In this document: positions 1 to 64,000 of the stretch, piece after piece | How the letters are laid out: each line of letters begins with the position of its first letter | Numbering within the stretch: position 1 is the stretch's first letter | Assembly: GCA_050287085.1 (NCBI GenBank) | Contig: JBNKBE010000002.1 | Span: forward strand, 320,001 to 384,000 | Source: Polyangiaceae bacterium | GTDB lineage: Bacteria; Myxococcota_A; Polyangia; Polyangiales; Polyangiaceae | Length of the DNA: 64,000 nucleotides | Direction of reading: 5' to 3' | Translations under genes and position numbers: made by a program | The notes under the pieces: generated by a model | Databases searched by the model: none | The model's input: the letters and a program-made list of their open reading frames with translations, nothing else | Told to the model about the DNA's origin: nothing

Positions 1-1
1 C

Positions 2-385
2 GCGCTCAAGGCCGCAGAGACAGGGCACCTCGTGCTCAGCACTCTGCACACCCCCGACGTGCAGCGCACGATGAACCGAATCGTCTCTCTGTCGTCAGGG
101 GACGACCTCAGAGAAAGGGTCGCTGACGCGCTGCAGGGAATCATCGCACAGCGTTTGATCCCGCGAGCGGACGGCCCCCAGATGGTGCTAGCCGCTGAGG
201 TTTTGATCGCTACCGGGTCTGTTCGCGAGACCCTCAAGCGTCCCGTGGGCAATCCCTCGCTGAAGGAGCTGATGGAGGGCGGAGGGCATCCTTACGGCAT
301 GCAGACCTTTGAGAAGCATATCAAACAGTTGGTTCGGGACGGACTCATCACGCGGGAAGCCGCGCGGGTGGCGCTATCGTTCTAG
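2..385 (+). CDS. pilT: PilT/PilU-family type IV pilus retraction ATPase, C-terminal part (5' end outside window)
   Basis: Frame from nt 2 reads ALKAAETGHLVLSTLHT (His box), then IIAQRLIPR, AAEVLI and GMQTF. Paralog identity is uncertain. Confidence 0.85.
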   Translation, partial: ALKAAETGHLVLSTLHTPDVQRTMNRIVSLSSGDDLRERVADALQGIIAQRLIPRADGPQMVLAAEVLIATGSVRETLKRPVGNPSLKELMEGGGHPYGMQTFEKHIKQLVRDGLITREAARVALSF

Positions 386-512
386 GGGAGCGGAGGGAGC
401 GCGCTCGCCGTGGGGGGCTCCGAGGGGGTGATGGCTGCCGGGCGCTCCTCGGGAGAGGGGCACCGGAAAGGGTTGTCGAGCGCTTGACAAGCCGTGTAAG
501 ACCCGTCGGGCC

Positions 513-1481
513 ATGGGTTCAAACCTAAGATACGATTGGAGCGTGGAGCAGGCGCTGGCCCTCTATCGACTTCCCCTTTTCGAGCTGGTTGATCGCGCGC
601 GCGCCGTCCATCTGGAGGCCCATCCGAGGAGCGAGGTGCAACTGTGTGCGCTTCTCAGTGTGAAGACTGGGGGCTGCCCGGAGAATTGCGCCTACTGTCC
701 GCAGTCGGCTCATTATGAGACGGAGGTGGGCCGTGAAGAGATGCTCGACGTGCCGGCGGTACTGGATGCAGCGCGGAGCGCAGCGAGCCAGGGCGCAACG
801 CGCTTCTGCATGGGGGCCGCGTGGCGAGAAGTGCGCGATGGGGCGCAATTCGAGAGCGTTCTGGAGATGGTAAAGGGCGTCAAGGCGCTTGGTCTCGAGG
901 CCTGTTGCACCCTGGGAATGCTCAAGCCGCATCAGGCCGAGCAGCTCAAGGCTGCGGGGTTGGACGCCTACAACCACAACATCGATACCTCGCCGTCGCA
1001 CTATCGCTCGATCATCACCACCCGAACGCAGGAGCAGCGTTTTGAGACCCTCCGCCACGTTCGAGCCGCGGGGATCACGATTTGCTCCGGGGGGATCATT
1101 GGAATGGGGGAGAGCGATGAGGATCGCTGCGCCATGTTGGTGCAGTTGGCTCGGCTTCAGCCTCATCCCGAAAGCGTGCCGATCAATGCCCTGGTGAGAG
1201 TTGAGGGCACGCCGCTTGCCGAGCTGCCGCCGGTCGATGGCACCGAGCTTGTCCGCATGGTGGCTGCAGCCCGCATCATGATGCCCCGTTCTCGCGTTCG
1301 CTTGAGTGCTGGCCGTCAAGCGCTCGACCGAGGTTCGCAGTTGCTCTGCTTGTACGCGGGGGCCAATAGCATCTTCTACGGTGAGAAGTTGCTCACGACG
1401 GCAAACCCGGAAGCAGCAGCCGATCGTGCCATGCTCGCGGACGCCGGCCTCGGCATCAGCGCACCAACGCCCGCTGGCTAA
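513..1481 (+). CDS. bioB: Biotin synthase (radical SAM)
   Basis: [15 protein letters not shown] (CxxxCxxC), [42 protein letters not shown]. Confidence 0.97.
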
Positions 1482-1601
1482 GGCGGGAAAGTCGTATTAC
1501 GCCGGCCGATCCCCTTGCTGCGGCGGGCGGGGCCGGTCTCGACCGGCTCGCGACTGACTTTCCAATCGGCGGGCCCCGAGTGTCGGTGGCGCAACCGCCC
1601 A

Positions 1602-1646
1602 GCGAGCAGGCACCCCGCGAGCCGGTACGGGGCGAGCCGGTACGGC
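1602..1646. repeat. Three imperfect 15-bp tandem repeats (gcgagccggtacggg) between convergent genes
   Basis: gcgagcaggcacccc / gcgagccggtacggg / gcgagccggtacggc, read directly. Confidence 0.75.
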
Positions 1647-1651
1647 GCCGG

Positions 1652-2719
1652 CTACGCTTTGAGCTGGCGACGTCTCAGCTGTACCAGCCCCAGGAGGCCG
1701 AGGGCGCCCCACCACCAGCTATGTGTGGTTGAACTCTTCTGGACGGGGTTGCCCCCGGCGTCGAGCTCGGCGCTCGGGGGAGTGCTGAGCTCGCAGCTGA
1801 GCTTCGCAGGCTTTTCAGTCGAGCCGCAGAATCGCGAAAAGCCGCCGAAAGGGCGTGCCCCGACGCACGATGGCTCGCCTCCCGGGGGGTAGAGCGCGCA
1901 GATCGCCGAGGCATCGTCGTCCGAAAGCAGTCGCAGCGTCTTGTTGTCGATGTCGTAGTAGGCATACATCGTCGAACGCTCGAGGCTTGAGTGCGCCAGC
2001 CCCAGGAAGTGTCCGACCTCGTGGGTGAGGACGGTCTGGAGATCTGCCTTGACGTTGGTATCGGTAGTGGTCAGCTCCAGCCCGAACGAATTGACTTCGA
2101 TGTCGGCGTCGAGGAGCGCCCCCGTTCTGGGGTCGTAGGTGAGAGTCGTGAGCGCGATGGCGTCCTCGTCGTGGGTCCAGGACTCGTCGCGAAATACGAT
2201 CACGTTGGCGTTGGGCGAGGTCGGAAAGAATGCGGCTTCGTCGCAGTAGATCTTTCCGAGTCGGGATGCCGCCAAGAAGGGTGTTGCACCGTCGCCGCAG
2301 TCGGCGCTTATCCAAGAGCGAAAGGCCCGAGCCGCGATGCGTTCAGCCTCCTCGAAACCGATGCGGCGCTTGACCGAGCCGTCGGCGTGGACGCCGAATG
2401 TGACGCACTCTTCGGGCCAGAACAGTGGCAGCCCGGTGATCGAGCAGCCTTGGTCGTCGCCGGGGCATGGCGTGTGACGGCTGTCGCAAGTCGTGGCCAA
2501 GCAATAAGCCTCCGCGCGATGGGTCACGGCCGTGGCCCCGAGCGCGACCAGGGCGCTCGCACCCAGTCTTCTGACCCGCGGTGTTACCCGCAGGGCGTTT
2601 CTTGCTGGTCGCCGAGGGGCCTTCGGCTCGCGGTGATGCGGCATCCATGGGCTCTCCGAAGCTTCCAACTGGGGGTGGAGACCCGTGGGAACGCTCGCGA
2701 TGTCGTTTTGGTGGCTCAT
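1652..2719 (-). CDS. Matrixin (M10-like) zinc metalloprotease with a MYXO-CTERM-like C-terminal sorting tail
   Basis: HEVGHFLGLAHS (HExxHxxGxxH), STMY Met-turn, DADIEVN. C-terminal SC...WWWGALGLLGLVQLRRR. Start overlaps the upstream stop (ATGA). Confidence 0.85.
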   Translation of the reverse strand: MSHQNDIASVPTGLHPQLEASESPWMPHHREPKAPRRPARNALRVTPRVRRLGASALVALGATAVTHRAEAYCLATTCDSRHTPCPGDDQGCSITGLPLFWPEECVTFGVHADGSVKRRIGFEEAERIAARAFRSWISADCGDGATPFLAASRLGKIYCDEAAFFPTSPNANVIVFRDESWTHDEDAIALTTLTYDPRTGALLDADIEVNSFGLELTTTDTNVKADLQTVLTHEVGHFLGLAHSSLERSTMYAYYDIDNKTLRLLSDDDASAICALYPPGGEPSCVGARPFGGFSRFCGSTEKPAKLSCELSTPPSAELDAGGNPVQKSSTTHSWWWGALGLLGLVQLRRRQLKA

Positions 2720-3360
2720 TGGACTTGAACACCCGCCAGCATTCGCTCGCAGTCCGCAACCGTGCGCCCGCTCAGGCGGCTTACCGCGGATTGGGGATCG
2801 TTTTTCACCAACATGTCGAGGCCGGGGCTTGCGCTCAGTCGATAGGCGCCGGAGCTGTCAGCGGTGAGCGGGTAGTGCCCCTGGGCCATCGCCGTGACCG
2901 CAAAGGCTCCGCTCGAGGTTTGGCGCAAGAAGAGCACCGACGGCCCCCCCGGTCCGAGCGGGGCTTCTCCTAACACCCGCTGCCCGACGTCGCCCACAAC
3001 ACCACCCAGTGTTCGCACAAACGGCTCACCGGCGGCGGATGACTTGTCCCCGACGCTCTGTTGCACTTCAAGCTGGTGGTAGCTGACGATCCGGCGCTCC
3101 GTGCCGTCGTTCTCCCATTGGGCATGGCTAGAGCGTATCGTGGCTACAACCACCAGTTCGCTGCGAGCTACCAGCGCTTCCAGGGGGATGGCCCGCGCCG
3201 CGCCAGCCCGGGCGTCATGCCCTCGGGTGCCAGCAGCATAACCGAGCAAGGCACCTGCCGCCGGAAGCCACCTTGCTGAAGCCAGGTGACCTCCACTCGC
3301 GAGCGCGGCGCAAAGGCCGGCTAGCCAATCCCGACGTCCACAACACTCCGATTCCCACAT
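2716..3360 (-). CDS. Exported hypothetical protein coupled to the matrixin; possible TIMP/OB-like fold
   Basis: GRRDWL twin-Arg-like leader; LEALVARSELVVVATI...VRTLGG...SVLFL pattern. Start at ATG 3360 is estimated. Confidence 0.65.
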   Translation of the reverse strand: MWESECCGRRDWLAGLCAALASGGHLASARWLPAAGALLGYAAGTRGHDARAGAARAIPLEALVARSELVVVATIRSSHAQWENDGTERRIVSYHQLEVQQSVGDKSSAAGEPFVRTLGGVVGDVGQRVLGEAPLGPGGPSVLFLRQTSSGAFAVTAMAQGHYPLTADSSGAYRLSASPGLDMLVKNDPQSAVSRLSGRTVADCERMLAGVQVQ

Positions 3361-3497
3361 CTCGTGCTGGTGTAACACAGACTGAAGTGGGGGTGCCAGA
3401 ACAGTTCGTTTGTGTCGCACTCGCTCTCCATCCGGTGAAACAAGTGCTCGACATTCGGCCGCGGACGCGTACGTTGCGACCTATTCGGACCCGCACG

Positions 3498-6188
3498 ATG
3501 CTCTCCAAGTCCCAGCCTGCGGCAGGCGAAAAAAAGGCAAGCGAGCTTCCACTCCTGGAGCGGCTTTCAGACAAATTGCTGCCTGAACTGAAGGTTTACA
3601 TCGAGCGCCACCGCGGCCAGGTACAGGCGATGGTCGGGGAGGCTTCAGAGCATAGCGGGCTCGAGGCTTCCGGCCGCTACGCCCGGGTTATCGACGGCCT
3701 CTTGTCGGCAGTATTCCTCGCCGCCAAGACGGCGCAGACACAGGTGGGCTCCTGGTGTCCGGTTGCGCTTTCCGCCGTTGGCAGCTATGCGCGGTGCACG
3801 CTCTCGCTGTACAGCGATTTGGACGTTCGCCTGGTGGTGGATGCGGCGCCCGAGGCGGCGCAGCAAACCGCCGAGGCCTTGCTCTATCCGCTGTGGGACG
3901 CGGGGCTGTCGGTAGGCCATCAGGTGGTCAACGCCCGTGAAGTCGTCGAGTTGGCTCGCACCGACCTCCCCACTGCGACGTCGATCCTCGACTACCGTTT
4001 TCTAGCTGGCGAACGCCGCTTGGATGAGAGCTTCCGTCAGCAGGTCTACGAGGCTGTGTTTGGGCCACACGACATCGCCAGTTTTCTTGAGATGTTGGCA
4101 AATGCCGTCGAAAAGCGAAAAGAGCGCTTTGGCGGTAGCGTGTTTCTGCTCGAACCGGACATCAAGAATGGGGCCGGAGGGCTACGAGACCTCGATGTGG
4201 CAGGTTGGGCAACCCGTGCTCGCTGGCGGGTTGATTCGATCGAGGATCTAGTAGGGCTCGGGGTGCTGTTGCCGGAGGAGTGGAATGAACTCTCCGCAGC
4301 ACGCAACTTCATTATCCGCCTTCGCAACGTGCTGCACCTACATCTGCGCCGGCGCGTTGATCGTCTCGGCTTCTTGGAGCAGGAGGCACTGTGCGCGAGT
4401 CTCGGCTACGGTCAAGGTGGGGCGGCCGTGGAAAGCTTGATGAGCGACTACTACCGACATGCTCGGGAGATCGAGCGTGCTTCGGAGATCATCTTGCACC
4501 GCGCGGTGCCGCCCCCCTCGCATCGGCCTTCCGAGCGGCGCCTCAGAAACGGACTTGTCGTTGCCGGTGACAAGCTGCGATTCGGGGATCCGGACCATAT
4601 CTTCATCGAGCCTTCGCTGGTGTTTACCCTCTATGAAGAGGCGATAACCCGTGGTTGTCGCGTTAGCAACGGTAGCCGACGTGCCATTTCCAGGGCCGTC
4701 ACCAGCGAGGCGTTTTGCGAGCAGCTACGGGCCGATCCGATGGCGTGTCGCGTATTTCGGCGCCTCGTTTGCACCTGGAAGCAAACGCGCTTCAAGTACG
4801 GTTCGGTGCTGGTCGAGATGCACGACGTCGGTCTTCTGCTGGCGATGATTCCGGAGTTTGCTCCGGTTGTTGGACGGGTGCATCACGACGTATACCACGT
4901 CTACACTGTGGATGTTCACTCCATTGCGGCGGTGGACTACTTGCGTTCAATCTATCAGGGGGCAGCGCAGGAGGTCTTGGGTCGCGAAGTGGTTGACCAG
5001 ATCGAACGTCACCAGGTCCTCTTCTTTGCGACCTTGCTGCACGATATCGGCAAGGATGTGGGGGGGCGTCAGCACGCAGAGCGTGGCGCCGATCTTGCGG
5101 CCATCATCAGTGCGCGTCTCCATTTCGACCCGGGTGAGGTCGAGGCCATCTCGCATCTCATTCGCCAGCACCTTGTGTTGTATCTGACGGCGACGCGGCG
5201 TGATATTGACGACCCGAAGACGTTGCACCAGATCTCTGATAAGGTGCTCGGCTTGCGCGGGTTGCGGGAGCTATACTTACTGACGCTCGCCGATGTGGCG
5301 ACAACAAGTCCAGGTACGCTGAATCCGTGGAAGCGGCGCATGCTCGACGAGCTCTATCTTCGTGCTGAAAGCTGGCTGAGAGAAGGCGGGCCGTCCGCGA
5401 GCAATGACGAACTGCGTGGTCGAGCTTTGCGCTTGCTGCCTGAGTCGGTACCACGACACTTTGCTGAGCGCTTCACGACGGCGCTTCCGGATCGCTACAT
5501 CACGGCCAACTCGCCGACGAATATTGCCAAACACATCACGTTCGCGTTCGAGAGCGCAGAGTCGGCTGCCGCCATGCGTGTGCTTCGGCGCGAGGGGACC
5601 CACGTTGAGATTGCAGTCGTCGCAGATGACCGCGCGGGGCTCCTGGCGGCGATCTGTGCGGTGCTCAGCATGCGCAAGCTGAAGGTCGTTGCCGCACAAG
5701 TTTACTCCGCTTCTTTTGGCGGGGAGCGTAAGCGCGCGTTCGACTGCTTCTGGGTTCACGCGGGAAGCAACGCCGAAGAAGTCGAGGGCGCAGCCGAGCA
5801 GATGAGCGAGCAGCTGGTGGCCGTGCTGGATGGCACGTTGGACGTGCGAGCGCGCATGGGCTCGGCGGCGCCCGACCGCTGGTCTCAGCGTCCGGCGCCG
5901 GCAATCCCCGTGGAAGTGCGCATCGACCATCAAGAGGCGTCGGCGCATACGATTGTGGAGGTCATCTCCAAGGATCGCAGCGACCTTCTGTATTGGATCG
6001 CCGAAACAATTCACCGTCTTGGCTACAGCATCGAATTGGCAAAGATTCACACCGAAGGACATCGCGTAACCGACGTGTTCTATGTGCGAACGCAAACCGG
6101 TGGGAAGCTGGAGCCGGGCGCGGAGACCGAACGCTTCTGCTCCGCTCTAGGGGAGGTATTGGCGCGGCTTGACGAAAGCAAGCGCTGA
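3498..6188 (+). CDS. glnD: [Protein-PII] uridylyltransferase / uridylyl-removing enzyme
   Basis: NTase AVGSYAR...YSDLDV, LEPDIKNGAGGLRD, HD domain (HVYTVDVH, LLHDIGK) and two C-terminal ACT domains. Start is estimated. Confidence 0.93.
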   Translation: MLSKSQPAAGEKKASELPLLERLSDKLLPELKVYIERHRGQVQAMVGEASEHSGLEASGRYARVIDGLLSAVFLAAKTAQTQVGSWCPVALSAVGSYARCTLSLYSDLDVRLVVDAAPEAAQQTAEALLYPLWDAGLSVGHQVVNAREVVELARTDLPTATSILDYRFLAGERRLDESFRQQVYEAVFGPHDIASFLEMLANAVEKRKERFGGSVFLLEPDIKNGAGGLRDLDVAGWATRARWRVDSIEDLVGLGVLLPEEWNELSAARNFIIRLRNVLHLHLRRRVDRLGFLEQEALCASLGYGQGGAAVESLMSDYYRHAREIERASEIILHRAVPPPSHRPSERRLRNGLVVAGDKLRFGDPDHIFIEPSLVFTLYEEAITRGCRVSNGSRRAISRAVTSEAFCEQLRADPMACRVFRRLVCTWKQTRFKYGSVLVEMHDVGLLLAMIPEFAPVVGRVHHDVYHVYTVDVHSIAAVDYLRSIYQGAAQEVLGREVVDQIERHQVLFFATLLHDIGKDVGGRQHAERGADLAAIISARLHFDPGEVEAISHLIRQHLVLYLTATRRDIDDPKTLHQISDKVLGLRGLRELYLLTLADVATTSPGTLNPWKRRMLDELYLRAESWLREGGPSASNDELRGRALRLLPESVPRHFAERFTTALPDRYITANSPTNIAKHITFAFESAESAAAMRVLRREGTHVEIAVVADDRAGLLAAICAVLSMRKLKVVAAQVYSASFGGERKRAFDCFWVHAGSNAEEVEGAAEQMSEQLVAVLDGTLDVRARMGSAAPDRWSQRPAPAIPVEVRIDHQEASAHTIVEVISKDRSDLLYWIAETIHRLGYSIELAKIHTEGHRVTDVFYVRTQTGGKLEPGAETERFCSALGEVLARLDESKR

Positions 6189-6324
6189 GGATTGGGGCGG
6201 TGTGTAGGTGCCGGACCCTGGCAACGCTGAGGGTGGCTACACGGGGCTTGATACTGACACACGGTTTTTGCGAGGCTCTCGTGAACGGTTCTTGAAGGCT
6301 TTGAGCCAGTGGGTGGAGTAGGTG

Positions 6325-7323
6325 ATGAAGAAGACAGGACTTATGCTGGTTGGGGTTTGGGCGATGGCCTGTGGAGGCGCGAAGCCTGAAGCGAATACCG
6401 CCAAGGATGTCTCGACCCCAGCCGATGAGAGCGAGTTGTTGGCCGATGCGGACTCAGAGGCCCGCGCGCCAGCGTCCAGCAGCGCCGTGAAACAAGGCAT
6501 TACGGCCATAGAGGCTGGCGATTTTGCGCGAGCTGAGACGGTTCTCTTGGGCGCCGTCGCCGAGGATGCTGCGGATCCACAGGCCGCTTTCTACCTGGGG
6601 GTAGCTCAAGCCGGACTGGGCAAGAACGAGGAGGCGGTCTCGTCCTTGCAGCGTGCCTTGAAGTTGCAGCCGGTGTTTCAAGAGGCCAGTCTGAACCTGT
6701 CGGCGCTGCTCCTCGATGCGGGGGAAGAGGCGGAGGCGTTGCGAGTTGTTGACGCGGCACTGGCCGCCGACCCCAAGGCGACGGCGCTCATTCACAACAA
6801 GGCTCTGGCACTGCTCCAGCTTGGCAAGCCCGATGAGGCCGCTCGGCTTTTTGAAGCCGTCATTGCCGAAGGCCCCGCCAGCGACGAGGTGCGCTTCTTG
6901 TACGCTCAAAGCCTGCTTCAGGCCGGCGAGACCGAGCCGGCGCTAGCAGAGCTGCGCAAGCTGTTGGGTTCGGAATCGGTTGAAGTCTTGGCCTCCGTGG
7001 CTGACCTATTCGGTCGGCTCAAGCAATGGCCTGATTGCGTGAGTGCGCTGGACCGGGCGATTGCAAAGCGCGACGCGTCCGAGCTGCACGTCAAACGGGG
7101 CTTGTGCCTCCATGGGGCGAGCGACGAAGGCGAGGCAAAACTCGCGTTCGAGCGGGCCATCGCTTTGGATCCAAAGTCTGCGAGCGCCCATTTCTATCTC
7201 GGGCACAATCTGCGCGCGAGTGGCGACAAGCGCGCTGCCAAGTCAGCCTTTCTGCAAGCCGCGGAGCTGGCGGGCGAGTCCAAGATGGGCCAGGCAGCGC
7301 GAGCCGCCGCTGAGAAGCTCTGA
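6325..7323 (+). CDS. Tetratricopeptide-repeat lipoprotein
   Basis: Signal peptide ending WAMAC; repeated TPR motifs (AAFYLGVA, AHFYLGHN). Confidence 0.85.
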   Translation: MKKTGLMLVGVWAMACGGAKPEANTAKDVSTPADESELLADADSEARAPASSSAVKQGITAIEAGDFARAETVLLGAVAEDAADPQAAFYLGVAQAGLGKNEEAVSSLQRALKLQPVFQEASLNLSALLLDAGEEAEALRVVDAALAADPKATALIHNKALALLQLGKPDEAARLFEAVIAEGPASDEVRFLYAQSLLQAGETEPALAELRKLLGSESVEVLASVADLFGRLKQWPDCVSALDRAIAKRDASELHVKRGLCLHGASDEGEAKLAFERAIALDPKSASAHFYLGHNLRASGDKRAAKSAFLQAAELAGESKMGQAARAAAEKL

Positions 7324-7444
7324 GCTATCGTGGGCTCGACGTCGGCGGTGGCGTGGGTTTGGGGCCCTCGAACGATCTCTCCTCGCGCGCCCGTCTCGCG
7401 GCGGTCTCGACCAGCTCGCGACGGGCCTTCCGAGCCGCGGGCCC

Positions 7445-8305
7445 TCAGAGCAAGAGGTCGAGGATACGGTCCAGTTCGTCGAGGTTCGCATAACGCACCA
7501 CGATTTCCCCTTTGCCACTCTTGTCGTTTAGCTGGCATCGGGTTCCCAACTTGCGACTCAGACGCTGCTCCAAGTCTCGCACGCTTGGGCTCTTGGCGCG
7601 CTCGGCCGGCTTTTCGCGCTTCAGGGCACGGACCTCAGCTTCGGTCTGGCGCACGCTGAGCTTGCGCCGCACTACCTCGTGCGCCAAGCGGATCATTGCG
7701 CCTTCACTGGGGGCGCCCAGCAGCGCCCGCGCGTGCCCTTCACTGAGGGAGCCCTGCACGACCAGCTCGCGCACCGCCGCGGGAAGCTTGAGGAGGCGTA
7801 GCGCGTTGGTGATGGTCGTTCGATCTTTGCTGACGACCTTGGCTAGCGTCTCTTGGGTGTGTCCGTGCTCGTCAATGAGGGCCTTGAGGGCGCTGGCGAA
7901 CTCGAGCGGATTGAGATCTTCGCGTTGTACGTTTTCGATCAGCGCGACCTCATAGGCCTGCTTGTCAGACAGGTCCTTGACGACGATCAGCGCCTCGCGC
8001 AGGCCAGCTCGCTGGCAGGCGCGCCAACGGCGCTCGCCCGCCACAATTTCGAAGTCGTCTTGCTTGGTCCGCCGAACGACGATGGGTTCGATCAAGCCGT
8101 GCTCGCGAATCGAGCTGGCCAATTCTTCGAGCGCAGTCTCTTCGAAATGGCGGCGCGGTTGCCCGCGGTTCGGGTGGATACGCTCGAGGGCGCAAAGAAA
8201 GGCGGGGCGACTTTCGAGCGCCTGTTGCGTGGGCGCCACCGCGGGGCGGGGCGAGCTTGGGAGGAGTGCGTCTAGGCCTCTTCCTAGGCCTCGCGGTTTG
8301 TTCAC
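7445..8305 (-). CDS. parB: Chromosome partitioning protein ParB/Spo0J
   Basis: GLGRGLDALL, QPRRHF, IVAGERRWRA, ALIENVQREDLNP, HTH, LSEGHARALL. GTG start overlaps the parA stop. Confidence 0.96.
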   Translation of the reverse strand: MNKPRGLGRGLDALLPSSPRPAVAPTQQALESRPAFLCALERIHPNRGQPRRHFEETALEELASSIREHGLIEPIVVRRTKQDDFEIVAGERRWRACQRAGLREALIVVKDLSDKQAYEVALIENVQREDLNPLEFASALKALIDEHGHTQETLAKVVSKDRTTITNALRLLKLPAAVRELVVQGSLSEGHARALLGAPSEGAMIRLAHEVVRRKLSVRQTEAEVRALKREKPAERAKSPSVRDLEQRLSRKLGTRCQLNDKSGKGEIVVRYANLDELDRILDLLL

Positions 8306-9075
8306 GCCGTATCGCCTTCGATCAGTTCCCGTGCAAGGCTCATATACGCCTGGGCGCCCTTGCACTGCACATCATATAACACCACCGGCAAGCCATGCGA
8401 AGGTGCCTCGCTGAGCCGAATGTTCCGCGGAACCACAGAGTTGAACACCCGGAAGTGCTTGCGGACCTCGTCAGCTACCTGATGGGCGAGGCGGTTGCGC
8501 GGGTCCCACATGGTGAGAACGAGCCCTTCGATCTTCAGGTTGGCGTTGAGCGTGCTCTTGACGCGATCGATAGTCGCCATCAGGTAGGAGATACCCTCCA
8601 GCGCGAAGTACTCGGGTTGGAGCGGCACGATCACCCGGTCTGCCGCAACCAGCACGTTCAGTGTCAGGACACCGAGAGACGGGGGCGAGTCTATGATGAT
8701 GTAGTCGAACTCTTCGGTCGCTTGGGTGTGCAGCAGCTGGCGCAGGTGAGAGCCGCGTTCGTCGCCGTCGAATAGTTCGTATTCTACCGCGGTTAGATGC
8801 TGGCTTGCAGGGGCGACCTTGAGGGCGTCGATTGCCGTTTGAACGGTGATCTCCCGCAGGGTCTTCGTTCCGAGCAAGGCGTCGTAGACGGTGAACTCCA
8901 CAGAGTTGGGAGCAACGCCAACGCCGCTCGATGCGTTTGCCTGGGGGTCCAGATCGACGAGCAACGTGCTCTTCTCGGCGGCGGCGAGCGACGCTGCGAG
9001 GTTGATGGCGGTTGTGGTCTTGCCGACGCCACCCTTCTGGTTGGCGATGGCGATGACTTTGGCGCGGTGAGCCAT
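8302..9075 (-). CDS. parA: Chromosome partitioning ATPase ParA/Soj
   Basis: NQKGGVGKTTT deviant Walker A, DLDPQAN, IIDSPPSLG, EYFALEG, NIRLSEAPSHG. Confidence 0.96.
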   Translation of the reverse strand: MAHRAKVIAIANQKGGVGKTTTAINLAASLAAAEKSTLLVDLDPQANASSGVGVAPNSVEFTVYDALLGTKTLREITVQTAIDALKVAPASQHLTAVEYELFDGDERGSHLRQLLHTQATEEFDYIIIDSPPSLGVLTLNVLVAADRVIVPLQPEYFALEGISYLMATIDRVKSTLNANLKIEGLVLTMWDPRNRLAHQVADEVRKHFRVFNSVVPRNIRLSEAPSHGLPVVLYDVQCKGAQAYMSLARELIEGDTA

Positions 9076-9387
9076 GGGGAGGGGGTTCCTTATCTAAATC
9101 AAGCAGCAAACGCCCGATTTTTTGGACTCTCGCGAGGCTTCTCGTAGGGTGTGACCAATGTAGGTCTAGGTGGTTTTAGGTGAGTAAACAAGAAGTGGCG
9201 CCCAGGTTGGGCCGACGATTGGGGCTGAAGAGCGTACTTAGCTTTTCGGCGGATAGCGACGAAACCGGCGACCGCATTCTCGGACGCCGGTTCTGGAACC
9301 CCAATGAAGAGGGTGTTGCAGGACAGTCCGAGGGCCAGGTGATCTCCCTACTTGCTCGCAGGACCCTTGGAGGAGCTGAGAGTTACG

Positions 9388-9573
9388 ATGCATAGGTATA
9401 AGAATCTCGAAGACTTTACCCGCGAAAACATTCGTCCCGGGATGCGGGCTGGTTGGAGTTTGGACAACATTTCCGAACCACTGCCCGTCGAGCATGACTT
9501 TGATCTGGATCCCTTCGAGGCGGCGCTCCGCGCCGCCGAATACGAGGAGGACTTCGGCGACGACGAGTATTAG
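9388..9573 (+). CDS. Small acidic protein (61 aa), function unknown
   Basis: GGAGGAG upstream of ATG 9388; MHRYKNLEDFTRENIRPG...EYEEDFGDDEY; followed by a terminator. Confidence 0.65.
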   Translation: MHRYKNLEDFTRENIRPGMRAGWSLDNISEPLPVEHDFDLDPFEAALRAAEYEEDFGDDEY

Positions 9574-9603
9574 GCCGCTCCACGGGGCCGGCCCGGCAGA
9601 AAG

Positions 9604-9641
9604 TGGGTCTCTCGTTTCCCTGCGGGAGACCCATCTTTTTT
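9604..9641 (+). terminator. Intrinsic terminator
   Basis: tgggtctc...gagaccca stem followed by tctttttt. Confidence 0.7.
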
Positions 9642-9764
9642 GTTGGCGGGCGCGTCGCTCCGGCTGGACCCGAGCCACCCTTGATGCCTGGTCTTTCTGG
9701 TGATTGGGGCCATCCGGGAGGCTTGACCTTCCCTTCAGACCATGGCAGGCAAGCGCCTCCCAAA

Positions 9765-11042
9765 ATGCACGTCGACGTCCAAAAACTAAGCCCCGTTCTC
9801 CTCGAGCTCGCCATCACCGTCGATGCTCAGCGCGTGAGCGACGAACTCGGAAAGGCCTACCAGCGCATCTCCAAGACGGCTCGCGTCAGCGGGTTTCGCA
9901 AGGGAAAAGCGCCGCGCAAGGTACTATCTCACCTGTATGGACCCCGGGTTGCCGCCGACGTGGCGCAGAAGTTGGTAGAGGAAACCTACCAGAAGGCGAT
10001 CGACGAGCAGCAGGTGCAAACGGTTTCGCAACCCGCGATCGAGGCCGCGCCGGTGCCGGAGAAGGGTGATTTCTCCTATAAGGCCCGTGTCGAGATCCTG
10101 CCCCAGATCGAGTCCGTAAGCTACGAGGGGTTCGAGGTGGAGAAGCCTTCGACCGAGGTTAGCGACGAGCGTCTGAGCGAGGAGCTCGAGTCTCTGCGTG
10201 TTGCCAATTCGACGCTCGAGCCGCCCAAGGAGGCGCGCGGCGCACAGAAGGCGGACTTCGTCACGATCGACTTCGAGATCGAGGTGGGCGGCGAGGTGGT
10301 CGAAGGCGCTGGCGCGACTGATTTCGAAGCTGAACTCGGGTCGGGCAACTTGCTTCCCGCCATCGAAGACGCCCTGTTGGGCTTGTCCGTAGGGGGAGAA
10401 GGTCAGGCCGAGGTCGACATGCCCGACGCCCACCCGCACCCCAAGCTCAAAGGTCAGAAGGCCGTCTTCAAGTTGAAGATCAAGGAGCTCAAGGAGCGCA
10501 TCCTGCCCGCTTTGGACGACGAGTTTGCCAAAGATCTTGGGGACTACGAGACCCTCGATGCCCTCAAGGAGGAAGTGCGCAAAGACCTGGCGAAACGCTT
10601 GGAGGAAAGCGCTGACAACGTGTTGGCTGAACGTCTGGTCGCCAAGCTTGTCGAGGCCAATCCAATCGACGTACCCCCTGCTCTTGTGCAGCAGCAGAAT
10701 CAGGTTACCGAGCGAGACACCCTCGCCCAGGCGAGGGCGCGGGGCCAGCAGGTCAACCGGCTGCCGGACGAGCTGCGCGCGCGCATTCACGCCGACAGTG
10801 AGCTGAAGGTGCGCGCGGGGCTGTTGATGGCTGAGATCGCAAAGAAAGAGGCGATCAAGATTGGCGATCCGGAACTTGAGGAAGGACTTCAGGAGCTGGC
10901 CGAGCAGACGGGTAAGAATGTCGCCAAGGTCAGAGCCGAATATCGGGATCCGAAGAAGCGAGAGATGCTCGTCGGTATGATCCTGGAGAACAAGGTACTG
11001 GACATTATCCAGTCGAAGTCCAAGATCACGACCGCGTCTTAA
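9765..11042 (+). CDS. tig: Trigger factor
   Basis: GFRKGKAP signature, FKBP-like domain (DFVTIDF), LDDEFAKD; directly upstream of clpP. Confidence 0.95.
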
Positions 11043-11094
11043 TCGGCGCACCCCCAACGACTTCACTCGCACTCCCCAGGAGGGAATCAGCTTC

Positions 11095-11760
11095 ATGTTC
11101 AAGAGACCCGAAACCCGCGCTCAAGCGCTCAGCGTGCTCGAGCACCCGGCCTCGGCAGCGGTCATTTACCCGCACGTCGTCGAGACGACCCACCGCGGCG
11201 AACGCACGTGGGACATCTTCAGTCGACTGCTGAAGGATCGCATCGTCTTCCTCGGGAGCGGCGTGGACGACGATGTCGCCAACATCATCGTGGCCCAGTT
11301 TCTGTTCTTGGAGAGCGAAGATCCCGACAAGGACATCCAGCTCTACATCAATTCGCCTGGTGGCGTGGTGACGGCGGGTCTGGCCATTTACGACACGATG
11401 CAGCACGTCCGCTGCAAGGTCAGCACGATCTGCATTGGTCAGGCGGCCAGTATGGGCGCGGTCCTACTGGGGGCGGGGGCAAAGGGCAGCCGCTTTGCGC
11501 TGCCCCACTCGCGGATCATGATCCATCAACCGCTGGGGGGCGCGCGTGGTCAGGCAACGGACATCGAGATTCAGGCTCGGGAGATCCGTCACGCAAAAGA
11601 CGTGATCACCCAGATATTTGTGCAGGCCACCGGCAAGTCCGCTGATGAGGTCGTCAAGGACATTGATCGCGACTTCTACATGAGCGCTGAGCAGGCCTGT
11701 AAGTACGGCTTGATCGACCAGGTCTTCAATCCGAAGGCGGCGGACAAGTCCGAGGTGTAG
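11095..11760 (+). CDS. clpP: ATP-dependent Clp protease proteolytic subunit
   Basis: [27 protein letters not shown] (Ser), MIHQP (His), DRDFYM (Asp). Confidence 0.98.
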
Positions 11761-12010
11761 AGGGGGCGTCGAAGCGTCCCATCGCTGAACACTTTTGCTC
11801 CGTGTCGCTCAGCTTGCTCCACAATGCGGGAGCGCTTGGGGGCCTGCCCGGCGGCGGGCCTATTGCGACGCGGCAGCTGGCCGTTTGCTTGCGACAAGGC
11901 CCCCTCGAGCCTAAACTCACTGGGATGTATGGCACCCGGCGAGGTGTGTTCCACACACCGCGGCGGGTTGTGCCGTCATGGCGTTTCGCGCGGCGAAGTC
12001 CGCTATCTGG

Positions 12011-12056
12011 AACGCACGAGATTTCCGAAGCGCACGAGATTTCCGAAACGCACGAA
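12011..12056. repeat. About 2.5 copies of an 18-bp tandem repeat in the clpP-clpX gap
   Basis: aacgcacgagatttccga / agcgcacgagatttccga / aacgcacgaa. Confidence 0.8.
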
Positions 12057-12178
12057 GTCCAGAATCAATGAAGAACAAGAGGCTCAGCCCGGCATAGCTC
12101 AAGCACTCTCGCGATACGCTGCCAAGGCAGCGCGAGAGACGACCTGCATCATGGAAGACCCTGACCGAAGGACGAACG

Positions 12179-13438
12179 GTGGAGCGACGACGCGACGATT
12201 CTAATGGTAACCTGTGCTGCTCCTTCTGCGGCAAGTCGCAGAAGGAGGTCAAGAAGCTGATCGCAGGTCCCACCGTCTACATTTGTGACGAGTGCATCGC
12301 GCTCTGCAACGACATCATCGCTGAGGAGGTCGAGAAGGACGAGCCCAACGGTGAGTCTGAGCCGATCCCGCGTCCTCAGGAGATCAAGCGTATTCTGGAC
12401 GACTACGTAGTCGGTCAGGAGCGCGCCAAGAAGATCCTCAGCGTTGCGGTCTACAATCACTACAAGCGCATCGACAGCAGCGTCCAGACCGACGATGTGG
12501 AGCTCGCCAAGAGCAATATCCTGCTCCTGGGTCCTACCGGTAGCGGCAAAACGCTGCTCGCCCAGACGCTGGCGAAGATTCTGAAAGTACCGTTTGCGAT
12601 TGCGGATGCGACGACGCTGACGGAAGCGGGCTATGTGGGCGAGGATGTTGAGAACATCATCGTGCAGCTGCTACAGAATGCCGACCACGACGTGGAACGT
12701 GCACAGCGCGGAATCGTTTACATCGACGAAATCGACAAGATCAGTCGCAAGAGCGACAATCCATCGATCACGCGCGACGTGTCGGGTGAAGGCGTTCAGC
12801 AGGCCCTGTTGAAGATCATCGAAGGCACCGTTGCGAATGTTCCGCCCAAAGGGGGGCGCAAGCACCCGCAGCAGGACTTTCTGCAGATCGATACCTCGAA
12901 TATCCTCTTCATCTGCGGTGGCGCCTTTGTTGGCCTGGGAGAGATCATTCAGCGTCGCATCGGCGAGAGTCGGTTGGGCTTCGGCGCGGAAATCAAGAGC
13001 AAGAGCGAGATGAAGCTCGGGGAGCTATTTGCCCAAATCCAGCCCGAGGACTTGCTCAAGTTCGGTTTGATTCCTGAGTTCATCGGACGCCTGCCCATTC
13101 TCGCGACGCTCAACGAGTTGAGCGAAAGCGCGCTCGTCGACATCTTGACGACGCCGAAGAACAGCCTGGTAAAGCAGTTTCAGAAGCTCTTCGAGATGGA
13201 CGGTATCAAGGCCACGTTCACTCCGTCCGCATTGGTCGCCGTTGCACGCAAGGCGCTCGCACGCGAAAGTGGCGCTCGTGGCCTGCGAGCGATCATCGAG
13301 GAGTCAATGCTCGACGTGATGTATGAATTGCCGTCGAGGCCCGGGGTCAAAGAGATCGTCGTGAGCGACGACACCATTGACCGCAAAGAGCAACCGCTCA
13401 TCGTCTACGAGAAAGAGGCCGAGGTCGCCGGGGCATGA
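12179..13438 (+). CDS. clpX: ATP-dependent Clp protease ATP-binding subunit
   Basis: CSFCGK...ICDEC zinc finger, [36 protein letters not shown] loop. Confidence 0.98.
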
Positions 13439-13750
13439 GCGCCCCACCAGGGACGCTGCGCTGGGCGGGGTTCCGAGCTGGGGCGTCGACTTCAACGGCC
13501 GGATGGCGCTGCGGGCTGCGGCGCCAAACCCCAGCGCCGCGGTTGCGAGCGGCCCCCCGGGAGGGCTGGGGGCCTTGGGGCGCTGCCGCAACGGTACTGG
13601 CCGCCCAGCGGGTTTCTGCGCCAGACGCGCCAGATGTACCCGTCTCTGGCGGTGTGATGCTTTTTATGGACCTCGCCGCCGGGCGCCTTCGCTAAGCCTA
13701 GGTCTCGCGGGGCATCGTTTCGCGTTCGTAGTTCAAGTCATCGAGGTTTG

Positions 13751-16243
13751 ATGTTTTTTAAGGGTGAGTCAGACAAGTCGACGGGGGCCGGTCGGCGGTC
13801 GCTTCCAGCACTTCCTTTGCGCGACATTATCGTGTTCCCGCACATGGTGTCCCAACTCTTTGTCGGTCGAGAGAAGAGCATCGCTGCGCTCGACGAAGCG
13901 ATGACGCGAGACAAGGAGATATTTCTGGCAGCCCAGAAGAACGCGAAGACTAACGATCCGAGCGCCGAGGATATCTACCAATCGGGGACGATCGGCACGA
14001 TTGTGCAGCTACTTCGTCTCGCAGACGGAACCGTGAAGGTGCTCGTGGAAGGCAAGCGTAGGGCTCGCGTCAGACGCTTCGTGGAAACGCGCGAGTACTT
14101 TGTTGTCGAGGTGGAAGACGTCCAGGAGGAAGGAGCCAGCGACCTTGAGGTTGAAGCGCTACTCCGCAGTGTGCAGAGCACCTTCGAGGTGTACGTCAAG
14201 CTGAACAAGAAGGTGCAGCCAGAAGTTCTGATGAGTGTTCAGAGCATCGGCGAAGCCAGTCGCTTGAGCGATACCGTCGCTGCCAATCTCCCGACCATCA
14301 AGCTGGTCGATCGTCAGTCGTTGCTTGAAACGGGCAACGTAAAGCTTCGCCTGAGCAAGTTGTACGAGCTCATGCAAGCGGAGATCGAAATCCTTCAAGT
14401 TGAGAAGAAGATTCGCTCTCGCGTCAAGAAGCAGATGGAGAAGACGCAGAAGGAGTACTACCTCAACGAGCAGATGCAGGCCATTCAGAAGGAACTTGGC
14501 GGTAGCGACCGCGATGAGTTCAAGAATGAGTTGCAGGAGTTGGAGGATCAGGTCGCGGTCAAAGCGCTGAGCGACGAAGCCCGGACCAAAGTCACCAAAG
14601 AGCTCAAGAAACTCAAGATGATGCATCCTACCAGCGCCGAGGCGACGGTAGTGCGCAACTACATCGACTGGGTCGTCTCTCTTCCGTGGGATGAACGCAC
14701 AGAGGAGCGCTATGACATCGAGGAGGCGCAAGCTGTCCTCGATCGCGATCATTATGGGCTCAAGAAGTGCAAAGAGCGAATCATCGAGTATCTTGCGGTA
14801 CAAGCGCTTACTCGCAAGCTCAAGGGCCCGATACTGTGCTTTGTGGGTCCACCGGGCGTCGGCAAGACGAGCCTGGCACGCGGCATCGCAGAAGCGACCG
14901 CGCGGAAGTTCGTGCGGATCTCTCTCGGAGGGGTTCGCGACGAGGCGGAGATCCGCGGGCATCGACGGACCTATATCGGTGCCATGCCGGGCAAGATTGT
15001 TCAGAACATCAAGAAGGCAGGCAAGGTTAACCCGCTGGTCTTGCTCGACGAAGTTGACAAGATGAGCCAGGATTTTCGAGGAGATCCGGCGTCGGCGTTG
15101 CTTGAGGTTCTTGATCCAGAGCAAAATCACACGTTCAACGATCACTATCTCGATCTGGACTACGACCTAAGCGAGGTCTTGTTCATCACGACGGCGAACT
15201 CGCTGTCGGGGATCCCCATGCCGCTCCGCGACCGCATGGAGGTGATCGAGGTCAGCGGCTATACGGAGTTTGACAAGCTGCAGATCGCCGAGCGCTACCT
15301 GCTACCCAAGAGCAAGGAAGACTGCGGTCTGAAGGACGTTGATTTCACGGTCGAAGAGGATGCGATGAGAAGTATCATCCATCACTACACCAAGGAGTCA
15401 GGCGTGCGTGGCTTGGGGCGAGAGCTCCAAAGCTTGTGTCGTAAGGTTGCACTGCGCGTCGTCAAGGAGGGCAGGGACATCCACGTCGAAGTGGATACTG
15501 CTAGCGTCGCGCACTTCCTGGGAACTCCCAAGTATAGGCTCGGCAAGAAGGAAGAACGAGACGAGATAGGTCTTACCCATGGTCTCAGCGTGTCGGACTA
15601 TGGCGGTGACATTCTCGATTGTGAGGTCACCATCGTTCCGGGCAAGGGCAAGCTGGTGATCACCGGTTTGCTCGAGAAGGGCATGGAAGAAAGCGGCCAG
15701 GCAGCGATGAGCTATGTGCGCTCGCGCGGTGCGACGCTCGGGTTGGAAACCGAATTCTACCAGAAGGTGGACGCGCACGTTCACTTTCCAGACTTTGTCC
15801 GCAAAGACGGACCGAGTGCCGGGGTCACTATGGCCACCAGCATTGCCAGCGCTCTAACTCGCATTCCCGTTCGTCACAACGTGGCCATGACTGGCGAAAT
15901 TACGCTGCGCGGTCGTGTCATGCCCATTGGCGGGCTCAAGGAAAAGCTACTGGCTGCCCAGCGAGGTGGGATCACCACCGTATTGATTCCCAAGGACAAC
16001 GAGAAGGACCTGAGTGAGGTACCGAAGCGCGTTCTAAAGGAGCTGCGCGTGGTCCTGGTCGATCATATGGACGACGTGTTGCGAGAAGCCTTGGTGCTTG
16101 ATGAGCCGTCTGCCATGTTTGGCCCACGTCGGCTGCATATGGAGTATCGCCGCGCAGAGCTGATCGTCGACGAGGCGGAGCTGTCCACCGTTGCTAGCAT
16201 CGGGGTGGGGCCGGGGCCTTTTCCGGAACGTCCGGGCGTCTGA
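13751..16243 (+). CDS. lon: Lon protease (endopeptidase La)
   Basis: [41 protein letters not shown] (Ser), GGLKEK (Lys). Confidence 0.98.
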
Positions 16244-16470
16244 GCTCGGCCTTGGACGCGGGCCTGAGCGGCGATATGCCGCTGAGCACCGCGCGGAGGC
16301 GGCTGGCTCCTGGCAAGCCGGCTCTTGGCGAGCGAGGGCGGCAGAGAGCGAACCCGGGGTGAAAGGTGGGTTCACGGTGGTTTCAATCCGCTGTGCCCAG
16401 AAACCTGACTTTGCCCATCGAGGTGCCGGTGGGCGTATCCTCCGAGCTCGTTTGAGGCTAGCGTCTCGCC

Positions 16471-17697
16471 ATGAAGCAGATTCGAATGGGGTTTGACTGG
16501 GCGCTTCTGGTTGGAGCTACATTGGCTATGTCCGTGGGCTGCAAACGTGAGCCGATGCCCAGCGCAACGGAAACAAGCGCGGGCAACGCGGCAACTGCTA
16601 GTGCTAAGCCAGCGGCGTCTAGCGTCGTCTCGGGGTCTGAGCGGTCGGAGCTCACGCCGCCCCCCAAGGCGCTGGGCCCCATCCAGGTACCCAAGGACAA
16701 CGAGCTCACGGCAGCGAAGATTGCGTTGGGGCAGAAGCTATTCTTCGACCCCCGGTTGAGCGTTGATGGCACTCGCTCCTGCTATAGCTGTCATCTCAAC
16801 GAAAACGGAACCAGCGGGGCTTTGCCCAAAGCGATTGGGGCCAAGGAACTGCCGCTCACCCGCAATGCTCCCATGCTCTGGAACGTCGCGTATCTGGGCG
16901 CGCTCTACTGGGACGGTCGTGCCGCTAGCTTGGAGGCTCAAGCTCTCGGCGCTTGGAAGGGGGGCAATATGGGCGTCGGAGAAGACGGCCTGAGCGCGAA
17001 AGCCGACGAGATCGGTGCTCTGCCCGAGTACAGGAAGGCGTTTCTGGACGTGTTTCCGACCCAGGGGGCAACGCCCAAGACAATTGCCCAAGCGCTTGCG
17101 AGCTACGAGCGTACGCTCTTCTGCGGCAATACTCGCTACGATCGCTTTGCCGCTGGTGACAAGTCCGCACTGAACGCCGAGGAGCAACAAGGCTGGGAGC
17201 TGTTCACAACCAAGGCCAACTGTCATAGTTGTCATACGCCGCCGTTCTTTACCGACACGGTCATGGCGTCGGGCGGAGCTTTTCACAATGCGGGCCTTGG
17301 TTACGACGCCAAGGGCGAAACGGGAGACGTGGGGCGCTTTGCGGTGACCCAGTCTCCGAGTGACCGCGGTGCGTTCAAGACACCCTCGCTGCGTAACGTT
17401 TCCAAAACTGCGCCTTACTTTCACGACGGCTCTGCGACCACGCTGGAGCAGGCGGTTCGGACGATGGCGGGTGGGGGCATCAAGAACGCAAACCTGGACA
17501 TGAAGTTCCAGGACCGAAAGCTGAGCGACACCGAGATCAAGGCTGTGCTTGCCTTCCTGGGGACGCTTGATTGCGAGGGCCAGCTTGAGGTCCCAGAAGG
17601 GGCCCCTTCGGCGTCGCCACCGAAAGCAGCGGCGACGACCACGGGTTCGGGTTCCAGCGCGCCCGCGGTAGCGCCCGGTGGCGCACCCACGCCGTAG
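16471..17697 (+). CDS. Di-heme cytochrome c peroxidase / MauG-family lipoprotein
   Basis: Lipobox SVGC, LGQKLFFDPRLS, two CxxCH motifs (CYSCH, CHSCH), RNAP, YWDGRA, FKTPSLRNV, APYFHDGS. Confidence 0.92.
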   Translation: MKQIRMGFDWALLVGATLAMSVGCKREPMPSATETSAGNAATASAKPAASSVVSGSERSELTPPPKALGPIQVPKDNELTAAKIALGQKLFFDPRLSVDGTRSCYSCHLNENGTSGALPKAIGAKELPLTRNAPMLWNVAYLGALYWDGRAASLEAQALGAWKGGNMGVGEDGLSAKADEIGALPEYRKAFLDVFPTQGATPKTIAQALASYERTLFCGNTRYDRFAAGDKSALNAEEQQGWELFTTKANCHSCHTPPFFTDTVMASGGAFHNAGLGYDAKGETGDVGRFAVTQSPSDRGAFKTPSLRNVSKTAPYFHDGSATTLEQAVRTMAGGGIKNANLDMKFQDRKLSDTEIKAVLAFLGTLDCEGQLEVPEGAPSASPPKAAATTTGSGSSAPAVAPGGAPTP

Positions 17698-17818
17698 GGG
17701 AGGTCTCTCGAAGGCCGGGGGCTAGGCCAGGGACTCTTGCCCCGCCGGCCGGCGAGTGTTTCAGGTGACGATCGGGTCTTCCAATTGCTTGGGGAGCAGC
17801 GTAGAAGATCGCTCCCTC

Positions 17819-17894
17819 GGGCGGATAGCTCAGTTGGTAGAGCGCCGGCCTTACAAGCCGGATGTCGTCGGTTCAACCCCGGCTCCGCCCACCA
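17819..17894 (+). tRNA. tRNA-Val (TAC), CCA encoded
   Basis: gggcgga/tccgccc acceptor stem, tagctcagttggtagagc D arm, ccggc-cttacaa-gccgg anticodon arm, ggttcaacccc T arm, ACCA end. Confidence 0.96.
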
Positions 17895-17897
17895 CCG

Positions 17898-17928
17898 AAC
17901 CCGCAGCTCCAAAGCTGCGGGTTTTTTT
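17898..17928 (+). terminator. Intrinsic terminator after tRNA-Val
   Basis: aacccgcagc-tccaaa-gctgcgggtt followed by a T run. Confidence 0.85.
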
Positions 17929-18193
17929 GCATGAGGGCTCGGGGCTGACGTCAAGACCTTGGTGCGCTGCGGCCGACAGCGGCTCTTTGCGGGGCTCCGA
18001 GGGTCGCCGGATAGGCGTGGCCTCGGGGAAGCCCGGGGAGCTTCCTCCGGCCCAGGGCGTGCGAGGTGGCGAGCTTCTGGCGCTGCGAGGCGCCGTTCTG
18101 TCGCCATGCGAGGATTCCACGCCGCGCTGATGAACACCCAGCCGCCCATGGCGCGTGCTGTATCCGGGGAGCGAGCGCGTGTAGACTGACGCC

Positions 18194-19027
18194 ATGGCTC
18201 AGAGCTCTGCGGTCCGGCTTGGTTGGCATCTGGTTGTGTTGTGTGGAGCCTTGTCTTGGGCATTAGGCTGCGACAAGCCGGGCGCCGCCGAGAAAGTCGA
18301 AGCCGAGAATGCCGCGAAGTCGGCCGCCGCTGCACGTACCGCAGAAGTGCTGCAGCAGCTTATCGCGAAGCAGGCGGCAGAGCGCGAGCAGAAGCAACCC
18401 GAACGTGCGGGCGCCGCGAGTGATGTGCAGTGCAAAGAAGGCCGGGAGGTGGACTTTCACGAGCCTCAGTTGGAGGCGGAGGTCCGTCGCAAACTCGGCA
18501 AGCCCACAGGGGCCATCTCGCAGAGCGAACTCGCAACTATCCGTTCGGTCAATCTCGCTCGCGGCGGCAGCGTTGACTATCTTGATCCGTGTGTCTTTCC
18601 CCACCTGACGGGGGTGAAGGATTTGTACTTGGGGCCAGGCAAGCTGAGCGACCTTTCCGTGCTGAGGCACCTTCGCCGCTTGACCACGTTGCGCGCGTCG
18701 ATGAACGCGGTGAGCGACATATCGGTGCTATCGGGTCATGCTGCGCTGGAGCGCGTGGACCTGGGCCACACTCGCGTGTCGGACTTGCGGCCACTTGAGA
18801 ACGCAAAGAACCTCACCGAGCTCATGTTAGACGACACACTGGTGGAAGACATTTCTCCGCTCGCCGGCCTAGACAAGTTGCAAGTGTTGGCGTTGTCTCG
18901 AACTCAGGTGAACACCTTGAAGCCGTTGGCCGGTTTGAAGAAGTTGAAGAGTGTAAGCGTCGTGGGCGCGCCCGTCGCAAGACCTTATGGATTGCCTCAA
19001 TCCGGGCTCCGCATCGTGGACCGCTGA
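18194..19027 (+). CDS. Internalin-like leucine-rich-repeat lipoprotein
   Basis: Lipobox ALGC; 22-aa LRRs (LSDLSVLRHL, VSDISVL, VSDLRPL, VEDISPL). Confidence 0.88.
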   Translation: MAQSSAVRLGWHLVVLCGALSWALGCDKPGAAEKVEAENAAKSAAAARTAEVLQQLIAKQAAEREQKQPERAGAASDVQCKEGREVDFHEPQLEAEVRRKLGKPTGAISQSELATIRSVNLARGGSVDYLDPCVFPHLTGVKDLYLGPGKLSDLSVLRHLRRLTTLRASMNAVSDISVLSGHAALERVDLGHTRVSDLRPLENAKNLTELMLDDTLVEDISPLAGLDKLQVLALSRTQVNTLKPLAGLKKLKSVSVVGAPVARPYGLPQSGLRIVDR

Positions 19028-19078
19028 CGCTTGGTGCAGTCCGCGACCAACACCAGCCACCCGCTGCGGACGGGGCCG

Positions 19079-19795
19079 CTAGGACTGATCGAGGGGTACG
19101 CCCGGCGCGTCTTTGGGTTTCAGGCGGGCCAGGGTTCGTTTCGCGCCGTTGGCCATGGACCAAGTGGCCACCACGGTTGCTCCCAGCCCTAGCCAATACA
19201 GCGAGCGCTGCAGCGGATCGTCACTGGCTTCTGGCTCAAGGGCCCGTCGCGCAGCGGCCGCCGCGTAGGTATAGACAAAGACGCTGGGCGCCTTACCCAG
19301 GGTACTGGCCAGCATGAAGCTGCGAAAGCCTACTCGCGACAGACTGGCCGCGTAGGTCAACGCCGCGAAGGGCATGATCGGTGATAGCCGTAGCAGAAAT
19401 ACCAGGCGCGCGACGTCGCGCGGCTCGAGGCCATGGAGAACGACGAGGGCCGACGACGATTGGAAGCGGCGTCGAACGTAGCCCCGCAGGCCGTAGCGCC
19501 CGACCCCAAAGGTGAGCGCGGCGGCAAGGGTGGCCGCCGCGAAGGCGATCATGAAGCCCCGCGCAACGCCGTAGCTGGCTCCAACCAACAGGACTGCTGG
19601 ACCCGCCGGGAGCCCTAGGAGTGAGGCCAAGACGAAGCCGATGACAAACGCAATCACACCCGCCGAGCCTCCTGCTTCGACCTCCGCGCATACTGTTCGC
19701 AGGGCGCCGCCGGCTGTAGGGATCAGGATCAGAATGACTGCTAGCAATAGCGCGAGGGCGAGGCCACGGCGAGCCGCCGGCAGAAAACGGACCAT
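19079..19795 (-). CDS. TVP38/TMEM64 (DedA/VTT domain) membrane protein
   Basis: Hydrophobic helices; LTFGVGRY, FLLRLSPIMPF, FMLASTLGKAP. Confidence 0.85.
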   Translation of the reverse strand: MVRFLPAARRGLALALLLAVILILIPTAGGALRTVCAEVEAGGSAGVIAFVIGFVLASLLGLPAGPAVLLVGASYGVARGFMIAFAAATLAAALTFGVGRYGLRGYVRRRFQSSSALVVLHGLEPRDVARLVFLLRLSPIMPFAALTYAASLSRVGFRSFMLASTLGKAPSVFVYTYAAAAARRALEPEASDDPLQRSLYWLGLGATVVATWSMANGAKRTLARLKPKDAPGVPLDQS

Positions 19796-20000
19796 TGTCG
19801 GCGGTTATACCCTCAACCACAGGGACGTGTGCGCCTCGCGCGGCCTTTGACAAGGGGGCGCGGAGGGCGCGCACGCCGTCGGTCGCAAAGCCCTGCTATC
19901 CGGCTTCAGCAGTCGTTGAGCGGGCGGCCTGAACAGGTGAGTCGATTGTGATTTCTCTTGTTGCCAAGTCGGACGGGTATGATAGACATGCCTCCCCGTT

Positions 20001-20074
<74 letters not shown>

Positions 20075-20096
20075 CAACGTAGTGTCGATTAGACGG

Positions 20097-20130
20097 GAGC
20101 TGCGGGTCTAGAATTCTAGACGCGCAGCTC
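20097..20130. repeat. 34-bp near-perfect palindrome downstream of tRNA-Asp
   Basis: gagctgcgggtctagaa|ttctagacgcgcagctc, one mismatched pair. Confidence 0.8.
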
Positions 20131-20335
20131 GTGTCCAAGGGTGGCTTGTGTTGGCGCAGCCTGTGTTCAGGCGTGGCGCGCATCAAAGCCACGATGATAT
20201 TAGACTACAGCTGGTGTCTACAAGGGCAGCGGGTGTGGGATTCAATGGGCTCTCTGGGCTAGTCCCAGATGAGTTTTCGTTGTTTTGTGATTCGTCTATC
20301 GCCCTTGCAGGGCGGCCTGGTCGCCATCATCCGGC

Positions 20336-21010
20336 GTGCAGGGTTGTGTAGCGCCCCTTATCGCAGGAGGCCGCGGGTGGGCTTTGCCAAGGCCCGTTGC
20401 TGTCGCTATGTCCTGCCAGGTGGACGACTTGGACTGGGTGAAGGGGTTGCCCGTGGGCATTCTCTTCTTCGTTGGAACCTTGTACGGGTTCACGCGCAAA
20501 CGCGCGCGCCGCGCGCTGGCGCTCCGCGACTACCCGCGTCTCGCGGAGCGCATCGGACTTGAACGTGTGGGAGGGTCAGCCACCACATTGGGGCGCTTTC
20601 GTGGAGACTACGACGGGTATCGCGTGGCGGTCGATCCGGAGGAGAGGGCGCCGCGAATCGTCCTATTCCTTCACCAGCCTACGGATTGGGACCTGCGAAC
20701 CTACCAGCGCTGGAAGCGCGTTCCGGAGGGGCTCGAGACCCTCACCTTCGCCGACCGAGGTCTCAACGCTTGGCTCAGTACGCGGCTTCTTAGCGGCGAC
20801 CCGTCGGGGCTAGCGGAGGCTCGTTTGGCCGCGGTGGAGAGCGAGCTGCTGGCGCTGCGAGCCCTCACGCCGAACCTCAGAGAGTTCTCATTAGCCGAGG
20901 ACCGGCTGGAGTGTGTCTTTGACTTTGGCACTCCGCCCTTTATCCCGGCCGCGCTGGTCGCTGACGTACTCAAGCAGCTGGCTAAGCTCGCTCGGGCTGC
21001 TGCGTCCTAG
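20336..21010 (+). CDS. Hypothetical protein with an N-terminal transmembrane helix
   Basis: GLPVGILFFVGTLYGF followed by basic residues; fills the gap to the convergent gene. True start is probably near 20419. Confidence 0.6.
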   Translation: MQGCVAPLIAGGRGWALPRPVAVAMSCQVDDLDWVKGLPVGILFFVGTLYGFTRKRARRALALRDYPRLAERIGLERVGGSATTLGRFRGDYDGYRVAVDPEERAPRIVLFLHQPTDWDLRTYQRWKRVPEGLETLTFADRGLNAWLSTRLLSGDPSGLAEARLAAVESELLALRALTPNLREFSLAEDRLECVFDFGTPPFIPAALVADVLKQLAKLARAAAS

Positions 21011-22398
21011 GGCTTGGGTCCCCGCGGTCCGTTTGCGATCTTGCCGCTTCGCAGCTTGCTGCCCCCGTAGGGCTTGACGAGGGGCAGGGTCTCGAAGCGA
21101 GCCTTGTAGACGGCTGTGAGTTCGGCGAGCTTGTTCGGCTCTGTTCGACTCAGATCTTCCTTCTCGTCCGGATCCTGGACCAAGTTGAACAGACGGTAGC
21201 TCACGCCCGGACCGTTGACGATGAGCTTATAGTCGCCCTCAATGATGGCGTGGCGCTCTGGATTGTTGGTGTCCTCCGGTAGATCGAGGATGATGGGCTC
21301 GCGATTGGATGGCGACTCTTTGCCATAGACCTCGGCCACCAGCGAGCGTCCCATGAAGCTGCTTGGGAGTTCAGAGATCCCCATCAGTTCGAGCACCGTG
21401 GGCGCGAGATCGACAAGGCTGCGACGTTCGCTGATGGTTTGTGCTTTGGCGCCAGGAGCCAGGATCAAGAGCGGCACGTGCGTGAGCTCCTCCCAGAGCT
21501 CAAAGGCGTGTTTGTACATGCCATGCTCGCCAAACGCTTCCCCGTGGTCGGCGCTCACGATCACCGCCGTGCGCTTCCACCAGGGTTGCTTCTTGGCAAA
21601 GTCCAGTAGGCGTCCAATATGGAAGTCCGTGAACCAAATCTCTGAGTCGTAGCGGCCGCGATTGTCCTTACCAAAGTCCGGGCTTTCCGCGTGCTTCACG
21701 TACTGGTCGTGAGGATCCATGTAGTGCAGCCACATGAAGAACTGTCCTCCTACATTTTCGCGCTTGGAGAGCATCTTCACTGCGAGGTCGGTCATCTTGT
21801 CCGACGTAACGTGCTCGTCCGTCTGTGCGTTGAAGGTGAGGCCCTCGGTCAACTCCCACTCGTCGAAGCCCTGATTGAGATTCTTGCCTCGATCGAAATA
21901 GCTATGGGCATGCCCACCCAGGGTGCGGACGTTGTGTTCTTGCAGCACTTCGGTGAAGAAGAGATTGCTGTCTGGGAAGCCGGCAAAGAATGTACCGGAG
22001 CGGTAGATCGTTGACGGATAGCGCCCTGCAAGCATGGCTGAGACGCTCTTGGCCGTGTAGCTGGACGCGGAGTAGGCGTTTGCGTAGTGGATCCCCGCCT
22101 CGGCTAGGGCCGTCAGATTCGGGGCGATCGGCTTCTTGTATCCGTTCCAGGGCATGTCGCTGCGTAGACTGTCGATGGTCAACAGCAGGACATTGAGGTC
22201 TTTGGGGGGCCCTTCGGGCTCGGGCGCGGTGTCCGCTGCCGTCGATAGTGCGGTGGGTTGGGAGCTCGCACCGGCGCTGGGGACGGGGCCGGCCACCGTG
22301 CTTGACGGGAGGGGGGCCGGCGCCTTCTGGTGGCGCTCGTCGCAACCGCTCGCGGCAAAAGTAGCTCCCAGTAGCAGCACAGTCAGGGCTATTCTCAT
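21007..22398 (-). CDS. Sulfatase-like (alkaline phosphatase superfamily) lipoprotein hydrolase/transferase
   Basis: Lipobox ASGC; NVLLLTIDSLRSD, WLHYMDPH, VSADHGE, HVPL. The nucleophile motif reads SYTAKSV. Confidence 0.88.
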   Translation of the reverse strand: MRIALTVLLLGATFAASGCDERHQKAPAPLPSSTVAGPVPSAGASSQPTALSTAADTAPEPEGPPKDLNVLLLTIDSLRSDMPWNGYKKPIAPNLTALAEAGIHYANAYSASSYTAKSVSAMLAGRYPSTIYRSGTFFAGFPDSNLFFTEVLQEHNVRTLGGHAHSYFDRGKNLNQGFDEWELTEGLTFNAQTDEHVTSDKMTDLAVKMLSKRENVGGQFFMWLHYMDPHDQYVKHAESPDFGKDNRGRYDSEIWFTDFHIGRLLDFAKKQPWWKRTAVIVSADHGEAFGEHGMYKHAFELWEELTHVPLLILAPGAKAQTISERRSLVDLAPTVLELMGISELPSSFMGRSLVAEVYGKESPSNREPIILDLPEDTNNPERHAIIEGDYKLIVNGPGVSYRLFNLVQDPDEKEDLSRTEPNKLAELTAVYKARFETLPLVKPYGGSKLRSGKIANGPRGPKP

Positions 22399-22498
22399 CG
22401 TACCGGGCCTAGCGCACGCGTTGCGCGCTGGCCACATTTTGCGCGGGATAGGGGACGGCGGAAACTCGGCCGTCCCGACGGCATAGGGACGGTGGCGC

Positions 22499-24010
22499 TT
22501 GCACGGGCGGGAGTGCGCGGGCACGCTTGCTGACGGGGAAGCCTTGCCGCGTCTAACTCTGGTTCTTGTGATGTTGGCCTGCGCCCTGGCCAGTGGTGGC
22601 GCTGCGCTCGCAGCGTTCAAGGGTGCACTCGAGCCTGCCTGGGAGACATTTATTGTGCGGGTTCTGCCCGCCCCCTGGTTCCGTTTCGTCTGGGTCCCGT
22701 GGGGGCTTGGGGCGGTCTCGTGGGCCGTTGTTAGGGGTCGGGGCAAGGGGCGTGCCCCTAGCGGGGGCCTGGTACCGAGCGGCGATACGCCGGAAGCCAT
22801 CGTAGCTGCCTTGCGCACTCTGCTGACGACCTCGGACGCTTTCGTGCAGGACGCGACCTCGCTGCTGGACCGGGTCTTGGCGTGTGCGGTTCAGGCTCGC
22901 GCGAGCGATATCCACCTTTCTCCCGAGCAGCAGGGCCTCGTTCTGGCGTTCAGGCTCGACGGGCAGCTGCAGCGCGTGGCGGTACTGACGACTGCGGTGG
23001 GGCAGCCGCTTCAGAATCGCGTCAAGGTTCTGAGTGGGCTAAGCATCGAAGGCCGTCAGGGCGCTTTGGACGGTCGATTTCGACGTCGTCTGGCTTGTGG
23101 CGACGTTGACGTTCGGGTTTCCGTTGTGCCGCAGCAAGAGGGGGAGCGGGTGGTACTCCGCGTATTGGAAGACTCCGAGGGCCTTCCTCGCCTTGATGCG
23201 TTGGGCTTCCCGTCGGAGACCCTTTCGGTGCTGCTGCGGCTTCTGAGTCAACGTCAGGGCGTGTTGTTCGTCACCGGACCGGTTGGAAGCGGCAAGTCGA
23301 CGACTCTATACTGCGCTCTGCGGGAAATACACGAGCGTGCTGGGGGCGCGTTATCGCTGATGACCCTTGAGGATCCGGTCGAGCGTCGCCTCGGCTTTCT
23401 TGCCCAGAGCCAGGTAGACGAGACTGTGGGGCTGACCTTTGCACAAGGGCTACGTTCATTGCTTCGCCAGGATCCGAATGTGCTGATGGTCGGTGAGATC
23501 CGGGACGAGGAAACCGCCCGCGTAGCGCTGCAGGCGGGACAGAGTGGGCATCTCATCCTCACAACTCTCCACGCACCATCCGCTATTCAGATATTCCCGC
23601 GCCTTTTCGAAATGGGCCTCCCCCCCGCTCGCACCGTTGAGGCCACGGTTGGAGTGCTTGCTCAGCGACTTGTCCGGCGTCTGTGCTCACACTGCAAGGG
23701 GGGGCCGGGTGAGGTCTCAGGCCCGGAAGCGGCGGCTCTCACCGCCCGCGGCCTCTCGCTTCCGGAGGGGAGCTATTATCAGCAAGTGGGGTGTGAGCGT
23801 TGTGACTATACCGGCTTTTCCGGCCGAATACCGATTGCCGAGGCGCTTGAGATGACAGGCGAGGTCAGGGCCCGGGTGCTCGATGCCGCTCGCGGACACG
23901 CGACGTTCGACGACGGCGGTCATGGTCTCTTGCGTGCTGGCGTCTGCGTGGCGGCGCGCGGGGATACAACGCTGCGAGAAGTGTTACTGGTTGCGGGGGA
24001 ACATGCTTGA
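22499..24010 (+). CDS. GspE/PulE/PilB-family secretion ATPase with N-terminal hydrophobic segments
   Basis: ASDIHL, GPVGSGKST, TLEDPVE, LRQDPNVLMVGEIRD, GHLILTTLH, CSHC...CERC. Start uncertain. Confidence 0.9.
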   Translation: MHGRECAGTLADGEALPRLTLVLVMLACALASGGAALAAFKGALEPAWETFIVRVLPAPWFRFVWVPWGLGAVSWAVVRGRGKGRAPSGGLVPSGDTPEAIVAALRTLLTTSDAFVQDATSLLDRVLACAVQARASDIHLSPEQQGLVLAFRLDGQLQRVAVLTTAVGQPLQNRVKVLSGLSIEGRQGALDGRFRRRLACGDVDVRVSVVPQQEGERVVLRVLEDSEGLPRLDALGFPSETLSVLLRLLSQRQGVLFVTGPVGSGKSTTLYCALREIHERAGGALSLMTLEDPVERRLGFLAQSQVDETVGLTFAQGLRSLLRQDPNVLMVGEIRDEETARVALQAGQSGHLILTTLHAPSAIQIFPRLFEMGLPPARTVEATVGVLAQRLVRRLCSHCKGGPGEVSGPEAAALTARGLSLPEGSYYQQVGCERCDYTGFSGRIPIAEALEMTGEVRARVLDAARGHATFDDGGHGLLRAGVCVAARGDTTLREVLLVAGEHA

Positions 24011-24494
24011 ACGCCTGACGCAGCTCTTCTTTCTGGCCGGCGCTCTGGGGCTGGTGCTGCTCGCTGGGCAGTGGCTGCTAGCCGCTGTCGAGGAGCCCGC
24101 GCGCAAGACCGTAGCGGTACCGTCGCTCGAGGAGGGGAGGAAGGAAGGCGCTTCCCTACTCGACCGTCTTCCGTTCCGGTCGACGTCGAGTTCGCCGGCG
24201 ACAAGTGAGCTCTCACAGATCGGCGCGGCTCCGGCAGCGCCCGCAGAGGTCGACGCGTTGCTCTACGTCGACGGTGCCGCCGAAGGCGGTGTCTACGTCG
24301 AAGGTCGCTACCTGGGAGAGGCCCCGTACGTGGGGCAGGTGCGCTGCAAGTCGGGTAGCGACGTCGTCGTCGAGTGGGTGCCGGTCAAGGGTGAGCCGGC
24401 TCACTTTCGGAGACGATGTCAACAGGAGGTGCGCATTCGTCCTACACGCGATCGGCCTGAGCTTCGGCAGGCGCCCCGCCCGAGGGCGCGGTGA
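24003..24494 (+). CDS. Membrane-anchored protein with a PEGA-like beta domain
   Basis: N-terminal TM helix; GGVYVEGRYLGEAP pattern; overlaps the ATPase stop. Confidence 0.6.
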   Translation: MLERLTQLFFLAGALGLVLLAGQWLLAAVEEPARKTVAVPSLEEGRKEGASLLDRLPFRSTSSSPATSELSQIGAAPAAPAEVDALLYVDGAAEGGVYVEGRYLGEAPYVGQVRCKSGSDVVVEWVPVKGEPAHFRRRCQQEVRIRPTRDRPELRQAPRPRAR

Positions 24495-24675
24495 CCTCAC
24501 CGGCCTCGCGTTTTGTGCCTGCCTGTTTGGTCTAGAGCTAGAACATTCCGCCCCCGAGGGCACCACCTATGCTGGGCGGTTCGTCTCGGGACACGGAGTG
24601 GTTTGCCAGGTGTAGCGCCTTGCCGGCTTATGTAGAGTCCGTATCGGTAGCGCGTCTGGCGCTTGCGAGGAGCCC

Positions 24676-26838
24676 ATGGACAGAAAGACTTCTGCTTTTT
24701 TCTCTTTATCAGGTCAACCCGGAGTTTGCGAGCAAGGGGCTGGGCGCACCGAGCGCGGTTCTCGTTCACTTCACCGGCGTGGGACCACGGAGTTTTTCGG
24801 CGCGCTGTCTTTCGGCGCGCTGTCTTTCAGCGCATTGCCTTCGTTTCGTGGCTTGGCGGGGTCGGTGGTGTTGTGCGCGGCCCTGGGGGCCGCCGGTTGT
24901 GCTGCTGAGGGCAACGTCGCTGGCGCTCCCGCCACGGGGGGAGCTGGCGGTGATGGTGGTGAGGTCGCTGGCAGCGAGAACGCATCGCTCCCCGACGGCG
25001 AGAACGCAGGCGGCGCGACGGTCCCTGCTCCGCTTCCGGATGATGAAGGGGAGGACACGCTCATCGGGGATGTGACGCCACCGGTTGGCAAGAGCGGGAT
25101 CCGCCCTGGGGACGCGGTCGATATCCTATTTGTCGTCGACAACTCCACGTCCATGGGTGACAAGCAGGCGATCTTCAAGGCCGCCATTCCCGACTTGATC
25201 GATCAGATGGTGAAACCGCCCTGCTTCAACGAATCCACAGGGGAATTCGTGGCATTTGACGATCAGGGCAACTGCACGGGCGCAGGTGTCTCCCGGGTAT
25301 TTGAGCCCGTGACGGACATCCACGTTGCCGTCATTTCGTCGAGCCTTGGCAGTCATGGTTTGGGACCCGATCAGGTCGAAGGCAAACCGATCTGCCCTGA
25401 CGACGTGTTTGAGCAAAATGATCGCGCCCATTTGATCCCATCGGTTCGACCCGAGGACGGGCTCGACGCCTCCAATGGGGGGTTCTTGGTCTGGGATTCA
25501 GCGGGGGATGCGGACGCGGCGGAAACGGACGCCAAGTTGGCGGCGCTTGCGACTAGCTTTGGAGGGCAAGTAGATGCCGTTCGGGAGCACGGTTGCGGCT
25601 TCGAAGCACCGCTGGAGGCAGCATACCGATTCTTGGTCGAACCGGAGCCCTACGCCACCATCGAGCGGGGTCCTTGTTCCGATGCCGACACCTCGAATAA
25701 CTGCGCGCTGCCCACAGGGGTGGACTCTGAATTGCTCGCTCAGCGCGAAGCCTTCTTGCGGCCAGATTCGCACGTGGTGATCGTCTTTCTTTCAGATGAG
25801 AACGACTGCTCCATCATCGACCGGAGACAAGGATACTTTGCTGTGCGTCCGACAGTCATGGCATCCGGTACAGCAATATGTGATTCCACTCCAAACGATC
25901 CGTGCTGTCATTCTTGCGTGAGGCAAGGCGTGCCCGAAGGCTGCGAACCAGACCCGGCGCTCAATGGTTGTATGGACAATGGACGCGATGAGCTGGAGGT
26001 GGCGGGGATCAGCGAAGCCTACAACCTACGCTGTTTCGACCACAAGCGACGCTTCGGTGTGGAGCTCCTGTATCCAACTTCGCGTTACCTAGATGGCTTT
26101 CAGGGGGACGATATCATCAATCGCGACAACAATGCGCGGATCCCCAATCCGCTGTTTCAGGCGGGGCGAATCAAGCAACAGGTCTTCGTCGTCGGGATCG
26201 TCGGAACCCCGTGGCAAGACACCGTGCAGGACTTGAACACTCCGGCTGGTACTTTGGAACTCAAGCGAGCAACCGACGTAGATTGGGCAAGACTCCTTCC
26301 GTTGCCGGAGATGGGCAATGTCGAGCCGCTCGATCCATTCAACATCGAGACCATGGATGCCACCCGTCGCGCGGGCAAGGCACATCCAGACACGGGAGCC
26401 ACCATCGACGGACCAGGCACCTGGAACGAAATCAACGGTCACGACCGCGAACTCGCAGCGGGGGACGGCGTAATGGACGATCTGCAATACGCCTGCATTT
26501 TTGAGCTGGCAACCCCGCGAGACTGCGCTGTGGAAGGCGTTGATCCGCTCACCTGTGACTGCACCGTTGCCGAGACGGACGACGGAACGATCGACCAAGC
26601 GACGGGCAATCCATTGTGTCGCGATCCGGAATCGGGGCAATATGGAACGACTCAGTACTTTGCTAAGGCGTATCCTGCACCGCGGATGTTTGAGGTTCTT
26701 CGTGGCATGGGAGAGCAAGGAGTCTTGTCGTCCATTTGCCCCCGAAATGCGACGGATCAAGAACTTCAGGACTACGGTTACCGCCCTGCGATCCGCGCAC
26801 TGCTGCTGGCGGTAGCGCCGGTTGAGCCGACCATGTGA
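24676..26838 (+). CDS. Cys-rich acidic lipoprotein with a vWA-like (MIDAS) domain
   Basis: Lipobox AAGC, Gly-rich linker, VDILFVVDNSTSM (DxSxS), GCGFEAPLEA, FLRPDSHVVIVFLSDENDCS, many Cys. Confidence 0.75.
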   Translation: MDRKTSAFFSLSGQPGVCEQGAGRTERGSRSLHRRGTTEFFGALSFGALSFSALPSFRGLAGSVVLCAALGAAGCAAEGNVAGAPATGGAGGDGGEVAGSENASLPDGENAGGATVPAPLPDDEGEDTLIGDVTPPVGKSGIRPGDAVDILFVVDNSTSMGDKQAIFKAAIPDLIDQMVKPPCFNESTGEFVAFDDQGNCTGAGVSRVFEPVTDIHVAVISSSLGSHGLGPDQVEGKPICPDDVFEQNDRAHLIPSVRPEDGLDASNGGFLVWDSAGDADAAETDAKLAALATSFGGQVDAVREHGCGFEAPLEAAYRFLVEPEPYATIERGPCSDADTSNNCALPTGVDSELLAQREAFLRPDSHVVIVFLSDENDCSIIDRRQGYFAVRPTVMASGTAICDSTPNDPCCHSCVRQGVPEGCEPDPALNGCMDNGRDELEVAGISEAYNLRCFDHKRRFGVELLYPTSRYLDGFQGDDIINRDNNARIPNPLFQAGRIKQQVFVVGIVGTPWQDTVQDLNTPAGTLELKRATDVDWARLLPLPEMGNVEPLDPFNIETMDATRRAGKAHPDTGATIDGPGTWNEINGHDRELAAGDGVMDDLQYACIFELATPRDCAVEGVDPLTCDCTVAETDDGTIDQATGNPLCRDPESGQYGTTQYFAKAYPAPRMFEVLRGMGEQGVLSSICPRNATDQELQDYGYRPAIRALLLAVAPVEPTM

Positions 26839-26871
26839 CGCGGGCGAGACGCGATGGCCAGTGGGAGTGCG

Positions 26872-27726
26872 CTACTGGCCAGAGTGAAGCCAGCGCACTG
26901 CCTTGAGCAATAGCTGGCCCGTTTCGGGCGGAAACTGGCCATGACGGCTGCCCGACAAAAGCTCGAAGCGGGCCCGTAGCCCAGACGCCAGCAGCTGTGA
27001 AGTGCCGTTTTTCATGTGCTGAGTTGGCTCCAGGGTACCACCAAAGACGAAGACGGCGCGGGCGTCGCGCAGCAGGTCGGCGCGCGGCGCAGTGGGCGGG
27101 CCGCCCAGGATCACCCAGGGATAGCGCGTCGGATACAGCGCCGCCAGCGCCTGGGCGCGCGAGGCTCCCTGCGAATAGCCAAAGAGCGTCGCTTGTGTAG
27201 CCACCGCATCGCCTCGTTCCTGGGCTACTCGCTCGCGGGCGAGCTGAAGCTCGCTGTCAATGACGGCAAGCTCTTGGGTCCAACGCATTCTGCCTGTGGA
27301 GCACGGGATGTTTGCTTGCACTGCCACCACCGTTGCTACCGTGCTGAGCTGGGATGACCAGGTATCGCTCTTTTCCATAACTCCACAGCGACCGTGAAGA
27401 TAGAATAGGAGGCCGGTCACCCCGCGCTTGGCGTGGGTAACCCGCACGAGGCGCCCAGAGGAGAGCGTCACGTCCTGGGGCTCATGGGGCGTGAAGGTAG
27501 CGACCCTGCTTGTGTTCTCTGCTTCTGGCTGAGCGTCTGGCGGCGCGTCCCGCAGGACCGCAGGGGACGCCCTGTGCACCGCAGCCGACAGCGGCTCCGA
27601 GGACCTTTGCGTCTGGTTCGAGGGTACCACTCTTGAGCTTGTCGGAGCGGGGCGAGCGCAAGAGGTGGCGTGCAGGAGAGCCGCGACACAACAAGCCAGA
27701 CGGCGACGGTTTCGTGAAGACGTCAA
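26872..27726 (-). CDS. Alpha/beta-hydrolase-fold protein (esterase-like), probably exported
   Basis: FYLHG, GYSQG nucleophile elbow, C-terminal His (SRHG). TTG start overlapping the upstream stop is estimated. Confidence 0.7.
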   Translation of the reverse strand: MTSSRNRRRLACCVAALLHATSCARPAPTSSRVVPSNQTQRSSEPLSAAVHRASPAVLRDAPPDAQPEAENTSRVATFTPHEPQDVTLSSGRLVRVTHAKRGVTGLLFYLHGRCGVMEKSDTWSSQLSTVATVVAVQANIPCSTGRMRWTQELAVIDSELQLARERVAQERGDAVATQATLFGYSQGASRAQALAALYPTRYPWVILGGPPTAPRADLLRDARAVFVFGGTLEPTQHMKNGTSQLLASGLRARFELLSGSRHGQFPPETGQLLLKAVRWLHSGQ

Positions 27727-28316
27727 CGCGGACCGAGGGCCACCGCGGTTGCGACCAATTGCACTTCGTTGGCGCTCCCGTCCTCGTTCTTGCTGGTGAA
27801 CGTGGCGCCTTCGCTTTCGAGATGGGCCACGTGAGAAGCCGCGACTTGCTTGACGACCACGGCGCCTTCGACCCGAGCGCTCCGCCCAGCAGAATCGGTG
27901 GGTACGAAGAAGCCGTAGTCCTTGAACGTGACGCGGCACCCAATGCCGGCTCCGTCGGCGCTTTCAGCAAGCTCCATCCAGCAGCCTTTTCTCGAACAGG
28001 CGCGCCGCACCGTGGCTGCGACTTCGACCGTCTTTCCGGAGTACGCCATCGGAGCCGCTAGGATCTCCTGGAGAGCGGCCTTGGGTGCTCCGCTGAATTG
28101 GCTGCCGAAGCGGGATTCCTCGGTCGGCGCAGGCGAGTGCGATTCGACGTGGGCGCGGCTCGTTGCTTCAGTGGCGTCAGGTGTCGGACCAGAGCTCGAA
28201 CGGTTGCAGGCAGGGCTGAGCAGCACGGCGGAGAGCAGCACGGCGGTGAGCTTCGTGTAGACGAACTGTGTGGCACTGCGAATGGCCGTTGGCGCTGCAT
28301 GGCGGGCTGCGTTCAT
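27723..28316 (-). CDS. DUF4920-domain lipoprotein
   Basis: Lipobox SPAC; ACSRKGCWMEL and RVTFKDYGFFVP motifs. Confidence 0.8.
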   Translation of the reverse strand: MNAARHAAPTAIRSATQFVYTKLTAVLLSAVLLSPACNRSSSGPTPDATEATSRAHVESHSPAPTEESRFGSQFSGAPKAALQEILAAPMAYSGKTVEVAATVRRACSRKGCWMELAESADGAGIGCRVTFKDYGFFVPTDSAGRSARVEGAVVVKQVAASHVAHLESEGATFTSKNEDGSANEVQLVATAVALGPR

Positions 28317-28458
28317 GGGCGAGATTATAGCGCAGGGCTGGGCGCAGGCAGGGTCCAAATGAGCGGGTTGGAGTTGGCGGCCGCTGGCGCTTTCCCCTTG
28401 TCCCTACTGAGATCCAGAGGCGGGCAAGGCTCTAGCCTTGCTCTGTCGACGACTGGCC

Positions 28459-30237
28459 TCAGAGCGACGCTTCACGACGAGCCGCCCACAAGATGGCCCC
28501 TCGCAGCAGCTTCTTCATATTGGGGTCCTCGAATGCGCTGTCGGCGTGTCCGAGTGACGAATACACCATGCGATAGTTCTCGAGCTGCCGGGTCCAAATA
28601 ACAGGCTGGTTGTCTTCGCGACGCCCCAGTATTTCGAAGCCGGGCTTGGTGCTCCAGGTCTGATACGAGTTGAAGTTCCACCATTCGCCCGTCCAGCTCC
28701 AGGGGTTCGGAAGGTCCTTGACGATGGGGTGAGCCGTGTTGTCAAACGTGATCTGTCCGGCGGTTCCGGCCAGCCCATGCCCGTCGTAGTACTGGCCTAT
28801 CAAGTCTGTGTAGAAGGCCCAGTTACTCTCCGTGTCGGCCGCCGAATGAATGCCGACCAGCGCGCCTTCTGTCTTGAGCCATGCCTCCAGGGCGGCTTCT
28901 TCGGCGGTGTTGAAGACGTCACCGGTTGGGTTTAGGAAGATCACGACTTCATACTGAGCTAGTCCGGCGGCCGTGAAATCACTGCTGTCGTCGCTAACCT
29001 TGGTAGTGAAGCCCTCCTCTGCCGCGATTTGGTTGATCAGCGTTCTGCCAGTGCCAATGCTGCTGTGTAGAAACGTTTCAATCTCCGAAAATACTAATAC
29101 TTTGAAGGGACCTTCTCGCGGTGAATAGGGGCCGTGGCAGCTGCTAGACTGCTCCACGCACATGAGGCCGTCGCATGGATCGCCGGCGTGCTGAGAACAG
29201 GTGCCGCCGGCGCACGTATCTTTGCCGTTGCAGAAGACGCCATCATCACAGGGGGCTTGAGTGTTCGCGAAGCCGCAACCGCTGCTTGGATCGCAACGCG
29301 GCGTTGCGCACACGTTCCCGCCACCGCACTGGCTGTCTTGAGGAACGTGAACGCAACCGGTAGCTTCACACGTGTCGAGGGTACAGGGGACATCATCGCT
29401 GCAACCCTGGGGCACACAAACGTCCGCGCAGCAGGTTTCGCCACTCTGGCATAGCTGCGCGCGTTCGCACTGGTCGTTGACGCATTCAGCGGTACCGCAC
29501 GGCTCGGCGATGCAGTTAACGGCATTGCAGTTCGGGTACTGGCAACCTTGTTCGGGATCACAAGAGCCGTCAGGGCTGGCCGTGCATAATGAAGCATCTG
29601 GCGTGTTGGTACAGCCGTCGACTTCGCATTTGTCGACCGTGCAGGCGATGTCGTCGTTGCAGTCGAAGTCGTCGTCGCAAATGGGCTCGCAGCGAGTGAT
29701 GTCCAGACAGCTTCCAGTACGGCACGCTGATGGCTCCGACCAGTGCAGGCACCCATCTGATGCTGCCAGGCATTCGCTCGATTGTCCTTCGTTGCACTGC
29801 GTTGCGTTCAAAGCGCACTCGTCGTCGCAGCCGGGGGGGGAACCGCCTGTGCCAGCTGTTGTTTCTGGGCTGTCGTCTCCACCGTAGCCGCCTCCCGCCG
29901 GGCTCTCACCCCCGGCGCCGCTACCTCCCTCGGCTGTGCCACCCGCCCCAGAATCTGCCGCGTCACCAGCGCTGCCCTCACCAGCGCTGCCCCCGTTCGC
30001 GCTGCCCTTGCCGGCACTGCCCCCGTCCGCGCTGACCTTGCCGGCACTGCCCTCGGCAGCGCTGCCTCCTCCGCTAGAGATCTGGCCTCCGCCCCCAGCC
30101 GTCGCCTGCTCGGGCTCGTCCTGGGACTCCTTCTTAAGCGGGTGTGTCAGCAGGCAACCGCTGCCAAAGAGTGCGGCTGCGATGAAGAGTAGGGCATGGC
30201 TTCCCTTGAGGCACTTCTTTGTCACCGGATCGGCCAT
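28459..30237 (-). CDS. Secreted lipoprotein: Gly/Ser linker, Cys-rich repeats, C-terminal ThuA-like domain
   Basis: Lipobox GSGC, GGSAG repeats, CNDDIACTVDKC-type repeats, then KVLVFS, VIFLNPTGD, VGIHSAAD, RMVYSSLGH. Confidence 0.82.
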   Translation of the reverse strand: MADPVTKKCLKGSHALLFIAAALFGSGCLLTHPLKKESQDEPEQATAGGGGQISSGGGSAAEGSAGKVSADGGSAGKGSANGGSAGEGSAGDAADSGAGGTAEGGSGAGGESPAGGGYGGDDSPETTAGTGGSPPGCDDECALNATQCNEGQSSECLAASDGCLHWSEPSACRTGSCLDITRCEPICDDDFDCNDDIACTVDKCEVDGCTNTPDASLCTASPDGSCDPEQGCQYPNCNAVNCIAEPCGTAECVNDQCERAQLCQSGETCCADVCVPQGCSDDVPCTLDTCEATGCVHVPQDSQCGGGNVCATPRCDPSSGCGFANTQAPCDDGVFCNGKDTCAGGTCSQHAGDPCDGLMCVEQSSSCHGPYSPREGPFKVLVFSEIETFLHSSIGTGRTLINQIAAEEGFTTKVSDDSSDFTAAGLAQYEVVIFLNPTGDVFNTAEEAALEAWLKTEGALVGIHSAADTESNWAFYTDLIGQYYDGHGLAGTAGQITFDNTAHPIVKDLPNPWSWTGEWWNFNSYQTWSTKPGFEILGRREDNQPVIWTRQLENYRMVYSSLGHADSAFEDPNMKKLLRGAILWAARREASL

Positions 30238-31199
30238 CAGAATCTCCCGAGTACGGCTGCACCAGCCCCTGTCTGCGTTACCCAGGGAGACAGTCTCACC
30301 GCTCCTGCGCTCGTCTCCGTTTCATCGCTGGCCAAGAGGTAGGTGGTCAATCCTGCGCCTAGGATTGCACCACCGGCGCCAATCAAATTCACGACGCCCC
30401 AGGTCTCAGCGCTCGAGCGTTTCTGCGGGTCCTCATATTGGTCGATGTAGATGATGCCACTCACCGTAAATAACGCGCCAAGCGCCAGCGTGGTGCTTCC
30501 AGCCACGAGCACGGCGGTGCTGAATCCGCTGGATTCAGCTGCAACGCTTTGCTCGTCTTTTTGCATCTCTTCCGCGTTCGGGGACAGCCTTGGAATCTCC
30601 ACGACCACGTCGTCCGATTCAGCACCGATGCTTACCTTCATGGTCCACGGTTGATAACCTGGGGCAGACGCCGTCAGTTCGTGCTCCCCGGGGTCGAGCG
30701 GTGATCGCGAGCCCCACAGCGGCTCACCCAATTGCGTGCCGTCGAGGCGGAGGATTAGCCCTTCTAGCGCGGCCTCTCGGGGGACGTCTACGGTCAAGTA
30801 GGATAGGATAGCTTCGAGCCGTTGGCTTTCCGTTTGAGCGAAACGCAGGCGGTCGTCTCCCGCCTGTTCCAGCTTCTGGCGCGCCAATTCATACTCTGAC
30901 CAAGCGGTCGCGGTCTTGCCACGCTTGTCGTGGCACGCGGCCATGTTGAGCAACGTCCCAGACCCCGGATCTAGACGATAACTCTCCTCAAACTTGGGGC
31001 ACGCTTCCTTGAACTGGCCCTTGGTGTACAGCTTACGACCATCTTGGAACAGCTTCTCGGCTAGCGCAGTGCGGCTGTCGGCGTTTGCACGGCTGCTGAG
31101 AGAAATAAAGCTGCCTGAGATGGCAAGGGTGAGCAGGATTGCCGGGCAAATGAAGTCTTTCAAGACACCGATGATGCCTCCAGTGGAGCGTTGGCGCAA
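30237..31199 (-). CDS. TPR plus PEGA-like domain protein
   Basis: AEKLFQDG...ACPKFEESYRLDP.SGTLLNMAAC, LDPGEHELTASAPGY, C-terminal hydrophobic hairpin. TGATG overlap with the next gene. Start uncertain. Confidence 0.8.
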   Translation of the reverse strand: MRQRSTGGIIGVLKDFICPAILLTLAISGSFISLSSRANADSRTALAEKLFQDGRKLYTKGQFKEACPKFEESYRLDPGSGTLLNMAACHDKRGKTATAWSEYELARQKLEQAGDDRLRFAQTESQRLEAILSYLTVDVPREAALEGLILRLDGTQLGEPLWGSRSPLDPGEHELTASAPGYQPWTMKVSIGAESDDVVVEIPRLSPNAEEMQKDEQSVAAESSGFSTAVLVAGSTTLALGALFTVSGIIYIDQYEDPQKRSSAETWGVVNLIGAGGAILGAGLTTYLLASDETETSAGAVRLSPWVTQTGAGAAVLGRF

Positions 31200-31255
31200 C
31201 AGGTCGCCGTTGTCGCTGGCCCTAGGCTGGGTCCGCTGGTAAGGAAAGCAACGCG

Positions 31256-32758
31256 ATGAAAGTCCTTGAGGTTGGGCAGCAGTTTGCTGGGCGCTACCGT
31301 GTGCTTCGGGCGCTGGCCAGCGGCGGCATGGGCGCCGTCTACGTCGCCCTCCAGGAGGCGACCGAGCTGCAGGTCGCGCTCAAGGTGCTTTGGCCTCACG
31401 TGCTCGAAGCCAAGGACGCCGTCGAGCGCTTTCAACTGGAGGCCAGGGTCGCGGCGCGTATCCAAAGTGACAATATTGTTAGGGTGTTCGACGCTGGATA
31501 CGATCAAGCCAGTCACATGCCCTTCCTGGTCATGGAGCTGCTCCAGGGGCAGGATCTGGATGAACTGGTGCGGCAACGCGGGCCGCTTCCGCCTGAGCTA
31601 GCAGTGCCGTGGCTGCGGCAGGTGTCGTCTGCTTTGGATAAGGCTCACTCGTACCGCGACTCAAGCGGGGCGTTAGTTCCGATCGTGCATCGAGATTTGA
31701 AGCCGGAGAATTTGTTTCTCACCGTTCGGGACAACGGTGAGCACGTCATCAAAGTGCTTGATTTCGGCATCGCGAAGGTGCTCAGCCGATCTACGAGTGT
31801 GACCCGAGCCGCGCTAGGTACGCCTGTCTACATGGCTTACGAGCAGGCTGCTGGCGAAGCCATTTCTCCTCAAACGGACATCTGGGCGCTGGGACTGATC
31901 GCATACTTCCTACTGACGGGGGGCTCCTATTGGAGGGCCGCACAAGGGGAAGGTGATATTCGGGCGCTGTTCGCTGAGATTCTCAGTCTACCCATCACGC
32001 CTGCTAGCGAGCGTGCTGCTCAGTCGGGAGCGCGCTTGTCGCCGGCTTTTGATGCGTGGTTCAACCGGTGTGTCAATCGCGACCCGGGGCAGCGTTTCGA
32101 AAGTGCCGGTGCCGCGGTCGAGGCATTGTCTCACTGCTTGCTGGGAAAGGGTATGGACCGTCGAGCGGATGAGTCGAGCGCATCCGCAGCGACGGTGATT
32201 GCGGGGGTGGCGACGCCGTACGCGCGGGCCCTCGCGGACGACACCATGACGCCCAACAGTCACACCCATCACCCGGGGCGTAGTAAGCGCTGGCCGCTCG
32301 TCGTGGCGGCTGTTGGCGTTGCGGCCCTTGGGCTGGGGGTGGCAGTGGCTTGGCCGACGGAAGAATCGGCGAAGGAAGCGGGACCTCAAGGGGAAGCGTT
32401 GCTCGGTCGCTCCCAGGCCGCGAAGCAGGCCGCCAGTGAGTCAGCGTCAACCCCGAATGTTAAGCCAGGAGCGTTGTTGCCTGTGGCGCCTGTGGCGACA
32501 ACTGCGAAGCCACCGGCGGCAGCGACAGCAGCGCCTGTGGCGACGGTCGTACCCAGCTCAGAGCCCGAGTCGCGTCAGGTCACTGCCAAGATTCGCCGCC
32601 CCGCGCGGCCGACGAAGCCCAAGGTGAAGTCGCGGCCAGCGCGCGTCCCGCCGAATGCCGCGCCCAAAGCGACGGCCGCGCCAGAACCAAGAGCGGAGCC
32701 AATCGAAGCGACCCCGAAGGCCCCCGAACGCGATCCGCTCGCAGGTCCCAGGCGCTAG
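31256..32758 (+). CDS. Eukaryotic-type Ser/Thr protein kinase with one TM helix
   Basis: ASGGMGAVY, VALKVL, HRDLKPEN, DFG, GTPVYMAYEQ, TDIWALG; TM helix and Pro/Ala-rich tail. Confidence 0.95.
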   Translation: MKVLEVGQQFAGRYRVLRALASGGMGAVYVALQEATELQVALKVLWPHVLEAKDAVERFQLEARVAARIQSDNIVRVFDAGYDQASHMPFLVMELLQGQDLDELVRQRGPLPPELAVPWLRQVSSALDKAHSYRDSSGALVPIVHRDLKPENLFLTVRDNGEHVIKVLDFGIAKVLSRSTSVTRAALGTPVYMAYEQAAGEAISPQTDIWALGLIAYFLLTGGSYWRAAQGEGDIRALFAEILSLPITPASERAAQSGARLSPAFDAWFNRCVNRDPGQRFESAGAAVEALSHCLLGKGMDRRADESSASAATVIAGVATPYARALADDTMTPNSHTHHPGRSKRWPLVVAAVGVAALGLGVAVAWPTEESAKEAGPQGEALLGRSQAAKQAASESASTPNVKPGALLPVAPVATTAKPPAAATAAPVATVVPSSEPESRQVTAKIRRPARPTKPKVKSRPARVPPNAAPKATAAPEPRAEPIEATPKAPERDPLAGPRR

Positions 32759-32775
32759 TGGGCGCGGGGCTCGAC

Positions 32776-34194
32776 CTATGAGCCTTCGCTGGCTCTTGGT
32801 AGGGGTGGGGGAGGCACGGAGGCAAAGAGCTCGGCGAGCGCACGTCGATCGGGCTTCTGGTTGGGCAGAAGCGGTAGAGCTTCGAGCAGCCGGAGCTCCT
32901 TGGGGACTTTGAAAGGCGCTAGCTGCGCTTGGCACCAGGAGATAACGACCTCAAGCTGCACGCTGCCAGTGATTCCGGCACACACCCGCTCCCCCCAATC
33001 CGGATCGGGGATCCCGACGACGAGTGCGGCGTCGACGCCGGGGCATGCTAGGATGGCCGCTTCCACCTCCTCGGGCCGGACGTTTTCGCCGCCGGTGATG
33101 ATGACGGTGTCGGCTCGACCGAGGATGTGAATGCGTCCATCCGAGTCAATGCGCGCGAGATCCTGGGTTTGCCAGTCTTCTTGCGCGGCGAAGCCTTCGC
33201 CACTGTAGCCGGAGAACAAGGTTGGACCTTGTATGCGCAGGCGGCCGTCCGTCGCGACTGTCGCACGGACCCCGGGCAGGGTGATCCCCACGCCGGCACC
33301 CATCGAGAAGCGTTCGGCGTAGGGCTGAGTGACCACCTGGGATGCGGTTTCTGTGCTGCCATAGGTGGTCAACACCGGCCAGCGTGCCTCCTTGGCCCTT
33401 GCAACCAACGCAGCCGGAGCTCGTGCTCCACCCAGAAGCACGCCTCGCAAGTGCGGCGGAGGAAGGAGCGTGGAGTCCAAGCAACGTTGAAGTTGAGTTG
33501 GTACAAGTGAACACAACGTGGCCCTCGAACGCTCGAGAGTTTCAAGCAACACGCCGGCAGTGAGACTGCCCTGGAGGGGCAATACCACTGGGCGGCGTGC
33601 GACCAAGCACCGAGTCAGGATGGCAAGGCCACCTATGTGAGCTGGTGAGAGCGACAACAGCCAGCTGTCGTTTTCTTCTAGACCTAGATGTTGCCACGTC
33701 GACTCAGCGTTGCACAGCAAAGCGCGACGAGTGAGGCGCACGGCCTTTGGACGTCCCGCTGAGCCTGATGTGTGAAGCAGGACCAGCAACGCTTCTTCGG
33801 GAGGCGTGTCCGGCGGGGGAGCGAGCGGGGCCTCGCTTATCACCGCTTCTGGGAGGTCCAACCAGGTATGGGGTAGGTCAAGCGCTGCGAGCTGCTGGCG
33901 CCGTTCTGACTCGCTTAGCTTTGGGTGCAGGGGTACGACTGGGATCCCGTCTTCGAACAAAGCCAGAAGAATGAAGAGGGTGTTTGGAGTCGCTGCTGGA
34001 GCAAACGCTACGGCGCGACCCCCAGCCAATGCGCCCTGCCTGTGAAGCCAGCCCCGCGCCCGGCGAACGCGGAGAGCAACTTCTGTTGCCCCTAAAAAGA
34101 CCCCGTCGGTCCACAGCGCGGGAGCGTTCGGAGAGGCGTCCGCAAACGCCTCGATGCTGAACTTGCGTGCGAGCATGTGAAAGCGGAGCCCCAC
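32776..34194 (-). CDS. menE: O-succinylbenzoate-CoA ligase
   Basis: HTSGSAGRPK, SLVPTQL, TYGSTET, IITGGENVRPEEVE; men cluster context. Confidence 0.88.
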   Translation of the reverse strand: MGLRFHMLARKFSIEAFADASPNAPALWTDGVFLGATEVALRVRRARGWLHRQGALAGGRAVAFAPAATPNTLFILLALFEDGIPVVPLHPKLSESERRQQLAALDLPHTWLDLPEAVISEAPLAPPPDTPPEEALLVLLHTSGSAGRPKAVRLTRRALLCNAESTWQHLGLEENDSWLLSLSPAHIGGLAILTRCLVARRPVVLPLQGSLTAGVLLETLERSRATLCSLVPTQLQRCLDSTLLPPPHLRGVLLGGARAPAALVARAKEARWPVLTTYGSTETASQVVTQPYAERFSMGAGVGITLPGVRATVATDGRLRIQGPTLFSGYSGEGFAAQEDWQTQDLARIDSDGRIHILGRADTVIITGGENVRPEEVEAAILACPGVDAALVVGIPDPDWGERVCAGITGSVQLEVVISWCQAQLAPFKVPKELRLLEALPLLPNQKPDRRALAELFASVPPPPLPRASEGS

Positions 34195-35192
34195 TACGAC
34201 AAGTCAGCTGCGTTCAGCGCAGGAAAGGGTAGCTCCAGCGCCTCCCGGCTCCAGAGTTGCAGTCCGGCGTGCTGTCCCAGTCCCATAACTTGGGGGGAGT
34301 TGTGCGGGTCGGTAGTACATAGGTCGGTAGTGCATAGGGCGGGGCAGAGCGCTCGATACGCATTCATAGCTACTGAACCGTCCAATGCATGCGAGAGTAC
34401 GCACCGCGCGGCGCTGAGACGCGCGCGGCGTGCCCAATGTAGAGTTGCGCGGTAGCCAAGGACCATCGGCTTGAGCACCAGAGCTGTGACTTGCCCAGCG
34501 GAAAGCCATGCCTCGCTGAGCTCGGGTTCGAGCCATAGGCTCTCGTCGAGAGCCAGGGGGACGGGCAGTGCTCGGGGAGGGCCGAGCACGCTCAGTCGCG
34601 AGGGCTCTTCAACGAACTCGAGGGGCAAGCCCAGCGAGCCAAGTTCAAGCAATTGAACCGGGCTGAGAGAGCGATTGGCGTCGAGACGAAGCCGCATCGA
34701 GCGGCCGCGAAGAGCGGTGAGAAGTCCTCGCTCAGCAGGCCAGTCGATGCCGACTTTGAGTTTGAGAACGGGGGCGTCGGAGCGCAAGCAGCTGAGCTGC
34801 TCGGGGAGATCTTGCCAGTCGATCCATTCAGCGCTAGGCGGTGCGGGGGCAGCTGGGCCGACGTGTGCTGTTTGAAGCAGCGCGGACGCGAGCCCGAATT
34901 CGGCGCTTGGGGGCAGGCGGGAGGAATTGACGTAGTCCCACCATTGCTCGATGGAGCGCGCCGGGCCACTGGCAAGCGGGGTCAAGGCGTGCAGACTGTC
35001 GGCCAATGCTTCGCGGCTATACTTGGGCAAAGGTGTGCACTCACCACGGCCCACCACCGAGCTTGTTCGAGCAGTGCTCAGTTCGATGAGGAGTCCTTCT
35101 CGGTCACCCCATTCGGACTGCGAGTTTCGATAGCTACGGGCCAGTGAGACATGGCCGCGCGTCAACTTCAGAGAAAGCGGAGGTCCGGACAT
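34194..35192 (-). CDS. menC: O-succinylbenzoate synthase (enolase superfamily)
   Basis: GRGECTPLP, KLKVG, LRLDANR, VEEP, ALDES, VLKP. TAATG coupling to menA. Confidence 0.8.
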   Translation of the reverse strand: MSGPPLSLKLTRGHVSLARSYRNSQSEWGDREGLLIELSTARTSSVVGRGECTPLPKYSREALADSLHALTPLASGPARSIEQWWDYVNSSRLPPSAEFGLASALLQTAHVGPAAPAPPSAEWIDWQDLPEQLSCLRSDAPVLKLKVGIDWPAERGLLTALRGRSMRLRLDANRSLSPVQLLELGSLGLPLEFVEEPSRLSVLGPPRALPVPLALDESLWLEPELSEAWLSAGQVTALVLKPMVLGYRATLHWARRARLSAARCVLSHALDGSVAMNAYRALCPALCTTDLCTTDPHNSPQVMGLGQHAGLQLWSREALELPFPALNAADLS

Positions 35193-36103
35193 TACTCCAG
35201 GGCCGAATGAGACAATGAGAGTCCGAGTGCGAGCAAGCCACCGAACACCAGCAGCAGCTTTGCCGTTCCGGCGAGTGTGGCGTTGAGAACGGCGCCTCGT
35301 TCGTGCAGTACCGACCGTTGCAATCGCATGGCCAACGGAAGCGACAAGAGCGGAAGAGCAGCCCACGGAGAACGAAGCAGGATAGCAATCCACACCAACG
35401 ACAGATAAGCCACAGCGAGCATCAGTCGGTATTCCAACACTCCGGCATCCCGCCCAAAGCGAACCACCAGAGTACGCTTGCCTGCTCGAGCGTCAGTCTC
35501 AACGTCCCGCACGTTGTTGACCACCAGGATTGCTGTTGTCAGCGCACCGATGGCCAGAGCGCATGGAATTGAGAGCTGCGGGGTTTCGCCCAGGTTCAGA
35601 TAGAATGTGCCGGGTACCGCCACGAAACCGAAGAACAACATGACGAATACGTCGCCGAGGCCATGATATCCAAGCGGATACGGACCGCCAGTATATGCGA
35701 ATGCGGTCAGAATGCTCGCGAGCCCGATCACCAGCACGGGCCAACCTGTCAGCGTGTAGAGGTAGAGGCCGACGCCCAGCGCCAGCAAGAATACCAGAAC
35801 CATGGCGCGCTTCATCGCACCGGCACTGATGAGCCCGGAGGCAACGGTGCGCGTCGGACCTACGCGATCTGGGGTATCAGCGCCCTTCTCGTGGTCATAA
35901 ACGTCGTTGGCGAAGTTGGAGCCAATCTGTAGGAGAAGCGTGCCGACGAGAGCCGCGAAGGTGGCACCGGGACGCACCTGTCCAAAGGCATAGGCGCCTG
36001 CGACGCCCACCGTGACAGGGACTATCGCCGCGGGAAGGGTCTTGGGACGCAGGGCGAGAAACCAGGCATAGGCGGTGGACGTGTCCGTCATCATCGCATT
36101 CAT
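35192..36103 (-). CDS. menA: 1,4-dihydroxy-2-naphthoate polyprenyltransferase
   Basis: [52 protein letters not shown]. Start estimated. Confidence 0.95.
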
Positions 36104-36132
36104 CGCAGGAAAGCAGTGGCCTCGCAACCTCC

Positions 36133-36870
36133 CTATGAGCCGAGGGCCGCCTGTAGCAGGTCGCTAACTTGTTCAGGGGTCTCGAGTATTGGATTGTGTC
36201 CCGCTCTGGGGACACGTGAGAAGCGCCCCCTCGCGAGACGCTTGGCGAACGGTTCGAGAAGAGTGCCGAATTTGTCGTCCAATTCGCCCGCCACCAGGTG
36301 GATAGGTAGCCGCAGCGAGCAGGCGCGTTCGGCCATTACCGGCATCCGTCCAAGAGATAACACGCGAAGCGCGTGCGCGAGCGCTCTCGGTTCGTGGGAC
36401 GTTCGTACTGCACGCTGCCGTGCGAGTACTTCCTGGGGCAGTCGCTGCTGGCTTGTGAACAGTGGCTGCCGTTCCCAATCTGCGAAGAATGCGCTGGCTC
36501 CGCGCTGCTCGAGGCGAGCGGCGAGCGCATCGTCCTGTTCTGCGCGCGCCCTTCTGGCGGCTGCGTCTTCCAGGCCAGGGTGTCCGCCGATGAGGGTGGC
36601 GCTCGTGAAACGCTCGGGAGCGGCCAATAGCAGACCGAGGCCCACGCGCGCGCCCAGAGAATAGCCGAGGAGATGAGCCTGCATCACGCCCCGCTGTCGC
36701 AGCCAAGCGAGGATACGCTCGACCTCAGCTTGGAAAGAAGTGGGCCGTTCGGCAGCGGCCCGCCCGTGCCCGTACAATACGGGGGCGATCAGCTCGCGTT
36801 TCCCTATTGCCAGCGCGTCGAACTGGGAAGCGTTGCCGCCAAAGCCGTGTAGCGCGACGAGGGGGAGCAT
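36133..36870 (-). CDS. menH: SHCHC synthase (alpha/beta hydrolase)
   Basis: LHGF, GYSLGAR, AGELDDKF, AGHN; men cluster context. Confidence 0.88.
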   Translation of the reverse strand: MLPLVALHGFGGNASQFDALAIGKRELIAPVLYGHGRAAAERPTSFQAEVERILAWLRQRGVMQAHLLGYSLGARVGLGLLLAAPERFTSATLIGGHPGLEDAAARRARAEQDDALAARLEQRGASAFFADWERQPLFTSQQRLPQEVLARQRAVRTSHEPRALAHALRVLSLGRMPVMAERACSLRLPIHLVAGELDDKFGTLLEPFAKRLARGRFSRVPRAGHNPILETPEQVSDLLQAALGS

Positions 36871-36877
36871 GTCCGAA

Positions 36878-38662
36878 CTACTCCCTGGTCAGCTCGTATT
36901 CTTGATGTAGGCGTGGCGGTGAGTACCCTTCGAGTGCCGTGAGCTGAGCACTGAGGGCGCGCACTAATGCCTCATACATGAGATAGGCGCCGTCGGGTGG
37001 CAGACATACTTCCAGCAGGGTGGGAGAGGGCTTCGCGTAGAACGCGCTCAGCGCTTGCTTGAGTTGGCCGTGATCGTCGCAGCGGGCGACTTTGAGCCCG
37101 AAGGCCGCGGCCACATCACGGGCGGCCGCCGAATGCGGCGTGCTCCAGCGTTCAAAGTGTACCGAGTCGCGCAGACTTCGCATTGGTAGGTGGGCAAAGA
37201 TTTGTCCTCCACCATTGTTGAGCACGACGATGCACAGCGGCAGGTCGGTGTTGGTCAGCAATTGCAGCGAGCCTGCGTCGTGCAGCAAGGACACATCCCC
37301 AAGCATCAGCACGCCCTGGCCCACGTGGTTCATCTGAGCTCCGATGCTGCCCGCGACCAAGCCGTCTATGCCGTTGAGCCCACGCTGGGAGCAACACGTG
37401 TAGACTTCATCGCGCGTTGCGGTATCGAGAATGCGGATGGATAGGCTGTTACCAATGGTCAGTGTCGTATCGTGCTGCACAGCGGATAGCACCGTCGCGA
37501 CTGCGCTCAGCTCGTCCCAAGGCCTGCCGCTGTCGAGGCGCGCGTCGATGAGCGAGCGCGCCAGGCGGTCGATCGTGGAGACGTGAGACGACCAGCCATC
37601 AGCGCGCTCTCCTGGTTCTGGCGCACCGAGCTGCCTCAACACCTGGGCGGCATCGGCTCGAACGAACCAGCGAGCGGAACTGTGCGGCGCGGGCCACGTG
37701 TTTTGGGCGACCACGGCGACCGGAACGTCAGCGGTGAGGCGAGCCCAGGCGCCGGAAGTGGGCGCTTCACCGAGTTGCAAGATGAAGTCCGGGGTGATGT
37801 CGGCGATCCCACAGCGAGCGACGAGATCGAACGTGCGGAAGCGCTCTGGGACGCCCATCGCGTTGCTGGCGGGTTCGGCCACTACGGGCAGGTGCCAGGC
37901 TGCGGCAAATTCGCTTACCGCTGTCGCGCTAACAGCGCAGTATGGAGCCGCCGGACCCACGACGAGAACCGGGCGCTGAGCGTTGATGAGAGCGGTCCGG
38001 AGTGGTGCCAGAGCGCTTGAAGAGACACTCGCAACACCGGTGATCACGCTCGGTGTCTCGGCGAAACTCGATTCTACTTCTTCCCGAGCGGACACCTCTA
38101 GAGGCTTTCGCGCTCGAAAGTTGAGATGCACCGGTCCCGGGTGGGGGCCGCGCGCGAGATGGAACGCTTGAGCGCACTTGCGCGAAAGTGCTCGCATCGC
38201 CGCCGGGGTCTGTTCCGCAGTACCCAATTCGAAGAACGCTCGTACGTGGTCGCCAAAGAGCTTGAGCTGATCGACCGTCTGCGGAGCCCGGCAAGCTTGT
38301 AGCTCCAGGGGGCGATCGGCGCTGATGATCAGCATCGGAATGCCCGCCTCAGAGGCTTCCAAAATTGCGGGGAAATAGTGGGCAGGTGCGCTGCCTGAGG
38401 TGCAAATTAGCACTGCCGGACGACCCGAGATGCGCGCACGACCGAGTGCGAAGAAAGCGGCGCTGCGTTCATCGATGACGGTGTAGATCTGCGCGCGGTC
38501 CCCCGCGGATTCGAGCGCGAGTACCAACGGCGTGGAGCGTGAACCCGGACTGATCACAAACTCGCACGCGCCGGAGGAGAGTAGGCTGTCGATCACTCGG
38601 CGCGCCCAATGGGCTTGAGCGCGTTCGTGGCGGCGATCGTTTGCGTCTGAGGGCGTCTTCAT
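36878..38662 (-). CDS. menD: SEPHCHC synthase (ThDP-dependent)
   Basis: SPGSRSTPL, DERSAAFFALG, CTSGSA, SADRP, GPVHLN, RGLNGIDG, GDVSLLHD, NNGGGQIF. Confidence 0.96.
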   Translation of the reverse strand: MKTPSDANDRRHERAQAHWARRVIDSLLSSGACEFVISPGSRSTPLVLALESAGDRAQIYTVIDERSAAFFALGRARISGRPAVLICTSGSAPAHYFPAILEASEAGIPMLIISADRPLELQACRAPQTVDQLKLFGDHVRAFFELGTAEQTPAAMRALSRKCAQAFHLARGPHPGPVHLNFRARKPLEVSAREEVESSFAETPSVITGVASVSSSALAPLRTALINAQRPVLVVGPAAPYCAVSATAVSEFAAAWHLPVVAEPASNAMGVPERFRTFDLVARCGIADITPDFILQLGEAPTSGAWARLTADVPVAVVAQNTWPAPHSSARWFVRADAAQVLRQLGAPEPGERADGWSSHVSTIDRLARSLIDARLDSGRPWDELSAVATVLSAVQHDTTLTIGNSLSIRILDTATRDEVYTCCSQRGLNGIDGLVAGSIGAQMNHVGQGVLMLGDVSLLHDAGSLQLLTNTDLPLCIVVLNNGGGQIFAHLPMRSLRDSVHFERWSTPHSAAARDVAAAFGLKVARCDDHGQLKQALSAFYAKPSPTLLEVCLPPDGAYLMYEALVRALSAQLTALEGYSPPRLHQEYELTRE

Positions 38663-40053
38663 TCTTGGACGCGGGTACGCAGCGAGCTGCGCATGCTTCG
38701 TAGTTTGAGCTCGGTTTCTTGGTACTCGGCTCCTGCGATGGAACCCCGCACGATTCCGGCTCCGGCAAATAGCGTCGCGGAGCAGTTCGCCACAAGACCT
38801 GAGCGAAGCGCAACCTTGAACTCTCCGTCACCGTCCGCGTCAAACCAGCCTACCGGGCCTGAGTACCAACCGCGATCCATGTTCTCGTGCTCGGCTATCC
38901 ACTTGACCGCTTCGCTTCTCGGCACGCCGCCGACCGCTGGGGTGGGGTGCAGGGCTTGCACCAAGTCTAGAACATGATGAGCTCCGCTCAAGGTACCGGT
39001 GACGGGCGTCAGCAAGTGGAGCAGATGTCGTAGTTCACGGACGACGGGTTGCTGGGGATAGTCCAAGGTTGCGCAATAGGGCTCAAGCCCGGAGATGATG
39101 GCTTCGCGAACCGGCGCGTGCTCTGCATGCTCTTTGGGACTACGTAGCTGTTCAGCGGCGTAGTCTTTGGCGTCGATACGAAATGTGCCGGCAAGCGCTT
39201 CGGACCTGACAGTGTGGCCTAGCTTCTGGATCAGTGTTTCCGGCGTGGCGCCAAGGAACGTGCTCTCGCCGCGCTTGAAGGCAAATGTGGTCGACTCAGA
39301 GTCCTGCGACCGAAGGGCGCCTAAGCTGAGAACCGGATCGACGCTGCGATCAAAGCGGATCCTGCTGGCCCGAGCCGCCACGACTTTGGTCACCTTGTTT
39401 GCGGCGATCGCGACCAGGATGTCGTTTACCTGGTCACAGTAGGTGCGACCGCCATCGCTACTGGGGGGCGCCGTGAGCATGAGCGAAGCGTCGTCAGGCA
39501 GTGGCGCGCCTTGAGGCCCGTCGAGTGTTTGGCTCTGCAGCAGCGTGCGGAAGTCCAGCGCCGCCGCAAGCTGCTTTCGGAACTCACCGTCCGCGGCCCG
39601 CGGATCGCCTTCGAGCAGTACGCCCAGACGCGCGGTGTTGCCCAGGCGATGATAGTGTAGCCGTGGCAGGACGAATGACGCAGCACCGAAGCGACTCCAC
39701 TCCTGCGCCCAGACGCGATCTTGAAACGCAAAGCCTCCGTAGGCTCTCGCGGGAAGCGGCACGGTGCCATCGGTGCTGACGACATTGCATTCGGCAAGCA
39801 CCGCCTGGAAGCCGTCACGGACTTGCTCGAAGCGCCCTTCGCCTTCGGCGTTGAAGGTGGCGGCCACGCCCGCCGCCAGGGATACCTCATCAGGACGGGG
39901 GCTGTAGAGCGCGCTGACCTCAAACTGAACCGACAGCGCCGCTAGCTGGTCAAATGAAAGACTGGGTGCTGCCATCGACAGGTGAAGTCGTGGCGCTGCA
40001 TGAGTCCGACACTGTGATAGGAGGTCGGCGATGTCATCTCGGGTCGCGTGCAT
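38659..40053 (-). CDS. menF: Isochorismate synthase
   Basis: KVVAAR, FLGATPE, EALAGT, LHPTPAVGG, RGWYSGPVGW, FAGAGIV, ETELK. Confidence 0.92.
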   Translation of the reverse strand: MHATRDDIADLLSQCRTHAAPRLHLSMAAPSLSFDQLAALSVQFEVSALYSPRPDEVSLAAGVAATFNAEGEGRFEQVRDGFQAVLAECNVVSTDGTVPLPARAYGGFAFQDRVWAQEWSRFGAASFVLPRLHYHRLGNTARLGVLLEGDPRAADGEFRKQLAAALDFRTLLQSQTLDGPQGAPLPDDASLMLTAPPSSDGGRTYCDQVNDILVAIAANKVTKVVAARASRIRFDRSVDPVLSLGALRSQDSESTTFAFKRGESTFLGATPETLIQKLGHTVRSEALAGTFRIDAKDYAAEQLRSPKEHAEHAPVREAIISGLEPYCATLDYPQQPVVRELRHLLHLLTPVTGTLSGAHHVLDLVQALHPTPAVGGVPRSEAVKWIAEHENMDRGWYSGPVGWFDADGDGEFKVALRSGLVANCSATLFAGAGIVRGSIAGAEYQETELKLRSMRSSLRTRVQE

Positions 40054-40074
40054 GACAACGAACGGGCATCAGCC

Positions 40075-40800
40075 CTAGGTGCCCTTGGTTGCAACGTAGA
40101 GGTGGCAGACGCCGAGCGCTAGTGTGTGACAGCCTTCGACACTGAGGCCAGCCTCTTGCATCATTTCACAAAACACCTCAGGTGCCGGGAACGCCGCAAT
40201 GGACTGCGGCAGATACTTGTACTCTCGCTCTCCCGATAGCCACGCGCCGAGCTGAGGGACTACACGGTGCATGTGAAAACGGGCCAGACCCTGGAACCAA
40301 CCGCTGCGGGGTTCTCCGAGTTCCAGGATACACGCCCGCGCGCCAGGACGCAGCACGCGTGCCATCTCTCGGAGAGCGAGCAGGCGATCGGGCACATTGC
40401 GGATGCCAAAGGCCATGGTGATACCGTCGAAGCTATCAGCTTCGAATTGAAGGGCCTGCGCGTCGCCCTCGACCAGTTCGATACGGGCCTCCAGCTTGGC
40501 CGCCGTGATCTTCCGCCGGCCAACGTCGAGCATGTTGCGAGAAGGATCAAGCCCGATCACATGCGAGTCAGGGAGCGTATTCGCCAATTGCAGGGCGAGA
40601 TCTGCTGTGCCCGTTGCTAGGTCCAGCAGACGTGCTGACGCGGGCGCCTGCAGGGCCGCTACGGTTCGCCGACGCCAGCCCTGGTCCACACCCAGACTGA
40701 TGATACGATTGAGAAGATCGTAGCGTTCCGCAATGCGGTCGAACATTTCGCCAGAGCCGTCTTTGGGCGTGTCGGTCGTTCCGTCGTGCTGTTCAGTCAT
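40075..40800 (-). CDS. menG: Demethylmenaquinone methyltransferase (UbiE/MenG)
   Basis: MFDRIAERYDLLN, LDLATGTAD, FGIRNV, EMARVLRPG, YKYLPQSI. Confidence 0.93.
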   Translation of the reverse strand: MTEQHDGTTDTPKDGSGEMFDRIAERYDLLNRIISLGVDQGWRRRTVAALQAPASARLLDLATGTADLALQLANTLPDSHVIGLDPSRNMLDVGRRKITAAKLEARIELVEGDAQALQFEADSFDGITMAFGIRNVPDRLLALREMARVLRPGARACILELGEPRSGWFQGLARFHMHRVVPQLGAWLSGEREYKYLPQSIAAFPAPEVFCEMMQEAGLSVEGCHTLALGVCHLYVATKGT

Positions 40801-40813
40801 AGGGTCTCAATTG

Positions 40814-40842
40814 CGTGTATGCCTGGACAAATGGAGTGTCAA
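40814..40842 (-). promoter_or_regulatory. Putative sigma70 promoter of the men cluster
   Basis: Minus strand TTGACA-17 nt-TACACG just upstream of menG; the -10 is imperfect. Confidence 0.45.
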
Positions 40843-41325
40843 GGCTTTCGCAGTTGTGGCCAGGGTACGGCGCAGCTTCGGGACCTGCGCCGTAGGTGTT
40901 CCATCTAGTCCCGACGGGGCGGAAACGCGCCACGTGTTCGGCAGACGGCGCGGAAGACCGGGGCTCTGGTGGGATTACTTCCGAGGATTGTTGCCCGAGT
41001 AGTGGCGACGGACCATGGAAGGGGAGGGCGATAGCCCGTTCCGACTGGAGGGGTGCTTATTCTGCTAGCCACAGCGGAAAACCGACGTTCTTGTCTGACC
41101 GCAATTCGGAGCATCTGGTATTCTTGTAATGCGCGGCGACACCAGATGGAGCCAGGGCGCGAGCGCGGTCTGCCACACGCGTTGCTTCAGCCGCTGGCCT
41201 CCTAGAACCGATCCAGAGAACGCTGTGGTATCGCATCGACCCCCAAGGGCGAGCCCGCGTCCATGCTGCTGTTGGGGGTACTTCTACTCGGCTCTCGGTC
41301 CTTGGTTGCTGGTCTCCGAGCCTCT

Positions 41326-43503
41326 TCAGGGTCGGTTCTTAGGGGGGCCGCTGCGTGGCGTTCGTGTCGCCGCTGCCTTGCGCGCGGCGCTATCGCGCGC
41401 ACGTGCGCGGCTCGGCGCCTTGCTCTGAGATGGCTTGCGTGTTGAAGCCGTGCGCGAGTTGGCTCTGTCAGGACCTGATGACGCGCGGGCTCTCGGACCC
41501 TCGGGAGTGGCTTCCACCGAGGCGACCAGTTTCTCCTGTGCCGCCAAGGCGGCCTTCTTGGCTTTTTCAGTCTCGCCCAGCATTTCGAGCAGGAATCGGC
41601 TGACAATGGTGGGGCGGGGCTTTCCCCATTTCATCCGAGCCTTGCTAAGCGAAAGGGTGAGTTCGTCCTGAGCGCGCGTTACCCCGACGTAGGCAAGGCG
41701 ACGTTCTTCCGCTATCGCGCTGCCGCCCTGTAGCAAAGAGCGTTGGTGGGGGAGCAATCCTTCCTCCATTCCCACCATGTAGACGCGTGGGAACTCAAGC
41801 CCTTTTGCGCTGTGGAGCGTCATGAGCGTGACCGCATGTTCGTTGCGCTTGCCTTTGTCGTCGCGCTGATCCTCACGTCCTGCAAGCGTGCTTTCTTCCA
41901 GGAAGCCAAGCAGCGTCGGCTCTGTGCTCTTTTCCTCGTAGATGGCAAGCGAGTTGACGACTTCCTCGACGGCTCCCAGCCGCGTCTCGACCTCCTGTGC
42001 GGTCTTGTATACGCGCTCGAGCTCCTTCTTGTACTGCACCTCTGCAAGCAAGTTGCGAACGAGGTCGACGAGCGATTCTTTTCCGAAGCGAGCGCGGTAG
42101 CGGAGGACCAGTTGCCGAAATGACTCGATGCGTTGTCCAGCAGCGTCCGCGATATCTCCGTTTTCCGGTGCGAGGTGTAGTGTCTGCCACAGCGGCACGC
42201 CCTCCTTGACCGCGGCTTCCAATAGCGTTTGCACGGTTCCGGTCCCGATTCCGCGGGGAGGGGTGTTGATGATGCGCAGTAGCGCGACCTCATCGCTCGG
42301 ATGCGCTAGCACCTTCAGGTAGGCCATGACGTCTCGCACCTCCTTGCGGTCGAAGAAGGACATGCCTCCAACGATGACGTAAGGGATCTTCTTCCGTCTC
42401 AGCTCCACCTCGAACGCACGGGGTTGTTCGTTGGTGCGGAAGAGAATCGCTATGTCGCTCGGGTTGGTGCGTTCACTCGATTCACGGTTGACCAAACGAT
42501 CGATCTCCGAAACGATGGCTTCCGCTTCCCCCTGTTCGTCGTCGAAGCGGCAGATCCGCGGTGGCGAGCCACCCTTCCGGGCAGCGCGCAAGACCTTGTC
42601 GTGACGAGTTGTGTTGTGGGCGATCAGGGTGTTGGCGAGCTTGAGAATTGACTCGCGGGAACGGTAGTTGTCCTCGAGTCGGACCACGGTGGCATCCGGC
42701 CAGTCGCGGCTGAAGCTCAAGATGTGTTCCACCTCGGCGCCGCGCCAACCGTAGATGCTTTGGTCGTCGTCTCCCACCACGCAGATGTTGCGATGTCGTT
42801 CGGCCAATGCCTTGACAATCTTGTACTGAAGGCCGTTGGTGTCTTGATATTCGTCAATCAGCAGGTGGTCGAAACGCGACGACTCGGCGAAGCGTACTTC
42901 GGGGAAGTGGTCGAAGAGCTCTTCCGTACACAGCAGGATGTCGTCAAAGTCGACCGCACCGACCGCCTTGAGGGCAGCCTGATAGCGTTCGTAGGCAGCT
43001 GCAGCGAGCAGCTGCTTGTCGTCACACGCGAGCTCTCTGGCTTGTGGCGGACGAATCGCCTGAGACTTCCAGGCACCGATCTGGTGCATTAGGTCCGAGG
43101 GGCGCAGCTTCTCGTGGCCGACGCGAATGTCGCGCAACGCGTTTCGTGCGAGACTGTCCTGATCACCACTGTCATAGATCGGGAAGGTCTTCGGGTAGCC
43201 CAACTTGTCGATATGACGGCGCAGAATCCGGACGCACAGAGAGTGGAAGGTTGAGATCTCCGGCGATTCCTGGCGCGGGCGTCGCCGACCTAGCAGCTGC
43301 GTCGTTCGCTGCTTCATCTCCTTGGCAGCCTTGTTGGTGAACGTCACGGCCAAGATACGACTTGGCTTGATGCCGGTCTTGATGAGCTGGACGATGCGGA
43401 AGGTGATGACGCGAGTCTTTCCGGATCCGGCGCCCGCTAGCACCAAGAGAGGACCAGAAAGAGTTGCGACAGCCTTCTGTTGATGGGGGTTTAGGCCTGA
43501 CAC
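41326..43503 (-). CDS. UvrD/Rep/PcrA SF1 DNA helicase
   Basis: LAGAGSGKT, TFTNKAA, STFHS, IDEYQD, VGDDDQSIY, NYRS, HSAKGLEF, EERRLAYVGVTRA. Confidence 0.95.
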   Translation of the reverse strand: MSGLNPHQQKAVATLSGPLLVLAGAGSGKTRVITFRIVQLIKTGIKPSRILAVTFTNKAAKEMKQRTTQLLGRRRPRQESPEISTFHSLCVRILRRHIDKLGYPKTFPIYDSGDQDSLARNALRDIRVGHEKLRPSDLMHQIGAWKSQAIRPPQARELACDDKQLLAAAAYERYQAALKAVGAVDFDDILLCTEELFDHFPEVRFAESSRFDHLLIDEYQDTNGLQYKIVKALAERHRNICVVGDDDQSIYGWRGAEVEHILSFSRDWPDATVVRLEDNYRSRESILKLANTLIAHNTTRHDKVLRAARKGGSPPRICRFDDEQGEAEAIVSEIDRLVNRESSERTNPSDIAILFRTNEQPRAFEVELRRKKIPYVIVGGMSFFDRKEVRDVMAYLKVLAHPSDEVALLRIINTPPRGIGTGTVQTLLEAAVKEGVPLWQTLHLAPENGDIADAAGQRIESFRQLVLRYRARFGKESLVDLVRNLLAEVQYKKELERVYKTAQEVETRLGAVEEVVNSLAIYEEKSTEPTLLGFLEESTLAGREDQRDDKGKRNEHAVTLMTLHSAKGLEFPRVYMVGMEEGLLPHQRSLLQGGSAIAEERRLAYVGVTRAQDELTLSLSKARMKWGKPRPTIVSRFLLEMLGETEKAKKAALAAQEKLVASVEATPEGPRARASSGPDRANSRTASTRKPSQSKAPSRARARDSAARKAAATRTPRSGPPKNRP

Positions 43504-43516
43504 GCGGTGGCTTTCC

Positions 43517-44023
43517 TCAGCTCAAAGCGACTTGGAAGGGCGCTTCCACGAAGGTCTTTGCTGCGGTGTCCCAGATGAATAGCTTGTGTGCCGTAACCGT
43601 TCCTTGATCCACCGCTGTTACCAGATACGCGAGTTCATAAGCCGGGTCCGTCATTCCTCCATTGGTCATGCTCGCGGCGTCTTCGTCGCTGAAGTATGCC
43701 CCACAGTCGAGGTGTGAGTGGAAGAAGACTTTGACCGGTGTGCTGTCGAGTTCGCCCCGTGCGATCGCTTTTTCAAACTTGATCGAGTTGATCTTGAAGT
43801 AGTCCCGACCCGTGCGTGGATGTCCTTCCGGATCGGCTTGGTGATACTTGTTGGCTAGGTTCTCGACCTCCACCGCGCGGTCGCAGAGGTGCGGCTGGTC
43901 GGCAGGGCCGGTAAGGTAGCCGCAGGCCTCTTCTCCGCGTTGGTAGGCGGCGGTTGCTGCGTGCACTACGACATCCATAGCAGCGCTCGAGATCAGTAGG
44001 TTGCCGCGGGTCCATTCGCTCAT
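43517..44023 (-). CDS. JAB/MPN+ (Mov34, Mec-like) metalloprotease
   Basis: EEACG and FHSHLDCGAYFSDED (JAMM motif HxH-x7-S-x2-D); GAGG ribosome-binding site. Confidence 0.9.
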   Translation of the reverse strand: MSEWTRGNLLISSAAMDVVVHAATAAYQRGEEACGYLTGPADQPHLCDRAVEVENLANKYHQADPEGHPRTGRDYFKINSIKFEKAIARGELDSTPVKVFFHSHLDCGAYFSDEDAASMTNGGMTDPAYELAYLVTAVDQGTVTAHKLFIWDTAAKTFVEAPFQVALS

Positions 44024-44132
44024 GGTGTCATTCCTCGTTGTCTCGACAAAAAGTTGAGGCAGCCTGCTAGGAGCACACTTGTGCCCGACGGGGCCGAAAC
44101 GGCGTCGTAATGGCCGGGTGCATCGGCCGCCG

Positions 44133-44579
44133 TCAATCGTTTTTGGGTTCGGATGAAGGTCTAGGAGCGCAGGCTGCCGCAGTCGGCTTGAGGAGCTCTC
44201 GCAGCGACGCTAGAGCCTCGAGCGCCGCCGTTGCAAACACCCAGGCGGCGGGGTGCAAGACGACCCCGTCCACTGCGGCACCGCTCAGCGGTGCGGGAAA
44301 TGAAGCCAGGTCTGACGTACTTCTTGTTCGAAGCGGAGCCGGGGCCTGCTGGCGCGCCCCAGGGGGCCCCACGCGGTTGGCCGCATCACCGAGCCGCTTT
44401 ATCGTCACGAGGCCCTGCGCCGTCTCGAGCTGAACCGTTCCAACGCCGGCCCGAAAGAGGTATTCCGCCGCGACGGGCTGCCGGGTCACGACGCGTCCCT
44501 GGGCAATCTTGTCTTGACCCGCCGCGCCGACCTCGGGCAGCTGTCGCTGCCGCGTGTAGCGATCTTCGAAGGGCAGCAT
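44133..44579 (-). CDS. Degenerate mini-ThiF/MoeB protein (148 aa) lacking the ATP-binding loop
   Basis: EDRYTRQRQLPEVGAAGQDKI and AAEYLFRAGVG; no GxGxxG and no CxxC. TGATG overlap with the Ubl gene. Confidence 0.7.
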   Translation of the reverse strand: MLPFEDRYTRQRQLPEVGAAGQDKIAQGRVVTRQPVAAEYLFRAGVGTVQLETAQGLVTIKRLGDAANRVGPPGARQQAPAPLRTRSTSDLASFPAPLSGAAVDGVVLHPAAWVFATAALEALASLRELLKPTAAACAPRPSSEPKND

Positions 44580-44851
44580 CAGCCGCCTGCGATGGCCGGC
44601 ACTACGCTCAGTTCGTCCCCGTCTTTCAATTCGGTATCCAGACCGTCGAGAAAGCGGATGTCTTCCTCTCCGAGGTAGAGATTGACGAAACGACGGACTC
44701 CCTTGTCGTCGACCAAACGCTCTTTGATGCCGGGGTACGCCGTTTCGAGATTCTCGATGAGCTCCGCGATGTTGGCGCCTTCGACGGCTACGGTTTCTTC
44801 TCCGCCGGTGAGGGTACGCAGGGGAGTCGGAACACGAACGGTGATGGGCAT
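44579..44851 (-). CDS. MoaD/ThiS/CysO-like ubiquitin-fold protein
   Basis: ITVRVPTPLR, RRFVNLYL, DGDELSVVPAIAGG with a C-terminal di-Gly. Confidence 0.93.
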   Translation of the reverse strand: MPITVRVPTPLRTLTGGEETVAVEGANIAELIENLETAYPGIKERLVDDKGVRRFVNLYLGEEDIRFLDGLDTELKDGDELSVVPAIAGG

Positions 44852-44922
44852 GATGGATCCTTTGGGCTTGTTGGTCGGTGTGCTGTGTAGGTTGGGTGAT
44901 GGTTCGAGCGCGAGCAGGTTGC

Positions 44923-45684
44923 TCAGAAATTGCGCTCGACGCAGATTTGCCGCGTGTAGCGTGGCTCTTCAATACTCAAAATGCTCCGCTCGGAACCACA
45001 CAGTGTGCAGGTCTCACGTCCTCTCAGGCTGGTCGCCCGCACGCGTCCGCTGTGGCCGTCCAGGCGAATGCAGGTTCCGTAGCGTGGTTGCGCTGAGAGG
45101 ATGGCAAGCGCAAGATCGGCCATTGCGGCGCCTACGAAACCCGCCACTGGGCCCATGATTCCGTGGCTACTACAGTTGGCTCCCTCATCCGTTGGGACGT
45201 CCTCGAACACGCAGCGGTAGCAGGGCCCGCCCCGCGGACCTGCCGCTAGCGCGGTGCCAACGAAGCCCAGAGCCGCGCCGTGAATGACAGGGCGTCCGGC
45301 GAGAAAAGCGGCGTCGGCAGCGAGAAACTTGGTGGCATAGTTGTCCGCCCCTTCAATGACGAGATCGACATCGCTTGCCAGTTGCAATGCGCTATCGGGG
45401 AGCAGTCGCCCACTCAGCGGGATGATGTCGGTGGACGCAGCCCCGAGGGTGCGGAGTTTTCTCGCGGCGGCTTCTATCTTGGGGGTGCCGACGTCCGCGT
45501 CGTCAAACAAGATCTGCCGCCCGAGGTTGCTCTCATCCACGAGGTCGTCGTCCAGCAACACCAGCTTGGCTATTGCCGTCTGTGCGAGCACCCGTGCCAG
45601 CGGACATCCCAAGCCGCCCATGCCAACGATGAGCACGCGGGGCTTCTGGCGGAGGCCATTGGACGGTGGCGGCGTGGAGGGCAT
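44923..45684 (-). CDS. HesA/MoeB/ThiF (E1-like) adenylyltransferase
   Basis: VLIVGMGGLG, DDDLVDESNLGRQ, EGADN, PCYRC, ANCSSHG (catalytic Cys position), CTLC; no rhodanese domain. Confidence 0.92.
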   Translation of the reverse strand: MPSTPPPSNGLRQKPRVLIVGMGGLGCPLARVLAQTAIAKLVLLDDDLVDESNLGRQILFDDADVGTPKIEAAARKLRTLGAASTDIIPLSGRLLPDSALQLASDVDLVIEGADNYATKFLAADAAFLAGRPVIHGAALGFVGTALAAGPRGGPCYRCVFEDVPTDEGANCSSHGIMGPVAGFVGAAMADLALAILSAQPRYGTCIRLDGHSGRVRATSLRGRETCTLCGSERSILSIEEPRYTRQICVERNF

Positions 45685-45718
45685 GAGTTGGGAGTGGGTG
45701 CGGCTACCACGGCGGGCG

Positions 45719-46180
45719 CTAGATCATGTACACGTAGCGCTCGGGAACTCTTTTTCCGAGTCCAGCTTGCGCGGCTCGTTCGCATAGCGTTTGCACGCTC
45801 ATGCTATTGAGACCGTTGCGCAGCAAGGCGCCGAGCTCCTGCAGGGCGTTGTCCGTGACGCTCTTGGCGTCGGGGATCCGATGACGCTCTGTCGCTTCGG
45901 CGTCTTCTGGCCCAACGAGACAGGGGCCCTCGGTGACTTCGAGTATGTCACCCAGTAGGAGCTCACTGGGCGTCCGCACCAGACTGTAGCCACCTTGAGG
46001 TCCGCGTTTTGAGGCCACAAACCCTGCGCGCTTGAGATCCTGGAAGATCTGTTCGAGAAAGCGCGCCGGGATCTCCTGTCGCTCCGCGATGTCTTTCAGC
46101 TGGGTAGGGCGGCCCTCGTTGTAGAAGGCAATGTCGAAGAGGGCCCGTACGGCATATCGACCTTTATTCGACAGCTTCAT
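45719..46180 (-). CDS. Rrf2-family transcriptional regulator (CymR-like)
   Basis: MKLSNKGRYAVRAL, IAERQEIP..FLEQI, SKRGPQGGY; lacks the IscR Cys triad; ends YVYMI. Confidence 0.92.
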   Translation of the reverse strand: MKLSNKGRYAVRALFDIAFYNEGRPTQLKDIAERQEIPARFLEQIFQDLKRAGFVASKRGPQGGYSLVRTPSELLLGDILEVTEGPCLVGPEDAEATERHRIPDAKSVTDNALQELGALLRNGLNSMSVQTLCERAAQAGLGKRVPERYVYMI

Positions 46181-46227
46181 GAATCCGCTTTCTACGTCAC
46201 ACCCAGGAGGCTGGCGTAAGCGGCAGA

Positions 46228-46258
46228 TTTATGGGTTACCTTATCGGATTTGTCAAGA
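46228..46258 (-). promoter_or_regulatory. Putative sigma70 promoter overlapped by an imperfect palindrome (candidate Rrf2 operator)
   Basis: Minus strand TTGACA (46256-46251), 17 nt, CATAAA; TCTTGACAAATCCGATAAGG dyad. The TGA of the -35 box is the upstream gene's stop codon. Confidence 0.6.
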
Positions 46259-47947
46259 ACCGGAGTCGGCGCGAGCCGGCGACGAGAGGCGAGAGGCCGA
46301 AGCTTTGAGCTCGAGGGTGTGTTTCTCCGCGCGCTGGAGTCGGCCCCCTGACTGCAGGAGTCGGGCTCGTGCTCGGGCAAACTTCTCCTCTTGCCAGAAC
46401 ATCAGGCAGCCATTGCATCCCAGGCCGCAACAGCCCTCTAGCCCTAACTTTGGAGCGGCCCGCCGCCCCTGAAGGCGGGTCGTTGAGTTCGAGGTCGCGT
46501 CGCGTTGGAGCGATTGGAGCGGGATCAAGCCGAGCTCCGCTTGCTGCGCCTGGACGCCGCGGTGGAGGTGCTGTTGCTGCTCGGCGCTCAGCACGGAGCG
46601 CTTGCGAACGAGACTCTGGGCGGGCAGACGCTCACGCAGCGAGTCCATATCCTCATTGTGAAACGCAGTCAGCGGGATGCGGACAGCGCGCCCTCCCCCC
46701 GCTGAGAGCTTGGGAAGCGTCTCGCCGGTATCGGCGCAGCGGTATTCGTAGAGGCGAAGACGGACCACGTCCAAACTGTCCGGCGGTAGGAATTCGAAGA
46801 TGTCCCCGGGTAGGACGCGATTGCGCAGCTCCACGACGACGCTATCGCCTTCCCACGCCCTGACAAAGCCCAGGAACTCAAAGGCGGACAGTGATTGACC
46901 CTGATCGTAGTCGTGTCCCAGGTGTGACAAGCGGCCTGAGTAAAAGCCGAGGCTGTACCCGCGAGCTTTGGTTGTTTCGAGCTCCGCCATGAAAGGGCGG
47001 TGGTCGAAGCCGGCCGGATCACGGTAGTAGCTGTCGATGGCTTGTCGATAGGCGCGCGCCACCACGCCCGCGTAGTACTCGTTCTTGTTGCGTCCTTCGA
47101 CCTTGAGTGAGTCAATGCCCAGGGCCAGGTATTCGTCGAGCTTCGGCATCAGACATAGGTCACGGGAATTCAGAATATATGCGCCTCGCTCGTCCTCTTC
47201 GATCGGGTACAGCTCACCGGGGCGAAACTCCTCTTCGAGGAAGAACTCAAACTCGCTCTTGTTTTCGTCCGTGAGCGTGATGGTGCCTTCGCTGCCGTCA
47301 CGATGTCGCACCTTCAAGTTGTACTTCCAGCGACAACTGTGTGCGCAACCGCCCTGGTTGCTGCCGCGTTCAGCCATGTAGTTGGAGAGCAGACAACGCC
47401 CTGAATAGGTCATGCATTGCGCGCCGTGGACGAACGTCTCCAAGCGAATATCGGGACAACGCTCTCGGATATCGCGCAGCTCGTCGAAGCTGACCTCGCG
47501 CGCAAGCACGCATAAAGCGGCGCCTTGCTTCTGCCAGTAGTCGACGGTTAGCCAGGAGGCGACGTTGGCCTGCGTGGAGATATGGCGTTCCCAATGCGGG
47601 GCATGGTCCTTCAGGTATTGGAATACGCCCGGATCGCTGACGATGACGCCATCGGGTGCTAGGTCGCGCAAGGTCTCCAAGAATCGCGGAAGCTTCTCGA
47701 TGTCGCGGTTGTGCGTGAAGAGATTGAGCGTCAAGTAGATCTTCTTGCCGTGGTCGCGCACGAAGCGGATCCCCTCGACAAGGTCGGACAGCGGAAACGC
47801 CGACTGCGTTCGCAAGGAAAGATCGGGTGTACCCGCATACACCGCATCGGCCCCATACAGGATGGCCGTCTTCAGGCGGCTGAGCGAGCCGGCCGGCATC
47901 AATAGCTCGGCGCGTTTGGTTGGTGCATGGCTGGACACCTCGTTCAT
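46253..47947 (-). CDS. trhP: U32-family prephenate-dependent tRNA hydroxylase (TrhP/YegQ-like) with a C-terminal extension
   Basis: ELLMPAGS, GADAVY, ETFVHGAQCMTYSGRCLLS, NQGGCAHSCRWKY (Fe-S cysteines), NSRDLC, SLKVEGR; divergent from cmoAB. Confidence 0.85.
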   Translation of the reverse strand: MNEVSSHAPTKRAELLMPAGSLSRLKTAILYGADAVYAGTPDLSLRTQSAFPLSDLVEGIRFVRDHGKKIYLTLNLFTHNRDIEKLPRFLETLRDLAPDGVIVSDPGVFQYLKDHAPHWERHISTQANVASWLTVDYWQKQGAALCVLAREVSFDELRDIRERCPDIRLETFVHGAQCMTYSGRCLLSNYMAERGSNQGGCAHSCRWKYNLKVRHRDGSEGTITLTDENKSEFEFFLEEEFRPGELYPIEEDERGAYILNSRDLCLMPKLDEYLALGIDSLKVEGRNKNEYYAGVVARAYRQAIDSYYRDPAGFDHRPFMAELETTKARGYSLGFYSGRLSHLGHDYDQGQSLSAFEFLGFVRAWEGDSVVVELRNRVLPGDIFEFLPPDSLDVVRLRLYEYRCADTGETLPKLSAGGGRAVRIPLTAFHNEDMDSLRERLPAQSLVRKRSVLSAEQQQHLHRGVQAQQAELGLIPLQSLQRDATSNSTTRLQGRRAAPKLGLEGCCGLGCNGCLMFWQEEKFARARARLLQSGGRLQRAEKHTLELKASASRLSSPARADSGS

Positions 47948-48076
47948 GCGAGCGCCGTACCACAGAATTGGCCGGCGGTCTTCTCGGCGCGGGCCATCCA
48001 GAAAAGGAACGTCGGCACTGCAGCCTCTTGACTTCCCTGCTCTCAAGGGCGATTTCGGTCCTCTTCCTGTTTCTGG

Positions 48077-48814
48077 GTGGTGCCCGTGCGAGACCAATTG
48101 TTTGCCCAGCCACGAAGTCAGCGCAGCGACTTCAACTTCGATGAACCGGTGGCTGCGGTTTTTGACGACATGATTCGGCGGTCCTTGCCGGGGTACGACT
48201 GTGTGTTGAGCATGCTCGGAGTCATCGCCTCTCGCTTTGCGCAAGCCGGCACCTGTGTTTACGATCTCGGCTGTTCGCTCGGGAGCGCGACGCTCGCCCT
48301 TCACAACGCCGTCGGAGCGCGTCCAGTACAGGTTGTCGGGGTGGACAAGAGCCCGGCAATGGCGGAACGCGCGCGGCGGCGGATCGCGCAGGAGACCGGG
48401 AATGCTCAAATCGAGGTGCTCTGCCAGGATGTGTGCGAAACTGTCTTCCGTCCGTCATCGCTGATTGTGTTGAACTTCACGCTCCAGTTCCTACCCAAGG
48501 CTGAGCGCCGCGGGGTCTTGGAGCGCGCGCTTGCGGCGCTCGTCCCAGGAGGGGCGTTGGTGCTCAGTGAGAAATTGCGCTTCGACGACTACCGCGAGGG
48601 CGCGTTGATGGAGGATCTCCACGACGAGTACCGACGCTCGAACGGCTACTCCCAGTTAGAGATCAGTCAGAAACGAACAGCCCTGGAGAACGTGCTGGTC
48701 ACGGAGAGCGAGCAGGAGCACGTCGTTCGCTTGGAGGAGGTAGGCTTCTCTCGGATCCATACATGGTTTCGTTGCGCCAACTTCGTTTCAATCCTCGCGA
48801 CCAAAGACGCGTGA
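48077..48814 (+). CDS. cmoA: Carboxy-S-adenosyl-L-methionine synthase
   Basis: DFNFDEPVAAVFDDMIRRSLPGY, YDLGCSLG, LNFTLQF, LSEK, NGYSQLEISQKRTALENV. Confidence 0.95.
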   Translation: MVPVRDQLFAQPRSQRSDFNFDEPVAAVFDDMIRRSLPGYDCVLSMLGVIASRFAQAGTCVYDLGCSLGSATLALHNAVGARPVQVVGVDKSPAMAERARRRIAQETGNAQIEVLCQDVCETVFRPSSLIVLNFTLQFLPKAERRGVLERALAALVPGGALVLSEKLRFDDYREGALMEDLHDEYRRSNGYSQLEISQKRTALENVLVTESEQEHVVRLEEVGFSRIHTWFRCANFVSILATKDA

Positions 48815-48956
48815 GCACGGGCGGCACCTTCCCAGGGCTGCGCTAGCCGCCGAGCCGCTGCGCCGCAGCTTGAGCCCCTGTGTTGCCGCCGAAATGGCCG
48901 TGTCGCCGCCTAGCTGCCTCGCCACCGCCGAATCACAGCGTCGCCGCCTAATCACT

Positions 48957-49943
48957 ATGTTGCCGCCGATCTCCACCGAACTGGTCCGTGTTCTCACCGC
49001 TCGCGCGCTGCCCCAGGCGCTGAGCGCCATCACTGCCCTTGAGCTTGCCGTGGAGGCCGAGTTTGCGGCATTGGCTCATGGTCATCGCGACCGCTGGCTG
49101 CAGGCGATTGCAGAGCTCCAGATCTTAGGGGGAGCGGCCCACGTGCAGCTCGACAGCGACGTGCCGCGCTTCGGGCAAGAGCGCTACAGCGATGAAGAGC
49201 TCGCGCGTCTGCGGCTTGCTCTCGAGCGACTTGGACCCTGGCGAAAGGGACCGTTTCAAATCGGGCCTCTGCAGATCGATGCTGAGTGGCGCTCCGACTT
49301 CAAGTGGGCTCGCTTCGCCGATTCGCTTGCGTGGTCTGGCGCGCGCGTGCTCGACGTGGGCAGCGGGAATGGCTACGCCTGCTTGCGAGCTATCGGCGCG
49401 GGCGCCGCCGAGGTGCTGGGGATCGATCCGACGTGGCTCTATGTCATGCAGTTTCAAGCGCTTGCCTGTTTTCTCCCGAGGATCCCTGTTGGCGTTGTGC
49501 CGTTGCCCCTGGAGCGGCTTCCGGCGTCGGTCTGCGACTTTGATATCGTGATGTCGATGGGCGTTCTCTATCATCGACGCTCGCCCCTGGATCACCTGAG
49601 CGAGCTCAAGCAAAGACTGCGAAGGGGAGGGACCTTGGTGCTCGAATCCCTCGTCGTCGAGGGTGCCAAAGGTTATGCGTTGGTCCCGGATGATCGCTAT
49701 GCGGCCATGAAGAACGTCTGGTTCTTGCCCTCGATTCCGACCCTTACGGCCTGGCTGGAGCGTGTTGGCTTCATCGGCGTGCAGTGCATCGCGGAGGCCA
49801 CCACCACCGCTCTCGAGCAGCGGGCGACACCGTGGATGCCTTCGCAGTCACTCGTCGATTTTCTGGACCCCAATGACAGCTCTCGAACGATCGAAGGACA
49901 TCCGGCGCCCAGGCGAGCGATATGGCTTGCCCGGCGCCCATAG
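48957..49943 (+). CDS. cmoB: tRNA U34 carboxymethyltransferase
   Basis: PWRKGPF, IDAEWRSDFKW, VLDVGSGNGY, GIDP, SMGVLYHRRSP, RYAAMKNVWFLPS, TIEGHPAPRRA. Confidence 0.95.
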   Translation: MLPPISTELVRVLTARALPQALSAITALELAVEAEFAALAHGHRDRWLQAIAELQILGGAAHVQLDSDVPRFGQERYSDEELARLRLALERLGPWRKGPFQIGPLQIDAEWRSDFKWARFADSLAWSGARVLDVGSGNGYACLRAIGAGAAEVLGIDPTWLYVMQFQALACFLPRIPVGVVPLPLERLPASVCDFDIVMSMGVLYHRRSPLDHLSELKQRLRRGGTLVLESLVVEGAKGYALVPDDRYAAMKNVWFLPSIPTLTAWLERVGFIGVQCIAEATTTALEQRATPWMPSQSLVDFLDPNDSSRTIEGHPAPRRAIWLARRP

Positions 49944-49984
49944 CCGCCGAAGCGGCACAGCCGCGCGCTGCTGAAAGACTCACT

Positions 49985-50071
49985 GCGCCGCCAACAACCC
50001 AGCGCCGCCAACAACCCCAGCGCCGCCAACAACCCAGCGCCGCCAACAACCCAGCGCCGCCAACAACCCCA
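49985..50071. repeat. Five-copy 17/18-bp tandem repeat (VNTR) gcgccgccaacaaccc(c)a
   Basis: Units of 17, 18, 17, 17 and 18 bp with no spacers, between convergent genes. Confidence 0.92.
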
Positions 50072-50095
50072 GCGCTGCTGACGTCGGCGCGCGTT

Positions 50096-51835
50096 CTAGT
50101 AGAGGCGCTCGAGCTGCGGCAGATACAGCTCGGTTACCCGGCGCCGTTTGATCTTGAGGCTTGGCGTCAGCAGCCCGTTTTCGACGGTGAAGTCTTCACG
50201 CGTGATGGCGAGCTTCTTGGGCGCCTCGTAGCTTCGGAAAGTGCAGGCCTGTTTGGCCTCGCTGAGCAGCTGTTCGAGCAGCTGCGGACATTCGTTCCAG
50301 TTGCTAGGCAGCGACAGCTGTCTCTTCTTGGCCCATTCCAAGACGGTGTCTTCGTCCGGCACAACGAGCAGTACGTTGTACGGCCGATTGTGACCAAACA
50401 GCATCGCGTTGCTAATAAACGGAGACAACTTGATCTGTTCCTCCAGACTCGCGGGCGCCACGTACTTGCCGTTCTCGAGCTTATACTGCTCTTTGATACG
50501 ACCCGTTACAGTGAGAAATCCGTCGGCATCCAGATGCCCTAGATCTCCAGTGCGCAGGCCTCCATCAGGGGTCATTACGGCCGCGGTCTCCTCAGGTAGG
50601 TTGTGATACCCTTGCATTACATTGGGGCCGTAGACGATGATTTCTCCCTCGTCGGGGGCTTCGCTCTTGCTCTTGTCGATGACGACACGCACCCCTGGGA
50701 TCGGACGTCCGACGGTTCCAACCTTCTTCTGACCTGGACAGTTCGTCGCTACAACGGGGCTGGTTTCAGTTAAGCCGTATCCCTCATAGAGATCTATGCC
50801 GAGGGCGTCGATGAATTCAGCGACCTCGCGGCTGAGCGCTGCGCTGCCGCTCACCAGGGTTTCGAGTTGTCCGCCAAAGCGGGCGCGCACTTTGGCGAAG
50901 AGCAGGCGATCGGCCAGGGTGAGCACGGCCTCGTCGATCAGTCCGAGCGAGTCGCCTCGGCGTTTTGCCGTGGCCAGTGCAATGCCACGAGCGAACAATC
51001 GTTGAATGAGCTTGGGGCGCGCTTCCATCTGACGGTGAACGCGATCGTAGATGCGGTTGAATATGCGCGGCACCGCCACCAGAACCTTGGGCTGGACGGA
51101 TGCGAGGTTGTCGACGATATTGGGAATGGCATCATTGATCGCCATCGAACCGCCATTGCTCACCAAGAAGTGGAGCTCCGCGATTTGTCCGTAGGCGTGT
51201 GCCCACGGCAGGAACGACAGAGAACGGGCGGGCCCGATGTGATAGAGCCCCTCGTATTCGGCGACGTTGCTGCAGATGTTGTGATGGGTCAGCAGTACGC
51301 CCTTTGGGTTGCCTGTTGTGCCCGAGGTGTAGATGATGCAGGCCAGAGCGTCACCCTTGGGCCTCGACAGCGACGCGTCAGCGTCTGGGGCTGCGTATTC
51401 GAAGGCATCTTCGTGGGAGGCGGGGAGGCCTATGCCGATTACCTTCTGCAAGGTCGGCAGCTCGCCGCGCAGAGCCTGCAGCTGCTGATACACAGCGTCG
51501 GTTCCGGCGATGACCACTTTGGCCCCCGAGTCCGCCAGGATGAAGCGCCATTCTTCCTGGGGTTGGGCTACGTACATGGGGACGAAGGCGGCACCCCGAC
51601 CGAAGGTGGCGTAGGCAGCGACGGCCCAGGGCACGCAATTGTCGGCCACGATCGCAACTCTGTCGCCCTCGGCCACGCCGTGATGGGCCAGCAGCTGCCT
51701 AAACGCCGTGACCTGTTGGCTGACATCGCCGTAGCTGATCCACCGCCAACCGCCGGCTCCTTTGATTCCGAATAGCGGCGATGACGCATACTGATTGCGG
51801 CTGCTCTCGAACAAGTCGACTAGGCTTTCGTGCAC
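50096..51835 (-). CDS. Long-chain fatty acid-CoA ligase (AMP-binding)
   Basis: IYTSGTTGNPKG, SFLPWAH, YEGYGLTE, RTGDLG, GRIKE...NGKYVAP. Confidence 0.92.
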   Translation of the reverse strand: MHESLVDLFESSRNQYASSPLFGIKGAGGWRWISYGDVSQQVTAFRQLLAHHGVAEGDRVAIVADNCVPWAVAAYATFGRGAAFVPMYVAQPQEEWRFILADSGAKVVIAGTDAVYQQLQALRGELPTLQKVIGIGLPASHEDAFEYAAPDADASLSRPKGDALACIIYTSGTTGNPKGVLLTHHNICSNVAEYEGLYHIGPARSLSFLPWAHAYGQIAELHFLVSNGGSMAINDAIPNIVDNLASVQPKVLVAVPRIFNRIYDRVHRQMEARPKLIQRLFARGIALATAKRRGDSLGLIDEAVLTLADRLLFAKVRARFGGQLETLVSGSAALSREVAEFIDALGIDLYEGYGLTETSPVVATNCPGQKKVGTVGRPIPGVRVVIDKSKSEAPDEGEIIVYGPNVMQGYHNLPEETAAVMTPDGGLRTGDLGHLDADGFLTVTGRIKEQYKLENGKYVAPASLEEQIKLSPFISNAMLFGHNRPYNVLLVVPDEDTVLEWAKKRQLSLPSNWNECPQLLEQLLSEAKQACTFRSYEAPKKLAITREDFTVENGLLTPSLKIKRRRVTELYLPQLERLY

Positions 51836-52131
51836 GCAGGACCCTCTTTTTTGCTTCTTCGTGTGGAGTTGTCGCGGGGGCAGTCGCTGCTGCGTCTCGC
51901 CTCCGTTTCACGCAGTCTAGCGTGGATCCATTCAGGGTGAGGTTTCAAACGCCGAGAGCCGGCCTTGGATGCCGCATAGGGAGCGTGGGCGCTGGCTGCC
52001 GGTTTGGGACGACACGAGGCTTCCCAGGAGCGGGGCCATTTTTGCGTAGATTTGAGGCTCGGATACTCCTAAAGCTCTTGTTTCCCCGGTGCCCTGTGCA
52101 TCAGCCGGCTAGTCTTCCGGGGTCTAAGCCC

Positions 52132-53601
52132 ATGCCCTCCTATTCCGTCGTCACTTTCGGTTGTCAGATGAACATGCACGATTCCGAGCGCATGGCGGAA
52201 GTGATGGCTGCGGCAGGCTACACGTCGGCCCCTGCGCCCCAGGATGCTGATGTCGTGTTGCTGAACACGTGCAGCGTGCGAGAAAAGGCCGAACAGAAGC
52301 TGCGCAGCGAGGTCGGGCGGCTTGGCGTTCTCAAACGGCGAAAGCCCGAGCTCGTTATCGCGGTGGCGGGGTGCGTGGCTCAGCAAGAAGGAGAGGCGCT
52401 GCTTCGCAGCCTGCCACAGATCGACTTGGTGCTGGGGCCCGACAACATTGGTGAGCTTCCCGGTTTGCTTGCGGCGATCGAGGCGGGAGCGCCACCCAGG
52501 GCGCGCACCCAATTCGACTACGAGAGTCCGACTTTTCTCTCGGCGGCTCCCCAAGTCCGCAAGGCCAGTGCGTTCGTGACGACCATGAAAGGCTGCGATG
52601 AGCGTTGCACTTTCTGCATCGTGCCGTTCACTCGTGGCAGTGAGCGCTACCGGCCGTCGGCGGACATCGTCCGCGAGATCGCAACGCTGGTGGCGGGCGG
52701 AACGCAGGAAATCACCTTGCTCGGTCAAACCGTCGATAGCTACCGTGATCCGGATGCGGCGCTGGCTCAAGCCAAGGCCCACGGGGACGGCATTCGCAGG
52801 TGGGGGCGACGCACTCTCGTCCCGGACGATGAGACCGAGTTTCCAGCCCTACTTCGAGCGGTGGCCCGCGAGGTGCCGGACTTGAAACGCCTCCGCTATA
52901 CAAGTCCCCATCCTCGCCACTTGACCCCGGCACTCGTGGCCGCTCACGCGGAGCTCAGCGTACTTGTCCGTCACGTGCACATGCCAGTACAATCCGGCAG
53001 CGACCGCGTGCTCAAGCGGATGGGGCGACGCTACACGCGCCAAGAATACGTGGAGCGTACGGATCTGCTGCGTCGCGCCGTGCCGGGGCTGTCGCTTTCG
53101 ACCGACATCATCGTGGGTTTTCCCGGGGAAAGCGATGAGGACTTCGAGGAGACCCTCGCGCTGGTGCGTGAGCGGGGTTTCATCGGGGTTTTCGCCTTCA
53201 AGTATTCGCCGCGTCCTCATACGGCCGCCCTGAGGCTGGGCGACGACGTGCCGGAAAGCACGAAGTCGGAGCGCTTGGCCCGACTTCTAGAGCTGAGCGA
53301 GGCCATTCGGACCGAGCACTTGGCGGGCCTGGTAGGCGCTGTCGAACCCGTATTGGTTGAAGGGCGCAGCAAGACGGGGGCGTTCACTGGACGTACCGAA
53401 CGCAACGAAATCGTTCATTTTGGGGCGTCGGACGATCCCACAGGCGAGGTGCTCAGCGTGCGCATTGAACGCGCGCTGAAGCACTCCCTGATCGGCAGTT
53501 TGGTGGATGATGAGCGTGCTGTGCCGTATGAAGACGTCGTCCGCAGCGCCGCAAGCAGCACTTCCGCTAGGCGCGTGCTTCCGGTGGTACGAGAGCCCTA
53601 G
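52132..53601 (+). CDS. miaB: tRNA-2-methylthio-N6-dimethylallyladenosine synthase
   Basis: TFGCQMN, NTCSVREKAE, GCVAQ, GCDERCTFC, TSPHP, PVQSGS, TDIIVGFPGE, TRAM domain. Confidence 0.96.
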   Translation: MPSYSVVTFGCQMNMHDSERMAEVMAAAGYTSAPAPQDADVVLLNTCSVREKAEQKLRSEVGRLGVLKRRKPELVIAVAGCVAQQEGEALLRSLPQIDLVLGPDNIGELPGLLAAIEAGAPPRARTQFDYESPTFLSAAPQVRKASAFVTTMKGCDERCTFCIVPFTRGSERYRPSADIVREIATLVAGGTQEITLLGQTVDSYRDPDAALAQAKAHGDGIRRWGRRTLVPDDETEFPALLRAVAREVPDLKRLRYTSPHPRHLTPALVAAHAELSVLVRHVHMPVQSGSDRVLKRMGRRYTRQEYVERTDLLRRAVPGLSLSTDIIVGFPGESDEDFEETLALVRERGFIGVFAFKYSPRPHTAALRLGDDVPESTKSERLARLLELSEAIRTEHLAGLVGAVEPVLVEGRSKTGAFTGRTERNEIVHFGASDDPTGEVLSVRIERALKHSLIGSLVDDERAVPYEDVVRSAASSTSARRVLPVVREP

Positions 53602-53663
53602 GCGTCTTCACTGGGAGGCAGCAGGGCGTCGGCTTCAGCGGTCGAGTGTCCCGAGCGCTCTAG

Positions 53664-54353
53664 TCAGTACAGACCTGGCACCAGGCGGAAACGGGTTTGC
53701 TCTCGGTAGCATTGGTAGGCGGGATCGCCAGCCAGTAGCTGTTCTTCTAGCGCCGCTCGCCAAACCAGGGTAACCACACCTATGCCCCACACGCCGAAGT
53801 TCCAAAGCGAGGGTGCCGCGGCGACCGCGAGGCTGTCAGCGATCAGATAGCTGCTATAGGTCGGGTGGCGTACGAATCTGTAGGGACCGCTTCGGACGAT
53901 GGTGCGCCGGGCTGGCAGCAGGGCAAAGGAGCCGCCCAACGACAGGAGGCAGAGATCACCCAGCCAGTGCAAAGCGATGAGCCACCAGGTTGGTGGGCCC
54001 AGCTGATAGCCCATGAAATAGAGGGAGCTGACCGTGCACAAAACGATAACCCAGGGGCGGTTGTCGCTAGCCTTGGCGTCTTGTCTTCGGAGTGTCTGAG
54101 CCGCAAGTACGACCGTGACCGCTGCATACGCGACGCTGTCGACCCACTCGATACGCGTAGCGCCGCTTCCGAGAAACCAAGTGCTCAGGCCCAGACAGGC
54201 GAGCAGGTAGCCGGCGAGCCCTAAGTTGGCAATGCGGGGCCTGAGGAGGCGTGTCGCCGGCGGGTGGCGCGCCCGTTTTCTTTGGGCCGACGCGGAGCGA
54301 GGGGGAGCGCTTGGCTCGTCGCTACGAGCGTCAGGGGGCGGAGAATACAACAT
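53664..54353 (-). CDS. Isoprenylcysteine carboxyl methyltransferase/PEMT-like membrane methyltransferase
   Basis: TM helices; IVRSGPYRFVRHPTY, AALEEQLL, Y..YRE...RLVPGLY. Start uncertain. Confidence 0.8.
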   Translation of the reverse strand: MLYSPPPDARSDEPSAPPRSASAQRKRARHPPATRLLRPRIANLGLAGYLLACLGLSTWFLGSGATRIEWVDSVAYAAVTVVLAAQTLRRQDAKASDNRPWVIVLCTVSSLYFMGYQLGPPTWWLIALHWLGDLCLLSLGGSFALLPARRTIVRSGPYRFVRHPTYSSYLIADSLAVAAAPSLWNFGVWGIGVVTLVWRAALEEQLLAGDPAYQCYREQTRFRLVPGLY

Positions 54354-54939
54354 AAGCGACCGGCACCAGGGCACCCACCAGCGCAAGAACTCCGCCGCGC
54401 CCCACGAGACCCTTTCGCCCTGGCAACATGAAGAGCCCCGACACCACGAGGAAAAGAAGGAACGCCGCGTAGCCGTCGGCCACGTACGTCCACGCTTTCT
54501 TGCCTCGGTTGAGATGCAGCCAGTTCACAGCCCGAAAGAAGAAACGCGGCGACTGCCCCTGAATCAAGACGTGCCCCGACGTGGGATCGACGATCAACGT
54601 GCGCTCCCCAACACTCACCTCGAGTCTGTCCGGTGCCGCCGCGTACACATCCGTTGTAGGTTCGCCGATCTTCAGTGCCGCTAGCACTTGCTTTGCGGCG
54701 AGTTCCGGCGCCTCGGGCAAGGGGAGCGCCACGGTGTGTTCTTCTTGCACCTGCTGGAAGTTGGGATCCCAATCTGCGAGGTGATTGACGGCGATACCGC
54801 TCGTTGCATACACCACGGTGAGGCCGGCAGCGAGGTACCCCGCGTCGCGGTGCAGAGTGCGCAGCAGCAGGCGGAGCCGAAACGGGCGCTGGGCTCCAGA
54901 ACGCGAGGCTCCGGCTCGAACGGGGCTTCTTCGATTCAC
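54331..54939 (-). CDS. PepSY-associated TM helix protein
   Basis: LRTLHRDAGY..AGLTVVYATSGIAVNH, NWLHLNR, VVSGLFM; AGGAG ribosome-binding site. Confidence 0.82.
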   Translation of the reverse strand: MNRRSPVRAGASRSGAQRPFRLRLLLRTLHRDAGYLAAGLTVVYATSGIAVNHLADWDPNFQQVQEEHTVALPLPEAPELAAKQVLAALKIGEPTTDVYAAAPDRLEVSVGERTLIVDPTSGHVLIQGQSPRFFFRAVNWLHLNRGKKAWTYVADGYAAFLLFLVVSGLFMLPGRKGLVGRGGVLALVGALVPVAYVVFSAP

Positions 54940-55002
54940 TATGTCTCCTAGATTCTGGCCGCAGCTGGGATGTACATGGGCTGGCGAGCCCTACGCTGCC
55001 AC

Positions 55003-55725
55003 TCAACCGTAGCGTTCCTCGCGCCATGGATCAGCGTGGTTGTGGTAGCCGCGCGTCTCCCAGTAGCCAGGCGCGTCGCGGCGGGCGAATCGCAGGCCCG
55101 ATAGCCACTTGGCACTCTTCCAGAAATAGAGATCGGGGACAAGCGCTCTCACAGGAGCTCCGTGCGCCGGCGCTAGCGGGCGTCCTTCGTGTTCGTAGGT
55201 GAGCAATACGTCGGGCTTGAGCGCGTCGCCCCGAGGCACATTGGCCGTGTACCCGTGGGCGGCCTCAATGATGACATGTCGCGCGGAATCTTTGATGCCC
55301 GCTCGCTCTGCCACGTCCGTCAAGCGCACGCCTTTCCAGCGCGCCCCGAGCAGGCTCCAGCCCGTGACGCAATGAACGTCCAGGGTGAGCTCCACCTGCG
55401 GGAGCTCAAGCAGCTGACGGAAGTCAAGCTCCACCGTCCGGTTCACTTCGCCGTGCACGCGCAACTTGAAGTCTCGGGCGTGTGAGCTGCCAGCACGTCC
55501 ACCCATCGGTTTCAGACGCTCCAGGACGCGCTGGCCTGGGGGCACACGAGGTCGTCCGTCGGGGCGTTTTTCGCCCGCGTGGGCGAGGGTAAGATGTTCC
55601 GAGACAACGTATAGCCCCCCCAGAACCGATACCGTGGTTCCCGCCACCGCGGTACGCAGCCAGGTGCGTCGGGATGAGCTCTGAGGGCTGGTCGGGAGGG
55701 CGGAGCTTGGAGGCATAAGACGCAA
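55003..55725 (-). CDS. Sulfite-oxidase-family molybdopterin-dependent oxidoreductase (MsrP/YuiH-like), Tat-like signal
   Basis: SRRTWL, DVHCVTGWS (Mo-ligand Cys), WKGVRL, HGAPVRALVP..YFWKSAKWL, GYWETRGYH. Confidence 0.88.
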   Translation of the reverse strand: MRLMPPSSALPTSPQSSSRRTWLRTAVAGTTVSVLGGLYVVSEHLTLAHAGEKRPDGRPRVPPGQRVLERLKPMGGRAGSSHARDFKLRVHGEVNRTVELDFRQLLELPQVELTLDVHCVTGWSLLGARWKGVRLTDVAERAGIKDSARHVIIEAAHGYTANVPRGDALKPDVLLTYEHEGRPLAPAHGAPVRALVPDLYFWKSAKWLSGLRFARRDAPGYWETRGYHNHADPWREERYG

Positions 55726-56233
55726 ACCTGATTGTGAAGGAGGAGTCGGGGAGGGCGTTGCGGTGAGGCGGGCGTTGCGGTGGGGAGCGCTCGGTCCCGG
55801 TTGCCCATCGGAGCGCGCGGCGAGCAGCCTGCAGGGGCTCCGGGCGCTGCCCTAACGGCGGCGGGTACCGCGGGCCAATACGGGAGAGTATAGGGCGAAA
55901 TGGCCGAGACAGCGACGTTTCGAGCCTGGAGCACGCGTCGGCCTGCGCGGAAGTGCAGACGGAGACGCACCTAGGAGCTAACGTTCGGGAAGACCGATCG
56001 GTTTCTCAGCACGATCGCATTTTTCGCGGAGCCGACCGGGGCGCTCCGACCCTGGAAAGGAACTCGGATGTCGGCGCACGCCCTGGGGAGCCGGCCCTGT
56101 AGCCGGTGAAGGCGGCGCAACCCCTCGCATCGCGGCAACCCGGTTGATGCGCGGCTACCTCTCGCGGTCCGAGGGCGGGGTCTGTGGGGATTCTAGGCTG
56201 ATTTCGACGGTGGCGCGGCGCCGCCGCTCGCCT

Positions 56234-58225
56234 TCACCGGTACTCGTAGGTCGTCGTGAAGACCATCCCGGCGTGACAGGCGCCACACGGGACCAGGGCG
56301 CCTTCACCGTATACCGGCGCAGTGATGCTGGGTGTTCCGCAGCGTTCCGGCGGGCCGTCGCAGTAGTAGGCGGTGTTGTTTCGACGCGAGCCGTCGAGAA
56401 CAAGCAGCGCGGCGCGCCCGACGAGGCGCTGGCCCTGCCAAAGCTCCTTCACCGCAATCGATCCCGGGAAGTGCGGAGCGGCTTCGAAGTCTGCCTCCAA
56501 GGTGCCGTCAGGCTTGAACTTGACGGAATTGCCAGCGGCGATCGAGCGCTGCAGGACGTCGTTGGCGAATACTCGAACGTCGCCATGGGGCGAGACGTCG
56601 CTGGCCTTCGGCCGCGGCTTTTCTGACTCGGCCACCCACGGAGCCTGCAGGTACACTTCTGATTCCAAGAGGTTTTCAAGGTACTCCTGGACTTCGCCTC
56701 CCTTGCTCCCTGCGACGGGCGGGGGAATATTGCGCTGGGGTCCCCATCCTGTGGGCGGGGCGCCTCCGTCCACCAGCTCGTCTTCTGCGTGCAGGTAGAG
56801 CACTCCCATCATTCCCGACTCTGCGTGGTCCAGGATGTGGCAGTGAAACATCCACTTCCCAGGCCGCTCTTCGAATTGGGGTACGATCTTGACCGTACTG
56901 AGGGGCGGGATGTCGATGGTGTCCTTGAGTCGCAAGGGAGACTCCAGCGAGCCGTCATCTTGCAAAACCTGGAAGTGGAAGCCGTGGAGGTGGAACGGGT
57001 GGTTATATGCTGAGTGGTTGACGATACTCCAGACCTGCGCTTGTCCAATGACAGCGTGGAGCGGCGCCGAGTCCTCCCACGGAATCCCATTGATGCCCAT
57101 GCGCAACATGCCATCTATTCCGGTGTCCATCGTGAGCCCAATCTCGACCTCTTGCGCTCCCGCCGAGGAGAAGCGCTCGAGTTTTCGTGTTAGCTTGGGC
57201 AACGCCGGCGGGGCATCGGGCTTCCCCGCTACGAAGTTCAGGCGGAGCAGGACTTCTGGGCCTAGGGCCGTGCCGGCCCCTTCACCTCTGAAGACCGGCA
57301 GGGTGACCAGGTCGACGAATGTGCCCGGTTCACCTCGTGCCTCGACGATGAGCTCGACGCGCTCTCCTGGAACTAGGCGGGTGGTTTCCTCTTGCACCGG
57401 AAACTCCATGCGGCCGCCGTCGCTTCCAATACGCAATATGGAGTGCCCCGCCATCTGCAGGTCCAGGTAGCGCGAGCGGGCCATGTTGAGGACGTGCCAA
57501 CGCAGACGCTGGCCGTTGACGACATTCATCTGCTGACTGGGCCGTCCGTTCAACAACAGCGTCGCGCCCTCCCGTCCCGCGATCTTACCGGCGGCTGCGT
57601 CGTCGTGCTGCTGGAGTGAGCCGTCTTCGAAGACGCTCATGTCGGAAATGGCCAGGACGGTCGCGGGCCCCAGTCTCCGATCCTCCTTGGGGTCTTCGAC
57701 TAGCAGTGCGCCGTAGAGTCCAGCCCCCACTCCCTCCAAGGTTTGATAGTGTGGATGATACCAAAACACGCTGGCATCGAGCAGCTCGAACTCGTAGCGA
57801 AAGGTCTTGCCCGCTTTGACCACAGGTTGGGTAACCCCAGGTACGCCGTCCATTCCGTTGGGGACTCGCATGCCGTGCCAGTGAATGGTGGTCCCGTCGT
57901 CGAGCTCATTGTTGAGATGGACGATGAGGGTATCCCCCTTCTTGGCTCGAATGAGCGGACCTGGAATCACCCCGTTGTAGGTCAATTGCTCGTGGGCTCG
58001 TCCGGGAATGACCTCCACGCTTTGTGCCGTGGCGGTCAAGGTCACTTCAACAGTATCGGGGTCTGGGTTGCTGTCAGAAAGTTCCGTCAGTCTCACGAAG
58101 CCGTCGTTCCGCGTCCCGGCGCCAGCATCAGCGCTCTCGGAGCCGGGCAGGACGCTCCGCTGGTTGCATGACGGGGTGAACAATAGGCAGACCAGGCTTA
58201 GGGCGAATCGGGATAGATCTCTCAA
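56234..58225 (-). CDS. Three-domain multicopper oxidase lipoprotein with a C-terminal c-type cytochrome (P460-like) domain
   Basis: TIHWHG, WYHPH, HPFHLHG, FHCHILDHAESGMM; tail HGDVRVFAN...PGSIAVKEL...CGACH. Confidence 0.88.
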   Translation of the reverse strand: MRDLSRFALSLVCLLFTPSCNQRSVLPGSESADAGAGTRNDGFVRLTELSDSNPDPDTVEVTLTATAQSVEVIPGRAHEQLTYNGVIPGPLIRAKKGDTLIVHLNNELDDGTTIHWHGMRVPNGMDGVPGVTQPVVKAGKTFRYEFELLDASVFWYHPHYQTLEGVGAGLYGALLVEDPKEDRRLGPATVLAISDMSVFEDGSLQQHDDAAAGKIAGREGATLLLNGRPSQQMNVVNGQRLRWHVLNMARSRYLDLQMAGHSILRIGSDGGRMEFPVQEETTRLVPGERVELIVEARGEPGTFVDLVTLPVFRGEGAGTALGPEVLLRLNFVAGKPDAPPALPKLTRKLERFSSAGAQEVEIGLTMDTGIDGMLRMGINGIPWEDSAPLHAVIGQAQVWSIVNHSAYNHPFHLHGFHFQVLQDDGSLESPLRLKDTIDIPPLSTVKIVPQFEERPGKWMFHCHILDHAESGMMGVLYLHAEDELVDGGAPPTGWGPQRNIPPPVAGSKGGEVQEYLENLLESEVYLQAPWVAESEKPRPKASDVSPHGDVRVFANDVLQRSIAAGNSVKFKPDGTLEADFEAAPHFPGSIAVKELWQGQRLVGRAALLVLDGSRRNNTAYYCDGPPERCGTPSITAPVYGEGALVPCGACHAGMVFTTTYEYR

Positions 58226-58240
58226 GGTGGATCCATTGTA

Positions 58241-58256
58241 GGCAAGAGCCGTGCCT
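58241..58256 (-). promoter_or_regulatory. Putative sigma54 (-24/-12) promoter
   Basis: Minus strand AGGCACG-GCTC-TTGCC matches TGGCACG-N4-TTGC, immediately upstream of the oxidase. Confidence 0.6.
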
Positions 58257-58621
58257 GATCTTGTTACTGGTTTGAGTCACCTGCCGCTTTCACCGCGCGA
58301 ACATTGCGCCGGGGGCGGCGCCCGATGAATCGAATGCGCGGCGGCTAGCGGGGCGAGCCCAGGCCCCGCTCCTGGATGATTTCAGCGTTGCGAAGGTCGG
58401 CTCGCAGACGCTGCGGGCCGTTGCGAAGGGTGTTCGGCGTAGGCGGCAAATGCAGGGTCTGCGGGCAGCGCGAGCCCACCCGCAACAGGTAGCGGATGGA
58501 TAGTGCCCCACGAAGGCACGGACCGCGGCGCGGATCGTTGAGGCCAGGTTCAGAAGTGCAGGTGTTGTCCGCCTCGCGACGGAGCCTAGATCCAATCTGA
58601 ACTCTCATCTAGGCTAGAGCC

Positions 58622-59482
58622 ATGTGTCGTCTTTTCGGGTTCAGAAGTGTTGTGCAGAGCCAAGTGCATTCCTCGCTGGTTGCCGCTGAGAACGCGCTAG
58701 GGACCCAGAGCAACCAACATCCAGACGGTTGGGGCGTCGCCTACTACGTCGACGGCTGTCCGCAGCTCACGCGCAGTCCGAGTCATGCGCTGGGAGATCA
58801 GCTCTTTCACCAGCTGAGCGCGGTCGTGGCGAGCCAGACTGTGCTGGCGCACGTCCGCAAGGCAACCCAGGGCGCCAACACGGTGCTCAACTGCCATCCG
58901 TTTCAACATGGTCGTTGGGTTTTCGCCCACAACGGTGACATCCCGAGCTTTCAGACCAGGCGGGATGCGCTGCTGCAACTCGTAGCACCTCGCCTTCGAG
59001 CCTTCATTCTGGGTGACACGGATAGCGAGCTATTGTTCTATATCTTGCTTTCGAAGCTCGCGGAGCGTTGCCCGCTCGATCGCTTCGCGGCGCTTTCCGA
59101 TCTGCGGTCGGCCTCGCTCGAGGCTGTGGCGTTGGTTCGGCGCGTAACAGACAGCGAAGGGGAGCGCGCACTCCTCACATTCATCATCACCGACGGTAGC
59201 TGCATGCTCGCCCACCACGGAGGCAAACCGCTATTTCTATCCACCTACAAGCAACGCTGCTCCGAACGAGACCTGTGCCCCCATCTTCGTCCGGTGTGTG
59301 AAGCGCCGTCTGAAAGCGGATTTGTAAACCACTTCATCATTTCTAGCGAGCCGCTGGGAGGGGAGAACGTCTGGCAAGCCCTGACCGCAGAGCAGACCGT
59401 TGGCGTGGACGGTCGCATGCAGCTTCACTCCTCGGTGTCGCTCACCAGGGGGGCCGAGCCGATGCGCTTGCCCGTGGTCTAA
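58622..59482 (+). CDS. Class II glutamine amidotransferase (YafJ/EgtC-like Ntn hydrolase)
   Basis: MCRLFG N-terminal Cys, HPDGWG, AHVRKAT, NCHPF, FAHNG, GDTDSE, SSEPL. Confidence 0.9.
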   Translation: MCRLFGFRSVVQSQVHSSLVAAENALGTQSNQHPDGWGVAYYVDGCPQLTRSPSHALGDQLFHQLSAVVASQTVLAHVRKATQGANTVLNCHPFQHGRWVFAHNGDIPSFQTRRDALLQLVAPRLRAFILGDTDSELLFYILLSKLAERCPLDRFAALSDLRSASLEAVALVRRVTDSEGERALLTFIITDGSCMLAHHGGKPLFLSTYKQRCSERDLCPHLRPVCEAPSESGFVNHFIISSEPLGGENVWQALTAEQTVGVDGRMQLHSSVSLTRGAEPMRLPVV

Positions 59483-59499
59483 CTCTGGCGTGAGCAGGG

Positions 59500-60387
59500 C
59501 TAGAACAACATGACGTCGCCGGTTGCGTAGATTTCGCTGTTGTCGACTTTCACGTGAGCGCGCTGAAAGCTAAACTCCACGTGCAACGTACCTCGACCAT
59601 CAGATACTTCCACGCAGACGCTGGGTTTTCCCGCCGGATAGCTGATGGTCAGCCCGCTACCGGCAAAGATCAACGGCAAGCCCACGCGCAGGTCGGTCAG
59701 GTAGGAGCCGCAATCATTCTTGATTCTGCCAACGATCTGATTGGCAATTTCACCGAGCACCTCCCGCACCAAGGTGCCGGCCCCTTCGCTTTCCTCAAAG
59801 CCTAGGTCTAGGCCCAGGGCGAGCAGATGCTCTTGAGTGCCGCTGACAAGCACGTGTCCGGCCGCGTTATCACCCATGAACGGCAATAGGGCAGTATGCC
59901 CGCTGGGCAGAATACTGTTGAGCTTATACCAGGGGTGTCCCACATCGACGCTTGCCTGGAAGGTGGTTGCCATCACCGCGTTGGAGCCGGATACCAGTGT
60001 CAACGTGAGACTCGGTGGGTACAGATCCTCGGGAATGAGCGGAGCGATGGTCTCCAGCAGTTCGTCTTTTCCGACGGGGCCCGGCAAGAGGGCGTTGGTC
60101 TCCATCATGCCAAAATCCGGCTCTTCCCCGTCCTCGGGCAGTATCCAGACGACAGGGAGATCGGCCGCGTGGGCGCGCAGTTGAGCCAGCGTCTCTGGGC
60201 TGACGTGTGGGTTGCCGCCGTCGACGACAACCAACGAAAGCTTGGTGCGCGAGCAGACGAACGAGATCGCCTCTTCAGGCGTCGCCGTCAGGCTGATCCG
60301 ATACTCATCGCCAAGGAGCTCCTGTCCCACGCTGGCGAGCGGGCTGCTCGGCTCGGCCAGCAGCAGTAAACACTTCTCGGCGCTCAC
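59500..60387 (-). CDS. Degenerate receiver-like domain fused to a CheX-like phosphatase domain
   Basis: AGGAGG ribosome-binding site; SLVVVDG and LPVVWI receiver-like segments; EVLGEIANQIVG (ExxN), VGLPLIF. Confidence 0.7.
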   Translation of the reverse strand: MSAEKCLLLLAEPSSPLASVGQELLGDEYRISLTATPEEAISFVCSRTKLSLVVVDGGNPHVSPETLAQLRAHAADLPVVWILPEDGEEPDFGMMETNALLPGPVGKDELLETIAPLIPEDLYPPSLTLTLVSGSNAVMATTFQASVDVGHPWYKLNSILPSGHTALLPFMGDNAAGHVLVSGTQEHLLALGLDLGFEESEGAGTLVREVLGEIANQIVGRIKNDCGSYLTDLRVGLPLIFAGSGLTISYPAGKPSVCVEVSDGRGTLHVEFSFQRAHVKVDNSEIYATGDVMLF

Positions 60388-60577
60388 TGCTCCTCCTGTC
60401 GCGGCGTTTTCACACCTCTAGTAGCGGCCGCTTGGGGTGGGCTTTTAAGAGTTCTTAGTAGCCAACCCGCGTTCTCGGGGCCCGCCCCTGCCGGCGGCGG
60501 GGTCGAATCCCGATCGGCATAGCTCAGACGGGGCATGGTCGAACCAGGCCCGCCCGCCTCCGGTTGCTCTCGCACCG

Positions 60578-61585
60578 TCAGTCTTGAAGGACGATCTCCA
60601 GTTCGAATGCTTCGCCGTCTGCAGCCGGTGAAGCCTCCTCCTCTGGGGTGCGTTGCGATTGGCGCACCGCGTGCGCAGCAAGCGCCGTCAGTCCGCGCTG
60701 GGCGAGCCGGTAGGGTATCGCGCTGCGATGACAGTGGCCCGCTCCAGCGAGTACAACGAGCTTGCGACGAGTTCCGCCGCGGAGCCATCGCGCACCGATC
60801 TCGGCCATATGGGTATCCCACAGGACCTGCGCGGCATATAGGTGCTCCGGGGACATGCCACCGTGTGAGCCGTTGGGGTGGCTGGGTGAGTTCTTCGGGG
60901 TGCTGGCAGGGTCAGGTGAGGGCGTCAGCGCTACCCCCAGTGCCGCTGCAAAGAACTCACGGTGTGGGCGGTAGCTCAGATCCAGGAAGTCGGCGCCAAG
61001 AGGTGTATCCGCGAGCGCGCCGGGACCGCGGCGGGCGACAGCCTTTACCCACGCCCGCGGCGCATTGAGAGCCACCCAATCCGCTCCGAGGCGCGCGGCG
61101 CTCTGCATCGCCGGCCGGTAATACTGAAAAGAGTAGCCCCACTCGTGTTGCCAATCGGCTTGCGCCAAGAAGTCTTGCTCTGAGATGCGACTCGTGCGGA
61201 AGCGGTCCAACGCTTCTTGCTTGGAGGTGCTCAGCATCTCGAGTCCGAGGCCAAGCTGGTAGCCCTGTTGGCGGAGCAGGTATCCGAGGCGCAGTACCAG
61301 TTGCCACTCGATATACTGGTGCACGGCGCTGCCATGCTGCTCCCCGATACAGACGGCGTCCACTTCTGACAGGGCCCGCAGCAATTGGACTTCGTCCAGA
61401 GGGCGCCCCGCGTGCAGGGCATAATAGGGCGCAGCGCTTCTCGCGATCACGTCCCGCGCGACGGGTGCCGCCGCCGTCTGCGTCTGCTGGGCCGCGGCGC
61501 ACCCGAGCAGGGTGCAGGCCGCAACCACGAGCCGCCACGTTCGAAGGCACGGGCGCAAGCCAGGCTGATCAGTAGCTGCGCTCAC
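60578..61585 (-). CDS. ChaN-family (DUF399-like) lipoprotein
   Basis: Lipobox LLGC, VCIGEQH, LGLEML, W.Y.F.YYRP, ALNAP, AQVLWD..MA, LAGAGH. GTG start with AAGGA inside the upstream gene's 3' end. Confidence 0.82.
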   Translation of the reverse strand: MSAATDQPGLRPCLRTWRLVVAACTLLGCAAAQQTQTAAAPVARDVIARSAAPYYALHAGRPLDEVQLLRALSEVDAVCIGEQHGSAVHQYIEWQLVLRLGYLLRQQGYQLGLGLEMLSTSKQEALDRFRTSRISEQDFLAQADWQHEWGYSFQYYRPAMQSAARLGADWVALNAPRAWVKAVARRGPGALADTPLGADFLDLSYRPHREFFAAALGVALTPSPDPASTPKNSPSHPNGSHGGMSPEHLYAAQVLWDTHMAEIGARWLRGGTRRKLVVLAGAGHCHRSAIPYRLAQRGLTALAAHAVRQSQRTPEEEASPAADGEAFELEIVLQD

Positions 61586-63995
61586 GAAGTTCCTTCGGCA
61601 AAAGAGGGCTCGGTTTTCCGCTGGCAAGTAGCCAGAGCTGGTGTGCGGCGCGCGTGGCTGCGATGTGGAGCAGGTGGCGGGCCTCGTCCTCCGCAGCGTA
61701 GGTAGTCTCGCTAACCTCGACCAATACGACGTAGTCGAACTCGAGTCCTTTGACCTGCCGCACGTCCGTAACGTCGATGCCCGGTTTGAAAGGAAAGTCT
61801 TGCGCTGCGATTCGCCGGATGCGCGGCGTCTCGGCCTTGTCGAGGCCAAGATAGATGAGGTCCGCCTGCTCCGGATAGCGCGCAATTACGGCAACGGACG
61901 CTTGGGGTTCAGCTGAGAATAGCTCCCTCAAGGCCTCGGAGAGGAAAGCGACGGAGTCACCCAAGTCTGCGAAGCGGAATAGTTCTACGGGAGCCCCTTT
62001 ACGGGTTGCTACGGGGGCTTCTTCATCGGAGAGAGGGCCCAGCACCGCGCGAGAAAACTCCACGATTTCGGCCGTAGAGCGATAACTCAACTTGAGCGGT
62101 TCGACCTCGACGTGCGCTAGCCCAAGTTCCTGCAGCGTGTCCTTCCAACCCGTGAATCCGTTGTCCATGTGCAGGCGCTGCGCGACGTCGCCTGCAAGCG
62201 TGACGCTACGCGCTTTGCTGACGCAGCCAAGGATCATTCTCATCTCGAGTGGACTTAGATCCTGGGCTTCGTCTACGAGCACATGTTCGTAGACGAGGGC
62301 TTCGTTGGTTTGGGCCTTCCGAATCGGGCCGCGCAGACGCTGCCACAAGAGCAACAGCAGAGTGTCATCTTCGACATCCAAGGTTGCGGCTTCTTCGCTG
62401 CCGTGGTCGACAGCGTTCTCCTCATCCGACGTCGGCGTGCTTTCGCGCTCGGCTTTCACGTCGTGCTCGTTCAGGATGGCGCTGATCCTGCGTCGGCACC
62501 AACTCAGGGCGCGTTCAAACTCCTTGCCATTCAGAGCATTGGGCCGCGCTGCAAATGCGGAGCGCAGCAGCGCATCGTCGGTCAGTAGGTCGATCCAAGC
62601 ATGCACGAGGTTGTGCGATTTGGCCGTTGCTCGCTGCAGCTCGCGTTCGATGTTGTGCTGCTGACCGCGTGAGAGCTTTGCGCTGTGTCCTTGCGCCCAG
62701 CGCTTGATCGCGGCGATACGGTGGGCAAGGGGGCCCCCGGCGCTTCGTTCCCATTGGGCTTGGAGCTCCGCGCCCGACTCCGGATTATCGCTCACCGCGT
62801 GAGCAAAACGCGCGATGAACCCGTCAGCCAGCTTCTCCACGTAGGCGTCAATTGCGACGAGCAGGGCTGGATGCTTCTTGAATCGCGTCACCACGGCCGG
62901 TGTGTCGGCAGCGTAGTGCTTCGGCAGTCCGGGGATCAGTTGACGCCTTAGCTGCGCCGCCAGGGCCTCGTAGGTTCGAACGGCGACGCCATTTACGTCC
63001 AGTGCTGGCAGTACCTGGGCGATGTAGCGAGCTAGGGCGTCGTTGAAGACCACCACCAGCATCTTGTCAGGTCGGAAGCGTCGACGATCCTGGAATGCGA
63101 GGTATGCCAGGCGATGCAGACCGATGGTGGTCTTGCCGCTGCCAGCTCCGCCCTGGATGACGACCAGACCCGAGTCTGGCTTGGTGATCAGATCAAACTG
63201 CCTCGGGTCGATCAGCGCAGTGATCTCCTTCAGGTGCTTGTCCTCACCCGCATCGAAGCTCATGCCCACGCCGAGTTGTGTCGGCTTTTGGTGATGGCTG
63301 GCGCGAGTTGCGGCCCCTTGTCCGCCGGCAAGTCTGAGATTTCCGCCGCCTGTTTGCCAATGGCCGTTCTCCGGACGTAGCAGCGTTGCTTGTGGGCACA
63401 CAATACGTCGTAGCCGGCGTTCGACGATCGTTACGCTGCGGCGCACCGCGACCTGGCCTTCCACGTCCCGTCCCCCGAACTCCTCTTCGTAGTCCTCGCC
63501 TTCTGCGTAGCGATAATACAGTCGGCTTACCGGGGCGTCTCGCCAGTCGACGATGCGGACCCCAGCGCGGGCATCGAGATAGGTGGAGCGTCCAATAAGG
63601 ACCTCGCGTTGACGCTCTCCTTCACGCAGTACCATTCGGCCGAAGTACGGCGAGCTGGGGTCAATGAAGCCTTGGGTGAGCTCCCGCTGGCGGGCCGCGA
63701 TGCCCTGCAGGCGTTCCATTTGCTCGAGAAGCGGAGGCACGTCTTCGGTGCGGGCTGCGGCAATCTCGTCCCGCAAGCCAAGCAACTGTTGGTCGTAGTC
63801 CACCCGCTTCTCGACGGTCGCGTTGTTCTTCCGTTCATCTGCGTGCAGCAGAATTCGCTGCAGGCAGCGCTCCTCGTCTTGGGCGATGGTTTGCAGCTCG
63901 TCGGACAAGTCCGACGAGGTGGTGGGGGGACTGCCTGGATTCACGCGTGCTGCCTCGCTCGGTCCGTTGTGGAGAGGAACGGAGCGACGTAGCAC
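61569..63995 (-). CDS. HelD-like SF1 (UvrD-family) ATPase
   Basis: SPYFGRM, IVDWRDAPVSRLYY, QGGAGSGKTTIGLHRLAYL, VDEAQD, GDVAQ, SYRS, VKGLEFD, ATRA. Start is at the window edge and uncertain. Confidence 0.82.
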   Translation of the reverse strand: MLRRSVPLHNGPSEAARVNPGSPPTTSSDLSDELQTIAQDEERCLQRILLHADERKNNATVEKRVDYDQQLLGLRDEIAAARTEDVPPLLEQMERLQGIAARQRELTQGFIDPSSPYFGRMVLREGERQREVLIGRSTYLDARAGVRIVDWRDAPVSRLYYRYAEGEDYEEEFGGRDVEGQVAVRRSVTIVERRLRRIVCPQATLLRPENGHWQTGGGNLRLAGGQGAATRASHHQKPTQLGVGMSFDAGEDKHLKEITALIDPRQFDLITKPDSGLVVIQGGAGSGKTTIGLHRLAYLAFQDRRRFRPDKMLVVVFNDALARYIAQVLPALDVNGVAVRTYEALAAQLRRQLIPGLPKHYAADTPAVVTRFKKHPALLVAIDAYVEKLADGFIARFAHAVSDNPESGAELQAQWERSAGGPLAHRIAAIKRWAQGHSAKLSRGQQHNIERELQRATAKSHNLVHAWIDLLTDDALLRSAFAARPNALNGKEFERALSWCRRRISAILNEHDVKAERESTPTSDEENAVDHGSEEAATLDVEDDTLLLLLWQRLRGPIRKAQTNEALVYEHVLVDEAQDLSPLEMRMILGCVSKARSVTLAGDVAQRLHMDNGFTGWKDTLQELGLAHVEVEPLKLSYRSTAEIVEFSRAVLGPLSDEEAPVATRKGAPVELFRFADLGDSVAFLSEALRELFSAEPQASVAVIARYPEQADLIYLGLDKAETPRIRRIAAQDFPFKPGIDVTDVRQVKGLEFDYVVLVEVSETTYAAEDEARHLLHIAATRAAHQLWLLASGKPSPLLPKELRERSY

Positions 63996-64000
63996 CTTTC

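Follow-up and report, generated by a model that had tools for sequence, protein, structure and literature searches.

A ThiF/MoeB-like protein that lacks the usual N-terminal RYxRQ segment and a 148-residue inactive remnant of the same fold that retains it, both encoded in one operon of a Polyangiaceae bacterium, probably make up a single heterodimeric E1-like adenylyltransferase with one active site. This split E1, consisting of a large and a mini subunit, is conserved across the sampled Polyangia. The operon lies on the reverse strand of the window, by which we mean the whole stretch of 64,000 nucleotides that was analyzed, in a genome (G000) that is 96.8% complete in 160 contigs and that, judged by named homologues and their loci, falls among Polyangiaceae-like myxobacteria. 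All five operon frames are open, and a helicase gene adjoins them downstream:

45719..46180, minus strand: Rrf2-family regulator at the head of the operon (PF02082, 105.8 bits; TIGR00738 above cut-off)
44923..45684, minus strand: large catalytic ThiF/MoeB-like subunit, 253 aa (PF00899, 167.9 bits)
44579..44851, minus strand: ubiquitin-like protein (Ubl) of the ThiS/MoaD family, CysO-like by context, 90 aa, C-terminus IAGG (PF02597, 62.3 bits)
44133..44579, minus strand: mini subunit, non-catalytic ThiF remnant, 148 aa (RYTRQ and helices; weak match to the N-terminus of MoeB/ThiF)
43517..44023, minus strand: JAB/MPN peptidase, Mec+-like by context (PF14464, 37.7 bits)
41326..43503, minus strand: UvrD/Rep helicase, adjoining the operon downstream (PF00580, PF13361)

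The ATG of the mini gene shares one base with the stop codon of the Ubl gene (TGATG). The regulator scores below the cut-offs of the IscR and CymR equivalog models of NCBIfam, and the Ubl reaches 56.6 with the SAMP1 model, for which the cut-off is 60. The helicase gene follows the operon at 5 of 80 related loci and is probably a neighbor outside the functional unit. A scan for promoters and terminators gave no signal exceeding that of shuffled sequence.

The large and mini subunits

The sequence-only reading of this DNA had described a ThiF with GxGGLG, SNLGRQ, both CxxC pairs and the loop cysteine, without the N-terminal RYxRQ and with an in-frame stop upstream, and all of these features were found: GMGGLG at residues 21 to 26, SNLGRQ at 52 to 57, K69, D114, CYRC at 155 to 158, the loop cysteine C171, and CTLC at 226 to 229. 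The protein spans only positions 21 to 229 of the PF00899 profile, with 167.9 bits against a curated cut-off of 28.1. A stop lies in frame 13 codons 5' of the ATG, which leaves an open frame of 266 aa, and no RYxRQ is encoded between this stop and the ATG. Among 106 large homologues, G21, G23, G24, D45, R56, K69, D114, C155, C158, and C226 are invariant (106/106), and C171 is kept in 105. The best matches among PDB sequences are E. coli MoeB and ThiF (1jw9, 1zud, and 1zfn; E 3e-32 to 6e-30); the protein consists of a single ThiF domain, its alignment to E. coli ThiF shows no large inserts, and it misses the equivalog cut-offs for MoeB/ThiF (PRK05690, 141.7 vs 266; TIGR02356, 159.8 vs 275.25). 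An assembly or start-site artefact as the cause of the missing N-terminus was ruled out, since the same shape was found at 118 distinct loci, one of which (L053) is cut by a contig end so that its N-terminus is not visible.

The mini protein likewise agrees with its earlier description: it keeps RYTRQ (residues 7 to 11), LPEVGAAGQ, the AAEYL helix (AAEYLFRAGVG) and a C-terminal helix (110 to 130), and the ATP loop and zinc sites are gone, with GxGGxG, SNLxRQ, and CxxC all absent. Its layout runs from a finger helix through a second helix, a first strand, the AAEYLxRAG helix, and a second strand to a C-terminal dimer helix; approximately 50 extra residues (about 60 to 105; pLDDT 58–69) are peculiar to the window's copy. 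Pfam returned no ThiF match for this protein, and MoeB/ThiF models are matched over their N-terminal 50 residues only, far under cut-off (E 7e-5 to 7e-3).

Nevertheless, a profile built from 31 homologues retrieved 468 clusters at 50% identity (E<=1e-10). The median length of 156 mini homologues, a set that leaves out two fusions, is 100 aa, and GxGGxG, SNLxRQ, and CxxC occur in none of them. Across an alignment of 150 rows, R10 and Q11 are kept in 148 and Y40, G45, and A122 in all 150, while R7, the arginine that opens the motif, is found in only 124. Among PDB sequences, the mini profile hits Uba4, ThiF, and MoeB best (E 1e-7 to 4e-4), and this profile search aligns R10 to Arg11 of ThiF (1zud) and Arg14 of MoeB (1jw9), as had been proposed for the mini arginine; PMC13139853 identifies these two residues as the arginine fingers. 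Matches to SAE1 and NAE1 were non-significant (E 0.18–0.96). Alignment with an intact ThiF and intermediate forms maps the C-terminal helix to the long helix after the loop cysteine. The monomer model reaches pLDDT >90 in the conserved parts (74 residues). The first 13 rows of a wide fold search with mini were all E1-like, the best being a middling match (Z 7.1, rmsd 4.7, 113 aligned), and Foldseek gave nothing at E<=0.001, its top ten rows being ThiF/Uba4. All 39 close pairs compared gave a dN/dS ratio under 1 (0.04–0.86); these pairs are non-independent and do not include the window's mini gene. As far as sequence can tell, the mini proteins are a real family under purifying selection, with a predicted E1-like inactive adenylation fold devoid of ATP motifs.

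Distribution and sulfur-carrier context

Co-occurrence was scored at 160 distinct loci, drawn from regions of 60 genomes picked among the 150 matches listed and from 30 other loci. A ThiF lacking the N-terminal segment (N-less ThiF) is encoded at 118 of these, none of which has an RYxRQ at the usual spacing on the same chain, and an inactive RYxRQ partner lies downstream at 112 of the 118, with lengths of about 95 to about 230 aa across loci. This bears out the complementary loss that the sequence-only reading had claimed, and co-occurrence and dN/dS, two of the checks suggested with that claim, agree in this respect. Of the 6 misses, 2 lie where the fetched stretch ends too early, and the other 4 are genuine (L060/L131, L065, L141, and L142). 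A second RYxRQ gene lies downstream at only 4 of the 42 loci with full-length ThiF, several of which have short flanks, and all 4 cases are intact Nitrospirota ThiFs. Sixteen further loci from across the class, some from genomes that may overlap the earlier set, included 14 N-less ThiFs, 13 of them with a partner (approximately 100–230 aa) and the remaining one cut, as well as one unrelated full-length gene. At the last of the sixteen (L204, G415:C273), the same operon has a full-length RYARQ ThiF, and no second ThiF was detected there. The large and mini genes are adjacent without an intervening Ubl gene at 9 loci. Since two phylum-wide searches could not tell N-less ThiFs from rhodanese-MoeBs, our claims refer to the fetched Myxococcota loci.

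A mini gene was not found genome-wide in three partner-less genomes, G130, G045 (one contig, 100% complete), and G114; the ThiFs of all three are N-less and retain their catalytic motifs, and each genome keeps another full-length MoeB-like gene. The fourth case, L065, comes from an unpublished genome (G413) and was examined at the locus only; this one case and a single row of the tree depend on that genome. In a quick tree, the partner losses occupy two distinct positions within the clade whose other members have a partner. Near the catalytic Asp, the ThiFs of L065, L141, and L142 have changes in common (DRH in place of DNF), and partner-less large subunits show no clear common interface change (0.71–0.88 match).

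A natural fusion of large to mini was found as 4 distinct sequences, which form one 90% cluster, come from several sources, and carry the motif RHDRH. Folded with the large-subunit alignment, its mini part has a pLDDT near or below 50; an alignment including minis was left unused, because the minis landed on the N-terminal domain. When longer mini homologues were searched for, 1 protein came back and the known fusion did not, so that this search is little informative on fusion frequency. Two other composite proteins, a Ubl-mini fusion (P0121, 211 aa, one member) and a mini with approximately 420 extra residues (P0292, 539 aa, two members), may each represent read-through or a gene-calling artefact.

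At 82 well-covered N-less loci, the neighborhood includes the Ubl (76), the JAB peptidase (69), a cysteine synthase (61), and the Rrf2 regulator (48), in the usual order Rrf2, cysK, large ThiF, Ubl, mini, cysM-like, JAB. By analogy, this context appears to be that of a CysO/CysM/Mec-like sulfur carrier and not of ubiquitination. Among related Ubls, 59 of 105 end at GG and the remainder carry extra residues after it, so that trimming may be a second job for the JAB peptidase. An operon-type CysM was not found in the window's genome, where the best match reaches 261 bits vs 495–593 for members; a possible displaced CysK scores 396 bits, and two homologues of cysteine synthase are encoded on a different contig (C3:135560 and C3:74186). 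The same operon without cysteine synthases occurs in several relatives (e.g., L044, L059, L134, L137, L139, and L147).

We also observed large-mini pairs without adjoining Ubl, JAB, and cysteine synthase genes at L021, L024, L029, L123, and L135 (G034, G200, G166, G188, and G099) and, likewise, at L055, L057, L064, and L156. In 5 of 5 tested genomes with such a Ubl-less pair, this query did not retrieve the cognate Ubl; 4 of the 5 were searched with the ThiS family and keep ThiS/MoaD-like genes, and a second ThiF-family gene is present in each of the 5. The pair may therefore not be tied to one carrier or product. In the genome of the window, a full-length MoeB with RYSRH is encoded 13 kb before the window (G000:C2:306830-307534, L001). 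We take its N-terminal part to be rhodanese-like, and this protein is a candidate sulfur donor or alternative partner.

Predicted complex, proposed mechanism, and rival readings

The complex was modeled from large residues 10–253 and mini residues 1–135 with ATP and Mg. It scored 0.92, compared to 0.12 for the best of 3 controls, and different runs share at least 76% of their contacts, with a partner pLDDT of at least 74. Of solved pairs, 116 of 157 attain the score mark, as do 2 of 215 mismatched ones; these counts apply only roughly here. The interface joins mini 5–17, 36–44, and 103–127 to large 28–36, 50–62, and 173–194, with the long C-terminal helices (large 179–190 with mini 112–126) as its core and the RYTRQ helix (mini 5–11) sitting on the SNLGRQ loop (large 50–56). 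The heterodimer anticipated by the sequence-only reading was thus obtained in the model, but solved homodimers of MoeB, ThiF, and Uba4 exist, so that this result may reflect memory of them and speaks for likeness rather than binding. Interface positions are more conserved than other positions in mini (0.64 vs 0.42; 32 and 60 positions) and not so in the large subunit (0.66 vs 0.61), in a test that reuses the alignments given to the model.

In the mechanism that we propose, the large subunit would bind ATP-Mg, zinc, and the Ubl and supply R56, K69, and D114, with roles transferred from MoeB. The mini would be a paralogue reduced to those regions through which one MoeB protomer contacts the other: the RYxRQ and AAEYLxRAG helices and the long helix at the C-terminus. 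It would fill the dimer face and hold Arg10 against the SNLGRQ loop, as in the model, where this residue could contact the ATP phosphates. The resulting Ubl-AMP would be converted to a thiocarboxylate, possibly with the separate rhodanese-MoeB of this genome as donor. In most relatives, the thiocarboxylate would be used by the adjacent CysM-like synthase, and the JAB peptidase would trim the Ubl and release cysteine, following the CysO/CysM/Mec pathway.

The sequence-only reading had called the heterodimer obligate. The model is in line with a heterodimer, whereas its obligate character is partly opposed by the four partner-less N-less loci and by the statement that MoeB and ThiF can do without their arginine fingers and that the Tcd1 exchange R59A cost only 26% (PMC13139853). 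UBA3 is reported to activate NEDD8 on its own (PMC6031683). Mini is expected to give a marked gain in activity or stability; a strict requirement for it is somewhat less likely than not.

It is unlikely that the large subunit acts without mini, as a homodimer or with the rhodanese-MoeB, and that mini is a regulator or cap competing for the dimer face. This would fit the four loci that lost the partner, three of whose genomes were checked whole and found to have another full-length MoeB-like gene, and the full-length RYSRH MoeB with its presumably rhodanese-like N-terminal part in the genome of the window. It would also fit the non-essential MoeB/ThiF finger (PMC13139853). However, a pure cap gives no reason for the retention of R10 and Q11 in nearly all minis, the large-mini fusion would inhibit itself, and no partner accompanies the operon ThiF where this is full-length (L204). 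Less probable again is that the family is a working heterodimer, with selection relaxed on the copy in the window once the cysteine synthases had gone from the operon. The missing operon-type CysM points this way, as do the longest end branch among near relatives (0.82), the ~50 extra low-confidence residues of the window's mini, and a large subunit with the lowest interface-consensus match of 106 (0.67 vs a mean of 0.86) and oddities such as H55G (unique), R140G, and A174H, among others; yet none of the five frames is interrupted, the large subunit is normal at its other conserved positions (0.87 vs a mean of 0.85), and several relatives share the operon without cysteine synthases.

The large ThiF carries a second RYTRQ at residues 242–246 (window 44947–44961, minus strand), identical to the mini motif, with R242 kept in 88 and Y243 in 100 of 106 homologues. 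That this pentapeptide replaces the finger in the same chain or in a homodimer, while mini does something else, is very improbable: the functional arginine is the second of the motif, whose position is unconserved in relatives, as conservation stops after RY; the tail corresponds to the Tyr...Cys C-terminus that is usual in full-length MoeBs; and residues 242–246 are not among the modeled interface residues, although contact with ATP would still be compatible. It is scarcely credible that mini is a pseudogene fragment or chance frame, as might be supposed from the lack of a Pfam ThiF match and from the weak profile-profile match to the large subunit (probability 2.2%), given its 468 clusters, its fixed position at nearly all N-less loci, the dN/dS ratios below 1, and the confident folding of its conserved parts. 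The preferred reading, a heterodimer in which mini completes the active site of the large subunit, is the one followed below.

Relation to known E1 enzymes and possible origin of the pair

The split E1 resembles E. coli MoeB-MoaD and ThiF-ThiS in its adenylation fold, P-loop, SNLxRQ, zinc site, and GG-ending Ubl. MoeB and ThiF are treated as homodimers with two active sites in a 2025 review (PMC12355090), and their finger arginine comes from the neighboring subunit, according to PMC13139853. In contrast to these homodimers, the split E1 has its finger helix and catalytic core on two genes and one possible active site. Like SAE1-UBA2 and NAE1(APPBP1)-UBA3, it places inactive and active adenylation domains on separate chains. 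Unlike them, it has neither cysteine half-domains nor a ubiquitin-fold domain, its five operon genes are assigned to non-E2 families, and its inactive chain has about 100 aa compared to 340–530 aa in SAE1/NAE1. We infer that the likeness to eukaryotic SAE/NAE arose by convergence and not by descent. Canonical E1s are thought to derive from a MoeB-like homodimer that turned into an active-inactive pair.

In BilD, which belongs to type II BilABCD antiviral ubiquitination, Arg9 of the inactive domain completes the single active site, and other known bacterial E1-like proteins are said to be homodimers (PMC10557695). BilD is one chain, with the inactive domain preceding the active one, an 80-aa CYS domain, and an E2 partner, whereas the split E1 consists of two genes or a rare fusion in opposite order, without a CYS insert and in a metabolic context. 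The earlier claim of an undescribed bacterial parallel of eukaryotic E1 architecture is therefore narrowed: the arginine of an inactive domain is known from BilD, where it is fused, and what was not found in print is the two-gene form. The mostly open-access literature searched contained no two-gene E1 that serves a sulfur-carrier pathway in bacteria; Burroughs and colleagues, who surveyed the E1 superfamily in 2009, may mention such a form.

Regarding gene content, the operon resembles the mycobacterial CysO-CysM-Mec+-MoeZR set, in which Ubl, E1-like enzyme, JAB peptidase, and cysteine synthase occur together (PMC3227635), and neighborhood 4c of Iyer et al. 2006 (PMC1779556). However, the E1 of the CysO pathway and of 4c is one gene fused to a rhodanese; the split E1 is without rhodanese, and the window's genome is without an operon-type CysM. 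Yeast Tcd1-Tcd2 is, like the split E1, a ThiF-family heterodimer, in which an inactive paralogue is proposed to give the finger arginine and to stabilize the active chain (PMC13139853), but it is eukaryotic, acts on tRNA, and has two full-length chains. By analogy with these systems, the split E1 appears to work like an inactive-active E1 pair and to belong to the ThiF/MoeB sulfur-carrier activators, not to the ubiquitin-conjugating E1s.

A possible source of the pair is seen in Nitrospirota, where the gene order is cysK, ThiF, thrC-like, Ubl, NIL-like, ThiF, with both ThiFs intact; the thrC-like and NIL-like labels are our assumption from sequence motifs. Two full-length ThiFs lie 2–3 kb apart in 29 of 61 Nitrospirota genomes searched (e.g., L075, L085, L086, and L087), and this intact pair may already be heterodimeric. 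At L076, the gene order is of the Nitrospirota type and the first ThiF copy is N-less. A family of 230-aa partners, considered for its best 120 members, retains RYxRQ in 101 (the others are mostly genes called with a truncated N-terminus) and the last CxxC in 117, with GxGGxG in 2 and SNLxRQ in 0. In the quick tree, N-less ThiFs form one clade (25 rows, SH-aLRT 100), the inactive partners are unplaceable (branch 3.1), and the two Nitrospirota copies group together (91); as the tree ties neither copy to a Nitrospirota copy, the ancestral link rests on gene order.

Taken as a graded series, the forms comprise two intact ThiFs, an N-less ThiF with an inactive partner of 120–260 aa, an N-less ThiF with a remnant of 95 aa, a rare fusion, and rare loss. 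The remnant of approximately 95 residues is the smallest form of an inactive adenylation subunit found. With slightly more doubt than attaches to the strict requirement itself, we propose that a stand-alone inactive subunit of this size is required for a bacterial E1, that it arose by complementary loss from a Nitrospirota-like two-copy operon, independently of SAE/NAE and BilD, with all stages of shrinkage still present in myxobacteria, and that it may serve several carriers or protein tagging. The last point follows from the pair outliving its cognate Ubl in some genomes and CysM in others. The class-wide series makes the step from homodimer to active-inactive pair directly testable with small proteins and lets one ask which parts an inactive subunit has to retain, and whether selection preserves the trans arginine or the dimer face. 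Furthermore, the split E1 explains the truncated look of these ThiFs in annotation, and it offers a likely function for a large family now mostly named "hypothetical."

With respect to the surroundings of the operon, two stretches just upstream (window 46253–49943 and 51781–53601) contain a U32-family gene and frames that resemble CmoA, CmoB, and MiaB, judged by their motifs, which together presumably form a tRNA-modifying gene cluster. On the other side, frames in window 35192–40800 (minus strand) resemble menA, menH, menD, menF, and menG, which we take, again from motifs, to be a menaquinone cluster.
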